From assembly GCA_032718475.1 (NCBI GenBank), contig JAUCBJ010005497.1:1-53547 (forward strand): a DNA stretch of 53,547 nt, in the 5' to 3' direction. The position numbers and the translations under genes were made by a program. This document shows, in pieces, positions 1-53,547 of the stretch; position 1 is the stretch's first letter, and every line of letters starts with the position of its first letter. The notes beneath the pieces are model-generated. The model worked only from the letters and a program-made list of their open reading frames with translations, had not been told where the DNA came from and did no database searches. This DNA is from Nemertoderma westbladi (lineage: Eukaryota; Animalia; Xenacoelomorpha).

Positions 1-3
1 CGT

Positions 4-1073
4 ATGTTATTTACTGAAAACAAACCTGTTTATCGCAATGAAACTGAAATTCCAGTTGATAGTTCGAATAAAAAGTTTAATGTTCTTCCGAGTTCCGGGA
101 AGCACCTTGCAATGGAAGAAATAGTAAAGATACTTAATGTTAAATCTGATATTCACATTTTTGATAAAATACCCCGTGGTAAAAAGGAAAATGTTTATAT
201 TCTGTTACGAGATGTTCCACCGGGTCCTGACAAGAAACGTAATTTTGTGGATGATTGTGGTGTTTGGGACTGGAAGAGTTCCACAACTTGCAACAAAATA
301 TTTTCTATGACAAATTTAAATATGGTGTCTGGTATTCAGTTAATTAATGGTACATATTATCAAACAAACAAGGCTGCACAACGAATTAATCCACAACCAA
401 GCTCATTGTCAATCCTAAATATACACCGTTACTATACCAAGCTGAAGCGCAAACCCGATTATGTGAGGCGTATAACTTGCATTCAGCACAACTCACCTGA
501 ATTGTTACAAGACGTCTGCATTGTGGAGTATGTTGGGCAGTTACCCGATGACTTGACTCCTCATGGTAATTGTAAGAAAGATTACCATTATATTCGATCG
601 GATTCTGATGTTTTACCAGCAATTAGTGAAAGAGTAAATAAGCGGAAATATCCAAAAGTTGTATATTCTGAAATGGTGAAAGAATGTACCGATAGAGATG
701 AGTCAATATTGGCTCCAAGAGACATAAAACAAATTAGCAACAAAAAGTACAACGAGAATAAGAAAGATATGGAAATATTACTGGAATTCAAATGCTCGAT
801 CTTCGTCGTGCTATATATGATGGAGGGAATTATCGCCTTGTATCTTCTCTAAGAAATAAGTATCGAGTTCAGCGCACTGTCTGGGATAATAAATCTAAAG
901 ACGAGAAGGATGCGCTGTTTGCCGCATTTATAAGTCGTGATACAAAATCTTCTAAAATGCTTAAGGCATCATCATGCGAATTCCAAATACCCAAACGACC
1001 AACTGTAGCCCGCAAGCCAGGGCAAAGGGCGCGCGTAAAAGCGGAAAGAACGAAGAAGATTTTAAAGAAGTGA
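4..1073 (+). pseudogene. Probable internally deleted Mutator-like (MULE) DNA transposase remnant (ORFs 4-852 and 792-1073)
   Basis: Motifs DDCGVW, RYY..LKRKPDYVRRI, VEY, PHGNCK..YIRS and PRDIKQ resemble the N-terminal region of invertebrate MULE-like transposases. RRAIYDGGNYRL..KY.V...W resembles their post-catalytic part. No DDE core lies between them, which suggests a deletion near 770-790. Recognition from memory only. Confidence 0.4.
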
Positions 1074-1689
1074 GAGCCATACTGTAATTAAGAATATAGA
1101 ACTACAGTATCCTTTGAACTGCTAATAAAAAACTGAACTTATTCTTACAAGGAACTAGAACAAGTCTTGTTGGGAAGGCGAATTTTATAGTAAGTAAAAA
1201 AAACAATTAAAATTGAAGATTACATTTTGGTTCATATCTATGCGGTTCTATAATCTATCATAACATATTGCTACGGAAGAAATAGTATTATTTTTTTAAG
1301 AAAAAAGTTTTAAGAAAATAAAGTATCGAGACATAAATATTGAGTTATTCAGGCACTTTGTTTAACATCCCTCGTTCCACCTATAGGGTTGTACCTGTCC
1401 CTACTATAAATATTTGTGGGGCGAGTCACGAAAAGAGCGAAGCCTTAGCATAGGGGTACCATTAACGAGTTGTTTTTCGTTATCGTCTGACTTCGTCAGA
1501 TTTTTGATAGCTATTAACTTGGGCACTATTAACGTATTGAAAGTGCATCGATGTAGAAAAGGTTTCAAAGTAATTTGAGCGAAATCCAATCACACACTCA
1601 AAAGTTATTGAAACTTTAGTGTCTGCAAGGCGTACACCAAAACGGAACTCAATATCCAACATAGGGTGCTGTAGTGTACTATCGTTTGG

Positions 1690-1815
1690 TGGAAGTTGGG
1701 TGGGAGGGGAGTGTAGGCTTACAGTAGTTGGGTGGGAGTGGAGCGTACAGTAGTTGGGTGGGAGTGGAGCGTACAGTAGTTGGGTGAAAGTGAGTCAAAG
1801 TTGAATGTAGTTGGT
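1690..1815 (+). repeat. Minisatellite (about 28-bp unit AGTAGTTGGGTGGGAGTGGAGCGTAC)
   Basis: 2-4 imperfect tandem copies visible. Confidence 0.8.
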
Positions 1816-3807
1816 TGAAGAGTTCGGTGTACTGTGGGGCAAGCCACGCAGTCGGGGCGAGCCTTAGCGCACAATTATAATTAGTAAATAGGGCAAAATG
1901 TAATGTCTGTCTGTCGATATATCTGTAATGAAAAATTCATTCGTAAATAACTAAAAAGATTAACCAATAAAATTATTAAATTATTTAATTATATATTAAA
2001 TTTAAATAATTTAATTATATATTTAATTATATTAAATCATTAGATTAAATGGATTTTAACCATTTTCAACCAAATTGTATATGGGCAGGGCATAGCTTAC
2101 AGTACTAAATAAAAAGTTTCAATATTTGTCCCAAAGTTACGGGCAAATAGCTCTCGAACTTTTTACTCCAGATCAAATCGAACCTGTTTCGAGCTTGCTC
2201 AAGTTAGCGTGCTGCGACGAACCCACAAACTTGTAGTTAGGTAAAAACAAGTATTTTTTTAAATTATAGAGACATAAATTCAGGCACTATAAATTCCGAT
2301 ATTTAAGCACTTTGTGTTTCCACCTGTTTGGGTTGTACATACTGTATTTTAGTTTATGTACTCTATGTCGCTACATATTGGACTTCTCGGGTCTTAAGTT
2401 AACCTTATACTGGACTCCCTGATAAAGGTAAGAAAATACAAACTAGGGTACTGCAATTGTATAACATGCGAATAATGAATTTATCATGGAACCAAACTAA
2501 TAAACGAAGATAATAAGAGTAACTGCGCTATTTAATATAAAAATCCGACCAGCCCAGTCAATGAGGACTCGTACAATTCAGCACCATTAGTATGTATGTA
2601 GTTTTGGAACGAATTGTCCTGAAAGGTGTTGTCCAATTGCTCTACATCCCAAAATTACAGCATCCATAATGAAACCCCACGCCGCCAACTGACCCACATT
2701 AAAGCCCGATGGGAAACCCCACTTGGGATCCGACTATGTAGCAACACACCTAAAGGGTGTGCGACATATTCCAATGTGAGAATTTAGCGTGGAAACCTCA
2801 TGTTAATCACGAGGATTTTCGAATGGGTGAAATGTCTGAAAGATAAATACATTTCTCCCATTTCGTTGTTTGCAATCTAATAAGCTGAATATTGGCATAT
2901 CCTACTGTACATATACTGTAGGTACTAGAGACCACAGGCCACGTCTAAATTATTACATTGAACAACGTACGCAATTATCTACCTTTAGTGTAATGAATTA
3001 TTAGTTCTACTAAGATCAGTACTGTATAACGATCTTATTGATTCTTGTAAAGATCTTGTCCATTCTGGCATCGCCTGTATGTGAAGATCATAATAAGTTC
3101 TTTGCAGAATTTCTCTTGATCTGTACAGATCTTACCAGATCCCCTTTTAGTTTATCAAAAATGTAAAAAGTTCTAAAATTATTTCTGTTGTTTCGTTAAA
3201 AATTAATTAATACAGTATAAAGGCCATAAAGTTTAAGATAAAGAAGCTGAAAATAATGTTAAAGTTTTTTTTCTTGTATTCTATGATACATAAAGGATAA
3301 TTACATTATTATAATTGCATTAAACATACTGTATAATATAGAACTTATGTCCATTAACTTTGTACGAATTATCTGCATTGCTATTCCCACAGCAGAAGTT
3401 TCCAATAATGCGATTTCGTCGTTAAGGCTGTGACGGTGACCCTCCTGTGTATCAATACCGTTTTCCTTTTCACCGCAATCCCACAGCGCCAGTTTAGTTT
3501 GTACTGTAGCTTAGTTTGGAGTTTTGATGCGTGGTATGTGTAGACATCTATAGGTATCTGGATCGTCAATAGTCTCTGTGTCTCTCCTTTGTATATTTAT
3601 TGCTAAATTCATCAATTATTCTAGAATCAACCTGCAATAAAAATAAAATGTTAGTTAGTTATTTTCATAATTGCAGGGCAGTGATGGCAATATACAGCAC
3701 GAGGACATGCAACTTTTAAATGTTCATATATCAGCAATTCCTCAAAGAAGTTCAGAGTTTGTTACTGTACATATTGTAATTTGTGGAAGATAGGTGCCAT
3801 ACAGTAT

Positions 3808-3910
3808 AGTTTGGTGTAAGTTGGATGCTGTTGTGTTGAAGTTGGGTGTAGTTGGGTGTAGTTGGGTGTAGTTGGGTGAAAGTTGGGTGTAGTTGGGTGG
3901 TAGTTGGGTG
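3808..3910 (+). repeat. (AGTTGGGTGT)n 10-bp tandem repeat
   Basis: About 7 near-perfect copies at 3840-3910 plus a degenerate flank; shares the AGTTGGGT core with the 1690-1815 repeat. Confidence 0.85.
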
Positions 3911-6799
3911 ATTAGGCTGACCCTCGTAATCGTAACTTGTAACTACACAGAACTGCAGTGCAGCAGTCCAGCAGTCGCAACGCAATGCTGTAGGCCTACA
4001 CTCTAACTGTGCTGTCCTAATTTGAGCGCCATCTTGTAGTGTTTTGCCATCATTGGATTACCCCTAAAAACCAATCAGCAGAGACAGTTTCTGTATTAAA
4101 TTACTTTTAGAGTCGAAAATGGGACGAAATTATCGGATTTCATTAATTAAAAAATGTAAATTGTGCCTTCTAATAATACCTATCGTACTGGAAAGTGAGA
4201 TATTGTATTCAACGTTGTATAATTTCGACATTTTCGTTAATAATTTCGTCTTTTTCGTTATTTTCGGGTTTTATAACTATCCTTTCGGGGTGATGAACTC
4301 ATATGTGAGACGTGCATTTTCAGATTTTGCCTACATTGAATATTACTACATGGCAAGACTTCAATGAGATACTGTATAGTACAGTATGTTGATTACTAAA
4401 CCAAAACTTAATTATAAATATTTCATTATACAGTAATTAAAGTAAATCATTGTAATATAATTAAACTAATCCACTTATAATTTATACTACGGTATTTTTT
4501 TTTTCTTGCATATATTATGCCTGGTATATATTATAACTGTACCTTATAATATTATAAAATGGCTTGAGTGATTACAGATTTGGAATAATGGTAACCTGAA
4601 CTTTTTCAAGTTAGCAATATTCCATTCTCATTGACTCTGTGTTAAAAAGGATTAACGTGATTGGTTGCTGCTTAGTAGCAGCCCCTAGCAGGTGTCTCCA
4701 ACCACATTACTTGTTTTATACAAAGTGGAATAATGTTAACTGGAAAAGCCACGATCTAAGCACCAGTAGGTACGGGTACTCTACCGGTAGGGCAGTCTGG
4801 CGATATAGAAGGCAGTTGTTTTATGATTATTGAATAATATGGCATTTGTTAAGCCATCTTCAAGCTTCCGGTAAAATACTGTACAGCATTGCAGTCATAA
4901 ATAACGAGAAGTACTATACTGTAGGTGATTGACCCTCCCTATGACTATTGCTATTTACTATGGCAGTTTTCATAATTCCATCTGAATGTGACCAGGCTAT
5001 TAATGAATAATGAAAATAATATACTGTAGCTTAAACATCATAGATCTCTAATTTTTAAATATTATCGATATTTATGAACTGATTTCTATACCTTTATCTT
5101 TTAAACGCGTTTTCTGGGAAACAACAACATTTTACCCGATCGGGGATTTTAAAAATCCTATTTCTTGAGAAATCTTCATTCTGATAAGGTGGATTATGAT
5201 TCATTTTGAAGATAATTCATGTGAGAACTACTGTATTTGAATATTTTATTTATGTTTCATTGAAAAGTTTTCATGTTACTTTGAATGAGAAGTGAACTAT
5301 ATTTATATCGCGATAGGACTAATTTTTCAATATCTTTCCCCATAACTTGTTAAGTAGGCCTAGAGTTGTAGTAGTTCACATCGAACCAAGAAAAATTATA
5401 TTCAAACAATAAACAGACACCTTATATGTGGCAGTGTGACTCCCTGGCAAAGTTTGGTCGAAATTAATTTGGGACCTTCTCCAGAATTAGGATTTTCAAT
5501 GTTTTTTAAAAATACGTGTGCTTATGGTCTGGACTGCACAGAAATAAAATTTCAACATCATTTCTGAACTTTTTGGCCCAAGATGGTCTCAAATGTAGTA
5601 TGTAGTTGGATCCTTAGGCTATTTTGGTTCTCCTGTAATGACAATTTAAACTCTTCGATAATGTTTGCGCTACCCCCCCCCCCCCCCCCTAAGTACAGTA
5701 GTTGACATTTTTAACCAATAATACTTTGATAAAACTAATGACTTTACATTGCAGGTCGGTATAACAGTATATACTGTATATATATACTGTAGTAATACAG
5801 TATAATTCTGCAGGAAAACGCTTTACTGGTTAAATACTCAACAATTTCGCCCCCCTTTATGCCTGTAATTTCGCCCCAAAGAAATTTGCTGGGGGTGGGG
5901 GGGGGGGGGGGGGGGGGGCAGTTGCCCCCCTGCCCTGCCCGTACGCCTATGTGTACGTACCTTGCTAATGTCGTGCAACATCGTAAGCCAGCAACCTTTA
6001 CACAAATGCTTCAATCTTTAATCCTGCTACCGCGACCGGTATAAACAGTTACGGTAGCCTATGTAATGAGTAGAAACAAAATCTTAATTTATCGACAGTT
6101 TAATCGCAACTAAATTTAAAATATTTTAAAAACCGAATCAAATTCAACATTTATTTCACCTAGTGCATGAAAAATTGTTTTTAAATGAACCTTAATTTGG
6201 CGATCTAGTTCACCACATTATCGGTCCAGTTAGGTCCAGATTCGTTTAAAGTAGGCCTACTATTCAACATAAACAGAGAGTGTTTGTTTACTTTCAGTTT
6301 GCATAATTTTTTATTTGTTGGGAAAAAAGAGCAGTACAGTTGTAGGTCGGCCATGCAGTCTAATTCTGCGTTCCTAGCCGCTTAACCATATCTGGCCCGG
6401 GCTATTGTACTATGTAATTGTGTAAAATTAAAATTTTAAAAATTCAAAAAAAATAAAAATATTTGGTGCCATTCTGGTGCCCCAGAACGAAAAGTACAAG
6501 TGACAAAAAATTACAAACTGTTACCATTGGTTTGGTAATTCTGAAGCTACTGGTTTTCAAGGTCGCTGATCATGTTAAAATCTCGTTAAAATCATACATG
6601 GTAAGGTAACAACTATCATTTTTGGTGCTTATCTGCTTGGACGAAAAATACAAGTAGATAAAATTTCAAACGGCAAAAATATAATTTGGTTGGATAATAC
6701 AATATTTTGAGTGTCACATTCGTGTTCAGCATCCCAGACAACCCATGATGCCTTAAAGTAAGGTTGACGACTTGGTAATGATTGTTGATTATCAAATGG

Positions 6800-7140
6800 C
6801 AGTGATTTTTTATGTCCTTTTATTTGACTTTTTTTGTCCTCCTTTTTTTTACGAATTGTGCATAATGACTTTTGTTGTCCTTTTAATGACTTTTATTGTC
6901 CTTTTAATGACTTTTTATGTATGTATTTCTTCAAACTGTCAGACTGCTGATTTCTGGACTGTCAGACAGTTGATTTCAACATGCCTATGCCAAAACATTC
7001 AAAATTTGTTGATTTCTGGTCTGTCGGACAGTTGGTTTCACTATGCCTGTGCCAAAACATTCCATGATTCCATGATTTATAGACTATGAGATAGAATTCC
7101 ATATGCGCCTGTGGTAAAAAAGACTCTAAATTTAATAGTT
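6800..7140 (+). repeat. Degenerate tandem repeats (21-bp ATGACTTTTATTGTCCTTTTA, then about 60-bp GATTTCTGG.CTGTC.GACAGTT..TTTCA..ATGCCT.TGCCAAAACATTC)
   Basis: Directly visible periodicities. Confidence 0.7.
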
Positions 7141-7196
7141 TGTGGTTGTTGTCGATAATCGATTACCACATGATGTATCAAAACACTCATTTTATA

Positions 7197-7746
7197 GCCA
7201 AAAACAATTACCAATTGATGGAAAGGAGCAGGTTAAGGCCGGATTTCTAACAAAACAATAAACAGTCACTTTATCAAATCAGGGAAAGGAGCAGGTTACA
7301 GAGACGGGATTTTCTAACCAAAACAATAAACGATAATTTAACTAATTGAGGGAAAGGAGCAGGTTACAGATGCGGGATTTTCTATCCAAAACAATAAACA
7401 GTCACTTTACCAAATCAGGGAAAGGAGCAGGTTACAGAGACGGGATTTTCTAACCAAAACAATAAACTATAACATTACCAATTGAGAGAAAGGAGCAGGT
7501 TACAGAGGCGGGATTTCCTAACCAAAACAATAAACGATCACTTAATTAATTGAGCGAAAGGGGCAGGTTGCAGAGGCGGGATTTTCTAACCAAAACAATA
7601 AACAGTCACTTTACAAATTGAAGGAAAGGAGCAGGTTACAGAGGCGGGCCTTACTAACCAAAACAATAAACGGTCACTTTACCAAATCAGGCAAAGGAGC
7701 AGGTTACAGATGACAGGATGAGGCGGGATTTTCTAACCAAAACAAC
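7197..7746 (+). repeat. 68-bp satellite, about 8 copies (GAAAGGAGCAGGTTACAGAGGCGGGATTTTCTAACCAAAACAATAAAC...)
   Basis: The GAAAGG core recurs at 7221, 7284, 7352, 7420, 7488, 7556, 7624 and 7692. Confidence 0.92.
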
Positions 7747-8187
7747 CGGTCAGCCGGTAGGCCTATCAGTAGCGTATTTAAATGGTAGGCTACACAGTAG
7801 GCCTACAGCAGTACCGGTACCGGTACTAAAATACAGAAATGCCTGCGCTTTATACCTACATCTGTACATACAATACAGCAAAATAGTGCTATATATACTA
7901 ATACCGGTACTGATAGCCTGAGAGAACAGCAGTAGAGAAACCGGTAGCTTGGAACCTAACATTAGATTTTTGGAGGACATAAAAAATAAAAAAATAAGGA
8001 CAAAAAAAGGATTTAAACGGACAATAAAAATTATTGCGTTTATCAAATTTGTGCTACTTGTACAGTATTTGTCACTTTCTACTTGCATTGACACATATCC
8101 ATAATGCCCTAATCAACAAGGTACGATACATACTTCAGTGTCATATTCGTGATCAGCAATTTGTAAGATACATAAAAAGCATACATC

Positions 8188-8259
8188 CTCCCCGACCGGG
8201 AATTGAACCCGGGTCTTGCATGTGACAGACGCAGATACTAACCACTATACTATCGAGGA
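8188..8259 (-). tRNA. tRNA-Asp (GTC)
   Basis: Reverse complement TCCTCGATAGTATAGTGGTTAGTATCTGCGTCTGTCACATGCAAGACCCGGGTTCAATTCCCGGTCGGGGAG folds into a full cloverleaf with anticodon loop CT-GTC-AC. A and B boxes are present, and a T5 Pol III terminator lies about 10 nt downstream. Confidence 0.93.
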
Positions 8260-8529
8260 GCGTGAAGAACGAGGGAAGAAATGGCTGAATGGATAGTTAG
8301 TTCTGAAAGAGGGCAATTACCGAAAGCTACCGAAAGTTATGCGAAAGCTATCGAAAAGTAAAAGCGAAAGGGTGAAAGTGATAGGGGGTACATTCACTGA
8401 TAGCGGGTACATTTCGCACTTTCAGCGTCCAATATCATTCATAAACAAAAAAGATATGAGCTCAAATTCAAATAATTGCCGTTTCATTTCAAATTAACCT
8501 TCGCGAAATATACATTTGCTAATACAGTA

Positions 8530-9716
8530 TATATATATATATATGTTTATTGACAGATATTTTGAGTGAAATAACCAGGTACAAATACAAATACAAATAA
8601 TCCTGAGAAGGGTAATTACATACAATGTAAACAAAACAATAAATGTCCATTAAGAATAATAATACAGGCACTTAATGAAAAGAAAATTTAAATACTATGT
8701 AAGATAGAGATATAGATAATAAAGCATTTCCTAATTTAACTAAACATCTCTTGAATCTTGTAACAATAAGCACATAAGCTAGCCAATTTCACTTTAGGGC
8801 AACTAAATAGATCATGGATATAGTTATAATTATCAAAACCAAAATTAGACCTTAAAATAGCAGTATACCGACAACGAAGCAAAACATGTTCTTCATTTTG
8901 CACTGAGCTTAAATCACACGAACATACTCGGTCTTCGGATGGGATACGAGCCCATCTTCCTTTCTCACTAGCTAAGTTATGTGAGAAGGTGCGATATCGA
9001 GTAAATGCAGTGCGATGAAAGTCGGGAATATAGGCGGTACTACTTAAATAAATATCATGCACACCTAATTTAGGATTTAGTATACTACGATATAACTGAA
9101 ACTTAGTAGCTGTAATTGGTTTAGCTAAAACTTTTAATCTTACTGCACTTAGAGATACTGAGGAAAAGTCAATATTGGTTGATTCACTTAGTAAGTTGTA
9201 CATGCTGATATTTGAATCCGAACATAATTTAAATACTTGTTTAATAGGTAATGAGTCATTGGCTGTGATCGAATATTTTTTAAAGAATCTGACCCGGGCT
9301 TTCAAAATCAAAACAGCTAGGGGTTCGAACCCACCCTCCAAAAGACAGATATCGTTCGGTGTGGTGACTCGTACCCCCAGCAAAGACTTTATTGCCTTCA
9401 TATATAATCCTTCAATTACTTTAAAATTCTTGGTTAGCCACGATTCACAACCATAAATTAACACCGCAGATAGGCATGCATTAAATACTTTACGTTTCAG
9501 AATAAATGGCATCGAGCAATTAACAGCGCAGAATATCACAAATTTATTTACAGCATCTTTACATCTATCGGCATGTAAATCTAAAACAGAAGACATCTTT
9601 GCGTCTTCGCAAAAAGGGGATCCTAAATAAACGTAGTTGGTGCAGTGACCAACTACATTCCCACGAAAAACTATTGGTAATTTGTCCGTTTGGCTACCAT
9701 TAACTACAAAAAATGT

Positions 9717-9749
<33 letters not shown>
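8530..9749 (-). mobile_element. 5'-truncated non-LTR retrotransposon (RTEX/L2-like) 3' end; ORF2 C-terminus at about 9717-8736
   Basis: RT thumb YVYLG, LIYGCESW, RTFSHNLASEKGRW..IP..DRVCSC and C-terminal CxC-x8-H-x4-C. AATAAA followed by a (TA)n tail at 8528-8551. Absent from the homologous site in copy B (13991-14010). Confidence 0.9.
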
Positions 9750-9752
<3 letters not shown>

Positions 9753-10211
9753 GCAGTAACGCAAAGGGTTGTTGGTAATCAAGGGTATCCAGTCACTACG
9801 TCATTGTTGTAATCACTATGGTTGGTTGAAAATGTAATAATTACAGTAATTTACACGTTATCGCTAACACATAGATGTGTAATATTCTGAACTAGCACTG
9901 AAGAGCGATGTTAATTATACAAAAGGTAATACGGGTATCTATTTTTTATGTGTAAAATAATTCCACATAATGGCCCTTTCACTGTTCTCTGTCTCTCCCT
10001 TTATTGACATTTCATCCCCACTTGCTCGTTGGAACCCTCCGAGGATTATTACGTCGCCGTTGATTTATTGGATGTGTGGTGCAGCCTACTTAATGTACAA
10101 ATGGCCAACTGTGCAACACGCTGGAGAATCATAACGGAGGGGAGCTGATCATTTTCTAACGTAAAACAAATATAGCATTAGGCCTACTGCTTCATAGCCT
10201 TAATCAAATTC

Positions 10212-10410
10212 ATGTTCGAATTCAATTCAATATAAATTTAATCCTTCTTGATTTATGAAATTTATTGTATTGCACGCACCCAAATACCATAAAATGTGGA
10301 TATATATTGTAAATAGTTAAGAAAAAAGTTGGTAGGGTGTCAGGGAACGATGTAAGGAAACGGAGGCTAGCTAATAGCAGGGGTAGTAGACGCCTAGCCA
10401 CCGGGGGGGT

Positions 10411-10462
<52 letters not shown>

Positions 10463-11177
10463 GAGGAAGGGAGGTTACATCTGAATGCTCATAATTTAGG
10501 ATAGTTTTTATTAGTTTCGAAATTTATTAATTATATTTTTGAACCGTGGGACTAATCTTGTAAATAGTTACTTATTGTATGTAATAAGTAAGGTAACGTC
10601 AGCGGGAAATCTGTACGCGACGGATGTACAATGTGGATAGAATTAAGATTTTTGCAATTTGAAATAAAATTAAAGCAAAGACGCAGGCCAGTAATATGGT
10701 TTGTATGGGAGTGAATTTGGTTATAGTTTAGAAATTAGATTAAGTTTGTAATTTTTTGAAAATGTAGGTTTGGATTTTTTGTTACGCATATCACAAGGGA
10801 TGGTACTCCAAATAGATGGGCCTTGAAAACACATGGATTTTTGGGAAGAGGTTAGACGAAATAGCGGTAAACAAAAGTTTCCTAAAGATGAAAAGCGGGT
10901 GGCGTAATTGTGTATAGATGAAGTTTTAGTAAATAAAGAACCGAGTTCAGAGGTGGGGCTTATAATGTGGTGGTGGATATCATGCATGAAAAGGCCAGCC
11001 TGGTGTTTATACAGTAAGTTTAAAGGTAGGATTCGTAGTGATTTGTATAGAGGCGCAGAGGACGATTGTGAGTGACTGAAAGTAATGCATCTGATAATTT
11101 TGTTTATTTTAACTCTAAGTGGAAGAAGGGTGGTGGAATGAGTACTTCCCCAAAGTAGAATTCGAATCGAATTCGAA
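10212..11177 (-). mobile_element. 5'-truncated CR1/Crack/L2-group LINE 3' end with 10-bp TSD AATCAAATTC
   Basis: Frame 11161-10721 reads ILLWGSTH..LLPL..KINKIIRCITFS...SAPLYKSLRILPL...HNYATR...FQGPSIW (RT C-terminal region). Poly-C 3' UTR and short (TTGAA)n tail. TSD at 10202-10211 and 11178-11187. Absent from copies B and C. Confidence 0.88.
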
Positions 11178-11999
11178 AATCAAATTCGAATTTCATGTCT
11201 GTCAGAATGTAAAATTGGATAAATATGTTTTTTTATGGCATTTACTGTATGTCCTACGTAATTTTTACAATCTCAACAATTTGGTACAGTAATTGTGCCC
11301 GAGTTAGTGTAACTAGCCCGAGTCAATCCACGGTGTAAAAATATCTCTAGATCGCACCGATTAATCTTAGTCAGGTTTATAAGAAAAAGTATACAGATAC
11401 AGCACAACTAGTGTAGATATATATTCCGTATCCATTGAAGTACAAGTTCGTGGGGCCTTCGCGCAGCACGAGTCTCAATTATGAGATACAAATTAAAATT
11501 GAGCAATTCTATCACAAAATCGGTATTTAAGAAATTTACCAAACCGCAAATAAATCATAAGAGGGGAAAGTTGCTCGCTTTCACCCCCCCCCCCCCCCCC
11601 CCCCCCCCCTTAATCTGCACCCCAACCCAAAGGCACACAGAGGATTGTTGACAGGCAGGTATTAATAGAAAATGTGTGTTTTAAAAGTAATATATTTTTA
11701 GGTGTGGAGGGGCCCCAATTTGTAAGACATATTATAACTTACCTTATGCCGTTTTAGTATTGATACTGAAATATTAATTTACCATGTCGATGTCTCAACA
11801 AAATTATTTAGCTTATTTATTCTAAAAAAATCTACATTGACCTACACATTGTGTAAATACTCAGCCAATCATTTTGCGAGATAAACATTATAAGCAAGCT
11901 GTCTTACTCTGGGGCCTAACACTATTGCATGTCCCTACAGAATTACAACCTTGCTGGAATAGTGGTGAGGTGTAACTGGTCGGGCTGATTCCTACCCCG

Positions 12000-13150
12000 G
12001 CAAAACACGCCGGGCGTGTTCTAGCACATATCTGATGTTTCAGCTAAATCAGTGATTTCACTTTGAGATATTTCGCCCTCTAGCGGCAGACTATAGAGAC
12101 TGCAGACGGATGAGCCTACTTTGAATGACACAGTTAATGTTCTAATACAAATATGCCAAGTTTCAGCTAGAACGGGTTTAAAGCAAAGAAAATTGTGAGG
12201 ATATTTAATGTTTAGATATGTAGCCCTCTATAGCGAGAGATTGAGGATTTGATGGTGTCTGGAAGTCCCTAAGTAAACTAAACGTATGGTCTTTCTTATT
12301 GAGGCCTACTAATTTTTGACTCGACAGCTTTAAATCCGACGAAGTTATATGTAAGTCAAAATCGTAGCGACGCGTCAGTTCGCAAAGGCCTCCGCCAACT
12401 TCGTGGCTCGGACCCCATACACCATGCTATATAAATGTATTCGATCGATATACAATCATATATTTAATCTGCTAGGTGGTGTCAAATTATCATTCTGCAA
12501 TTTTCGTACTTTTACAGTACAGCAGTACCGTACCGGTAGGCCTATGTCATTATACTTCGGAGTTTCTAGCCGATCCCCAATTAAATGTCTTAACTTTTCA
12601 ATTTCGTAAAAGATAGACTTTATGATTTTTCTACAAGCAACCAAAATTTCAGCTCTGGGAAATGAGGCGTTCCCGAGAAATGTAACATTTTCTAAATACC
12701 ACATAATATGTCCGCAGCTGACGTCAGACTGCATGATTTTTCACCAAACTGTGTACAAATTTTCTAAACTTTCCCTTTACTCTACTTTACCTACTAAGTT
12801 TGGTTCAATTCCGAACTAGCGATGCCGAGAAATTCGCGTTCAAAACATTTATCAGACAGACGGACGGACAGACGGACATGCCCCATTTGCCCTATATGAA
12901 CCGTATGCCAAGGCTCGCCGACTACATACGTGTCTCGCCCCACATATTCATGTATTATTTGAGAAATAAGCGTTTTCCCGAGCCGAGTGTTCTGGTTCAC
13001 GCCTCCTACCCCATGTAGGAGGCTTGAATCAGGGGGGTTATAAGGGTTGAACCACCCATAGAAGCAGTTATCAAAGGAAAATTTGTCAATGAAAATCAGT
13101 CTCTCTGTCTGTTTGTTTGTCTGTCTTTTTTCAGTGTTTGTCTGACAGTG
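12000..13150. repeat. Probable non-autonomous DNA/Helitron-type element remnants inside the duplicated unit (also about 15240-16430)
   Basis: GACAGACGGACGGACAGACGGACATG microsatellite core and GCCCTCTAGCG / CCAAGTTTCAGC motifs typical of DINE-1/HINE-like repeats; termini not resolved. Confidence 0.35.
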
Positions 13151-13265
13151 AAATTTCACTTTTGTCAAATATAAACTTTTCTAACTCCATTTAAAACTCT
13201 TGTTTTTTAATTTATACTGTATCATTGCACATTGCATTAGAAGATGATTAATTAAATATAGGCCT

Positions 13266-16200
13266 ACAGTAGGCCTACAGCAGTACCGGTACCGGTACTA
13301 AAATACAGAAATGCCTGCGCTTTATACCTACATCTGTACATACAATACAGCAAAATAGTGCTATATATACTAATACCGGTACTGATAGCCTGAGAGAACA
13401 GCAGTAGAGAAACCGGTAGCTTGGAACCTAACATTAGATTTTTGGAGGACATAAAAAATAAAAAAATAAGGACAAAAAAAGGATTTAAACGGACAATAAA
13501 AATTATTGCGTTTATCAAATTTGTGCTACTTGTACAGTATTTGTCACTTTCTACTTGCATTGACACATATCCATAATGCCCTAATCAACAAGGTACGATA
13601 CATACTTCAGTGTCATATTCGTGATCAGCAATTTGTAAGATACATAAAAAGTATACATCCTCCCCGACCGGGAATTGAACCCGGGTCTTGCATGTGACAG
13701 ACGCAGATACTAACCACTATACTATCGAGGAGTGTGAAGGACGAGGGAAGAAATGGCTGAATGGATAGTTAGTTCTGAAAGAGGACAATTACCGAAAGGT
13801 ACCGAAAGTTATGCGAAAGCTATCGAAAAGTAAAAGCGAAAGGGTGAAAGTGATAGGGGGTACATTCACTGATAGCGGGTACATTTCGCACTTTCAGCGT
13901 CCAATATCATTCATAAACAAAAAAGATATGAGCTCAAATTCAAATAATTGCCGTTTCATTTCAAATTAACCTTCGCGAAATATACATTTGCTAATACAGT
14001 ACAGCAGTAACGCAAAGGGTTGTTGGTAATCAAGGGTATCCAGTCACTACGTCATTGTTGTAATCACTATGGTTGGTTGAAAATGTAATAATTACAGTAA
14101 TTTACACTTTATCGCTAACACATAGATGTGTAATATTCCGAACTAGCACTGAAGAGCGATGTTAATTATACAAAGAGGTCATACGGGTATTTATTTTTTA
14201 TGTGTAAAATAATTCCACATAATGGCCCTTTCACTGTTCTCTGTCTCTCCCTTTATTGACATTTCATCCCCACTTGCTCGTTGGAAACCTCCGAGGATTA
14301 TTACGTCACCGTTGATTTATTGGATGTGTGGTGCAGCCTACTTAACGTACAAATGGCCAACTGTGCAGCACGCTGGAGAATCACAACGGAGGAGAGCTGA
14401 TCATTTTCCAACGTAAAACAAATATAGCATTAGGCCTACTGCTTCATAGCCGTAATCAATTCGAATTTCATGTCTGTCAGAATGTAAAATTGGATAAATA
14501 TGTTTTTTATGGCATTTACTGTATGTCCTACGTAATTTTTACAATCTCAACAATTTTGTACAGTAATTGTGCCCGAGTTAGTGTAACTAGCCCGAGTCAA
14601 TCCACGGTGTAAAAATATCTCGAGATCGCACCGATTAATCTTTGTCAGGTTTATAAAAAAAAGTATACAGATACAGCACAACTAGTGTAGATATATATTC
14701 CGTATCCATTGAAATACACGTTCGTGGGGCCTTCGCGCAGCACGGGGCTCAGTTATGAGATACAAATTAAAATTGAGCAATTCTATCACAAAATCGGTAT
14801 TTAAGAAATTAACCAAACCGCAAATAAATCATAAGAGGGAAAGTTGCTCGCTTTCAACCCCCCCTTAATCTGCACCCCAACACAAAGGCACACAGAGGAT
14901 TGTTGACAGGCAGGTATTAATAGAAAATGTGTGTTTTAAAAGTAATATATTTTAGGTGTGGAGGGGACCCAATTTGTAAGACATATTATAACTTAATTAC
15001 CTTATGCCGTTTTAGTATTGATACTGAAATATTAATTTACCATGTCGATGTCTCAACAAAATTATTTAGCTATATTTAATCTAAAGAATCTCCATTAAAT
15101 ACTCAGCCAATCATTTTGCGAGATAAACATTATAAGCAAGCTGTCTTACTCCTGGGGCCTAACACTATTGCATGTCCTACATAATTACACCTTACTGGAA
15201 TAGTGGTGAGGTTGAACTGGTCGGACTGATTCCTAGCCCGACAAAACACACCGGACTTGTTCTAGCACATATCTGACGTTTCAGATAAATCAGTGATTGC
15301 ATTTTGAGATATTTCGCCCTCTAGCGGCAGACTAGAGACTGCAGACGGATGAGCCTACTTGAATGACACAGTTAATGGCCTATTACAAATATGCCAAGTT
15401 TCAGCTAGAACGGGTTTAAAGCAAAGAAAATGTGAGGATACTTAATGTTTAGATATGTAGCCCTCTAGCGAGAGATTGAGGATTTGATGGTGTCTGGAAG
15501 TCCCTAAAAAAACTAAACTTATGGTCTTATTGATGCTTACAGTACTAATTTTCGACTCGACAGCTTTAAATCCGACGAAGTTCTAAGTCAAAATCGTGTA
15601 GCGACTTTGATGACATACAGTACCATTATTGAATGAACTATTTTGCCATAATTCACCTACCACCCTAAGAGATAGCGTCAGTTCGCAAAGGCTCCGCCAA
15701 CTTCGTGGCTCGGACCCCATACACCATGCTATATAAATGTATTCGATCGATATACAATCATATATTTAATCGGCTAGGTGATGTCAAATTATCATTCTGC
15801 AATTTCGTAATTTTACAGTACAGCAGTACCGTACCGGTAGGCCTATGTCATTATACTTCGGAGTCTCTAGCCGATCCCCAATTAAATGTCTTAACTTTTC
15901 AATTTCGTAAAAGATAGACTTTATGATTTTCTACAAGCAACCAAAATTTTCAGCTCTGGAAAATGAGGCGTTCCCGAGAAATTTAACATTTTCTAAAAAC
16001 CACATAATATGTCGTAGCTGACGTCAGACTGCATGATTTTTCACCAAACTTTACAAATTTTTTAAAATTTCCCTCTACTATTTACCTACTAAGTTTGGTT
16101 CAATTCCGAACTAGCGATGCCGAGAAATTCGCGTTCAAACATTTATCAGATAGACGGACGGACAGACGGACATTCCCCATTTGCCCTATATATGAACCGT

Positions 16201-16467
16201 ATGCCAAGGCTCGCTGACTACGTGTCTCGCCCCACATATTAAGGTGTTAAAATCATGTATTATATGAGAAATAAGCGTTTTCCCGAGCCGAGTGTTCTGG
16301 TTCACGCCTCCTACCCCATGCAGGAGGCTTGGATCAGATGGGTTAGGAGGGTTGAACCACCCATAGAAGCAGTTACTGTATCAAAGGAAAATATGTCAAT
16401 GAAAATCAGTGTTCAGTGTTTGTCTGACAGTGAAATTTCACTTTTGTCAAATATAAACTTTTCTAAC
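13266..16467 (+). repeat. Segmental duplication copy B of the tRNA-Asp-containing unit
   Basis: Matches 7794-13185; ends at ...TTTTCTAAC where the TG of element 1 begins. Confidence 0.95.
13660..13731 (-). tRNA. tRNA-Asp (GTC)
   Basis: Identical to 8188-8259; T5 terminator downstream. Confidence 0.93.
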
Positions 16468-17623
16468 TGTAAAAGCTTTTGCGGACATAACAAGTCATTT
16501 TTCCCACAATGCGCAGTGTAGGTGCTTTTGCGGACATAACAAGTCATTTTTGCCGCAATGCGCATAATACTCTAAAAGATTGGAGCTCAGATGACGAAAT
16601 CTGTCAGCTGATTTCCTGTAGATGTGGAACCTCTTTGTTCTGCCTATTCAGCCAATCAGAGCGATTTTCAGTTTATGTTGGACAGGGGCCTATGGAAACC
16701 CGCAATGCATTGCGGTCTTTGTTTACCTTTCTGAGCCAGATAACCGGCTTGGAATTATTCTGTACTTCTGTTGTGGAAGTTTCAGACTTTGGCCTAAACA
16801 TCAGAAACATCAGATGGCTTTGATTACAAGAACTTAAAACTATTAACGCATCACACCGCAATTCAACATTGCTGCACATGGAACACTGCATAAGTAACAC
16901 ATACTGACTGTTCACCGCATTATTTGCTTCTGTTATTAATTGGTGTTATGTTAATTGTATATTGCTGATATATTTGGAGAATACCGATGAATAATCATAA
17001 AACCCCCAATCTTCTTGATTACTGAAGGTGAGAGGAACAGGTTTACCGGTAGCAACTGCGACTTACATTATAGTGGTTTTTGTGTGAATTAAATGCTATT
17101 TCATAATCCCTACATGTGTCAGTTGCGATCCTCCTTATATATGATCAAATTCAGTGACGGTCGGCAGATCAGTGCGAAGTAGTGTGAAGTAGTGTGAAGT
17201 CGTGTGAAGTCGTGTGAAGTAGTGTGAAGGTTAATAAAGCATCTCCTAAAGAATGCGCTTTTTACGAAACTCTTTGGCCATCTAGTTGTGATTAGTATAA
17301 GTCATAACTCTGTTTTTATACTTAAAGCGCCACGTCCTAAAGGAACTGTTAATATTTCCCTGAAAGTAAATATATTGTCAGAGATTACATAGTAACGATC
17401 AATCGAATAATACAGTAGGTCTACACCGCAATCACTATCAAAGCATCCGAATCCAGTCTCCCTTAACTGTGGGTGAATGATCGCGCACAGACTGGCTTCG
17501 GCTGATGTAACTTCAGTACATTAAATAATCGATATAGGCTAAAGTCGATTTACAAACTAGAGGACAACTAAAATTGGCAGGTTAAACTGCTAAAGGTCTA
17601 AAAGCGCAAACATTAATAGTTTT
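16468..17623 (+). repeat. 5' LTR of element 1 (minimum extent alignable with the 3' LTR)
   Basis: Shared blocks with 33182-34458, e.g. CCAATCAGAGCGATTTT, AGCGCCACGTCCTAAAGGAACTGTTAATATTTCCC, GGCAGGTTAAACTGCTAAAGGTCT; true CA end and PBS not identified. Confidence 0.8.
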
Positions 17624-19165
17624 AAACTCTTGATTGCACAGTAGGCAATAAATATTTTGTCTATTGTTCTGGTAGGAACAATAATAGATTTATGTTATGT
17701 TTCTTTATTGCACCGTAGGCAATAAAGTCGAATGTACCGGTTGGACGGTGAACTGTAGGCCTAACTACCTAACCACCCGAACCGGTACTTACAGGTACCA
17801 GTATTATTTCGATTGTGAAATATTGTATATTGTAGGCTGTTAGGGGATTAGGGATTGATCACCCCTTATTCCTTTGTATGGTTTACTTATTTCTGTCAGT
17901 TTTATTTATCTGTAAGTGTAATATTGAGCAGAAGGCGTGTAAGCCTGCTCAGATTGTATAAATAATTTGTAGGCCGGATTGTTGTCTGACTGTTGTTATG
18001 TCTGAAGCGATTGCAGTGTGTGTAGAGTGTCTGTCCGATAAAGTGCTAGTTAGCGTACTACTCGGTTAGAATGCCTACTAACTAACCATTTCGGAGTCAG
18101 CATATACTGTAGTTTATTTAGGCTTGCCAGTAGTCTGCCAGCATTTGGTCTGTATTTTGTTTGTATAGTCTGCACGGGTAGCGTAATATTTATTATTCAG
18201 AGTCTATGCAAGTATTCGCAACCTACAACCACCCAAGTTTATTCCTACAGTAATTGTGCTTGTTATACATACCATTATAGTTAAATTAACCCCGGTACTA
18301 CATCAGGGCTGCTTGGCGTAGGTAAAGACTTGTGATTTTGTGCTCCGGTCACTCCAGCAGATACCGTGGTTCTTTTGGCTGTTCAAGTATATTTAACTGC
18401 TGGTTATTTGTTGTATAAGTACTTGTACCTAATTTAGGGTTAAGCGTACAGTGCTTTCCGAAAGTAATTTGGTGTGTAGGCAGTATATTTGTGTTGTAAA
18501 GTGGTTAATAGGCACGTTAGATCTGGTTGGCTGCGGTAATTAACTTCTAGGTAAGGACACTCCGGGTACATAATGTAGTACTTATAGAGCTAAGACTATA
18601 AGTCGTCAGATGGTGGTATTTTCTTATCTGGACAATGCAATTTACTTACTACTGCTTTATTGTTTTCAAATACTGTAGTTCCCTGTCAGTTTGTAAGAAC
18701 CAGAAATTCTAACTCCTTGTTAGACTGGTTTGTAGATTTGTTGTAAAATTACCCTAAAAATTTGTACGTGTAACTTTTTAGTGTTTATTTAGAGATTGTA
18801 ATCTCAATCTGTAATTGTAAGTAATTTGTAGTGATAAGTAACTTAGTAGAGTGGAGTTGTCTGTATTGGTGATTAACGTGTTAATTGTTGGTCACTATAC
18901 AGATAATTCTGCATTGCTGGGCGTGCGGCTTTGTGTAGTGACTCCTTACCCAGAAATAATAACATTTATTTCAAACATTGTCAAAAACCCATTGTACGGG
19001 TATATATATATTATAAATCAACTCAAACAGATTTATAAAATAGTAGGCCTGTTATACATCCATTAGGTCTTAATATCAGTTGAACTACTGCTTAATAACA
19101 GTAATAAAGTAAAAGGGAAGTAACCCCAAAATTCAGAAATTCAGTTATTATAAAATAATTGACAT

Positions 19166-19415
19166 TACCGGTATTTATGGTAGGCTTATTATATTTATTT
19201 ATATAAATTTAGGCTGAAATTAAATACCGGTATTCTGAGACTAATCCTAGTCTATAATAATACTTATATATACTATAGGTGTATACCGGTATTTACGGTA
19301 GGCTTATTATATTTATTTATATAAATTTAGGCTGAAATTATATACCGGTATTCTGTGACTAATCCTAGTCTGTAATAATACTTATATATATATACTATAA
19401 GTGTATACCGGTATT
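19166..19415 (+). repeat. About 118-bp tandem duplication in the 5' leader of element 1
   Basis: TACCGGTATTTA.GGTAGGCTTATTATATTTATTTATATAAATTTAGGCTGAAATTA... occurs twice. Confidence 0.85.
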
Positions 19416-19552
19416 TTAATATATTATATATATATCACGTTACACTGAGTAACGGTATCGGTAATTAATTACTAGGCTTACAGTTGATACTGAATTACTA
19501 GACTTGCTTTAACTGTCATTATAGTAGTAGGCATTTAACTGCAATATAAATC

Positions 19553-22500
19553 ATGGCTGACACAAAGCAAACACTGTCAGATAGTCTCCTAGAAAGAACA
19601 GTCTGTGACTCAGATAAGAGTATAGAACATCTGAGACAGAAGTCCAAGTCCCCTACATCGTCCCTCATCCCTACAGTAGTAGTATCAGACCCTAGGCTAG
19701 TAAAGCACCATAGATTTATCATAGGCACTAGGGCTCAAGTCAAGTGGGACCAAGAGGCAGCTGTTAAACAGCAGCAGCACCCGAACCAGGAACTTATTTC
19801 TCATCGGCCCGATAACTCCAGTAGTTCAGATACTGTAGAGTTGACACCCGAGATCGGAGCAAGGATGACAGAAGCAGTTTATCCAGATCCACTTCTAATT
19901 CTTCCTGGAGCCGTACTCACTAGAGTATTGATCACTGTGGAAGAACATCAAATCGATTGGGCAAGAAGTAAGCGATCGACCAGGGACAGTTATGCGGGAT
20001 ACACGATGGAGGAACTGAAGTCTATTGTCGAGACGCAATGGAACTTCCCCGGACCTGGACTCCCGTTTAACTTATCGGAAGCTGCCTGGGAGGACTTATA
20101 CAGGATGGGAGTAGTAAGGGACACTCGAGATCCAGCTGTGTGGAAGAGGTCGGCAGCAGGATATGTCCAGGGATTCTTCAGCTCTTTGGAGCGCTTAGAG
20201 GAACACCTGTTTCAACAACGTCAAGGACCTCAAGAGCAGGGAGAGCTGCTTTATCAAGTGCGAGAACGAATTTTACGGATCAGACTAATCCTTTCGGCCT
20301 TTGAAGAAGCTTCGAAGAGAAGCCAAGACACGTCGTTGCAAGTGGCTGCAAAAACTTGGTTCCAACGGGTGAGTCTTAAAGTCCAGGGAATGACACAATG
20401 GAAAGCTCAACTAACAGAGCGCATGACCCACGGATAATCAACAGACGCTACCTTTTCTCAGGTGGAAAGCGAAGCTATATCCGAAAAACCTCAGAAGAAG
20501 GATGCTATTGACATCTATATGTCGGACTATCAACGATTTATAGGTGACAAAGAGTTAAGGAGACGGCTAGCTGGACTTCACCCTAATAGTGAGGGAGCCA
20601 AATTTGTGTTAGACTCGTAAGATGCGGTAATATTAGCCGTGGAGCAGGCTAAATTTGATGAAAGCATCCTCATGGCAATGGATCAAGAAGAACAGTTAAA
20701 GAAACGGCAAATAGAAGACCGAAGGTCAGCAGCAGCGGCAGAATCTGAGAGGAAGGCATCAGCTGCAGAGGTTGAAAGAAAGGCGACAGCAGCAGCAGCA
20801 GCGGCAGAATCTGAGAGGAAGGCGTTAGCTGCAGAGGCTGAAAGAAAAGCGGCAGCAGCAGCGGCAGAATCTGAGAGGAAGGCGTTAGCTGCAGAGGCTG
20901 AAAGAAAGGCGGCAGTGGCAGAAGCAGAATTGAAGGCTTCTGAAACGACTACCCAACTAGAACTGGAGAACCTTCAGGCGAAACAAGATTACTTGAAGAA
21001 ACAGAGAACAGCTACTCAGATGCAGCTGCTAAGTCGATCTACTCCCAGGAATCAGGGATTTACATCCTCTGATGAAGGCGATACAACAGATCCTGAAGGT
21101 AGAGGACATAAATCTCGTTCAAGCGGACGTAGAAGAGGGCCACACCGGCAGAAATTGCCTAATTTGCCTCCAGCTGTGAGAAGGCAACTAGCTAGTGTAG
21201 ATTTAAGTAATCCTGAGCCTACAGACCAAATTATTAGAGTAGAAAGACTCCCTACTATAGTAGATGAGCCTGAAATAATTAGGCCTGTTCTTGAAGCCAC
21301 TCCCTCTGTAATAGAAAATCTAAATCGCCTGCTCGGTCAGCTAGAAGAACAACAAAAACGTTCTTCCCAGCAGGTCCGAGAGTTGGAAGGGACTGTTCAG
21401 CAATTAAAGGGAACAGTAAGAGAGAGTAGGTTAGAGTTGCAAGAAGTGCAGCAGAGTATCGCTTTAGAACGCGATAAATTAGTAAATATACAAATGGGTA
21501 TACCACCACCCCCTGTAACAATGTGTCAACCTGTTAGGTCTGAAGTATTTCATGCGCAAGGTGTGGAGCCTACACGCATCTATACTGCTAGTGAAGTAGA
21601 AACTCCTATAGTAAACCCTATTAAGGGTAATTATAAACCTGTTGATAATGATATTCCATATAGACCTGATCATAATCCGAGAAATTTATATACCGATAAC
21701 TCGATACTAAATAATACGATGGCCCAAGAAAGTTTTACGCGTCAAATGGCTAGAACCGAAGCCCGTCAAGCGGTAAAGGTGGGAGAGATCATCAAGTTCA
21801 ATGGAGATGAGATGAAATGGTTACCTTTTAATGAATATTATAAAGATAACATACAGAACTCTGTACTATCTAACGGAGAGAAACTTAGATTCCTCATCGA
21901 GTGCTTGGAAGGACCTCCCAAGTTAATGGCGTTAAAGTTTATTGGACATCCAGATGGATTGAGACAAGTTTGGGATACACTAAACATCAGGTATGGTAAT
22001 AGGACTAACATAGCTAGGTATTTGTATGTGAAATCAGTAGCGCCCCGGAAGTTACTTAGTAGCGGGATTATCGAGTTCTCCGATGAGATCCAGGAGATCT
22101 GTAGACAGCTAGATTGGTTAGGTAAGTCTCAGGAATATCAGAGTTCCATGGTTGTTGGAGCTGCAGCATCTACTTTGCCAAAGGGTGGAGTAGGCACTCG
22201 TTGGGACAAAAAGGTTCTTTATATGATGGACCAGCAACAAAGGGACCCTACCATGGCTGATCTCATGTCATTCTTAAATGGAGAGGTAAGATTACAGTTC
22301 CTAAAGCAGTCCCGAGAGAAGACACTGGAAAACAATGTGAGTGAAAAACCCATTTCTAGGAGAAAGGTAACACCAGTGTGTTATACAGACGACGGCGAAA
22401 GCCAGACCTCCCACGAGGAGAACAGCGGGAAAGACACCGAAAGATCTTACTATGTCAACAAAATACGGAAAGACGTAAGTAAATCTAAGTCTCGAACCAG

Positions 22501-25500
22501 TGACAGTAGAGAACAGGTAACAACAACTCCTACGTCTCCTAAGAGAATTCATGGAAGAAAGCCCGAAGAAAGAACAAGTGTGCACAACACCACACAGGTT
22601 AAAGTAAGTAACATCAAACCCAAATGTGCATTGTGCGACGGGCCCCATCGCTTGAGTGGATGTGATGAATTCTTGAAGAAATCCCTAAAGGATAGACGTG
22701 ATGTCATGTGGGATAAGCGGTTGTGTTATAATGTTCTCAGACAAGGACACCAATGGCGGACCTGTTACTCAGACGCGTGGTGTGCTAAGTGCGGCGCGAA
22801 ATATCATATCTTGCTGCACACAGAATTTGACAGAACACGCACGAGTCAGGTGAGTGAGCCTGAACTACATGTCCAATTCAGTGATGTGAACAACACTGAC
22901 CACAGCTCTGAGATGGAAGGATTCTATACGGACGAATTCTCCGACGAAAACGAATCCTGTTATATGATAAACACCGCAGTGTATCGAGCACTTACGTATG
23001 AGACTGAAACAAGCGAAGAAGATCCTCGACTGACTATTCCGGACCGGCAACCATCTTGGAAAGCGCCGACTTCCAACGTCAGAATCCGGGAATTCCCTGA
23101 CCGCAACCATTACAAATGTACGCGGGAAGAACAAGAGTAGGTTGGTACTTCACTGGACCTTCCCGTAGAACACTAATGGAAAGACTCCCTCAGGAGAGGA
23201 TACATCAGGTGAGTGAATGGGAAGAGGAAATCAGTGAGGGAGAAACCACAACTGAGGGAACACCATACTCCTCAGATAATGACGATATTACTCAATTATA
23301 CGATGAGGAAAACACAATCGACCTCCTCACCGAAAATGAAACTTGGATAAACCAAGTAAACCTGTGCCATCTCATCAATCATGGCGGACAATTCACCTAC
23401 AATGACGAATTAAACGAAGTGATTGATCGATATAATAATAAAATTCGCGATGAACACGCCGTACGATTCTTTACTCAAGAAGCCGTAGAGCCTAATTCCT
23501 ACGACAAGGCCTTATCCATCGAGGAAGAGAGAGCCAAGCAGATTCAGGAAACGCCTACCTGTTTTCTGAAAGATGAAGGTCGCTATGAGATTGGTCTTCC
23601 GTTCCGACGGCGAGAGCCCAACTTTATAAATAACCGACCTTTAGCGGAAAAGAGAATCGCGCAACTACATCGGCGTCTTACGGCCAATGTTTCAGCTAGG
23701 GAAATGTACAAAACCCAGCTGAAGAAATTCATCGATAAGGGATATACGGAGCGAGTACCGGAAGAAACACCCATAACTGAGAGAACGTATTATCTAACAC
23801 ATCATTACGTTCCCAAACCCGGTAAACCCAACAAAGTCCGGGTAGTGTTTGACGGCTCCGCCCTTTACATGGGCCAATCCCTGAACTCCGAATTGTTGCC
23901 GGGACCCAACATACTCCAATCCTTGTTGGGAATACTATTAAGATTACGGCAATATTCTATCGCTTTCGCTTCGGATATAAAAGGCATGTTCTTACAATTC
24001 AAGGCGCTGGATAGGGATTGAGACAGCCTACGATTTCTGTGGTAGCCTGAAGGAGACCTCAACCTAAAACCGGTGGAGTACTGGATGACCATCCAGGCTT
24101 TCGGGATCATCTCGAGCCCCTCGAACGCTTGTTCAGTAGTGCGTACCACTGCTGATGACAACCGAGACGCCTTCTCTAAAGCGGTTATCGACAACATCAA
24201 ACGGGATATATACATGGACAACAATTTAAAGTCCCTCCCATCAGTGGAAGAAGCCATTGATGTTGCCAAGGGAACGGTAGAGTGCTTGCAACGCGGTGGA
24301 TTTCGACTAACAAAATTCACTAGTAACTCCCGTGAGTTTCTGGAATCGATCCCGGTAGAAGAGCGAGGTATTAAAGATCTGGACCTCATCAAGGATGATC
24401 TTCTGGAAACCAAGACGCTTGGTTTAAAATGGGACACGGAGAGAGATATCTTGTTTTTCCAGTTAAAACAGCGAGATAATCCAGTTAGAACTAAACCGAT
24501 TTGTCTAAGTATCCTGAGCACTTATTTCGATCCATTGGGATTTATTAGTCCAGTTATATTGGTTGCTCGGAGCCTAGTGCAACAAATGTGGCTTGAAAAC
24601 CACTCGTGGGATGATCCACTTAAGGGAGAACTACTAAAGAAGTGGATGAAATGGGAAGATTCTCTACCGTCCATCGAGAACTTTACGATTTCCCGTTCAT
24701 ATTTTGGTCACGTTCTCCCCACGTATTCCTATCAACTCCATGTGTTTGGAGACGCCAGCGATATGGGAATAGGTATAGTAGCCTACCTGAGGGTTGAAAC
24801 TCCAGATGGAATTAAAGTTGCCTTGGTCACCTCTAAGGCCTTGATAAACAACAAACTACGAGTTCCTCGAGCGGAGTTAAAGGCGGCTCTATACGCTACA
24901 GCCATCGGCCGGAATGTAACAGAACAGATCGACTATCCACTGGAGAAAACTGTCTATTGGACTGATGCTTTACTCGTTTTGGAGTATATAACCAATGAAG
25001 TCTGTCAGTTCAGCGTCTTCGTTACCAACAGAGTAGCCATTATACTTAGTCGCTCTAATGTAGATCAATGGAGACATTGCCCTGGGACGATTAATCCAGC
25101 CGACATCGCCTCTGGAGGAGCAACCCCGCAAGAACTGATAGATACTCCAGACTGGTTAGGTGGACCCGACTTCCTAAGTAAAGAAGAGGATGAATGGCCT
25201 CCCCATCTCACCATGGCTGAGATTAGACAAGCCAAGGGAGCGGAGAAAGTCAAACCTAAAACCCGGACGAGTAAATCAAAGTTATTTAAACCCGTGATAG
25301 ATCTATCTGTACTACACATTTCCAGGGACGACGCTGTGGATCTAAACTCCCCCACCACGAACAGATCTGTTATAGACATCAGAGAAAGAGACTGGAAATC
25401 TGGAACACCAGATGTCTCGCAAGGACTCTCACCTCTCCTGCAGAGAGCAATAAATCACTATAGCTCCTGGAATCGGCTTTGTAAGGCCGTCGTGTATTTG

Positions 25501-27122
25501 AAGCGATGCTTCCATCATCACTATTCCAGGACGAAGATCGCTAGTGATACCGCTCCACTGACATCCGAGCAGGTCCATGCTATTAAAGATCTTCCCACAT
25601 ACAAACTGTCGGATAGGTTTCTGACAGAGAAGATCAGTTACCAAGAGCATGAAGCAGCCAATAAGCAGATACTGAGACTCCTGCAATGCTATGAAGATTC
25701 CGATAAGTATTTCCTGTTGTTGAGAAATCCACAGATGCGCTTAAGGGATCGTTTCTCTAGCACAATGATAGATGGGTTAAGATAGGAGGGTTAAGATAGA
25801 AGGGATGATAGATAGGAGGGAGATTAACTAATGCTCCATTGTCCTTTGACACTAAATTTCCCATACTCATTAGAAATCTTGAAATACAAGTCAAGATGAT
25901 TGTAGATGTTCACAGTAGGCTTTACCATGCTGGTAGAGAACGAGTTCTTAGCGAAATTCGAACTCGCTATTATTTCCATAAACCCCGTAGAGCTCTGAAC
26001 CAAGTTCTTAGGAACTGTATACCCTGTAGGAAAGCATTCAGTAGGCCTTTAACACAGCGAGAGGCAGAATTACCTTGGGAATGAGTAAGCTTCTATGAAC
26101 CACCCTTTACTAATACTGGTGTGGATTTATTTGGCCCTATTGAAGTATATCGTGCTAGGACTATAGTCAAGCGATGGTGTGTCATCTTTGTCTGTATGAC
26201 TTGTAGAGCGATCCATCTAGATATGGTGAACGATCTATCTACCAACAGCTTCATACTGAGTTTATGCCGGCAGATCGCTCGCTTTGGAACTAGCAACACG
26301 ATGAGATCTGATAAGGGAACGAACTTCATTGGCGCCAATAATGAGATCAAAGCTTACGTTAAAGATTGGAACCAAAGACAGGTGGACGATCAGCTAAGGG
26401 TAACAGCATCTAGCTGGACCTTGAACGCCGCCGACACCCCTTGGTGGGGAGGAAGTTGGGAGAGATTAATAAGGAGCGTGAAGACAGCATTTCACTTTAT
26501 AGTGCCTTGCCGCGCGTATCTCACTGACGAACTTTTGCGGACGTTAATGGAAGAAATCGCCGCCTATCTTAACGAGAGACCGCTTATGCCAGTCTCATCG
26601 AGTCCCGACTCCCTAGAAGCGCTAACACCCGCGCATTTCCTACTGAAGAAACCTGTAGCCATGCTCCCACAATCGGAAATCAATGACGGAGACGAATACT
26701 GCCAACAAACTTGGCAACTCATACAGTTATTATCCCGTCGTTTCGCTGACCATTTCGAAAAACATTATTTGCCTACGCTACAACTTCGAACCAAGTGGTT
26801 TGCGCAGCAAGAAAACGTCAGCGCTGGAGACATGGTCCTTATTGTGGAATCAGATCTTCCACGTAAGCGGTGGCAGACAGGTCGTATCATCGAGACTCAT
26901 ATATCCGATGATGGTTTAGTGCTATCGGTAGAACTCGTCGTCATGCGACGTAACTTTAAGAAACCTGGAATTGTATTTGAAACACAACAACTCAATCACC
27001 CAGTTGGTCGTTTATGTTTACTGGAAAGAGACAGAGAACTATCCGGAAACTATGGAAGGCAAGATACTCTTCCCACGACCACCTCCCTAATCCAACAAAC
27101 ATCTAGGGACTCCCCAACGTAA
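19553..27122 (+). pseudogene. Disrupted BEL/Pao gag-pol of element 1
   Basis: Gag IIKFNGDEMKW..F, knuckles CALCDGPH.LSGC and CAKCGAKYHILLH, KVRVVFDGSA, SDIKGMFLQ, RT YMDN (YMDD mutated), RNase H LHVFGDAS, IN HAG..CIPC, GVDLFGP, SDKGTNF, WERLIRSVK. In-frame stops at 20435, 20618, 23098, 24019, 24043 and 26082; protease deleted with a frameshift near 23000-23100; second frameshift near 25790-25830. Confidence 0.93.
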
Positions 27123-27645
27123 CAGCATCTGGAGTGGGTGTGTGACTATATTATTTTATATTTTTTTTATTATTTTATATTTATGTATGTATTATTATGT
27201 AATTTTATTATAATCGTTTTCTTTAATTTTATTTAGTAGAATATTATTTTAGCGATTATTTAGTAGATTAGTGCAATATATATATTCGTGTTTATTACTT
27301 AATTACTTAGCATTATATTTAGTGTAACGGCGAGAAATAATTATTTTTCTCTTTCCTTACTGTCCGTATCATATTATAAATACGTGACTACAGTAAGATG
27401 AAATGTCCGTACTTATTAAAGTACAATACCGCCCCTACTATACTCAAGTAGTATTGGTAAGTAGAGTATTAGGAATGCAAAGTTCAGATCCTCGTGTTTC
27501 GGCTAAACCAAGCTCTGGGTAGACCTTGGAATCGACTTGCCTCTTCTCACTGACATTGCTTCTTGCAATATTGCTCTCATACCGTATATTAAATAATACA
27601 TATAGTAGAATGATGTCCATTTAACAGTAGCGTAAAACGCAAAAT

Positions 27646-28057
27646 AAATCTGTTAAACCCTTTGACCATCTGCAATTCTAGTCGATTAAGATATCGCGGC
27701 ACCCACCGATATACTTGAAAGACAAAATTCTAGAATCAGTGGTTAACGTCCCCAGACATGTTCTGGAATAAATCGGTGCCCATCTTAAATATTAAATATT
27801 TAATAAATATTTATAAAATCTATTAAAACAAATGTTATAATAGAGTAAAAAGCAGACAAAGAAACTCTAAGGAGTTTGTAAACCAAGAAAATCTATAAAT
27901 CCAAAATCTGTTAAAATTCAGATCCTTTAAAATTCTAGTCGATTAAGATATCGTAGCACTTACCGATACTCTTAAAAGGACAAATTTCCTAGAATTAAGG
28001 ATCCTAGTCCCCAGACATGTTCTGGAATAAAATTGTGTCTATTTAATATTAAATAAT
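27646..28057 (+). ncRNA. Two tandem (257-bp period) copies of a putative structured RNA element
   Basis: Nested stems with different sequence but preserved pairing in the two copies (see findings). Confidence 0.5.
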
Positions 28058-28850
28058 AAAATTTACGGGAATAAATTTAAATTCATATCCTCTCATGAAT
28101 TTGATAAATTGTCATTTTATACAATTTATAACATTCCCAAAATTCCATTAATTAATAGATCATGGGAGCGGAGATTCACCCTATTATATATTAGTGTGAG
28201 AGAATCTCCAATGTATAGTCAATAGCCAATAAAATTCATAAAATCATGTATAAAGGGGAATATTGACAATTAAAGAATTACTATTAAATAGCATCCCAGA
28301 TCTGTATGCATGAGAATTACCCTAATTCTACTGCTAGCTTTCCATAATGTCACCATAGCAACAACCACGCTAGAATTAGAAGCGAGTTAAAAGAACAATA
28401 GAAAGCTTGCCCCATTGAATAGCATACGGAATAAATAGCACACTGCTAGTATCCAGGGATACATAATAATAACGTGGCATTCTGGAAGGCACTTGACTAA
28501 CGGACAAATGGCCCGAATGTGTACAATTTGTGACAGTTGTGTGGAATTTGTGCATTTATAGGTGAATGTTACTACTAAAGTGTGTTTACAGTAGCAAGTC
28601 GCAGTTGTGAAAGTTGCCCTACCTCTATAGCAAGAACCTGAAGTAATTCTAAGCCCTTGGGACGGACAGTGGAGTGACTCGCACTGGTTATTGTTGTCGT
28701 TGTGTAGCTACTACGTTGGCGAGAGGCACAGCGACGACAGTACATCGGCGCTGAGGATCTTGCGCTGTCCGGGGGCATTGAGGGGGAGGCAGCGACGACC
28801 GCTAGCCTAAATATAATTAATTATAATATCGATAAACTCATATAGCAGCT

Positions 28851-29684
28851 ATGACTGAGTTGATAGAAGATGATCTTGGTATCAGGGAGCGATATACCCT
28901 ACCATTGCAAGCGTTTGTTGATAGTTTAATAAGCGGCGATGCTAGTCAACCCACTACGGAGGATGATGGCTGTTATATCGAACCGCCAATGTCAAAGGAA
29001 CAGCTCACGCGTGAATTGGACTATAGAAAATTCACTGCTCGCTATACGCATCGTAATGGTACGTATATGGACTTCTTAACTACTGGTCATCCTATCGATT
29101 TACACGATACGGACGATGTAGACACTGAAAGGGAAATGGTCCTATTTAAATATCATACCCAGCGGAGTTGGAACGATAAACTGAGAATCGAACATGAGAA
29201 TTCTATTCGAAACCGACTCGAAAGAGAAGACGTTGAAGAGCCGGATAAACGCAGTGACTTCAATGAATATTTGGAATTCTTGAGAGAAACATATCTCAAT
29301 GTAGCCAGTCAACAAAATCTAGAAACTCGATATCCTCAAGGTATACATCATGACCCTATGATAGAACTCAAACGACTCTATTTCACTATGATGTATCTTA
29401 CCGCCGATCGTCCACTACCTGTTATCCCGGATAGTTTTGAACAAATGGAAGAATATTGCAAAACTGGAGAACGTTCACCCGCGTTTCCTCTACAGGACGT
29501 ACGTCTTTGGTATTATTGTGACGAATGCCCTAGACCCAACCAACAAATTGAAAGACATAAACATCCGCGGAGACGTTGCGCTAAACACAGTTTTACGCGT
29601 TATACTTACGGGAGTTTCGAGCGAAACCTGTTCGATGTATCACCTAAGATCGCTCGTCTTAAACGATCACTGAATAAACCATGA
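28851..29684 (+). CDS. Accessory ORF A of element 1, 277 aa, unknown function, C-terminal Cys/His cluster (CDEC..HKH..CAKH)
   Basis: Open frame with ATG; its stop overlaps the next start (ATGA at 29681-29684). Confidence 0.7.
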   Translation: MTELIEDDLGIRERYTLPLQAFVDSLISGDASQPTTEDDGCYIEPPMSKEQLTRELDYRKFTARYTHRNGTYMDFLTTGHPIDLHDTDDVDTEREMVLFKYHTQRSWNDKLRIEHENSIRNRLEREDVEEPDKRSDFNEYLEFLRETYLNVASQQNLETRYPQGIHHDPMIELKRLYFTMMYLTADRPLPVIPDSFEQMEEYCKTGERSPAFPLQDVRLWYYCDECPRPNQQIERHKHPRRRCAKHSFTRYTYGSFERNLFDVSPKIARLKRSLNKP

Positions 29685-32600
29685 TCAGAGTTCCGGAATA
29701 CTCGGTCAGGCCTCCTCATAACCTAGTGAGACCTCAAACTCTCGATCCTAACAGTATCACTGATCCTCCCGAACTATATTCCCTGTTCAAAGACTTAGTG
29801 TTACCCGAACAACTAATCGGTGGTGCTCCGGTAGTGGGTTCGTTAGACATCCGCCCATCCTACTTAGCCGGATTGGGACGCGGGCAACTAATATCGCCCT
29901 TTGATCCTTACAATCGTCCAGGATTAAACCCGATTCAACCCGCCACGGAAGTCGAGGAGAGCATTATAAGAAACGCTTTAGACGCCATTCGACAGAAAAT
30001 CGGAAAAGGAACACAAGATTGTTTAGAGAAACGTAAACTACACCAACAAGTCCAATCGGTGAAGGAGTTAGCCTTGCCACAGTTCGATAGGGAAATCCAA
30101 AACCTCGAGGAAGACATAGAGCTTGGACGCACGTATTCTCTACAAGAATTTTTAGAAGAACGCTTACAAAGACAAGCGGAAGAAAATCTAATCGAAGAGA
30201 AACACACGAAACTGGAAGAAAGAGAAGAAGCCGCTTTAGCCCAACCTGAAGCTCAAATCCTCATGACCGACCTCTACTCTAAAACCGTTCGTCATCCCTC
30301 GATGATTACACATTTCGGGGACAAGCTCTTCGCGACGATACAGCCTCAACCGGTTGATATCAGTACAGGATCGCAAAATCTTATCGCTGACGCCCCTATG
30401 TTACAGCGTCCGCCGATCGAGGCCGCTCGTGTTGATGGTATCCTCGTTGAACCTCCGGACAATCGAGCGGATCTTGTCCGTCGTATGGTACACGATGTCA
30501 ACATACGCGCTAGACCTTTACAGAACTCGTTTTATGGGATTAAAGACCACCCTTATTACGTTAATCTGACTCAATATTATATGGTAAAACCAGAGGACCC
30601 GACACATAATTTAAAGTTTCTACCACTAATAAATCCTCTAGACATTGTTGAACTCGAACAATTGCAGAAACATCTGGATCAGTTAGTAAAGGTAAACTCA
30701 TTTAGAAAACCATATAACATTTCTCGAATCGAGAAAGATATAGAACCTCCTTATAATCTCGATGGATTTATTAAAACTCGATTAGTCCATTGGAATCTAG
30801 ATGTATTATTTGAAGAGGAGAAAATACCAAGATATGGAAATGTGGAGACGTATACCACTCGGCACATGAAGTATAGTGATCTCCCTGACGCTAACCAATG
30901 CGCCACCTTGTGGCATCCAGTAGGGATGACCCTAGAGAACGCCACCAAGGAGTGGAATGAAACTCTTAATGTTATTGAGATGTATGGAGTTGTCACCTAC
31001 GATAATGAAGGTAGCGTTCCGGTCGGAGAACTAGGAACTACGCGCATGATCCACATACGCGGATTAGCTGGTTCTACCCACGTGTTTACTCGAGCGTGTT
31101 CCGACGTGATGGATTATTCTTTTGAAACTCTCACCGAAACACAAAAGAATCTCCGACATGGACAATTCGAACTCGCGCAGCGTTACGTCATTGACACCGA
31201 ACGCAAACCGGCCATGGGCATCGATGGATCGATGTTACCCCAGCCCGTACTCGAGATGTTGTTCAACGAAAGAATCCTTAAAATCGGCTCAGCTGTTTAT
31301 GGAGATCTCCAAAACGACTTTCGGAATATGGAGAACATTCCATACCCTTTCGTTGATACACAGCTGATTGCTCCCTGGGCAGAAGGCCGAGGTTTCTTCC
31401 GCACCATGTATGCTAATACGTCTAGCAACATTACAAAGGTGCAACGAACTTCCATCGGACATCTTGCCTTTCAGGAATACGGATGGAATTTCAAAGTCGG
31501 AAATCCCATTAACTATCAACAAGTATACGGAGACCATTATTCTCGATTATACTTTGATGGACCATTGACCGCACCGGGCGCCGTGTATAGCTTCATTAGT
31601 GTTCCACTCCGTCCCTCCTTAGCTATCTACACGATCTTTGAAAACACCGCACTTGCCGGTTGGCTAGCCGATGTGTGCAGTCGTACTATACGCGCCCATC
31701 CATTAATACTTGGGACCAAACTCGCTAAGCTAGATGAACATAATAAATTCATCCGTTTCGAATGTTTCCGGCGATTTTTAACCCCGTTCCGCAACGTGGA
31801 TAGCCAATTTAAAGACCGCGCTTTGACCAAACTCAGCCTAAGAATCTCAGCTGCAGAGAAGTTGGATAGCGCTGGATTCGCCATTTTCAAAGAGATTTGT
31901 ATATCGAACTTACACTCCTCTGTTATACAAAGACCTCGAATCCCCACAGGTTATTCTGTCGTGGAAATTCAGACAATAGGTCCACCTGAAGAGACAGACA
32001 CGCCCACCTCAGCTATGCACTTGGAAGACGAACCAATATGTTTAGAATCTGAGGAGATTCAGCCTATCACGCCCCGGAACAGCGACAACGATTACATCAT
32101 AGAATGGTATCAAGGTCCACAGTGTCTCACTGCGTACGATTATCGACATGCCAACTATGTTTCTAGGCAACGTTGTCGGTTATGCGCATCGAGAGACCAC
32201 GATACGCCCATGGACACCAACGTCCGCTGTTCCTATTTCCAAGAACAACCGACTATGGAAATTTATTGCGCATATTGCAGACTCAATAACTTGCATATTT
32301 TTGCAGTTTGCCCTCAATTTATGACTCAATGTCACCATTGTCAACTAAAGGGACATGCCAGTTTCGACTGCCCTTTTAATCACGATTTGGAAAGCGTAGA
32401 TGAAATGATCACACTAGGTTACATCAGAGCTTGGGAAGCGAACGCTGATTTACATTGTGATTCGCGCCATCGCTATTATTCCGGACGCGCTTACGAAGGA
32501 GTTTATGCGTTCCATCCTTATCTATTCGCTTCGGTTGAACAGAAATCACGCATATCAAGTTACGAGCTACTGAAGCGCGTCGGAGAATGTATTTCAACCA

Positions 32601-33103
32601 AATTCGTACGCAAATTTCTCAGGAGTGTTAATCCTAGCGACCTTCATTCCTATAACTTAATCAATTATATCCGTCAAGATCCAGACTATGGAGACTTGTT
32701 TGTTAACTCACACCCCGAGTTACAGGAAGTGTATCGACGGCCTTACGAATACCGAGCCCGCGAACGCGAGTTGGAAAGGACCATTAAACCCCGGAGGTTT
32801 CTAACTGCCTATGGTCCACCCACGGCCCTCGTTCAGACCACTCGTAAAGGACCCGTAAGAGCGGCTGTCTTGAAACGAGCTCTCAAAGCCGTTAGACCCC
32901 TCTCACCTGACGTTGACGTCAATCAACCCGGTACTTCGACTGGCGGATACACCGACCATAATCCTACACCCCCTGATGCAATCATATTGCACCCTTCACC
33001 CAGGAGTTATAGCCCTCCTTGTAAAGTGGCTCGCCCCAAAGAGAAAAGGACTCTGGCTAGCTTTAAGAAACTGCGTAAACGCCGTCCGCGCAAGAAAGAC
33101 TAA
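29681..33103 (+). CDS. Accessory ORF B of element 1, 1140 aa: coiled coil + DEDDy (WRN/RNase D/EXD-like) 3'-5' exonuclease-like domain + 3 CCHC zinc knuckles + basic C-terminal tail
   Basis: ExoI VVTYDNEG (D441, E443); LPQPVLEMLFNERILKIGSAVYGD (D542); FVDTQLIA; TSIGHLA...YG; ExoIII-like PLRPSLAIYTIFE (Y650, E654); knuckles at aa 832-897 including the canonical CHHCQLKGHASFDC; ends KKLRKRRPRKKD. Confidence 0.8.
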   Translation: MIRVPEYSVRPPHNLVRPQTLDPNSITDPPELYSLFKDLVLPEQLIGGAPVVGSLDIRPSYLAGLGRGQLISPFDPYNRPGLNPIQPATEVEESIIRNALDAIRQKIGKGTQDCLEKRKLHQQVQSVKELALPQFDREIQNLEEDIELGRTYSLQEFLEERLQRQAEENLIEEKHTKLEEREEAALAQPEAQILMTDLYSKTVRHPSMITHFGDKLFATIQPQPVDISTGSQNLIADAPMLQRPPIEAARVDGILVEPPDNRADLVRRMVHDVNIRARPLQNSFYGIKDHPYYVNLTQYYMVKPEDPTHNLKFLPLINPLDIVELEQLQKHLDQLVKVNSFRKPYNISRIEKDIEPPYNLDGFIKTRLVHWNLDVLFEEEKIPRYGNVETYTTRHMKYSDLPDANQCATLWHPVGMTLENATKEWNETLNVIEMYGVVTYDNEGSVPVGELGTTRMIHIRGLAGSTHVFTRACSDVMDYSFETLTETQKNLRHGQFELAQRYVIDTERKPAMGIDGSMLPQPVLEMLFNERILKIGSAVYGDLQNDFRNMENIPYPFVDTQLIAPWAEGRGFFRTMYANTSSNITKVQRTSIGHLAFQEYGWNFKVGNPINYQQVYGDHYSRLYFDGPLTAPGAVYSFISVPLRPSLAIYTIFENTALAGWLADVCSRTIRAHPLILGTKLAKLDEHNKFIRFECFRRFLTPFRNVDSQFKDRALTKLSLRISAAEKLDSAGFAIFKEICISNLHSSVIQRPRIPTGYSVVEIQTIGPPEETDTPTSAMHLEDEPICLESEEIQPITPRNSDNDYIIEWYQGPQCLTAYDYRHANYVSRQRCRLCASRDHDTPMDTNVRCSYFQEQPTMEIYCAYCRLNNLHIFAVCPQFMTQCHHCQLKGHASFDCPFNHDLESVDEMITLGYIRAWEANADLHCDSRHRYYSGRAYEGVYAFHPYLFASVEQKSRISSYELLKRVGECISTKFVRKFLRSVNPSDLHSYNLINYIRQDPDYGDLFVNSHPELQEVYRRPYEYRARERELERTIKPRRFLTAYGPPTALVQTTRKGPVRAAVLKRALKAVRPLSPDVDVNQPGTSTGGYTDHNPTPPDAIILHPSPRSYSPPCKVARPKEKRTLASFKKLRKRRPRKKD

Positions 33104-33181
33104 CTGTTTAGAGTATTTACGTATATTAGAAACTGTGATTTTGTATATGTTATAGACTCAAATCCCATTTTCTGGGAGCGG

Positions 33182-34458
33182 TGTAAAAGCTTCTGTGGGA
33201 TCTAGCTGGCCCTTTTGCTTTGCGGTCCGAGTTCCCCCCAGGCGCTGGAATACTCTAAAAGGGCTTTCTAACTATATATATATTCCCCTCGCCCGCAAGG
33301 TGCCGTAATAGGTGTTTTAACGGACATAAAAGTCATTCTTCTAGATTTGTACTTTAGAGGACATAATCCGCAATCTTGTGACACGATAAGCTAGATATTC
33401 TTGAAAACAGTGTCGCTACCATGACGACGGCTAACAGCTGATATTGCCACGTCGACATTTCTTTGTTTCTTTGTTCTCTCGTGGTTCGGTTGACCAATCA
33501 GAGCGATTTTTTCTGTAGATGTGGAGCTTTGGGCAGATCATGCTAGAGCGTTCAGTCTTACTGTTTTTCTTGATACTGTTGTGTTGTTGGTATCTAGGCC
33601 AGGAACACCGGCTCTAGAGTTAACTTGTTTCAGACTTTTAGAAGAAACATTAGTAGGCTTAAGATTATAGAGCGTATAACTGTTATCAACACAAATCAAA
33701 TCAACTCATATATCACATATCGGTCCATATCAGTACATTGTCATATCATATCTTAACCTACCGTCTTAATGCTATTTACTGTTGTGTTTTGGTTGAATAT
33801 TATTTGGAGAATATTTATAAAGAACCCAAATTTCCCAATTTTCTTGATACACTACAGGTTAGAGAGAGACGGGTTATATATAGCGATTGCGACTTATATT
33901 GTTGTGGTTTGTAGTGAATTTAATGCTATTTGATAAGCACTACATTGGTCCGTTGCTGTTCTCTCTATATATGATAAAATTCATTGACGGTCGGCAAATT
34001 AGTGAGCAGTATTGTGTGTTACCGGTAGTGTGCATGATTGTGACTGATAACTAAGCATTTCCTAAAGAATGCGCCTCATACGTGAATCATAAGCCTTACC
34101 GACTTACCGTTGTGATTAGTGTAAGTCATATCTCTGTTTACTTAGATAGAGCGCCACGTCCTAAAGGAACTGTTAATATTTCCCGAAAGTGAATAATATT
34201 AGTCAGAAATTATTTATTAACGATCAATCGAATAATACAGTAGGTTTCACTGCAATAATAATCTAAGCCCTCAGAATCCAGTCTCCCGGGAATATCCAGC
34301 GGGTGAATGGACGCGCACTAGGCTGGCTTCTGCTAATGTTGTGTTTATTGGTATTAAATATTTGTCTTCTTCTAAAGTATATTTATAAACCAAAAGACAT
34401 ATAAATTTTGGCAGGTTAAACTGCTAAAGGTCTTCCAAAAGCGCGTACACATAGTTTT
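33182..34458 (+). repeat. 3' LTR of element 1 (diverged from the 5' LTR, apparently truncated)
   Basis: Follows the PPT and starts TGTAAAAGCTT; similarity to the 5' LTR ends near 34458; no CA plus CTAAC TSD found. Confidence 0.8.
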
Positions 34459-34504
34459 CGCAATTTCGTTTCTCCCAAGTTCAGTATCCCTTTCAAGCTG
34501 ATCT

Positions 34505-34915
34505 ACAGTATATATGTCATATTCGGTCGTCCACGGATACGCTTTCTTGTGTTGGTTGCCAGAATAGTAAGTAGTTCTGGTATCACCTCGTCTTTACTTC
34601 CTTCTCCTGCAGTGTCCACAGAATCTTAATCTGCGTTCACTGAGGGTGGTTGATACAGGTGGCATTGAACCATAAAGTTCGGCATTTGTCATGTGTTGAT
34701 TCCAGCTGACATTTACAGTGCTGCCATGACCTTCGTAGTCTTGTGTAACAACTACCAATCCTTGTTCAAATGATTCGTCAGTATCCAGGACTCACCTTCG
34801 TATAAGAGTACACTTTCCATTGTAGCTCGAAGGAAGTTGGTCTTCAGTTGCCTAGAGAAGTCTGATTTCCAGATAGTATCCATTTTGATAGAGCTACCCA
34901 TGCCTTTGCTTTCCT
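34505..34915 (-). mobile_element. Degraded RTE-clade LINE fragment (RT C-terminal region)
   Basis: Frameshifted minus-strand translation RKAKAW..KMDTIWKS..SRQLKTNFLRATMESVLLYEGESW...NVSWNQHMTNAELYGSMPPVSTTLSERRLRFCGHC...RGRP; not shown in the ORF track. Confidence 0.8.
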
Positions 34916-35626
34916 AACAACTTCTACTGTTTATGTATTTTTTGCTGGTCTCTATCCATTACCCACAGTACAGAGTGCTGGTAGTCGTTACAGATTTAAT
35001 TTTCGGAGTAATCAGCTGTTATTTATGTCGATTTTCCCCTGTCGAGGGTTTAATTGTGATTGCCGAAAAAGACTCTCTCCCTCTGGGATATAATGTATAA
35101 TTTACCGAACCAGCGTTAGCGAGGTTATTTAAATATAAATTCGCTGAATAAAATTTGTTTGTCTGATTTTTGGGTTCCCCACGACCTTCTAGATGTAGAA
35201 GGGCGCGGTGACCCACCCCCAATTCACCCTTAATCACCGGATTGCGGTACCAGTCCAATACTTCACTACAGTAGGCCTACCTGTAGATCTCCAGTATTGT
35301 CAGGTACTGTACAAATGATTAAGGCTGCAGTGTGCCGCCCGCGGGGTTCACATGTACAGTATAAGATTTCAAAATTTCAAATACTGTTAAAAAGGCGGCA
35401 GTGTACTGCCTTTGAGGGTAGGATCAGTAGTAATATGGTAAATCCTCTTTATAATATATAAATCTCTGGTACGACTTAGAAAATAAACCTCTTGGTCCAA
35501 TCAAATATATTTCTCTTAGTCCTTCTCCTTGGGAGGAAAAATTAATGTAATTCAACTTTGGTACGCAAAGAGTGAGTAGGCCGTCGCATGTTTATTAATT
35601 TGTAAGAATCACATTAAAATTACATC

Positions 35627-35698
35627 CTCCCCGACCGGGAATTGAACCCGGGTCTTGCATGTGACAGACGCAGATACTAACCACTATACTATCGAGGA
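35627..35698 (-). tRNA. tRNA-Asp (GTC)
   Basis: Identical 72-nt sequence to the other two copies although the flanks have diverged; T4 terminator. Confidence 0.93.
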
Positions 35699-35890
35699 GT
35701 GCGAAAGAATGGGAAACAAATGTGCCCCGATGTTCTTATATGAACTTCAGTATCACTCACAATGTCATTGTTGTATAATTACTACATGGTTGGTTCTAAA
35801 TTTAATAATTACAGTATTTTACACATGTTATCGCTAACACAGAGATGTGTAATATTCCGAACTAGCACAACTGAAGAGAGATGTTAATTA

Positions 35891-36140
35891 CACCATGGCC
35901 GTATCGAAATAGCCCTTAATACAACAACCATTTTTAGGGGGTCGGAGCCCCCCCCCCCCCCCAATTTTTTTCAAATTTCCATAAAATGCTACGAAATTTG
36001 GTATGATGATAGATCGACACCTTTTCTTACTGGTGGCCTGGCCGGATTTTTTAATTTATGAGCAATTTGAAAAAAATTAGGGGGGGGGGGGGGGGGGCTC
36101 CGACCCCCTAAAAATGGTTGTTGTATTAAGGGTTATGGTG
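35891..36140. mobile_element. 250-bp MITE with CACCAT...ATGGTG termini, long subterminal inverted repeats and TA target-site duplication
   Basis: CCCTTAATACAACAACCATTTTTAGGGGGTCGGAGCCCC (35913 onward) is the reverse complement of about 36094-36132. Flanked by TA on both sides. Empty site GTTAATTATACAAA is present in copies A and B. Confidence 0.9.
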
Positions 36141-37286
36141 TATACAAAAAGGTCATACGGGTATTGATTATTGATGCGTAAATTCCATAATTCCACATAA
36201 TGGCCCTTTCACTGTTCTCTGTCTCTCCCTTTATTGTTTTTTCATCTCCACTTGCTCGTTGGAAACCTCCGAGGATTATTACTGACTTATTATTTATTTA
36301 TTGGATGTGTGGTGCAGCCTACTTAATGTACAAATGGCCAACTGTGCAACACGCTGGAGAATCATAACGGAGGGGAGCTGATCATTTTCTAACGTAAAAC
36401 AAATATAGCATTAGGCCTAATGCTTCATAGCCGTAATCAATACGAATTTCTATAATTTCATTTCCATTTGATATCCTGGAATAAAATAGTCCTATGTACA
36501 GTAAAAATCGCATAGATACTGTATAAACAAAGGTCTTATGTACAATACTGCCTGATATATGCAAAAAAATTTTGAAGTTTTTGAAAAAAATTTTTTGTAA
36601 GTAAAGATTTTGAAGTACATTTATGTACTTGCATGCAAAAATACGGTATGCCAATGCTGCCAATGCCAAATACACTGTAATGTGTAGGTAAAAAAAAACC
36701 CAAAAGTCTGATTATCTCAGAATGACACTTTTGTCACATGGGAGTCATTCCTTCGTATTAGTACAGGTAGACCAACATTGTAGACCAACTATAGTTATAT
36801 AAAAACACGCATAACACAAATTAGCAAGATACCAAATTAAATAAATTAATAAAATGATAATTTATATTGTTTTTTGCAGATATAATATTAATTATACTGT
36901 AGGTTAACTGTGCATATGATGAATATTTTACTGTATGTCCTAAAAGGGCACCTAATTTTTACAATCTCAATAATTTACAGTAGTATAGTAAGTCGAGCCC
37001 GAGTTAGTGTAACTAAGCCCGAGTCAATCTGCGGTGTAATTATATATCTACTGTAGATCGCACCGATTAATCTTAGTCAGACTTATAAATAAAGTTTAAT
37101 ATTTTCGCATAACATCAGATGCAGCACAACTACATACTGTATTTCCAAATGATTTTGTGCAGCTCTTGCGCTCGTGAAAGCTACTGTACAGTACACTACT
37201 ATTGTACAGCATATGTACAGTACTAAGAAATCATTTGTAGTACAGTGCAGTAGTCCAAGGAATGTTATTCTGCTGTTCCCATCAAC

Positions 37287-37799
37287 CTATTTGTTCTCAA
37301 CACCGCCAGCGGATACTTGGGCCACCTTGCAGCAACAAAGCCGGCAGTAAACAAATATAAGTTGAGCCACAACCATAAACAAGACCAGTATCCAAAAACA
37401 CAAACTTATAAGAATAATATCCTCGCATTTACCGGCTGACGGGTTACTCGAAACAAAAACAATACATTCCGTCATCCCGCGTGCAGTAGCGTGAACAATA
37501 CTGCCAAAGTCGACACAAATTAAGCCAATATGCATACCTTTTAAGGCTTGGGCAGTTGCCCCTTCTTCTGACATCTTACTAAGAATGATACCCATCAATC
37601 CCGCTACAGCTAGCATGAAGCCTCCCCAGACTCCCGCCCAGCTATTCAAGCTGTCGCAACCTGGAACATTCATTCCCAACACGTAAAGAACAAACAATAT
37701 CATTCCAGTAGGGATCATGGCTCGCCCTAGATTTCTGTTTTCCTTTTCCCATCGCCATTGGGGTAAATAAACAGGAGCGGGTGTTCCAATTTGAGCCAT
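37287..37799 (-). CDS. Intronless four-TM membrane protein, MS4A/CD20-like (170 aa from the first ATG)
   Basis: Four hydrophobic segments; WAGVWGGFMLAVAGLMGII resembles the MS4A TM2 W-G-G...G motif; Cys-rich juxtamembrane tail YCRLCCC. Confidence 0.65.
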   Translation of the reverse strand: MAQIGTPAPVYLPQWRWEKENRNLGRAMIPTGMILFVLYVLGMNVPGCDSLNSWAGVWGGFMLAVAGLMGIILSKMSEEGATAQALKGMHIGLICVDFGSIVHATARGMTECIVFVSSNPSAGKCEDIILISLCFWILVLFMVVAQLIFVYCRLCCCKVAQVSAGGVENK

Positions 37800-38589
37800 T
37801 GTGTTAACTCCGGCCTGTTTGTAGTAAAGTTCTACGATCGAATTATTGACCAATAGATATTTTAAATAGTTCGTTAATACGATATAAAAAGTTAAATGGT
37901 GTTTTAATTTTAACTAAGGTACTATACTGTAGATACATTGTGTGTAATGGTGTATTGGTATGTGAATGTAGGCTACTTGGGTAATTGTAGGCCTATGGGT
38001 ACAGTACAGGCCTCTGTCTACCATGTCCTCATTCCATGCCTTGTTCATTTAAAGTAAATTCATAATAATACTCAATAAACAATACACTGAGTATAATGTA
38101 ATGCAGTGTGCCACACCCAACATTCAATCGTAAAAGGCTGCAATGCGATGCGAGAAAGATTGTAATATTCAACTAATTTGAATCTGAACCAAACTGCATA
38201 TTGTATAATACTGTAGGAGAAATTTTTTATTTATATGACAATCGAGGAGATGCAGTTGGCAGTGTTGTATAATAGTTTCATAGCAACAACATTAGGCCTA
38301 CTGTACCTGTACGAACAACTACAGTATAGGCCTAAATATCCAATCGCAGGCCCGGATAACATCCTATGACGTATTGGCTCTGCTCATGAAGTATGAATAA
38401 TATCATAGATCAATAAACTATCGGCATACAGGAAATGTATAGGCCAAGTGTATGCCATTCAGTATAAATAGCCTACAGTCAAGATAAGATACAGTATGAC
38501 CCTTTTGTTTCACTGCCAACCTCAAGATATTGATTATATTTAATTAAATGAGTTTGTTTTGTGGTCTGATTCTCGGACTTAATGATAAA

Positions 38590-39201
38590 TGTTACGGTAT
38601 ATGGCGCTGTATCCACATATATTAGTCATTATGCAGTATGCAATATTAGTCGTTATACTGTACACAATATTAGTCCGTTATACTGTATGTAATATTAGTC
38701 CGTTGTGCAGCATAATATTTTAGATAAGGCATAATAACGCAATGATATTTAGATAGAGAAATCGAAACACCCATATATTTGAATCCATCCATTTTGTATA
38801 GTATGTAGCCCTACCTACGTAATTTTGTATTAGGATATATGTAGATAGTTCCAGGGTAGCGAGTTTATTCGGACCCTGGATTTTGTGCTTGCTGATATTA
38901 GTTTGATAGGGCTAGCATATAGGGACGCTGTCCTGGCCATTCAGCAGCCAGAGACGTGAACCATTACCATATATGGTAATAATTCGAGGTTTGGGCAGGC
39001 AATAGGACTACAATCCGGCCTCCTTATTGGATTAACTGCTTCCAGGTTGGTCTAATGCTAGCGCGGACTGGAGAGCCAATAGGAGAGCGATTGAGTCACC
39101 CTATTGCATCACCCCATCCGGATCACCTATAAATTGGCGGTGTGCCGGTAGAGCCTCACATGACACCTCACATGATCTGCTATCATCTTTGTACTTGCTG
39201 A
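38590..39201 (+). repeat. 5' LTR of element 2 (minimum extent; true 3' end lies further right)
   Basis: Matches 52936-53547 with no difference found by eye. Confidence 0.93.
39076..39133 (+). promoter_or_regulatory. Candidate LTR promoter (CCAAT box about 50 bp upstream of TATAAA)
   Basis: CCAAT at about 39076 and TATAAA at 39128-39133 in U3 position; repeated in the 3' LTR. Confidence 0.5.
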
Positions 39202-41948
39202 GCTGTCCCTATTCAATTTTGACGGATATTTTAGTGTATTTTCTGCAATTTGCTAATTTTGATTAATTTCTTGGAATGATTTGCTAGTGCGATTACTCTC
39301 GATTGTGTTTCTCAATTAATTCCTTCGATTACTGCTAATTACAACTGAACTATGATTTCTACTTTTTGATTAATGGTTCTATGTGATTCCTTTCTGCGCA
39401 ATAATCCTAAGGGATTTCTGAGACTGTCAGACTTTGTGATTTTGCATGCGCCGCTACGGTAGCTATTAGCATAATGGAGGGCTAAGGTGCCAGTAGGCGG
39501 TGGGCTCATCGGGGGGTTAGCGACGAAGGGAGAGCGGAGGATTCAAAGGCGGGCAACGCTGGCGGGGGTCAACGTTGCGGTCGGGCAATTTGGACTGTGG
39601 GTTGGAGACCGCTCGCTGGTACAGTAATTAGGGGGCTGATGATCCAGGTTTTGTCTCTATTTAGTATTAGGGGGGCAGGAATTGGGTTAGTTAGGAAGCC
39701 TAGATGTACCCGGGAGGGGCCTGCATACCTTACAGTAAGTAAGTAAGTTGCGAGTAAGTAGATTGCGAATTAGTCAATTGCGAATTATTATGTTGCGAAT
39801 TATATAATTGCAGATTGTATAATTGCAAGTTGTACTGTTGTGATCTGTGATTGCTGACGCTGATTGGTGTGTTACTGAAGTGTGCCTGTGATTACGAATG
39901 CTTAGGTAGGCACCCTTTCCCTTTTGATTGATTTCTATTTCTTAGTTACAACAAATAATTACTGATTAGGTCAAAGTAATACGGCATTTTAGGCTATTAC
40001 TAGTGAAACCTGTTGTGTAATAAATTAGAATTACGCATTCTGGAACTCTTAGTAATTAGTGCGCTGTTACATATTTGTGACTGTAATTAATTAGTAAAAT
40101 TAAGAATTAGTACGCAGCATAGCGGAGAGTAGCTAAGGTAATAATTTAGAGTACCGTAAACTATTCACGCTAAGCGGTTATTTGCATTAGCGGGCAATAA
40201 ACTAGATCGCAGTAGTCAGTACGCAAGACACTAGTAAGTTGCTGGCCTAAAGCCAGCTGCAGGCAAGTTTAGACCCAGAGCGGTATCACCCACGAAAGAC
40301 ATTGTACTGTACCAATTTTGATTATTTTAAATATTCTCGCATTCACACATTCCGTCTGTCCGTTGGGGAACCCTCAGTATTCGCGATTAGAAAAGACGTA
40401 GGCAATTAGCGTACTTCAACAGTAGTAAAATTAGGCGTAAGAATATACTCTGAGTGCAAAGCCCCTCGCACTCGTCTTAAGTAAGCTTAGGGAGCCGACT
40501 CGGGTTTATTGTTTTGGTTATTCCCGCGTGGCTCATAGATTCGAACAGTTAGCTCTCTATCGAGCGATCGGTAGAGAAAGGAACAAGCGATTTTGCTGGA
40601 GTTGTGTAAAATTAGTAAATATATTAGCGGACGGCAGATTAGCGCCATCTAACGGTAAGTAGCGGTTTTGTATTTAGCAACCCTTACAATTTAGTAATAT
40701 CACGCTCCTGAGCCCCTTTACTTAACAGTAGAGCAGTCTTTGTGTCTTATTGGTTAGACGAGAACTTATTAGGTTGGCAGAGAGGTATACGGGTATTTGT
40801 CTGTTCAACAGTTCTGCTGTTAGTATAGGTGTCGCGGTTGTTTAACAGTAAGGTATGTTTTGTTTGCTGTAGGCTGTAGCGTACAGTAGAACATTGAGTA
40901 TATTCTTTTAGGCTGTTAGTTTAGATTACTGTATTCACTGGCCGCGTACAATAGTACAGTAGTACATTAGGCTGATTGTTGTTACTGCGTACGGTAGAAG
41001 GGACATTTGTTTTGCCGTACCACATACAGTATCATTAGGCTGTTAGGTTGGTGTACTGTTTTACTTACTGTACTGCATACAGTGGATGTACGGTAGTGCG
41101 TTTTGCTAATTGCGAATACAGCAGTTCCTTAGGCCTTAGGGCAAATTGTAATTAGTAAGTTTTTTGAAAATTTTAGCTAGGTTTGCGAGAATTCAGTTTC
41201 GGTCAAAATTATTTTGTAAAATTCTAGAGTTTTGTACCGGTATGTTAGGTAACCGCTTAGTTATTTTATACCATCTGGAGATACATGGCAAGACGGAACT
41301 TCTGAGTTTGGGGTTCGTGTGGGTCTGCGGGTTCGGTTTGCAATCAGCGAAGGGACTGAATCTTTGGACGCGGACGTGGAATCTCACAGCAAACAAGGTT
41401 AGTTGTTCTGTTGGCACCATTGTGTTTGTGGAAGCACTAAGCAGTAAAAAATTATCGGTTGTTTAACTGCGAAGCTGAACTCAATTTATTAGTTAGGTTA
41501 TTTAGGTTTAGCCGGCCATGGTTTTTTGAATCGCTCAAGTTAGAGAGAGAGATAGAGAGAGTCGCAACCCGAAGATGTAGCCACGCGCTAGTGGATACAT
41601 ATAATATTTGAAATTAAAATTACGTTGATTAGAGCTATATATAAAATTAGAAATATTCGGGTGGCAAGTTTATTTTGAATATTTTGTATTAGATTCAAAG
41701 TTATTTTGTGCTATACCGGTATTTAATGCTATATAATAGCTATATAATAATATTTTGTTTAAATATTGTGCTAGTATTTGCTATAACTATATACCCCATT
41801 AAATTCACAATATTGCATTGCGAATTTATTTGACATTTTGGACCAACTGATATTAGACAAATAATTTGACCGTATTTCGGTTAAATTATAATTATATCTC
41901 GAACCTTTGCGAGATATTTTTGCCGGAAGGCAAAACATTATTTAGACT

Positions 41949-44900
41949 ATGAGTGTCTCAGACAAGGAGGCACTAGAGGACAGCTACGAGACGGCGGCTG
42001 GACCGCCGACTGACGATAGCGTAAACATTACTGTTGATGACAATGCCGACTATGACGACGCAGCGAGCGACGCTGACGTAAGTGAACAGGAGGACGAGAC
42101 AGTGACTAGTGAGGAAGAAGAACTACCTCAGGTAATAGTATTAGGATCCCCTACCGCTACTGTAAGGAAGGATTGTACAGCAACCCGGACAGAGGTGAGT
42201 GATAGGGAGGGTAGTGTAGCAGAAGCGAGAGCCCGGAGCCCGGTTTCCAGACCTGTGGGTATGGTAAGTGCCGTGGTCCCAGCGGCTGTTAGGAGTACCC
42301 GTAGTTCCCGAAATAATCCTTCAAGTCCACCGAGTGTGAGTCAGGTAAGTGATAGAGAGTTCGACACTGCGATAAAGAAGAAACTTCGCGCGCACGCCGG
42401 ACATATAACACGGACGGCGGACAAGGTAAGGAAAATGTTAGCCGACTTAGCGAACATCGGGAGGGTAGAGTTAGTAGAGATTAGAAGAGGATACAACTCA
42501 GCGTTATTCAAGCAGACGGAGGAGCTTGCAGTCCTAGCAAAGAAGGCAGTAGAGTCTCAGTCGAGCGACGTGGCGACGAGGATTTACGACAGGGTTTTAG
42601 CAGCCTTGTTGGAGCACCGCGAGTTATCGGAGCGATTCCGACGAGTTAGGACGGAGAACTGGCTGCTATGGGCATCACAAGCGCAGGCGACTCAAGTGAG
42701 TGACGCAGAGTTGAGAGACTTAGTGGAGCGAGAAGAGATCCAAGATAAAGAGGAGCGCCGTTATCAAAGGGAAGTTACTAGCTGGCTGATGCAGAATGGA
42801 GTGGTGGTACCGGGCCAGGTGCTACCGACGACGGAGAACATCCAACAGAGGACGTTGACTCCACCCGACGATGCATCCAGAGACAGCGGCGATTCCCAGG
42901 TTAGTCACGCGCGAGGGAAGGTTATATGTGCTAGATCCCTTGTTTCTCACAACTCGGCGGAGGAGAGAAGACGCCGACTGGACGAACAACAGGCGGAAGT
43001 TTTGCGTGCATCGGAAGCACGGAAGGAAGCCGAACGAGAAAGGGAGCGAACACGTAAGTTAGATGCAAAGTTGCGGGAGTTGGAAGAGAAAGGTAAGCGT
43101 GAGCAAGCGGAACGCGAACAGAAGGAACGCGAACTCCAACTTGAACGCGAACAGAAGGAACGCGAACTCCAACTTGAACGCGAACGAGAAGCGAAGAAAC
43201 GCGAATTCCAACTTGAACGCGAACGTAAGGAACGCGAACTCGAGATCGAGAAAGAGCGACAAGCGTTGTATGAAGAAAAGGCGCGTGTGGAAGAAGAGAG
43301 CGCAGCGAGACGAGCGAGGGAAGAAGAAGAACGTAAATTGGCGCAGTTGGAAAGTGCGAGATTAAGTTTAGAGAGCGAAGAACGGACTAGGAAGGCGAAC
43401 GAAATCGCCGAGAAGGGGATGCGAATGATCGAAGAATGTGGGGCGAGTGTAGGGACCGAGTTGCGAGAACTGTTCGCACTGCAGAAGGCCGAACAGGAAG
43501 CGAGAACTCCGACCATACGCGAGTCGACGACGACCAGAATTCCTATACCCGGTCCAGCTATTACGAGTACACGGATCGCTAAACCGTTCTCTACATATCG
43601 CACACCAGTTGGTATTAGTGCTTCACCTATCGCGCAGGATCCACGGCATCAGAACACCGCTCCACTATACACCGAACGCGACAACGAAGAATTTAGAGAA
43701 GAAACTCCGACGGGCCGAGTATTGGGCGAACCGAACCCGCGGGTTTGGAATACGCGGACGGAGCGCCGACCCAGTTCGACGGAGAACTTCCGGGTTAAAC
43801 CGGAAGAGGGATCATATGAGAGACAGCGAATTACTCAGATAGAGCCGACTATACAACAGAACCCTAGCCAGGAATTTATTACGAGGGATGAGTTAAGTGC
43901 TAGTTTAGCGCAAGCTATATCGCCGCACATCCAACCTATAACGGACATGCTTAGCAACCTACGGTTAAAGGAAGCAGCCCAGGTAAGAAGTAATTCTAAT
44001 CCTAGCAGGCCTGAGTTAGATAAGGTCCAGCCTAGTCAACGAGTACGCATATCGGAGGAGACTATACCACATAGACCTCAGGTAAGGACGCCTGTCCCGA
44101 ATATTCATAATCCCAATTTCGAAAATTCGGCTGAGAAATTTATACAAGAAGCTTGGGTCAGGGCCGCGCGCAAACCATCGCGAGCGCTAAGGACTGACAC
44201 TGAGTCAAGCGATGAAGAGGAAGACATGAGACGTCAGAAGTCCCGAAACTATAAGGAAAGAAGGACCGACGCGGAGCAGGTAAGTTGGAACCACCGGGAA
44301 AGGACCAGACTTAACAACCCTGCGGAACTAAACCATTTGTTAACCCGGAACGACGCAACCCTTAGAGACATAGGTAAGTTTGCTGCTAGGCAAGGACTGC
44401 CGACGCAACAACCCCAGAAGTTTATGGGCAACCATAAGCATTGGAGGACCTTCAAAACCTATGTCGACGAGCAGCTAACCAACAGCACCTTTACTCCCAA
44501 CGAGAAGTTCAACTATTTGCTTCAGATGCTCCATCGAGAACCTAGAGCCATTGCTGATAACTTCGTCGGCAACGAAAGAGCATTCGAGTTAGCGATGAAG
44601 ACGCTTAGTGACATCTACGGGAATAAAACCAAGATGGCGCAGTCGATAGTAGAAGACTTGGGTAAGGGCGGAAGGATTACAACTCCGTTAGAGCTGTTGA
44701 ACTTAGCGAACGCTATTTCGAACGCATTAGACATCTTGAGGACGGTGAATCTACCTCATCATGGTGATCACGCCGAAGTTTTAAAGAGCGTAATAAGACG
44801 TCTAAACATGCGTTATCGACAGAAATGGCGCAAATTAGAGAATAAGTTGGAGGGCCAAGGTAAGGTGTTGACACTTCAGCATATTCATGACATGATAGCC

Positions 44901-47900
44901 ACAGACGCAGTAGCAGAGATGAAATCAAACTTCTCAGAAGAGAATATGAGGGAGTCTAAACCTGTTACCGGTAAGTCTATGGTAAGTTTTGACGATGACA
45001 GGACCACTGTGACTTATAACTCAGTAGACAGATATAATTCGAATACCCCAGCCTTTAGATCAGACTCGCGAGTATGGTCAGGTGAGCGGTTAGATAGACC
45101 TAGGTTAAAGCAACAGGAGTTGCCGGATGGATTTGTAGGTTGCCAATACTGTTTACTAAAGGAGGTAAGATCTGACGACCATAAGTTAGATAGTTGCAGA
45201 CGGTTCAAAGAATTAAATTCGGAACAGAGAAGAGTTCAAGTGCGGACGTTGGACACCTGTTGGGCATGTCTTGCGCCAGGCCATGTACGGCGGCAGTGCC
45301 CGAACAGCAAGGACGGATGCATGGAATGCGGCAGACTACATCACAAGTTGCTACATGCGGATTTCCACACCCCAACGGACCGTTACTTACAGCGAAATCC
45401 TCACAGGAAGGGGAGCAAAGAACCCGTATCGATAAGGAGAAATACGTATACCGGCATCCAGGACGATGGTTACCAACCAGGTTCGTCGGACGAAGATGGC
45501 GAGTCGAGCGCGAGAGAAGTGACCTGCCAAGGTTTCACTGCGGATAGTTCATCGACCCGCGCGCGGACGTATTTATCATCGGCCACGTCGGAAATATTTA
45601 GCGTGATTCCGGTGAAACTCACTGGCGATAAGGGATCGAAGCGGATATATGTGATGTTGGACACTGCGTCCACATTATCGTATATCGACGAGGAAGTGGC
45701 GAGAGCTATTTCTAGCTTCCAGGACGCCGAGGAGATCCAAATAGAGTTGAAGTCTATGCACGGAGTAGGAGACCTCAAGGGACACAGAATTTCGGTGGAA
45801 CTAGATTCCCTACTTCCGAGAGACCAACACACTCGACAAGAACGGAAAGCTTTGCCATTGGACGGATTTAAGTGTCTAGCTATGAAGGGATTCGGCAGGC
45901 AGTTAGGTAAGGTGCCGCCGATGAGTCCCATAGCACAGGAGTATTTTGACAAGCTCAGGATACCGAGACACCAGGTAGGTTATAGGAATGTTTCTATGTT
46001 GATTGGTGCAGAACAGCTGATCGCACACCAAATATGGGAAACGAGACCAGCTGAGCCGCATGTCAATGGACCACATGCCCACAGGACTATATTAGGTTGG
46101 TATACACGAGTACCCATGTCTTATGAGTTTACAGGTGGCGACAAGCCAATGGACAGATACGACGAATTACAGCCTATAACTCAACCACCGTTAGTAGAAC
46201 CACCAGACATAGACGAGTTTAGGAGAACCTGTATTGACCACTATAGTGACTTTAGCGAGTCGGACGAGGAGTTGATTCCCGATAATGTTAGGTTGTCGGA
46301 ACCACTTCATAACGACCGGACAGATAGTGAACCCGAGGACTGCTGTTATCAGACCCGTGGGTCTGGTTCAGCGGCCCACGCTACCTATTTAAGTAACGTT
46401 TTGACTTATACCGACATAGTGGAGGGTCAAGTGGCTAAATATCGAGACCTCGACATTTTCCAATACAGTGAGGAGGAATTACAGAAGGAATTGATACGCC
46501 AGGACCTCGAGACAGGAGCCAGAACCGTCGAATGGCTGGATAGGGACGCAATGGAACCCGGTGGATATGACCTAGCCATGTCTACTGATGAAAAACGGTC
46601 GCTGGAGATGATGGAAGATACCATACGTCTGCTACCGACTGGACATTTTGAAGTTGGAATGTTGTGGCGTCGACAACCACCTAAGTTGGAGAACAACTAC
46701 AACTTAGCCTTGAAAAGATTGAACGGAGTAAGGGCTCGGTTGTTGAAGAATCCAGACATTAGGGAGAAGTATTGCGCCCAGATCAACAACTATTTCGCCA
46801 AGGGATTTGCTGGGAAGGTAGAGGACCCTGACTTAGTGACAGACCAGACTTATTACCTTCCACACCACTATGTGACTCACCCTGACAAGCCAGACAAAGT
46901 CCGAGTAGTCAACGACTGCGCAGCAGTCTATAGAGGTATGTCCCTGAATTCAGAGTTGATGGATGGTCCCAACCTGAATAACTATTTGATTGGAATACTG
47001 TTGCGTTTTAGACAGCGGCGATTCGCATTTACTTGTGACATCGAGGCGATGTTCCACCAGGTAAGAGCCTGTAAGGCAGACCAGGATAGCCTTCGCTTTC
47101 TCTGGTACGAGAATGAAGACTTATCCGGCCCAGTGGTTACATACCAAATGTACGTTAGAATATTTGGCGCCCGCGATAGTCCGAATGGCACGCTGTTCGT
47201 TTTAAAGAAAACGGCAACAGCCCAGATTGGTAAGTATCCAGTAGAAGTAATCGAGTCCATCTTGAGAAACTTCTATATGGACGACGGATTGGTGTCCAAG
47301 GACACGGCGGAACAAGCCATAGAAGTGGCTCACGGCCTGCAGGAGTGCTTGGCTACAGGGGGATTTCCTCTGACCAAGTTCACTACCAATTCGGAGGCCC
47401 TATTAGAGTCGTTCCCGGTGAAAGATCGCGGGAGCGGAGACATAGAATTGGGGGTAGAACCAATCCCCATGGCGCGAGTACTGGGACTCGCTTGGAACCC
47501 GAACTCAGATAAGTTCCAGGTAAGAGTTAGATTTGAGCCCAGTAGCCCAGACAAAGTTTTGACAAAGAGGATTTGCTTATCGACATTAAGTAGACTATTT
47601 GACCCGATGAACTTTATCAGTCCGGTAATATTACAGGCACGAGCGTGCATGAGGAAAATTTGGTTGTCCGACGTAGAGTGGGACGAACCAATATCTCCTA
47701 TACATGCAAAGCAGTGGAGAGAGTGGGAAGCCGAGTTACATCTATTGAAAAACATAGATGTACCCCGCTCCTACTTCCCGAATCAGCTGGTATTCCCAGC
47801 TGATTTAGAGCTCCACCTATTTAGTGACGCAAGTGACACCGGCTTTGGTATGGTAGCCTACCTTCGCCGAGAGGTAAGTCAGGACAAATTTGAGACGGCT

Positions 47901-50249
47901 TTTGTGACTTCTAGATCAAAGACAATGCCGGTCAAATATATGACTGTCCCTCGTGCAGAGTTACAGGCGGCCGTAGTTTCAGTCGAGGTAAGTAAGCAGA
48001 TAATTGAGGAGTTGGACACGACATTGACCTTATTCTATTGGACGGACGCATCCTTAGTGTTAGTATACATTGCGGCCGACAATATTGCACTAAAGACATT
48101 TGTGGCCAATAGACGCGCTCAGATCGTTGACTTTTCGACGAAGGAACAATGGAGACATTGTCCGGGAGTGTTGAACCCGGCCGACATAACTTCGAGAGGT
48201 GCAATGCCGGCGGAATTTTGTCAGGAAGAGTCGCAGGAGTTTTGGTTACACGGACCTGATTTTCTAACGAGGACACAGGAACATTGGCCAGAGCGACTAA
48301 AGATAGTGACCAATCCGATGCCTGAAGATGCAGAAGTCAAGGTGGAGAAAGTCTCTAAGTCAAAGTCTAAAGCCAAACTTAAGTCATTGGAGCGGCCTGA
48401 AGAGTCATTGGAGCGGCCTGAAGAGTCATTGGAGCGGCCCGGAGACCTGTCAGACCAACAGACTTACGTGACTACTAGGTCCGGAAGGGTAAGTTATGAC
48501 ATAAAACCACCCTTACAGCCTAGACAAGGGTCACAGTTGGTAAGTGACGGACAGAAAATGACCGACAAAATGGAGTCTTTGGTTTCCAAACCTGCGGGTT
48601 TGGATTCGAAACTTCCATTAGTTAGCGGACAACCGTCGCTGGCATTAGAGTCATGCAGTGTTTATGACAAATTACTAAATTCGTCTGCCTCTTGGCTGAC
48701 AATTTGTAAAAGAACTGCGTGGTTAAGCCGATACATTTTGTACCTTTGTTTAAAACATTCGAAACATTTGAGAGAACCATTGAGCACTAATAGTGAGCGA
48801 ATTCGGAAATTGAAACAACCTCTGACAGAGGATGAGATTGATCAAGCGGAATTAAAGCATTTGAAACATTATCAAATGTGTGCCTTCCCAAAAGAATTCC
48901 ATCTATTATCGGCTCAACGACCAGTTCTCTATAAACCCCTTAGAAAATGGAGTCCATTAATCCATAAGGGTTTGATTTGTCATAGATCGAGAATCCAGAC
49001 TGTCGACATAAACTCACAGTTTCGGTTCCCAGTGATAATCCCTAGTCACCCAATAGAATTGCAAAGAGCGATTCTATGGGATATACATAAGAGGTTGCAT
49101 CACGCGGGAAGGTTACACTGTTTGTCGGCAGCGAGACAGCGATTCATTCTATTGCAGCCAAGCAGGGCAGTCGGCACTATGTACGACGCCTGTCTGGTTT
49201 GCAAGAGAGTGAACGCCAGAGTATTGGAACAGGAGATGGGTGAACTCCCGGAAGCGAGAGTGCAGGCATATGACCCACCCTTTACGAACACAGGGGTGGA
49301 TTGTTTTGGTCCGATTGAGGCAAAGAGTGGACGGCTAACCCACAAGCGATGGGGTCTGCTACTGACATGCATGGCTAGTAGAGCCATACACATTGAGCGT
49401 GTGGCAGACATGTCGACCAAATCTCTGCTCCTGGCCTTGAAGAGATTTATGGCCAGGAGAGGACTAGTAAAGGCGTTCTACTCCGATAAGGGTACAAACT
49501 TTGTCGGAGGGAATAGCGAGTTGAACGCGGCTCATAAAGCAGCACAGAATAAGGAAATTTCTGCAGCACTTTTGCCGCAACGAGTAGAGTGGAGATTCAA
49601 TACTCCAGAAAGTCCTTGGAGAGGAGGAAGTTGGGAGCGTTTAGTTCGCTCTGTGAAGCAGGCCATTGCCAAAACATTGCCTGTGAACAAACAACTTACC
49701 GACGACGAACTGGTCACAGCTTTCATTGAAATCGAGCATACATTAAACTCGAGGCCGATAGCTATGTTACCAGACGGTGTTGCATTAACGCCGAATCATT
49801 TGCTAATGCAGAGTCCAGCATTTCTTGTGCCGGCATCAGAACCCGTTAGTGCCGACCTATATAGTCGTAAAAGCTGGAAAATGACTCAATTTGTCGCGTA
49901 CACATTCTGGGAATATTGGCGGGAATACTATCTTCCCACCATATCCACCAGAACAAAGTGGTACAAAACGGTTCGGAGTCTCCAAAGGGGAGATTACGTA
50001 TTGATAACCGAGCCGATTGTCAAGAGAAAGTATTGGGAGACGGGAGTCATCTTGCACACACACCCAGACGCGCAAAACATAGTGCGCACAGTCACTGTGA
50101 AAATTAGGTGCAAGTGTCCGCACCCAAAGAAGTGTAAAACTAATGGTTTACACACCTTGGACCGACCGGTCCAAGATATCGTGTTATTAGAGGAGACACG
50201 TATTGAGACGGGAGATTATAATTTGTCTCCTGCCTCAAAACAGAATTAG
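41949..50249 (+). CDS. BEL/Pao Gag-Pol polyprotein, 2766 aa, single ORF
   Basis: Gag PQKFMGNHKHWRTF, three Zn knuckles (CQYC..H..C, CWACLAPGHVRRQC, CMECGRLHHKLLH), protease MLDTASTLSYI, RT FYMDDGL, RNase H LHLFSDAS, IN HAG..CLVC / GVDCFGP / SDKGTNF / WERLVRSVK. Confidence 0.97.
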   Translation: MSVSDKEALEDSYETAAGPPTDDSVNITVDDNADYDDAASDADVSEQEDETVTSEEEELPQVIVLGSPTATVRKDCTATRTEVSDREGSVAEARARSPVSRPVGMVSAVVPAAVRSTRSSRNNPSSPPSVSQVSDREFDTAIKKKLRAHAGHITRTADKVRKMLADLANIGRVELVEIRRGYNSALFKQTEELAVLAKKAVESQSSDVATRIYDRVLAALLEHRELSERFRRVRTENWLLWASQAQATQVSDAELRDLVEREEIQDKEERRYQREVTSWLMQNGVVVPGQVLPTTENIQQRTLTPPDDASRDSGDSQVSHARGKVICARSLVSHNSAEERRRRLDEQQAEVLRASEARKEAERERERTRKLDAKLRELEEKGKREQAEREQKERELQLEREQKERELQLEREREAKKREFQLERERKERELEIEKERQALYEEKARVEEESAARRAREEEERKLAQLESARLSLESEERTRKANEIAEKGMRMIEECGASVGTELRELFALQKAEQEARTPTIRESTTTRIPIPGPAITSTRIAKPFSTYRTPVGISASPIAQDPRHQNTAPLYTERDNEEFREETPTGRVLGEPNPRVWNTRTERRPSSTENFRVKPEEGSYERQRITQIEPTIQQNPSQEFITRDELSASLAQAISPHIQPITDMLSNLRLKEAAQVRSNSNPSRPELDKVQPSQRVRISEETIPHRPQVRTPVPNIHNPNFENSAEKFIQEAWVRAARKPSRALRTDTESSDEEEDMRRQKSRNYKERRTDAEQVSWNHRERTRLNNPAELNHLLTRNDATLRDIGKFAARQGLPTQQPQKFMGNHKHWRTFKTYVDEQLTNSTFTPNEKFNYLLQMLHREPRAIADNFVGNERAFELAMKTLSDIYGNKTKMAQSIVEDLGKGGRITTPLELLNLANAISNALDILRTVNLPHHGDHAEVLKSVIRRLNMRYRQKWRKLENKLEGQGKVLTLQHIHDMIATDAVAEMKSNFSEENMRESKPVTGKSMVSFDDDRTTVTYNSVDRYNSNTPAFRSDSRVWSGERLDRPRLKQQELPDGFVGCQYCLLKEVRSDDHKLDSCRRFKELNSEQRRVQVRTLDTCWACLAPGHVRRQCPNSKDGCMECGRLHHKLLHADFHTPTDRYLQRNPHRKGSKEPVSIRRNTYTGIQDDGYQPGSSDEDGESSAREVTCQGFTADSSSTRARTYLSSATSEIFSVIPVKLTGDKGSKRIYVMLDTASTLSYIDEEVARAISSFQDAEEIQIELKSMHGVGDLKGHRISVELDSLLPRDQHTRQERKALPLDGFKCLAMKGFGRQLGKVPPMSPIAQEYFDKLRIPRHQVGYRNVSMLIGAEQLIAHQIWETRPAEPHVNGPHAHRTILGWYTRVPMSYEFTGGDKPMDRYDELQPITQPPLVEPPDIDEFRRTCIDHYSDFSESDEELIPDNVRLSEPLHNDRTDSEPEDCCYQTRGSGSAAHATYLSNVLTYTDIVEGQVAKYRDLDIFQYSEEELQKELIRQDLETGARTVEWLDRDAMEPGGYDLAMSTDEKRSLEMMEDTIRLLPTGHFEVGMLWRRQPPKLENNYNLALKRLNGVRARLLKNPDIREKYCAQINNYFAKGFAGKVEDPDLVTDQTYYLPHHYVTHPDKPDKVRVVNDCAAVYRGMSLNSELMDGPNLNNYLIGILLRFRQRRFAFTCDIEAMFHQVRACKADQDSLRFLWYENEDLSGPVVTYQMYVRIFGARDSPNGTLFVLKKTATAQIGKYPVEVIESILRNFYMDDGLVSKDTAEQAIEVAHGLQECLATGGFPLTKFTTNSEALLESFPVKDRGSGDIELGVEPIPMARVLGLAWNPNSDKFQVRVRFEPSSPDKVLTKRICLSTLSRLFDPMNFISPVILQARACMRKIWLSDVEWDEPISPIHAKQWREWEAELHLLKNIDVPRSYFPNQLVFPADLELHLFSDASDTGFGMVAYLRREVSQDKFETAFVTSRSKTMPVKYMTVPRAELQAAVVSVEVSKQIIEELDTTLTLFYWTDASLVLVYIAADNIALKTFVANRRAQIVDFSTKEQWRHCPGVLNPADITSRGAMPAEFCQEESQEFWLHGPDFLTRTQEHWPERLKIVTNPMPEDAEVKVEKVSKSKSKAKLKSLERPEESLERPEESLERPGDLSDQQTYVTTRSGRVSYDIKPPLQPRQGSQLVSDGQKMTDKMESLVSKPAGLDSKLPLVSGQPSLALESCSVYDKLLNSSASWLTICKRTAWLSRYILYLCLKHSKHLREPLSTNSERIRKLKQPLTEDEIDQAELKHLKHYQMCAFPKEFHLLSAQRPVLYKPLRKWSPLIHKGLICHRSRIQTVDINSQFRFPVIIPSHPIELQRAILWDIHKRLHHAGRLHCLSAARQRFILLQPSRAVGTMYDACLVCKRVNARVLEQEMGELPEARVQAYDPPFTNTGVDCFGPIEAKSGRLTHKRWGLLLTCMASRAIHIERVADMSTKSLLLALKRFMARRGLVKAFYSDKGTNFVGGNSELNAAHKAAQNKEISAALLPQRVEWRFNTPESPWRGGSWERLVRSVKQAIAKTLPVNKQLTDDELVTAFIEIEHTLNSRPIAMLPDGVALTPNHLLMQSPAFLVPASEPVSADLYSRKSWKMTQFVAYTFWEYWREYYLPTISTRTKWYKTVRSLQRGDYVLITEPIVKRKYWETGVILHTHPDAQNIVRTVTVKIRCKCPHPKKCKTNGLHTLDRPVQDIVLLEETRIETGDYNLSPASKQN

Positions 50250-51009
50250 TGTTGGACGCAACTCACTTCGTATGCATTCCTCGTATGCAAATACAAGGAA
50301 ATGCATAGGAGCGGGGTTGTGGTGATTTGCGTTGAGTTTTGTCTGGTGGGTATCAAAACAAAATTTATTTTCAAAATTTTTGGAAAAATTAAAATTTTAA
50401 AAAATTAAAAGTGAACCCAAGACAATTCCAGACGCTGTGTATAGACGCGTTTTAGAATTCGTCTATAGATAAACAGTAATTTGAAAGTCGTGAAGCCTGG
50501 AAAATAGCATTTAGAAACCATGGTGACGGCTATATTACGTAGGAGTGTAAATTGAGTTTAGCAACTTCCACAGATTGGTGCCAACAGTACAACTAGGGTG
50601 CTAAAGGTTAGTAGCACCAGAGGCGTACATGGACCCCACTCAGTAGTTTGCAGTGATGTGTGATGTTCGATTATCAAACCTGTGGGTTTGGTATAGTCGA
50701 GTATTGTGGCTATAGTCCTTTCTAACTACTGTAGTTTAGTACGAGTAATGGGAGTAGTTTGGGCATCAAAAAGTGAGTTGGTCACGGCCAGTTTATCTCC
50801 AAAGTTTTTGCGCTATGCATGGGAATAGGTTAGAGGATAGTTAGTTAGGAAGAGACGGGATCTAGAGAGTCGAACCTGAACTGCTGGAAGGCAGTGGGGG
50901 TGGTTCGGGAGGTCTGTCCTTCGGCGACATCTAACTGATTTACCCACCGTGTAATTGGTTTGCGTAACGGAACACTTATTGGGTTATATATGTATATACG
51001 CGGGGCATA

Positions 51010-51671
51010 ATGGAGAAGGATATTAGAGCGCAACCGCGCAGAGGATTTACTGCCGGAGAGGAGGCGGAGTTACCATTCGCGCGACCGGGATGTAAAGATT
51101 CGAACGTTTACTACCATGGGCGGTCGGTGATGGAGCTAAATGGGAAATACAAACCCACGATTCCCGACCGACTAGACGAGCAACATCCAGAACCGATATT
51201 AACGCGTTGTCAAGCTCACCAGTTCCTTAGATATAACGAGGGAGGTTACCCGATGAGCGACCCGATGATCAGTATCGACTTTAGCGGAAGGCGACCTCCG
51301 AGACCCATTACGCCGACCGTTACAACTTTAGATCCGTATACGGAGATTAAACCTGTTCGACACCCAGTTTGATAGACACGGCGGCGGCCATTTCACTATA
51401 CCGAGCCTATAAGGATCTAGAGGCGCGGCGCGAAGCGGCACGGGACTCGAGTTCCTGGACCACGTTCACTTCGCTTCACCAGGAGAGGAAACTCACGCCT
51501 GAGTATCCAGACGAGATTCGCGCCATCCATCCGTCTACTAACCATACCCACGATCCGCGATTTATACGATATTTACTCCAAATTATTTCGGGAAGTTTCG
51601 ACGAACGCATTATTAAGCCCGAATATGTCCAATCCTTTATATATCATCGTCGCTCTGATATATACGTCTAG
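51010..51671 (+). other. Short overlapping ORFs (120 aa + 100 aa) in the 3' extra region of element 2; possibly one frameshifted or stop-restart accessory gene
   Basis: ATG ORF 51010-51372 overlaps ORF 51369-51671 by TTGA; GC-richer than its surroundings; position equivalent to ORF A of element 1. Confidence 0.35.
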
Positions 51672-52935
51672 AATTATTACCCAGCGCACAATTGGCGGCC
51701 TAAGGAGACTCGTTTGGGGTCATTGACCTCTGAACGAGTGGAGGATCAGGACCGCCGCGCCCACAGCGACAACAGCCGGAGCTCACAGCTCGCGGCAAGT
51801 ACCAGAAGGAGGAGTCCTTGGCAAGCGTCAAGCCAAGGACGAGCAGTCCCATTCTACTGTTGAAGAAAGAGGAGTTGGCGGAGGCGCCCACAGGGACACG
51901 GCAAATGGGACGAGGCCGAGGGAGGAGCACCAGTCGGGAGATAGTCGGTGCCCAGGGAACGTCGTCGCCGGTTCCGGGAAGTGACGCCTCAAGGACGCCG
52001 TCAACAGAGTCTACAGGGGGTAGACTGGTGTATCTGGAGAGGGGAGCGAGCCCGAGAGACCCAGGAGCTAGCCGATGAGACTATAATATCACGGAGCGAC
52101 AGACTCTAGACATATACATCATCGTCGCTCTGATGTATATCGTAGGTTTTGATCAATCATTCGACTGGACTCATATACACTAGTCGTATCCATATTTTAG
52201 AGTTTTATTTTCGAAGGCCGAAAAATATTGAAAGGAAATACTTTTATTTTGTAGTCCGATTGGAAATAGTAAATACTTTAACTATATTTGATTTTGTGTA
52301 TATGACTTTATTTGCTCTAAAGTTTATTGAAAGAGGCAAAGGAAGTGATTGGGGAGACAAACCCGCGGGTTTGGCTTACTCCTTTCACTTACCTGAGCAA
52401 TCATCAAACCAATATGATTTGCGTTTTTTATAAGAAATTAAGTAAAGTCCGAAAATGAAAGAAATTATTACGTATTTTATATTTAGTTTGATTATCGGCC
52501 TTTAATGCAATTTAGTTAAAAATTTAGCCTCAAATACGTTTATATTTAGTTTATCTTGTTAATGTTGATCGTTAATTTGAGATGGGAAATGGGGGACATT
52601 GTCCTAGCCATGTTCCATTTCAATAGGTAGACCGTCAATTTGTAAATAAATAAAGGAAGTAAAATTTTGTAAATTTAATTTTGTATGTAGTAATCATTAT
52701 GTAGTACGAACGAGAAACAATATTTTGTAAATTTAATTTGTATGAGAGAGATAATATTTGTAAATTTAATTTGTATGCAATTCATTATGCAATATCTATG
52801 GCAATATTTTGTAAATAGTAGGATTTATAGTATCAAGTATTTAGATTATTTGGAAGAAATTTATTTTGTTTGTATACATCACCTTATACTCTTCTACAAT
52901 TGGAGGGAAACATTGTATGATTTCCCTTGGAGCGG

Positions 52936-53547
52936 TGTTACGGTATATGGCGCTGTATCCACATATATTAGTCATTATGCAGTATGCAATATTAGTCGTT
53001 ATACTGTACACAATATTAGTCCGTTATACTGTATGTAATATTAGTCCGTTGTGCAGCATAATATTTTAGATAAGGCATAATAACGCAATGATATTTAGAT
53101 AGAGAAATCGAAACACCCATATATTTGAATCCATCCATTTTGTATAGTATGTAGCCCTACCTACGTAATTTTGTATTAGGATATATGTAGATAGTTCCAG
53201 GGTAGCGAGTTTATTCGGACCCTGGATTTTGTGCTTGCTGATATTAGTTTGATAGGGCTAGCATATAGGGACGCTGTCCTGGCCATTCAGCAGCCAGAGA
53301 CGTGAACCATTACCATATATGGTAATAATTCGAGGTTTGGGCAGGCAATAGGACTACAATCCGGCCTCCTTATTGGATTAACTGCTTCCAGGTTGGTCTA
53401 ATGCTAGCGCGGACTGGAGAGCCAATAGGAGAGCGATTGAGTCACCCTATTGCATCACCCCATCCGGATCACCTATAAATTGGCGGTGTGCCGGTAGAGC
53501 CTCACATGACACCTCACATGATCTGCTATCATCTTTGTACTTGCTGA
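52936..53547 (+). repeat. 3' LTR of element 2 (truncated by the window end)
   Basis: Direct repeat of 38590-39201. Confidence 0.95.

What the first reader, a model, noticed from the sequence alone, without database searches (positions are those of the whole stretch)
19553..33103. Cargo ORFs are intact while gag-pol of the same element is disabled
Seen: 7.6 kb of gag-pol has six in-frame stops, two frameshifts, a deleted protease and YMDD changed to YMDN. The 4.25 kb of accessory ORFs has no stop or frameshift, whereas several lesions would be expected at the same rate. Inference: purifying selection on the cargo, either in a non-autonomous lineage mobilised in trans or through host co-option of the exonuclease. 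Alternatively the 3' half was recently recombined in from a younger element.
Basis: partly seen in the sequence, partly recalled or inferred. Interest (0 to 1): 0.72.

Follow-up and report, generated by a model that had tools for sequence, protein, structure and literature searches.

The report
Retrotransposon family carrying an exonuclease-like gene
This is a broken, two-part copy of a BEL/Pao jumping gene whose many relatives carry an extra gene predicted to be an RNA-trimming nuclease; selection preserves that gene across the family, while its intact state in this one copy is likely luck rather than adoption by the host.

Summary
Observation confirmed: gag-pol (19553-27122) has six stops, two frame changes, no protease core and an altered RT motif, while two downstream ORFs (28851-33103) are open. 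The contrast is modest (P about 0.01-0.03; 0.11 if the A/B junction, which varies in length among family contigs, is itself a break). The cargo is not a lone host gene: 35,360 contigs of one run lie on the cargo/LTR stretch, up to 20% diverged. Among 22 listed variable coding sites, 17 are synonymous (P 9e-6), so purifying selection acts at family level. For this copy nothing shows selection: near-private changes are 4 synonymous and 4 not, and private divergence (at most 1.4-2.0%) matches that implied by the pol stops (2.0%). The two LTRs are only 76% identical and have unrelated flanks, so the copy is likely a chimera of two insertions. ORF B resembles an RNase D-like DEDDy exonuclease with zinc knuckles; the family match is weak and activity is untested. 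Such cargo is known from bdelloid LTR elements; my searches found none reported for BEL/Pao. Host co-option is unlikely. Whether the gag-pol lesions are shared by other copies stays open.

The parts
16468..17612 (+). 5' LTR (1145 bp, TG...CA), inserted in an interspersed repeat that has a second copy at 11178-13186
   Evidence: same first 10 bases as the 3' LTR; the left flank matches the other repeat copy up to 16468
17613..19552 (+). Long non-coding leader; no canonical primer-binding site found
19553..23030 (+). BEL/Pao gag (coiled-coil repeats, DUF1759, zinc knuckles) with stops at 20435 and 20618
   Evidence: (DUF1759 E 6e-11)
23031..27122 (+). Broken pol: protease core missing; RT, RNase H, integrase; stops at 23098, 24019, 24043, 26082; frame changes near 23030 and 25790; RT motif reads YMDN at 24211
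   Evidence: Peptidase_A17 E 6e-36, DUF5641 E 3e-19; 43% and 38% identity to the intact neighbour
27123..28850 (+). AT-rich spacer with a short internal duplication (27646-27798 / 27904-28055); its last 450 bases are covered by family contigs
28851..29684 (+). Cargo ORF A, 277 aa, no family match, no transmembrane segment
29681..33103 (+). Cargo ORF B, 1140 aa: unknown N-terminus, predicted RNase D-like DEDDy exonuclease domain, Cys/His zinc knuckles, basic C-terminal tail (possible nuclear signal, inferred)
30860..31789 (+). Exonuclease-like domain: ExoI D-x-E at 30998, ExoII D at 31301, ExoIII Y-x-x-x-E at 31628
   Evidence: Motifs read from the translation and shared with homolog P0001; TIGR01388 RNase D E 0.003 on part of it
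32174..32371 (+). Three Cys/His clusters; the last two resemble CCHC knuckles
   Evidence: a two-sequence profile hits retroviral nucleocapsid knuckles at E 0.0013
33172..33181 (+). Polypurine tract; its last 7 bases are the same as those before the neighbour's 3' LTR
33182..34449 (+). 3' LTR (1268 bp, TG...CA), 76% identical to the 5' LTR, abutting a LINE fragment
34450..34900 (-). LINE-like RT C-terminal fragment that forms the right flank (family label recalled from the translated motifs)
   Evidence: translation; other copies in run X5 continue past 34450 with different sequence (table 7)

Best explanation
This is a broken BEL/Pao retrotransposon copy, likely a chimera of two insertions, whose family carries a 3' accessory gene predicted to be a zinc-knuckle 3'-5' exonuclease; that gene shows purifying selection among the family's many copies, and its open frames in this copy are likely chance survival after about 2% neutral decay. 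Shown: BEL/Pao gag-pol with eight lesions; open cargo ORFs; many diverged cargo copies with mostly synonymous differences; unequal LTRs with unrelated flanks. Inferred: active members express the cargo (subgenomic RNA or reinitiation at the A/B stop/start overlap); the knuckles bind RNA and the DEDDy-like domain trims RNA 3' ends in a way that helps the element replicate or escape small-RNA silencing (about 50% that it is an active nuclease for the element's benefit; which substrate is untested). The protein would act in trans, so deletion derivatives lacking it can spread.
For: Multicopy: 35,360 contigs of run X1 and 10,796 of X3 lie on 28400-34900, spread over all identity classes; single contigs reach depth 14,039 against 26-74 for others in X3. 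Family-level selection: of the 40 variant rows shown (of 1498), 30 fall in the ORFs; 21 are synonymous, 22 at third positions; the 22 family-variable sites are 17 synonymous to 5 not, against 31% expected (P 9e-6). 25 of 31 listed in-ORF contig pieces have no gap at up to 20% divergence (table 8). No selection seen in this copy: 8 near-fixed differences are 4 to 4 (P 0.20). Share of 31-mers 0.64 and 0.53 in the best runs gives at most 1.4-2.0% private divergence; six stops in pol give 2.0% (0.7-4.3%); at that level P(no stop in cargo) is 0.12-0.05. Chimera: LTRs 837/1096 identical, K2P 0.28, patchy (P 0.008), which would predict about 42 stops in pol, not 6; the left flank is one repeat, the right flank a LINE, no target-site duplication. 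A joint that skips the exonuclease (29215 to 32019) stands at depth 2918 in X5 and in one X4 contig.
Against: All eight lesions lie in the first 55% of coding sequence (P 0.009), which is more than luck predicts if the A/B junction is native; a random frameshift would leave so short a stop-to-stop overlap in about 1% of cases. The 31-mer estimate is only an upper bound (assembly filters, individual differences). The variant rows are a small, support-ranked subset, and only 8 are near-private. No reads were laid on gag-pol. The exonuclease call is below Pfam and NCBIfam thresholds. No contig was seen that links cargo to pol in other copies.
Confidence: 0.6

Rival explanations
1. The chimera's join lies between integrase and cargo, and the 3' donor is a younger insertion, so the cargo simply had less time to decay. 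A join made by the assembly would look the same.
For: LTRs and flanks show two insertions; no lesion after 26082 (P 0.009).
Against: The join could be anywhere in 15 kb. 36-47% of the cargo's sampled words are missing from the three best runs, and several cargo and 3' LTR letters are almost absent from the family pool, which does not look like a very young copy.
Confidence: 0.2
2. The copy belongs to a non-autonomous lineage that lost gag-pol function before insertion, is mobilised in trans, and keeps the cargo under selection because it benefits the copy that carries it.
For: Protease deletion plus clustered lesions; deletion derivatives do spread in this family (table 5).
Against: A protein product would act in trans, so selection on a passenger copy is hard to get. 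The abundant derivative seen lacks the exonuclease, the opposite pattern. Unequal LTRs show this unit did not transpose in its present form.
Confidence: 0.12
3. The host has co-opted this copy's exonuclease gene.
For: Open frames; predicted catalytic residues present; host DEDD proteins (Maelstrom, EXD1, mut-7) act in small-RNA pathways (PMC5408684, passages).
Against: Cargo is highly multicopy and LTR-bounded; near-private changes include non-synonymous ones at the neutral rate; best word share in other samples is 0.64, with no listed contig spanning the locus.
Confidence: 0.04

Closest known systems
DEDDy-type ORF3 of bdelloid LTR retrotransposons Juno and Vesta (Rodriguez, Kenefick, Arkhipova 2017, PMC5408684; abstract, part 1 of 5 and passages read)
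   Same: An RNase D-like DEDDy exonuclease ORF downstream of pol, no transmembrane segment, altered acidic motif (DEED there), function untested; a Cys/His motif is noted in some.
   Different: Here the carrier is BEL/Pao; ORF B is 1140 aa with zinc knuckles after the nuclease domain; the last acidic residue is E; a second ORF precedes it. Family variants show a synonymous excess, whereas that paper found near-neutral intragenomic variation in the ORF3s it sequenced (env-like and GDSL). Direct sequence kinship to the bdelloid ORFs was not tested.
Belpaoviridae / BEL-Pao elements (ICTV profile PMC8742986, whole text; PMC3118150, passages)
   Same: Gag, PR-RT-RH-IN order, BEL-specific Pfam domains, LTRs near 1.2 kb, polypurine tract.
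   Different: 18 kb instead of 4.2-10 kb; the third gene region is not env-like; no canonical primer-binding site found; LTRs are not a matched pair.
P0001, a 648-aa unnamed protein from an ENA assembly
   Same: Exonuclease-like domain (29% over 171 aa, pairwise E 1e-13) followed by Cys/His knuckles; same Y-x-x-x-E at ExoIII.
   Different: Shorter; its genomic context could not be fetched, so its link to a retroelement is unknown.
DEDDy domains in Dada DNA transposons and Terminon retroelements (PMC3706591, search listing only; PMC6431247, passages)
   Same: A transposon-borne DEDDy accessory domain.
   Different: Different classes of element.

Membership tests
BEL/Pao (Belpaoviridae) | Gag-pol with BEL-type domains in PR-RT-RH-IN order | tested here: met
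   DUF1759, Peptidase_A17, DUF5641 above Pfam cut-offs; colinear with the intact neighbour; protease core deleted
BEL/Pao (Belpaoviridae) | Flanking LTRs of 0.2-1.2 kb, TG...CA | tested here: met
   1145 and 1268 bp, homologous but only 76% identical
BEL/Pao (Belpaoviridae) | Polypurine tract before the 3' LTR | tested here: met
   Same 7 bases as before the neighbour's 3' LTR
BEL/Pao (Belpaoviridae) | Primer-binding site for tRNA-Arg or tRNA-Gly after the 5' LTR | tested here: inconclusive
   No CA-TGG pattern next to the LTR end; only a pattern search and the window's tRNA-Asp were tried, not host tRNA-Arg or -Gly
BEL/Pao (Belpaoviridae) | Length 4.2-10 kb | tested here: not met
   16468-34449 = 18.0 kb; the intact neighbour also exceeds it (14.3 kb LTR to LTR)
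Single retrotransposon insertion | Near-identical LTRs and a target-site duplication | tested here: not met
   K2P 0.28; unrelated flanks; no duplication
DEDDy (RNase D-like) exonuclease | ExoI D-x-E, ExoII D | tested here: met
   Residues near 441-443 and 542, shared with P0001; motif assignment is by recalled pattern and a two-sequence alignment
DEDDy (RNase D-like) exonuclease | ExoIII Y-x-x-x-D | tested here: inconclusive
   Y-x-x-x-E in both ORF B and P0001: acidic but not canonical
DEDDy (RNase D-like) exonuclease | Profile match above the curated threshold | tested here: not met
   No Pfam hit for ORF B; P0001 hits PF01612 at E 0.2; TIGR01388 E 0.003 on 46 residues. Atlas feature scores 0.90-0.92 to PF01612 clusters, and the ten best hits with a family agree
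DEDDy (RNase D-like) exonuclease | RNase H-like fold | tested here: inconclusive
   Model from a two-sequence alignment had mean pLDDT 28; not used
DEDDy (RNase D-like) exonuclease | 3'-5' exonuclease activity | not testable with these tools
   Needs a biochemical assay
env-like ORF3 | Transmembrane segment | tested here: not met
   Highest 19-residue hydropathy 0.46 (A) and 1.24 (B)
Domesticated transposon gene | Single or low copy, fixed, copy-level dN/dS below 1 | tested here: not met
   Highly multicopy; near-private changes 4 to 4. Fixation and expression not shown either way

The most novel reading that the evidence does not exclude
A BEL/Pao lineage has captured a zinc-knuckle DEDDy-like exonuclease that works as an element-encoded counter to host small-RNA silencing, and the gene is valuable enough that copies with dead gag-pol, like this one, are selected to keep it.
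Probability: 0.1. Interest if true: 0.8.

Novelty: new variant of a known kind. Interest (0 to 1): 0.4.

Why it matters
The function of DEDDy accessory ORFs in retroelements is an open question: the bdelloid paper could not show activity or a benefit. This family extends the cargo to BEL/Pao and gives sequence evidence that it is under purifying selection, in a high-copy family that has members with and without the domain. That makes a benefit testable by comparing sub-families.

Tried and rejected
No whole genome is held for the window. Word-indexed homolog searches found nothing for ORF B, only P0001 itself and nothing for the two-sequence alignment; they covered near lengths only. No relative of ORF B in metagenome contigs. 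An integrase query gave 2 metagenome loci; L001 has no cargo-like ORF in its 2.4 kb downstream and L002 has no downstream sequence; none in viral contigs. PDB sequence search with the nuclease region gave only chance hits. AlphaFold model unusable, so no fold search was run. No RNA holder listed; X4 is only guessed to be RNA and was not used for expression. The right-flank LINE does not continue anywhere else in the window. The idea that the 5' LTR is a solo LTR with the left repeat resuming after it was not significant (P 0.07). LTR divergence as an insertion date was rejected because it predicts about 42 stops. CpG decay does not explain the pol lesions (observed/expected 0.90-0.95). The 29215-32019 joint is not an intron (no GT-AG ends) and is out of frame. 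Three look-ups of earlier findings returned nothing. Five paper searches listed no report of an exonuclease in BEL/Pao; 'exonuclease' has 0 occurrences in the main text of PMC3118150 and PMC13524379. Repbase, subscription journals and supplements were not searched and may hold such a record.

Full report
Observation. The region is a BEL/Pao LTR retrotransposon: Pfam finds DUF1759, Peptidase_A17 and DUF5641 above cut-off, and it is colinear with an intact BEL/Pao polyprotein at 41949-50249 in the same window (43% identity over RT-RNase H, 38% over integrase). In 19553-27122 there are six in-frame stops (20435, 20618, 23098, 24019, 24043, 26082), a frame change near 23030 that coincides with loss of the protease core, a second near 25790, and an RT motif reading YMDN at 24211. 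ORF A (28851-29684) and ORF B (29681-33103) are open.

How surprising is the contrast? With 8 lesions in 7570 bases, 4.5 are expected in 4253; P(0) is 0.011 by Poisson and 0.028 conditionally. All eight lie in the first 55% of coding sequence (P 0.009). Two things weaken this. The case was picked because it looked odd. And A and B are in different frames, joined by a 4-base stop/start overlap. A random frameshift would leave so short an overlap in about 1% of cases, which favours a native stop/start junction of the kind used for termination-reinitiation (mechanism recalled; PMC5972666 seen as a search listing only). But family contigs differ in length at this junction in a way that by frame arithmetic puts A and B in one frame: 6 contigs in X1 (34% of spanning depth), 3 in X3 (21%), 1 in X5 (93%), none in X4 (table 4). 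Both forms seem to exist in the family. If the junction is a break, P is 0.11.

The element is not one insertion. Both LTRs start with the same ten bases (16468, 33182), and the 3' one follows a purine tract that ends like the neighbour's. Yet they match at only 837 of 1096 aligned columns (K2P 0.28), in a patchy way (P 0.008). Age cannot explain this: half that distance would give about 42 stops in gag-pol. The left flank is an interspersed repeat cut at 16468; the right flank is a LINE fragment cut at 34450. There is no target-site duplication, and neither flank continues on the other side. I infer a chimera of two related sub-family insertions, by ectopic recombination or deletion, or an assembly join. 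The join was not located.

The cargo is a family gene. Six of 7 listed runs hold part of the cargo, in 4 studies. On 28400-34900, run X1 laid 35,360 contigs (7375 at 99% or more, 12,224 at 95-99, 11,630 at 90-95, 4131 below 90) and X3 10,796; this stretch includes the LTR and 450 bases of LINE, but every bin of the ORFs is covered. Single contigs in the ORFs reach depth 14,039 against 26-74 for others in X3, which suggests hundreds of copies (inference; the tool warns that summed depth is no copy number). Of 1498 variant rows, 40 were shown and 30 lie in the ORFs: 21 synonymous, 9 not. The 22 that vary within the family are 17 to 5, against 31% synonymous expected (P 9e-6). 25 of 31 listed in-ORF contig pieces have no gap at up to 20% divergence. 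So the cargo has been under purifying selection among mobile lineages. A joint that skips the exonuclease (29215 to 32019) stands at depth 2918 in X5 and in one X4 contig, so copies without it also spread.

This copy shows no selection of its own. The 8 differences that are near-fixed against the window (97% or more of X1 depth, 95% or more of X3) are 4 synonymous and 4 not (P 0.20 against neutral; small sample). The best runs hold 64% and 53% of the cargo's sampled words, which bounds private divergence at 1.4-2.0%; six stops in gag-pol imply 2.0% (95% range 0.7-4.3%). At those levels P(no stop in cargo) is 0.12-0.05. The two halves therefore look similar in age within wide error.

What the cargo is. 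A scan of 1.84 billion representatives found one homolog, P0001 (E 6e-6), with the same order of nuclease-like domain and Cys/His knuckles. ORF B has D-x-E, D and Y-x-x-x-E motifs at ExoI, II and III positions (motif pattern recalled), a weak RNase D hit (E 0.003) and atlas scores of 0.90-0.92 to PF01612 clusters. It does not pass Pfam's threshold, and the fold model failed (pLDDT 28). The knuckles resemble retroviral nucleocapsid fingers (E 0.0013). Neither ORF has a transmembrane segment, so this is not env. ORF A has no family match.

Mechanism. Most likely (0.6): an accessory gene of an active BEL/Pao family, carried here by a dead chimeric copy that has not yet been hit in its cargo. The product is predicted to bind RNA through the knuckles and trim 3' ends, to the element's benefit; substrate and activity are untested. 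Rivals: younger 3' half (0.2), non-autonomous lineage (0.12), host co-option (0.04).

Comparison with what is known. DEDDy ORF3s occur in bdelloid Juno and Vesta LTR elements and in Terminons, with function undemonstrated (PMC5408684: abstract, part 1 of 5 and passages; PMC6431247: passages; PMC6338049: passages). The ICTV profile lists only gag, pol and env for Belpaoviridae (PMC8742986, whole text). Five searches listed no BEL/Pao exonuclease, and the word is absent from the main text of PMC3118150 and PMC13524379 (passages); Repbase and supplements were not seen. The copy is a BEL/Pao member by its pol, atypical in length; ORF B works like a DEDDy nuclease by motif but is not confirmed as a member by profile or fold.

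Verdict. New variant of a known kind. The headline asymmetry is real but weak and best explained without selection on this copy. The lasting point is a selected exonuclease-like cargo in a high-copy BEL/Pao family. Interest 0.4.

Noticed in passing
window 38589-53547: A second, young BEL/Pao element: intact 2766-aa polyprotein (41949-50249), LTRs identical over the 612 bases visible, 2.7 kb on each side of the ORF, and a GC-rich 3' stretch (50968-52078) with short ORFs that may be its own cargo.
   Followed up: partly
window 29535-29620 and 51163-51250: The C-terminus of cargo ORF A weakly resembles a short ORF in the 3' region of the second element (11 of 29 identical, pairwise E 0.002, shuffle P 0.0015; E 0.47 against the whole window). 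Possibly a shared accessory motif; not established.
   Followed up: partly
window 29215-32019: Family contigs in runs X5 and X4 join these two places and skip the exonuclease; an abundant deletion derivative in X5.
   Followed up: partly
window 8187-8260, 13659-13732, 35626-35699: Three tRNA-Asp(GTC) genes on the minus strand, two within a 736-base duplication that is 99% identical.
   Followed up: no
window 20727-20927: Ala/Glu/Arg-rich 66-base tandem repeats in gag; the second element has a similar charged repeat at 43077-43253.
   Followed up: no
window 7183-7745: Tandem array with a 68-base period.
   Followed up: no
window 35909-36136: Inverted repeat with 54-base arms, 98% complementary, 120 bases apart; looks like a small MITE.
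   Followed up: no
window 8736-9800 and 37287-37913 (minus strand): Open frames of 354 and 208 aa; the first has no Pfam match, the second only a sub-threshold CD20-like hit.
   Followed up: no

Follow-up and report, generated by a model that had tools for sequence, protein, structure and literature searches.

The window analyzed here, a stretch of 53,547 nucleotides from Nemertoderma westbladi (contig JAUCBJ010005497.1), is animal-type DNA with two Bel/Pao LTR retrotransposons, recognized by DUF1759, Peptidase_A17, and DUF5641. In element 1, DUF1759, the Pao peptidase A17 region, and a DUF5641 after the integrase all scored above cut-off, and 98 relatives of its integrase were found in the protein collection at E ≤ 1e-30, the closest sharing 30–46% identity. 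On the + strand, element 1 runs from a 5′ LTR-like repeat (16468–17623, end approximate) through a gag-pol region that is split into several ORF pieces in this copy (19553–27122), a 1.7-kb non-coding spacer (27123–28850, longest + strand stop-free frame 64 aa), and cargo ORFs A and B, to a 3′ LTR-like repeat (33182–34458, end approximate) with a purine-rich tract just before it; 6060 nt separate the pol stop from the 3′ LTR. Its LTR-like repeats are 67–74% alike, and no target-site duplication of 5–6 nt was found. Despite this divergence, long contigs of the family agree with the spacer at about 95%, and element 1 may be a chimera of two subfamilies. Gag is preceded by a 294-aa ORF without a Pfam match (19553–20437), which follows a leader of about 1.9 kb with a 118-nt tandem duplication at 19166–19416. 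A candidate central purine tract was dropped, as the motif occurs 15 times in the window.

The second Bel/Pao element (38590–53547) encodes gag-pol as one unbroken ORF of 2766 aa, its LTRs show no difference across the 612 nt visible, and the 2.7 kb that follow pol contain short ORFs and no tandem repeat. Elsewhere, the window holds three tRNA genes of the same sequence on the − strand (anticodon GUC, Asp; 8188–8259, 13660–13731, and 35627–35698), each within a larger repeated block, and a tandem array of 68-nt period (7183–7745).

Cargo ORF A (28851–29684, + strand) encodes 277 aa and belongs to no family; a word-index search returned no relative, and all of its Atlas hits scored under 0.9. 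Cargo ORF B (29681–33103, + strand) encodes 1140 aa and likely holds a DEDDy-type 3′-5′ exonuclease domain at about residues 435–660, with candidate catalytic residues D441, E443, D542, and Y650/E654, as well as three Cys/His knuckles (832–898) and a basic C-terminal tail. PF01612 was present in 24 of its 30 Atlas hits (score 0.92). Among 1.84 billion representatives, ORF B has one relative (E 6e-6), in which both the domain, as a weak PF01612, and the knuckle array recur, so that the exonuclease gene proposed for this position in the original prediction is likely right. ORF B gave no direct Pfam match, no match in the word-index search, and no significant match in the PDB search; its single-sequence structure model had a pLDDT of 30 and was left unused. 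The start of ORF B overlaps the stop of ORF A (29681–29684), which suggests coupled termination-reinitiation, and no calicivirus-type motif was found within 200 nt of the overlap. Just 5′ of the ORF A AUG, after a GC-richer stretch, a TATA-like AT run stands about 28 nt before an initiator-like sequence (28805–28850), a pair that we take to be a possible internal promoter.

The spacer between pol and the cargo ORFs of this high-copy element contains two copies of a unit of about 140 nt, 76.8% identical over 155 alignment columns and the sole such pair in the window. They start 524 nt downstream of the pol stop, far from any start codon, and lie about 5 kb from the 3′ LTR. The spacing between copies is 257 nt measured at the upper stem, 258 at an invariant 5′ 12-mer, and 259 at the small hairpin. 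Both are predicted to share one architecture: a 15-bp lower stem (P1), an internal loop, an 11-bp upper stem (P2) closed by a 10-nt apical loop, and then a separate 5-bp hairpin (P3). In copy 1, the long stem spans 27664–27744, where P1 has two small bulges, the internal loop is asymmetric, and P2 has one bulge; the apical loop is at 27697–27706, P3 at 27752–27766, and a predicted pseudoknot 3′ strand at 27775–27782. In copy 2, the long stem spans 27921–28003, with a 3-nt bulge in P1, a kink-turn-like internal loop, and one bulge in P2; the apical loop is at 27954–27963, P3 at 28011–28025, and the predicted pseudoknot 3′ strand at 28035–28041. P3 lies within a 25-nt run identical between the copies and is followed directly in both by an identical AAUAAA (27767 and 28026). 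A further hairpin, P0, is predicted before copy 1 (27620–27657) as an 8-bp stem around a 4-bp stem-loop, with pair probabilities of 0.55–0.99; the invariant 12-mer at the start of both copies (27904–27915 in copy 2) supplies its 3′ strand, and the counterpart of P0 before copy 2 appears in the MFE structure only and is absent from the ensemble.

Other parts of the spacer are also distinctive. A U-rich tract (48–62% U) at 27123–27322 lies immediately 3′ of the pol stop, presumably placed like a stability element against long-3′-UTR decay. A further stable fold occurs on both strands at 27300–27440 (z to −3.4 on + and −4.0 on −), and three adjacent AU-rich hairpins or a three-way junction follow copy 2 immediately at 28063–28140 (z −3.6 to −3.7 in 100-nt windows, −1.96 over 161 nt). 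Imperfect inverted repeats bracket the spacer at 27312–27330/28799–28817 (84%) and 27110–27126/28707–28723 (82%) and could pair across 1.5 kb.

Several lines of evidence indicate that the fold of the repeats is maintained on the sense strand. The MFE z-scores of the whole unit are −2.83 for copy 1 and −2.32 for copy 2 on the + strand, against −1.58 and −2.02 on the − strand, and 100-nt windows over the long stem reach −4.0 and −4.2 on + against −1.2 and −1.9 on −. Of the 33 nested pairs defined in copy 1, 32 can also form in copy 2 in the same columns, the sole broken pair resulting from a bulge displaced by one base; the original prediction that the two copies keep their pairing through sequence change thus holds, the motifs that it quoted were each recovered in place, and its outer stem, inner stem, and small hairpin are present in the MFE folds of both copies. 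Double changes affect four nested pairs, each within the lower half of P1; three single changes via G-U keep pairing on the + strand only. When the seven pseudoknot pairs are added, the 40 named pairs of the two-copy alignment are 96.3% paired over 80 cells with five double changes, a level that was equaled by 12 of 500 column shuffles, while slid partners gave 30–43%; these covariation tests compare two sequences with a structure derived from the same two.

In a helix-specific neutral null, the same number of changes was placed at random in 20,000 trials starting from either copy; like the covariation tests, it depends on these two sequences and on a structure drawn from them. P1 retained a stability matching that in the other copy in 0.19% and 0.11% of trials, the figures for P2 were 1.6% and 1.0%, and with 32 changes spread across the unit, none of the 20,000 trials from either starting copy retained P1, P2, and P3 together. 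A cruder null on the whole-unit MFE was not significant, as 1377 of 3000 copy 1 mutants reached the energy of copy 2; the helix-specific nulls are preferred because random changes in AT-rich RNA stabilize other folds. The changes that did occur are unevenly distributed. Lower P1 changes freely with compensation, while the upper stem, the flanks of the internal loop, and the small hairpin are identical, and identical runs of 25 and 23 nt arose in 1 of 20,000 random placements. A free lower stem below fixed upper parts is what would be expected of a scaffold that displays a site recognized by its sequence.

Natural variation agrees with the fold. The element 1 family is very abundant: in four runs from four studies, 12,161, 2,695, 73, and 171 contigs were placed on 26900–27783, with every one of the 30 bins over the pol end and the spacer covered. 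The variants displayed comprise 40 of 163 substitutions and 12 of 48 indels and, as regards the repeats, bear on copy 1 only. Between 27620 and 27783, four displayed substitutions and three deletions fall on six sites, all six of them unpaired in a segment with 102 of its 164 positions in pairs (P about 0.003, with P0 defined after the variation data had been seen); leaving P0 aside, four of four variable sites are unpaired against 78 of 138 positions paired (about 0.04, calculated by hand). Displayed substitutions number 2.4 per 100 nt in the unit and 5.0 in the upstream spacer. Contigs from copy 2 may sit on copy 1, yet the same differences recur in long contigs of copy 1 from X4 and X5. Taken together, the helix nulls, the covariation, and the position of the variable sites make it very probable that the RNA structure of both copies is real and selected, and to this extent the functional RNA domain originally proposed here stands, with the IRES among its suggested roles disfavored and the ribozyme without support, as discussed below.

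The tertiary features are less firmly established. The apical loop had been described as complementary to the strand after P3, and such pairing is possible in both copies but weaker than claimed. In copy 1, the duplex has 6 bp at −12.4 kcal/mol; in copy 2, it has 6 bp with one bulge, or 4 bp ungapped, at −4.5 kcal/mol, and swapped, non-cognate partners reach −6.4 and −6.8 kcal/mol, as good as copy 2's own. In neutral trials, the copy 2 level was attained from copy 1 in 29% and the copy 1 level from copy 2 in 0.035%. Covariation is weak, amounting to a single double change that appears only within the bulged register common to both copies. In one X5 contig, the sequence of copy 1 gives way beyond P3 to a tail resembling that of copy 2, with two differences from the window in the pseudoknot 3′ strand. 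The pseudoknot is therefore best regarded as plausible on the predicted duplexes. At the internal loop, the standard kink-turn pattern of a 3-nt bulge followed by G.A and A.G pairs fits copy 2 (bulge 27976–27978), whereas the bulge of copy 1 has 2 nt; the pattern occurs in 51 of 5671 control helices, or 89 when 2-nt bulges are allowed. The 3b.3n position is C.C, a type reported to fold in ions (PMC4382518). An ordinary-pairing register fits the internal loop of both copies equally well, so that the possible kink-turn is a lead. A bend at this point would help the apical loop to reach its partner strand.

P3 has a further property. A self-complementary 6-mer, which includes the closing base of the stem and has two G-C pairs only, spans its loop, and in a post hoc test such a 6-mer was present in 12 of 455 natural control hairpins. 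The predicted self-duplex is at −17.8 kcal/mol against −4.4 kcal/mol for the hairpin. We take a self-complementary 6-mer exposed in a hairpin loop to be the mark of DIS/PAL-type dimerization palindromes, a description that P3 fits, and its loop may pair two genomes.

Searches of Rfam, three contig collections, and distant Bel/Pao loci returned no relative of the unit. In the Rfam scan, the copies had no match at the gathering score or up to E 10; the only Rfam match in the spacer, ceN93 (E 1.3, 20.6 of 60 bits), lies outside the repeat and was set aside. A covariance model built from the two copies and run over 81 sources (545,053 bases) found only the two copies in the window. Neither the repeat nor ORF A or ORF B had a blastn/tblastn match in 80 distant Bel/Pao loci (the best 80 of 488, with 35–42% integrase identity), and the second Bel/Pao element had no match to the repeat. 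No comparable tandem repeat occurred in seven candidate spacers or in the element 2 spacer, no Rfam match in 18 loci, and no exact-pattern match in viral_contigs, metagenome_contigs, or genome_contigs; the integrase query had no relative in viral_contigs. Of the 8 ORFs scanned, 4 had long ORFs downstream, which were rejected as cargo because they were gag-pol of neighboring elements. Four loci (L002, L010, L044, and L050) carry a second Bel/Pao gag-pol about 0.7–1.1 kb past the matched integrase, i.e., they are tandem or LTR-sharing Bel/Pao elements. In the literature searched, which takes in few subscription journals, no account was found of a structured RNA in the spacer of Bel/Pao elements. 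By eye, a SECIS was rejected for want of an apical adenine run or stacked quartet and an ENE because the internal loop is not U-rich. The twin element likely works like known retroelement RNA signals and belongs to no described family.

As to function, the repeats are not frameshift or initiation signals, because they are non-coding, lie 524 nt after the pol stop, and are far from start codons. Our tentative reading, held as a possibility by analogy with other retroelements, is that the twin copies are a duplicated, protein-binding signal for nuclear export and packaging of the full-length RNA. In the sense RNA, the long stem of each copy would bend at the internal loop and so allow pairing of the apical loop with the strand after the small hairpin. 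If a second RNA, spliced or started internally, serves for the cargo ORFs, only the full-length RNA would contain the spacer; extra ORFs of LTR retrotransposons are described as typically separate units from spliced RNA (PMC5408684). The invariant internal loop and small hairpin could be contact surfaces for a host export factor or Gag, the self-complementary P3 loop may pair two genomes, and the presence of two copies would raise avidity, as in retroviral CTEs. Retroelement export elements are reported to be mostly non-coding RNA downstream of the coding region (PMC4588558), and what was found here is likewise structured non-coding RNA on the sense strand, downstream of pol. The packaging signal of the original prediction, widened to include export, is the best remaining reading, and position and analogy are what point to it. 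Against it, the repeats are about 5 kb upstream of the 3′ LTR rather than adjoining it as in the MusD element, retroviral packaging signals lie mostly in the 5′ leader, no sequence link and, within what Rfam covers, no Rfam link to known export or packaging elements was found, and the Bel/Pao family as a whole does without this form, as element 2 and the 80 distant loci lack a match.

The most serious competitor, though rather unlikely, is control of RNA decay or RNA ends, whether by a pseudoknot that stalls 5′-3′ decay in the manner of xrRNAs and leaves a stable fragment coding for the cargo, by masking or exposure of the AAUAAA as an internal poly(A) site, or by a shield for an RNA with 6 kb after the pol stop. 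Tandem copies are typical of flaviviral xrRNAs, the identical AAUAAA stands right after P3 in both copies, and the 3′ LTR begins 6060 nt past the pol stop, all of which would suit such a role. Pairing of a loop with a strand 3′ of it is also the topology given for xrRNAs (PMC11499389), but about 28 bp would separate the 5′ end of the long stem from the loop pairing, which hardly suits a tight ring, and Rfam gave no xrRNA match. The poly(A) version is weakened by the seven occurrences of AAUAAA in the spacer parts counted, and a decay fragment would be uncapped and still have 810 nt and 10 AUGs before ORF A. xrRNAs block 5′-3′ decay, while the cargo nuclease is predicted to act 3′-5′, which speaks against decay control here and leaves the suggested link between repeat and nuclease, as self-protection or substrate, unsupported. 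Self-cleavage by ribozymes of an undescribed class is very improbable. Invariant single-stranded linkers, the predicted pseudoknot, and the tandem arrangement would be in keeping with it, and tandem ribozymes occur in retroelements; however, no Rfam ribozyme matched to E 10, the hammerhead core, in the form that we assume for it, is absent, and cleavage in mid-RNA would cut the template of reverse transcription.

An IRES or translation enhancer for the cargo ORFs, in the form of a stripped relative of domains 1-2 of the dicistrovirus intergenic IRES, is improbable. The repeats do sit between two cistrons, their gross order is that of PKII (a long stem with an internal loop and an apical loop that may pair 3′ of a second hairpin), and both internal-loop strands loosely resemble the type 6d motifs at 4 of 6 positions by eye. 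The loops nevertheless contain neither the exact L1.1 motifs of types 6a-c and 6d nor the domain-2 motif of 6d nor an SLV-like loop, as far as motifs stated in the IRES papers go, and closer loop variants could exist in figure or supplement alignments; one L1.1a-like 5-mer occurs in copy 1 only and within a stem. Moreover, frames after either copy reach at most 64 codons, the ORF A frame closes five codons before its AUG, 810 nt and 10 AUGs intervene between copy 2 and ORF A, and the TATA-like and initiator-like pair stands just before ORF A. The absence of a joining frame, the distance, and the missing type 6 motifs together disfavor the originally suggested IRES for the downstream ORFs. An origin at the DNA level or by chance, with a tandem duplication bearing a palindromic p53-type half-site as an enhancer of an internal promoter and the stems as a by-product of AT-rich palindromes, seems equally improbable. 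P3 contains in both copies what we take to be a perfect p53-type half-site, the whole-unit MFE null is not significant, and other spacer parts reach z −3.4 to −4.3. The double changes in the lower stem, the three G-U-type changes, which are valid on one strand only, the helix-specific nulls, and the unpaired variable sites argue against an incidental fold, though; as for p53, each copy has one half-site rather than two adjacent decamers, and half-sites occur 16 times in the window.

A more speculative reading, which we consider improbable, is that the ORF B protein binds the tandem kinked, pseudoknotted RNA and controls the export or survival of the full-length genome, as a Rev/RRE-like pair. 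If true, it would be a self-encoded post-transcriptional switch of a kind so far known from complex retroviruses. Bel/Pao elements are a large group of animal LTR retrotransposons, and no description of how their genomic RNA is selected or exported was found in the literature searched. Being compact, naturally duplicated, and covarying, and present in a family of thousands of copies, the element lends itself to covariation analysis, probing, and reporter tests. Should the repeat partner the cargo nuclease, the DEDDy ORFs, whose function is left open in PMC5408684, would gain a role as well.

Comparison with known systems places the locus near several of them and within none. In the bdelloid LTR retrotransposons Juno and Vesta, the extra ORF after pol (ORF3) likewise encodes a DEDDy (RNase D-like) nuclease, and the part of that source available describes no spacer RNA structure (PMC5408684). 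Unlike Juno and Vesta, the present element is a Bel/Pao, its nuclease shares an ORF of 1140 aa with three Cys/His knuckles, and another ORF stands before it. With the PKII of type 6 intergenic IRESs, the repeats share the predicted order of elements, with an apical loop that may pair 3′ of an inserted hairpin (PMC10516663, PMC10275262); they differ in lacking the loop motifs and a PKI followed by an open frame, in the 810 nt that separate them from the cargo ORF, and in being duplicated. The SAM-I P2 kink-turn is similar in architecture only, with P2 as the loop-bearing helix, whereas copy 1 has a 2-nt bulge, the ordinary register fits both copies, and nothing suggests ligand binding.

Further parallels are the export elements of retroelements. 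The MusD MTE and IAP RTE are also structured non-coding RNAs downstream of pol in LTR retroelements, and the function of the MTE is reported to depend on a kissing loop and a pseudoknot (PMC4588558). The MTE is a single multi-hairpin element of about 400 nt that adjoins the 3′ LTR in a betaretrovirus-like element of the mouse; here, a unit of about 140–165 nt is duplicated, lies 5 kb from the LTR of a Bel/Pao element, and has no sequence link to it. Like type D CTEs and the RSV direct repeats, the twin element is a duplicated unit in non-coding RNA of the unspliced genome, with a long stem and a conserved internal loop (PMC4338338, PMC5035971). Type D CTEs have two near-identical loops, and their high activity is described as needing the duplication (PMC4338338); the two CTE loops share one stem, unlike the separate stems here, and no sequence match was found. 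The direct repeats of RSV act in export and flank the captured src gene (PMC5035971), and the repeats of element 1 likewise lie near cargo, both copies preceding the cargo ORFs where those of RSV stand on either side.

Follow-up and report, generated by a model that had tools for sequence, protein, structure and literature searches.

A BEL/Pao retrotransposon carries an accessory gene for a predicted DEDDy-type exonuclease with three zinc knuckles

Between the integrase and the PPT of a BEL/Pao retrotransposon from Nemertoderma westbladi is an accessory gene encoding a protein of 1140 residues, predicted to be a 3'-5' exonuclease of the WRN/EXD2/RNase D type with three zinc knuckles. Our tentative reading is that this protein blunts host RNA silencing in trans. 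The features of the element, within the window (the whole stretch of 53,547 nucleotides that was analysed), are as follows.

16468-17612, forward strand: 5' LTR, 1145 nt, TGT...ACA, with a 9-mer at its start identical to the 3' LTR
19550-27122, forward strand: BEL/Pao gag-pol in six reading-frame pieces, RT active-site motif degenerate
27123-28835, no strand assigned: AT-rich spacer, 1.7 kb, with a second PPT-like tract at 27131 and a 150-nt direct repeat (77% identical)
28836-29684, forward strand: upstream frame, 282 aa (277 from the first ATG), multi-copy, running into the start codon of the 1140-aa ORF
29681-33103, forward strand: intact accessory ORF, open over 1140 aa
30932-31699, forward strand: DnaQ/DEDDy-like exonuclease domain, about aa 418-673, with ExoI D441/E443, ExoII D542 and putative ExoIII Y650/E654
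32174-32371, forward strand: three CCHC-type zinc knuckles, one of them canonical
32828-33103, forward strand: basic, proline-rich tail (14% P), ending in a putative NLS-like run
33175-33181, forward strand: PPT, GGAGCGG, abutting the 3' LTR at 33182; the same tract is at 52929 in a neighbouring element
33182-34449, forward strand: 3' LTR, 1268 nt, TG...CA

The host element and its accessory ORF

Assignment of the host element to BEL/Pao (Belpaoviridae), made in a preliminary description of this DNA, is supported by three Pfam matches over cut-off in gag-pol: DUF1759 (E = 6e-11), Peptidase_A17 (E = 5.6e-36) and DUF5641 (E = 3e-19). BEL-type domains follow the expected Gag-RT-RH-IN order, and RT-RH and IN are 38-44% identical to those of a neighbouring BEL element in the same window, which is young and intact, about 15 kb long and lacks an exonuclease ORF. 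The element is 18 kb long, against 4.2-10 kb for Belpaoviridae (a length that is typical rather than strictly required), and its LTRs compare with 0.2-1.2 kb typical of BEL/Pao. In Belpaoviridae an env-like third gene is optional.

The copy carrying the 1140-aa ORF is defective. No protease-like stretch was found in its gag-pol, and tblastn with the polyprotein of the intact neighbour left residues 1141-1527, which include the protease motif, unmatched. No standard PBS (tRNA-Arg/Gly type) was recognised after the 5' LTR by eye, without host tRNAs for comparison, and Rfam gave no element within 16400-34600 at E ≤ 0.1. The LTR pair is 77.9% identical over 1073 aligned columns, and the 5-mers flanking it differ. 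Because the LTRs are merely 78% alike and there is no target-site duplication, this copy is probably recombinant. An old insertion was rejected as the explanation for the 22% divergence between the LTRs: about 18 stops would then be expected in the 1140-aa ORF, which is open.

Intronless, the accessory ORF ends 72 nt ahead of the PPT, in the place given by the preliminary description, but it does not follow the integrase directly, as the upstream frame and the AT-rich spacer also lie between them. The spacer is probably a promoter or splice region. The upstream frame has no Pfam match over cut-off and none among PHROG and NCBIfam models. The view that the 1140-aa product is not env-like is supported by its sequence: its highest 19-residue hydropathy is 1.24, so it has no TM segment. 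Preceding the exonuclease domain is an N-terminus of about 400 aa without a recognised domain, and the protein closes with the K/R-rich tail already described (K+R make up 24% of aa 1050-1140).

The ORF is not peculiar to this copy, a point on which the preliminary description had made its proposal depend; in three host studies it forms a multi-copy family, and thousands of contigs there cover the ORF, the PPT and the LTR start at 80-100% identity, and 0-5% of placed contigs in those host runs pass into unlike sequence. Among the listed differences, which are counts over the 40 sites with the best support out of 1,242 rather than a formal dN/dS, 16 of 21 in the 1140-aa ORF are synonymous (expected fraction 0.22-0.30; p = 1.5e-5, transitions weighted), as are 8 of 15 in the upstream frame (expected fraction 0.21-0.29). 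The 1140-aa ORF is likely to be kept by selection. It is accessory rather than core, as is seen from the neighbouring element without it and from one deep contig in host run X5 that skips 2.8 kb, nuclease included.

The exonuclease domain and the knuckles

Pfam and PDB sequence searches with the 1140-aa protein gave no match, as did PHROGs. A profile of 67 WRN/EXD2-type exonuclease sequences scores the protein at 10.2 bits, compared with at most 0.3 for 500 shuffles and the reversed protein; hhalign profile-profile comparison gives 95.2%, and a second comparison 95.8% (40 column shuffles reached no more than 2.0%). Of 18,950 NCBIfam models, RNase D alone matches (E = 0.0099). The ExoI-ExoII core is very probably homologous to DEDDy exonucleases, and the DnaQ fold of the WRN/EXD2/RNase D branch that was initially proposed is supported by the sequence profiles together with a partly circular model. 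With EXD2, WRN-exo, MUT-7 and Nibbler (PF01612) the protein has the ExoI and ExoII signature in common, but it falls below Pfam detection, with insertions and YxxxE, and its placement is not resolvable to subfamily.

A single distant homologue, P0002 (29% identical, on a 9.4-kb contig), keeps the exonuclease domain, the D/E/D/Y/E residues and three knuckles. Its Atlas matches are PF01612 clusters, with a top score of 0.86 (a lead only), and the top cluster is an exonuclease with a knuckle array in Euglenozoa. Word-based searches, covering limited lengths and candidates, returned nothing with aa 380-920, and with P0002 or a three-sequence profile as query they recovered P0002 alone; two- and three-sequence profiles against the PDB gave no exonuclease. 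The homologue searches returned no rotifer ORF3 sequence, 1.84 billion representatives include no close host relative, and searches of viral contigs, genome contigs, phages and plasmids gave no true relative. A metagenome scan yielded two short ExoII-motif matches only (L001 and L002); a further candidate, L003, was rejected for having no PF01612 match.

Reference ExoI and ExoII blocks place the motifs of D441/E443 (31001/31007) and D542 (31304) first in both the 1140-aa protein and P0002. For ExoI the margin is modest (15.4 versus 12.0); D441/E443 is also the top D-x-E by the P0002 motif and lies in a strand of the model. D542 aligns to the invariant Asp of the family with z = 7.3. The ExoI and ExoII assignments are well supported. 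At the ExoIII position is Y650-x3-E654 (31628/31640), with Glu instead of the Asp of the family (YxxxE versus YxxxD); these residues are common to P0002, and the P(0)/Y(+8)/acid(+12) spacing is that of WRN. Reference ExoIII blocks did not place aa 642-654 among their top four positions in the 1140-aa protein, and the candidate ExoIII assignment is the weaker one. All motifs quoted in the preliminary description lie where it had put them, and its DEDDy assignment stands for ExoI and ExoII but is less secure for ExoIII. MAFFT and hhalign pointed to an alternative ExoI at about aa 484-487, which would be without the first Asp; it was rejected because the ExoI and strand 2-3 segments of P0002 best match aa 436-443 and 455-469, and because the model gives aa 470-515 low confidence.

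The AlphaFold model has a mean pLDDT of 52 (71-93 in the core, below 50 over aa 598-660), compared with 29 for an earlier model from two sequences. It has strands at aa 437-447, 453-461 and 466-470, though the alignment put the later strands of the family elsewhere, and two sizeable insertions relative to the exonuclease family, after strand 3 and before ExoIII. The fold match is partly circular because the AlphaFold input was an alignment of exonucleases. For the second fold, ExoIII was trimmed from the reference exonucleases in this alignment, because MAFFT never paired reference ExoIII with Y650/E654 in any trimming simulated. Best among the structural matches, which end at about aa 606, is EXD2 (6K17; Z 8.8, rmsd 4.0, 110 aligned), and the first 41 VIA matches are chains that we take, from their titles, to be of DnaQ fold; EXD1 and Egalitarian are among tied matches (Z 5.8-6.0). 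Foldseek with the same model returned nothing at E ≤ 0.001.

After the exonuclease domain come the three knuckles, C832-C850 (CX2CX4HX9C), C863-C877 (CX2CX5HX4C) and C884-C897 (CX2CX4HX4C). All are present at the positions and with the spacing first described, but only one is canonical; the zf-CCHC_3 match (E = 0.0096) is below cut-off. Knuckles 2-3 align with knuckles of P0002, which match retroviral nucleocapsid (E = 1e-4).

Comparison with known systems

The Juno, Vesta, TelKA and Mag clades are placed among gypsy-like elements. A DEDDy-type ORF3 is carried by the bdelloid rotifer LTR retrotransposons Juno and Vesta, and by Terminons (Rodriguez, Kenefick and Arkhipova 2017, PMC5408684), as the preliminary description had indicated for some rotifer retroelements. 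[quoted passage not shown] According to the same text, ORF3 is likewise an RNase D/WRN-like, non-env ORF downstream of pol, without a TM segment, with an altered DEDD signature and with predicted exonuclease activity. The rotifer signature is DEED, whereas here the third acid is Asp (D542) and the fourth is Glu; for ORF3 the text describes a Cys-His-Cys motif only and no knuckle array. Compared by description, the ORF studied here is distinguished by its 1140 aa, high copy number and synonymous excess, whereas the rotifer study found ORF3 linked to neither copy number nor selection (PMC5408684).

Trypanosoma brucei RNase D, TbRND (Gao et al. 2020, PMC7797062), also has a DEDD exonuclease followed by a CCHC knuckle array, and its structure 7C42 matches the model with Z 5.8 (rmsd 4.1, 124 aligned). 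The likeness is one of architecture: TbRND, as described in the accessible text, comes from a cellular mitochondrial gene and has four regular knuckles behind a linker of 28 aa (PMC7797062), whereas here three irregular knuckles lie about 160 aa from the exonuclease in a protein that begins with a 400-aa N-terminus and ends in a basic tail. DnaQ-family exonucleases are transposon-borne elsewhere too, in Dada (DEDDy, PMC3706591) and KolobokD (DEDDh, PMC9587614), but both are DNA transposons, the Dada domain is inside the transposase, and the role proposed in the accessible accounts is DNA-end processing.

Among the literature matches listed there is no BEL/Pao exonuclease, a case of which subscription papers, Repbase entries or supplements could hold; 'exonuclease' has 0 occurrences in PMC3118150, and the full text of PMC8742986 mentions env only. 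The novelty is lower than the preliminary description claimed: DEDDy ORFs in LTR elements (PMC5408684) and, from trypanosome RNase D, the exonuclease with a CCHC array (PMC7797062) were known. Exonuclease capture in the env slot would now extend to a second LTR superfamily beyond the rotifer elements, with a different domain layout, and the high copy number and purifying-selection signal are additions to the rotifer study.

Possible function and alternatives

In the silencing-suppressor reading, which the preliminary description had also raised and which we prefer, the accessory protein would be translated from a transcript of its own or from a spliced one, and its knuckles may hold single-stranded RNA and pass the 3' end to the nuclease, in analogy with the knuckle domain of TbRND. 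The basic tail would direct the protein to the nucleus, and its substrates would be small-RNA precursors that lack protection, or antisense transcripts directed against the element. Counting against an anti-silencing role, mature piRNAs carry 2'-O-methyl groups and are bound by Piwi, and so resist such enzymes. The rotifer study's negative result on copy number and selection also weighs against it. Knuckle-assisted trimming of small RNA has a precedent in TbRND (PMC7797062). We lean towards D441, E443, D542 and E654 with Y650 forming a working two-metal site. That the element encodes an exonuclease destroying small RNAs, with a Nibbler/MUT-7-like fold and nucleocapsid-type knuckles set against the host piRNA/siRNA pathway, is doubtful. 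If true, it would be an enzymatic, transposon-encoded silencing suppressor, and a recurrent strategy captured independently by BEL/Pao and other LTR lineages. As a candidate for an enzyme with which an animal transposon would oppose small-RNA silencing, the protein is soluble, encoded by a single gene and directly assayable.

Possible, though again improbable, is a catalytically weak or dead DEDDy domain that, as in EXD1, Egalitarian or Maelstrom, would serve as RNA-binding adaptor or decoy, for example by localising element RNA or sequestering a silencing factor. Glu in place of the last Asp, an ExoIII without confident modelling and the two insertions would fit this, as would EXD1 and Egalitarian among the tied structural matches and the occurrence of inactive DEDD derivatives in piRNA biology (PMC5408684), but the four acidic positions and Tyr are kept, at WRN spacing, in two proteins 29% identical.

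It is unlikely that an active nuclease serves the element's own nucleic acids, such as 3' ends of the genomic RNA or tRNA primer, or cDNA by-products. Such roles have been proposed for the exonucleases of rotifer ORF3, Dada and KolobokD (PMC5408684, PMC3706591, PMC9587614), and the nucleocapsid-like knuckles of P0002 and the unrecognised PBS of this copy are consistent with one; against it are the intact young neighbour without the ORF and the separation of the ORF from Gag-Pol, which leaves its product no obvious entry into the particle.

Passive carriage, in a single recombinant copy, of a host gene captured recently or of a separate nested unit would suit the dissimilar LTRs and the missing target duplication, but is very unlikely given the thousands of contigs from the three studies that span ORF, PPT and LTR start, the few that run into unlike sequence, the intronless ORF, its synonymous excess and the want of a close host relative among the representatives searched. 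Least probable is a proofreading partner of RT that allows an oversized genome, as nidovirus ExoN does: the 18-kb length, the 40-kb Terminons that also have DEDDy ORFs and the ability of WRN/EXD2-type enzymes to act on DNA (PMC5408684) would favour it, but the neighbour reaches about 15 kb without the ORF, the ORF is separate and the family copies are diverse.

Accessory frame and host element

Window positions 29681–33103 (+) translate without a stop into 1140 residues (P0001). D441 and E443 of ExoI lie at 31001 and 31007, D542 (ExoII) and Y650/E654 (putative ExoIII) occupy the residues assigned to them in the preliminary description, as does every other motif quoted there, the three Cys/His knuckles are found at 32174–32371, and the tail called K/R-rich contains 24% K+R. 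The maximum 19-residue hydropathy is 1.24, so P0001 is not env-like, in keeping with the transmembrane segment having been judged absent.

Upstream is a gag-pol with DUF1759, Peptidase_A17 and DUF5641, which bears out the assignment to BEL/Pao; it is split into six broken frames with a degenerate RT motif, and a search of it for a protease-like stretch found none. The main ORF is separated from gag-pol by 1.7 kb of spacer and by a frame of 282 aa (28836–29684, +) that has a cluster of Cys and His residues towards its end. Downstream of the ORF come a GGAGCGG tract and then an LTR (33182–34449). The ORF is flanked by a BEL pol on one side and, on the other, by this LTR, which is homologous to that preceding the pol (16468–17612; 77.9% alike). 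Flanking this LTR pair, a target duplication is absent, and no primer-binding site was recognised in this copy. Its 18 kb lies above the ICTV range of 4.2–10 kb for BEL/Pao genomes (PMC8742986). Divergence of the LTRs in place was rejected because it would predict ~18 stops in the main ORF, which is intact; the copy is therefore probably a recombinant of related subfamilies.

A second BEL/Pao element (38590–53547) is young and intact, with LTRs identical across the visible 612 nt, a 2767-aa gag-pol frame (41946–50249) and the same PPT as the host element. Its 2.7-kb 3′ region lacks an exonuclease ORF and holds only short GC-rich frames (50968–52080), one of which weakly resembles the 282-aa frame (tblastn E 0.034 in 2.7 kb). 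Just past the integrase stop of both elements (27131 and 50308), kilobases upstream of the true PPT, is a second PPT-like tract, perhaps a former 3′ end predating cargo gain.

Predicted exonuclease domain

P0001 went undetected by Pfam, PHROGs and PDB sequence searches, and its only NCBIfam match, RNase D (E 0.0099), falls far below that family's cut-off. The sole passing homologue among 1.84 billion representatives is P0002, a protein of 648 aa (E 6e-6) found on an ENA contig of 9.4 kb; it aligns over the exonuclease domain (29% identity) and the knuckles, retaining D62/E64, D130, Y229/E233 and all three knuckles. In the Atlas, the clusters closest to P0002 are PF01612 ones, of which the top-ranked also has zf-CCHC (0.86; a lead only).

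An independent profile was built from prokaryotic and viral exonucleases collected by their ExoIII motif, 67 of 156 being kept with an upstream ExoI motif; PF01612 matched 49 of the 49 scanned, and the best PDB matches of the profile are WRN, EXD2 and MUT-7/Nibbler. It scores 10.2 bits on P0001 (aa 518–590; ≤0.3 in 500 shuffles and the reversed protein), with a profile–profile probability of 95–96% versus ≤2% across 40 column shuffles. AlphaFold, given P0002 together with 60 reference sequences truncated ahead of ExoIII, in an alignment picked after simulations, returned a mean pLDDT of 52 (71–89 at aa 418–447, 86–93 at aa 518–557, <50 at aa 598–660). VIA-align ranks EXD2 first (Z 8.8, r.m.s.d. 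4.0, 110 aligned), its matches stopping near aa 606; to judge by their titles, the first 41 rows are DnaQ-fold chains. EXD2 is also the best Foldseek match (E 1.7e-3), this structural agreement being partly circular. Together, the profile and structure comparisons proposed earlier favour a DnaQ fold, which the domain very probably adopts.

The reference ExoI and ExoII blocks ranked the D441/E443 and D542 motifs first in P0001 and their counterparts first in P0002 (ExoII z 7.3; ExoI z 4.4, by a narrow margin). D441/E443 is further supported by the model, which forms three strands from ExoI onward despite an alignment placing the family's later strands elsewhere. The proposed active-site motifs are upheld at ExoI and ExoII and less so at ExoIII, whose block did not pick aa 642–654: Y650/E654 is based on conservation in P0002 and a spacing like that in WRN (P(0), Y(+8), acid(+12)), with Glu at the final position where Asp is usual. 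On balance, P0001 is predicted to be an active nuclease; an inactive RNA-binding adaptor is unlikely.

Copies and selection

Seven sequencing runs are listed, six with part of the stretch; four were compared across 28836–33650. Three of them (X1, X3, X5) stem from different studies of organism A, with X1 perhaps the window's own source, and X4 has a different organism label. All 30 bins are covered in all four. Contigs at 80–100% identity number 23,808 in X1, 7,545 in X3 and 437 in X5; X4 has 124 contigs. In X1, X3 and X5, 0–5% of the compared contigs continue into unlike sequence, and the copies therefore have the ORF–PPT–LTR arrangement in common; no listed contig spans the whole region. Rather than being absent from other copies, the main ORF is a real multi-copy accessory gene, recurring in three studies.

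Synonymous changes were counted at the best-supported 40 of 1,242 variable sites, minus four outside the ORFs, which is not a formal dN/dS. They make up 16 of 21 in the main ORF, against 0.22–0.30 expected (p 1.5e-5 when transitions are weighted), and 8 of 15 in the upstream frame (p 0.04). This pattern suggests purifying selection on the main ORF.

Some copies carry a small indel near the junction of the two frames, which may for that reason be separate in some copies and perhaps not in all. A deep X5 contig skips 2.8 kb including the nuclease (29215–32019), X4 shows the same skip, and X1 and X3 have further internal deletions; such contigs are likely amplified deleted derivatives.

Function and neighbouring features

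The main ORF looks accessory: a young intact BEL element lacks it, derivatives that skip the nuclease reach high depth in one run, and there is no fusion of the ORF to Gag-Pol. DEDDy ORF3s are known in the rotifer LTR elements Juno and Vesta and in Terminons; their signature is DEED, their activity is unproven and no sign of selection is reported for them (PMC5408684, PMC6431247, PMC6338049). DnaQ exonucleases occur in the DNA transposons Dada (PMC3706591) and KolobokD (PMC9587614). 'Exonuclease' occurs nowhere in a BEL/Pao paper (PMC3118150), and the accessible part of PMC7968707 adds nothing on retrotransposons. The architecture had been thought undescribed for BEL/Pao: this stands in literature searches at listing level (Repbase, subscription papers and supplements outside their scope), but the layout of exonuclease with CCHC knuckles is that of Trypanosoma brucei RNase D. 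The knuckles of that enzyme bind single-stranded RNA and boost trimming, and its overexpression depletes guide RNAs (PMC7797062).

By analogy, the P0001 knuckles would bind single-stranded RNA and raise trimming, and the enzyme, acting in trans and ending in a basic tail, could trim or destroy unprotected small-RNA precursors or antisense RNA. Tentatively, counter-defence (anti-silencing) is the predicted role that fits best, since the gene looks dispensable yet selected, and its basic-tailed product is predicted to act on RNA in trans; the strong form of this role, destruction of host small RNAs, is doubtful. That P0001 instead processes the RNA, primer or cDNA of the element carrying it is rather improbable. 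A passenger role is very unlikely, and proofreading for the oversized genome is slightly more so.

Further features of the window and of two soil-type metagenome contigs (L001, L002)
8187–8260, 13659–13732 and 35626–35699: tRNA-Asp-like copies inside dispersed repeats, possibly a tRNA-derived repeat
1–852 and 8736–9800 (−): two open frames (283 and 354 aa), neither of which has a Pfam match over cut-off
7794–16468 and 35597–37098: nested local duplications
35909–36136: small inverted-repeat element
L002 3303–3974 and L001 846–1088: WRN-like exonuclease frames (PF01612 E 5e-6, WRN E 2e-7), which may, at a guess, be Dada-type transposon exonucleases
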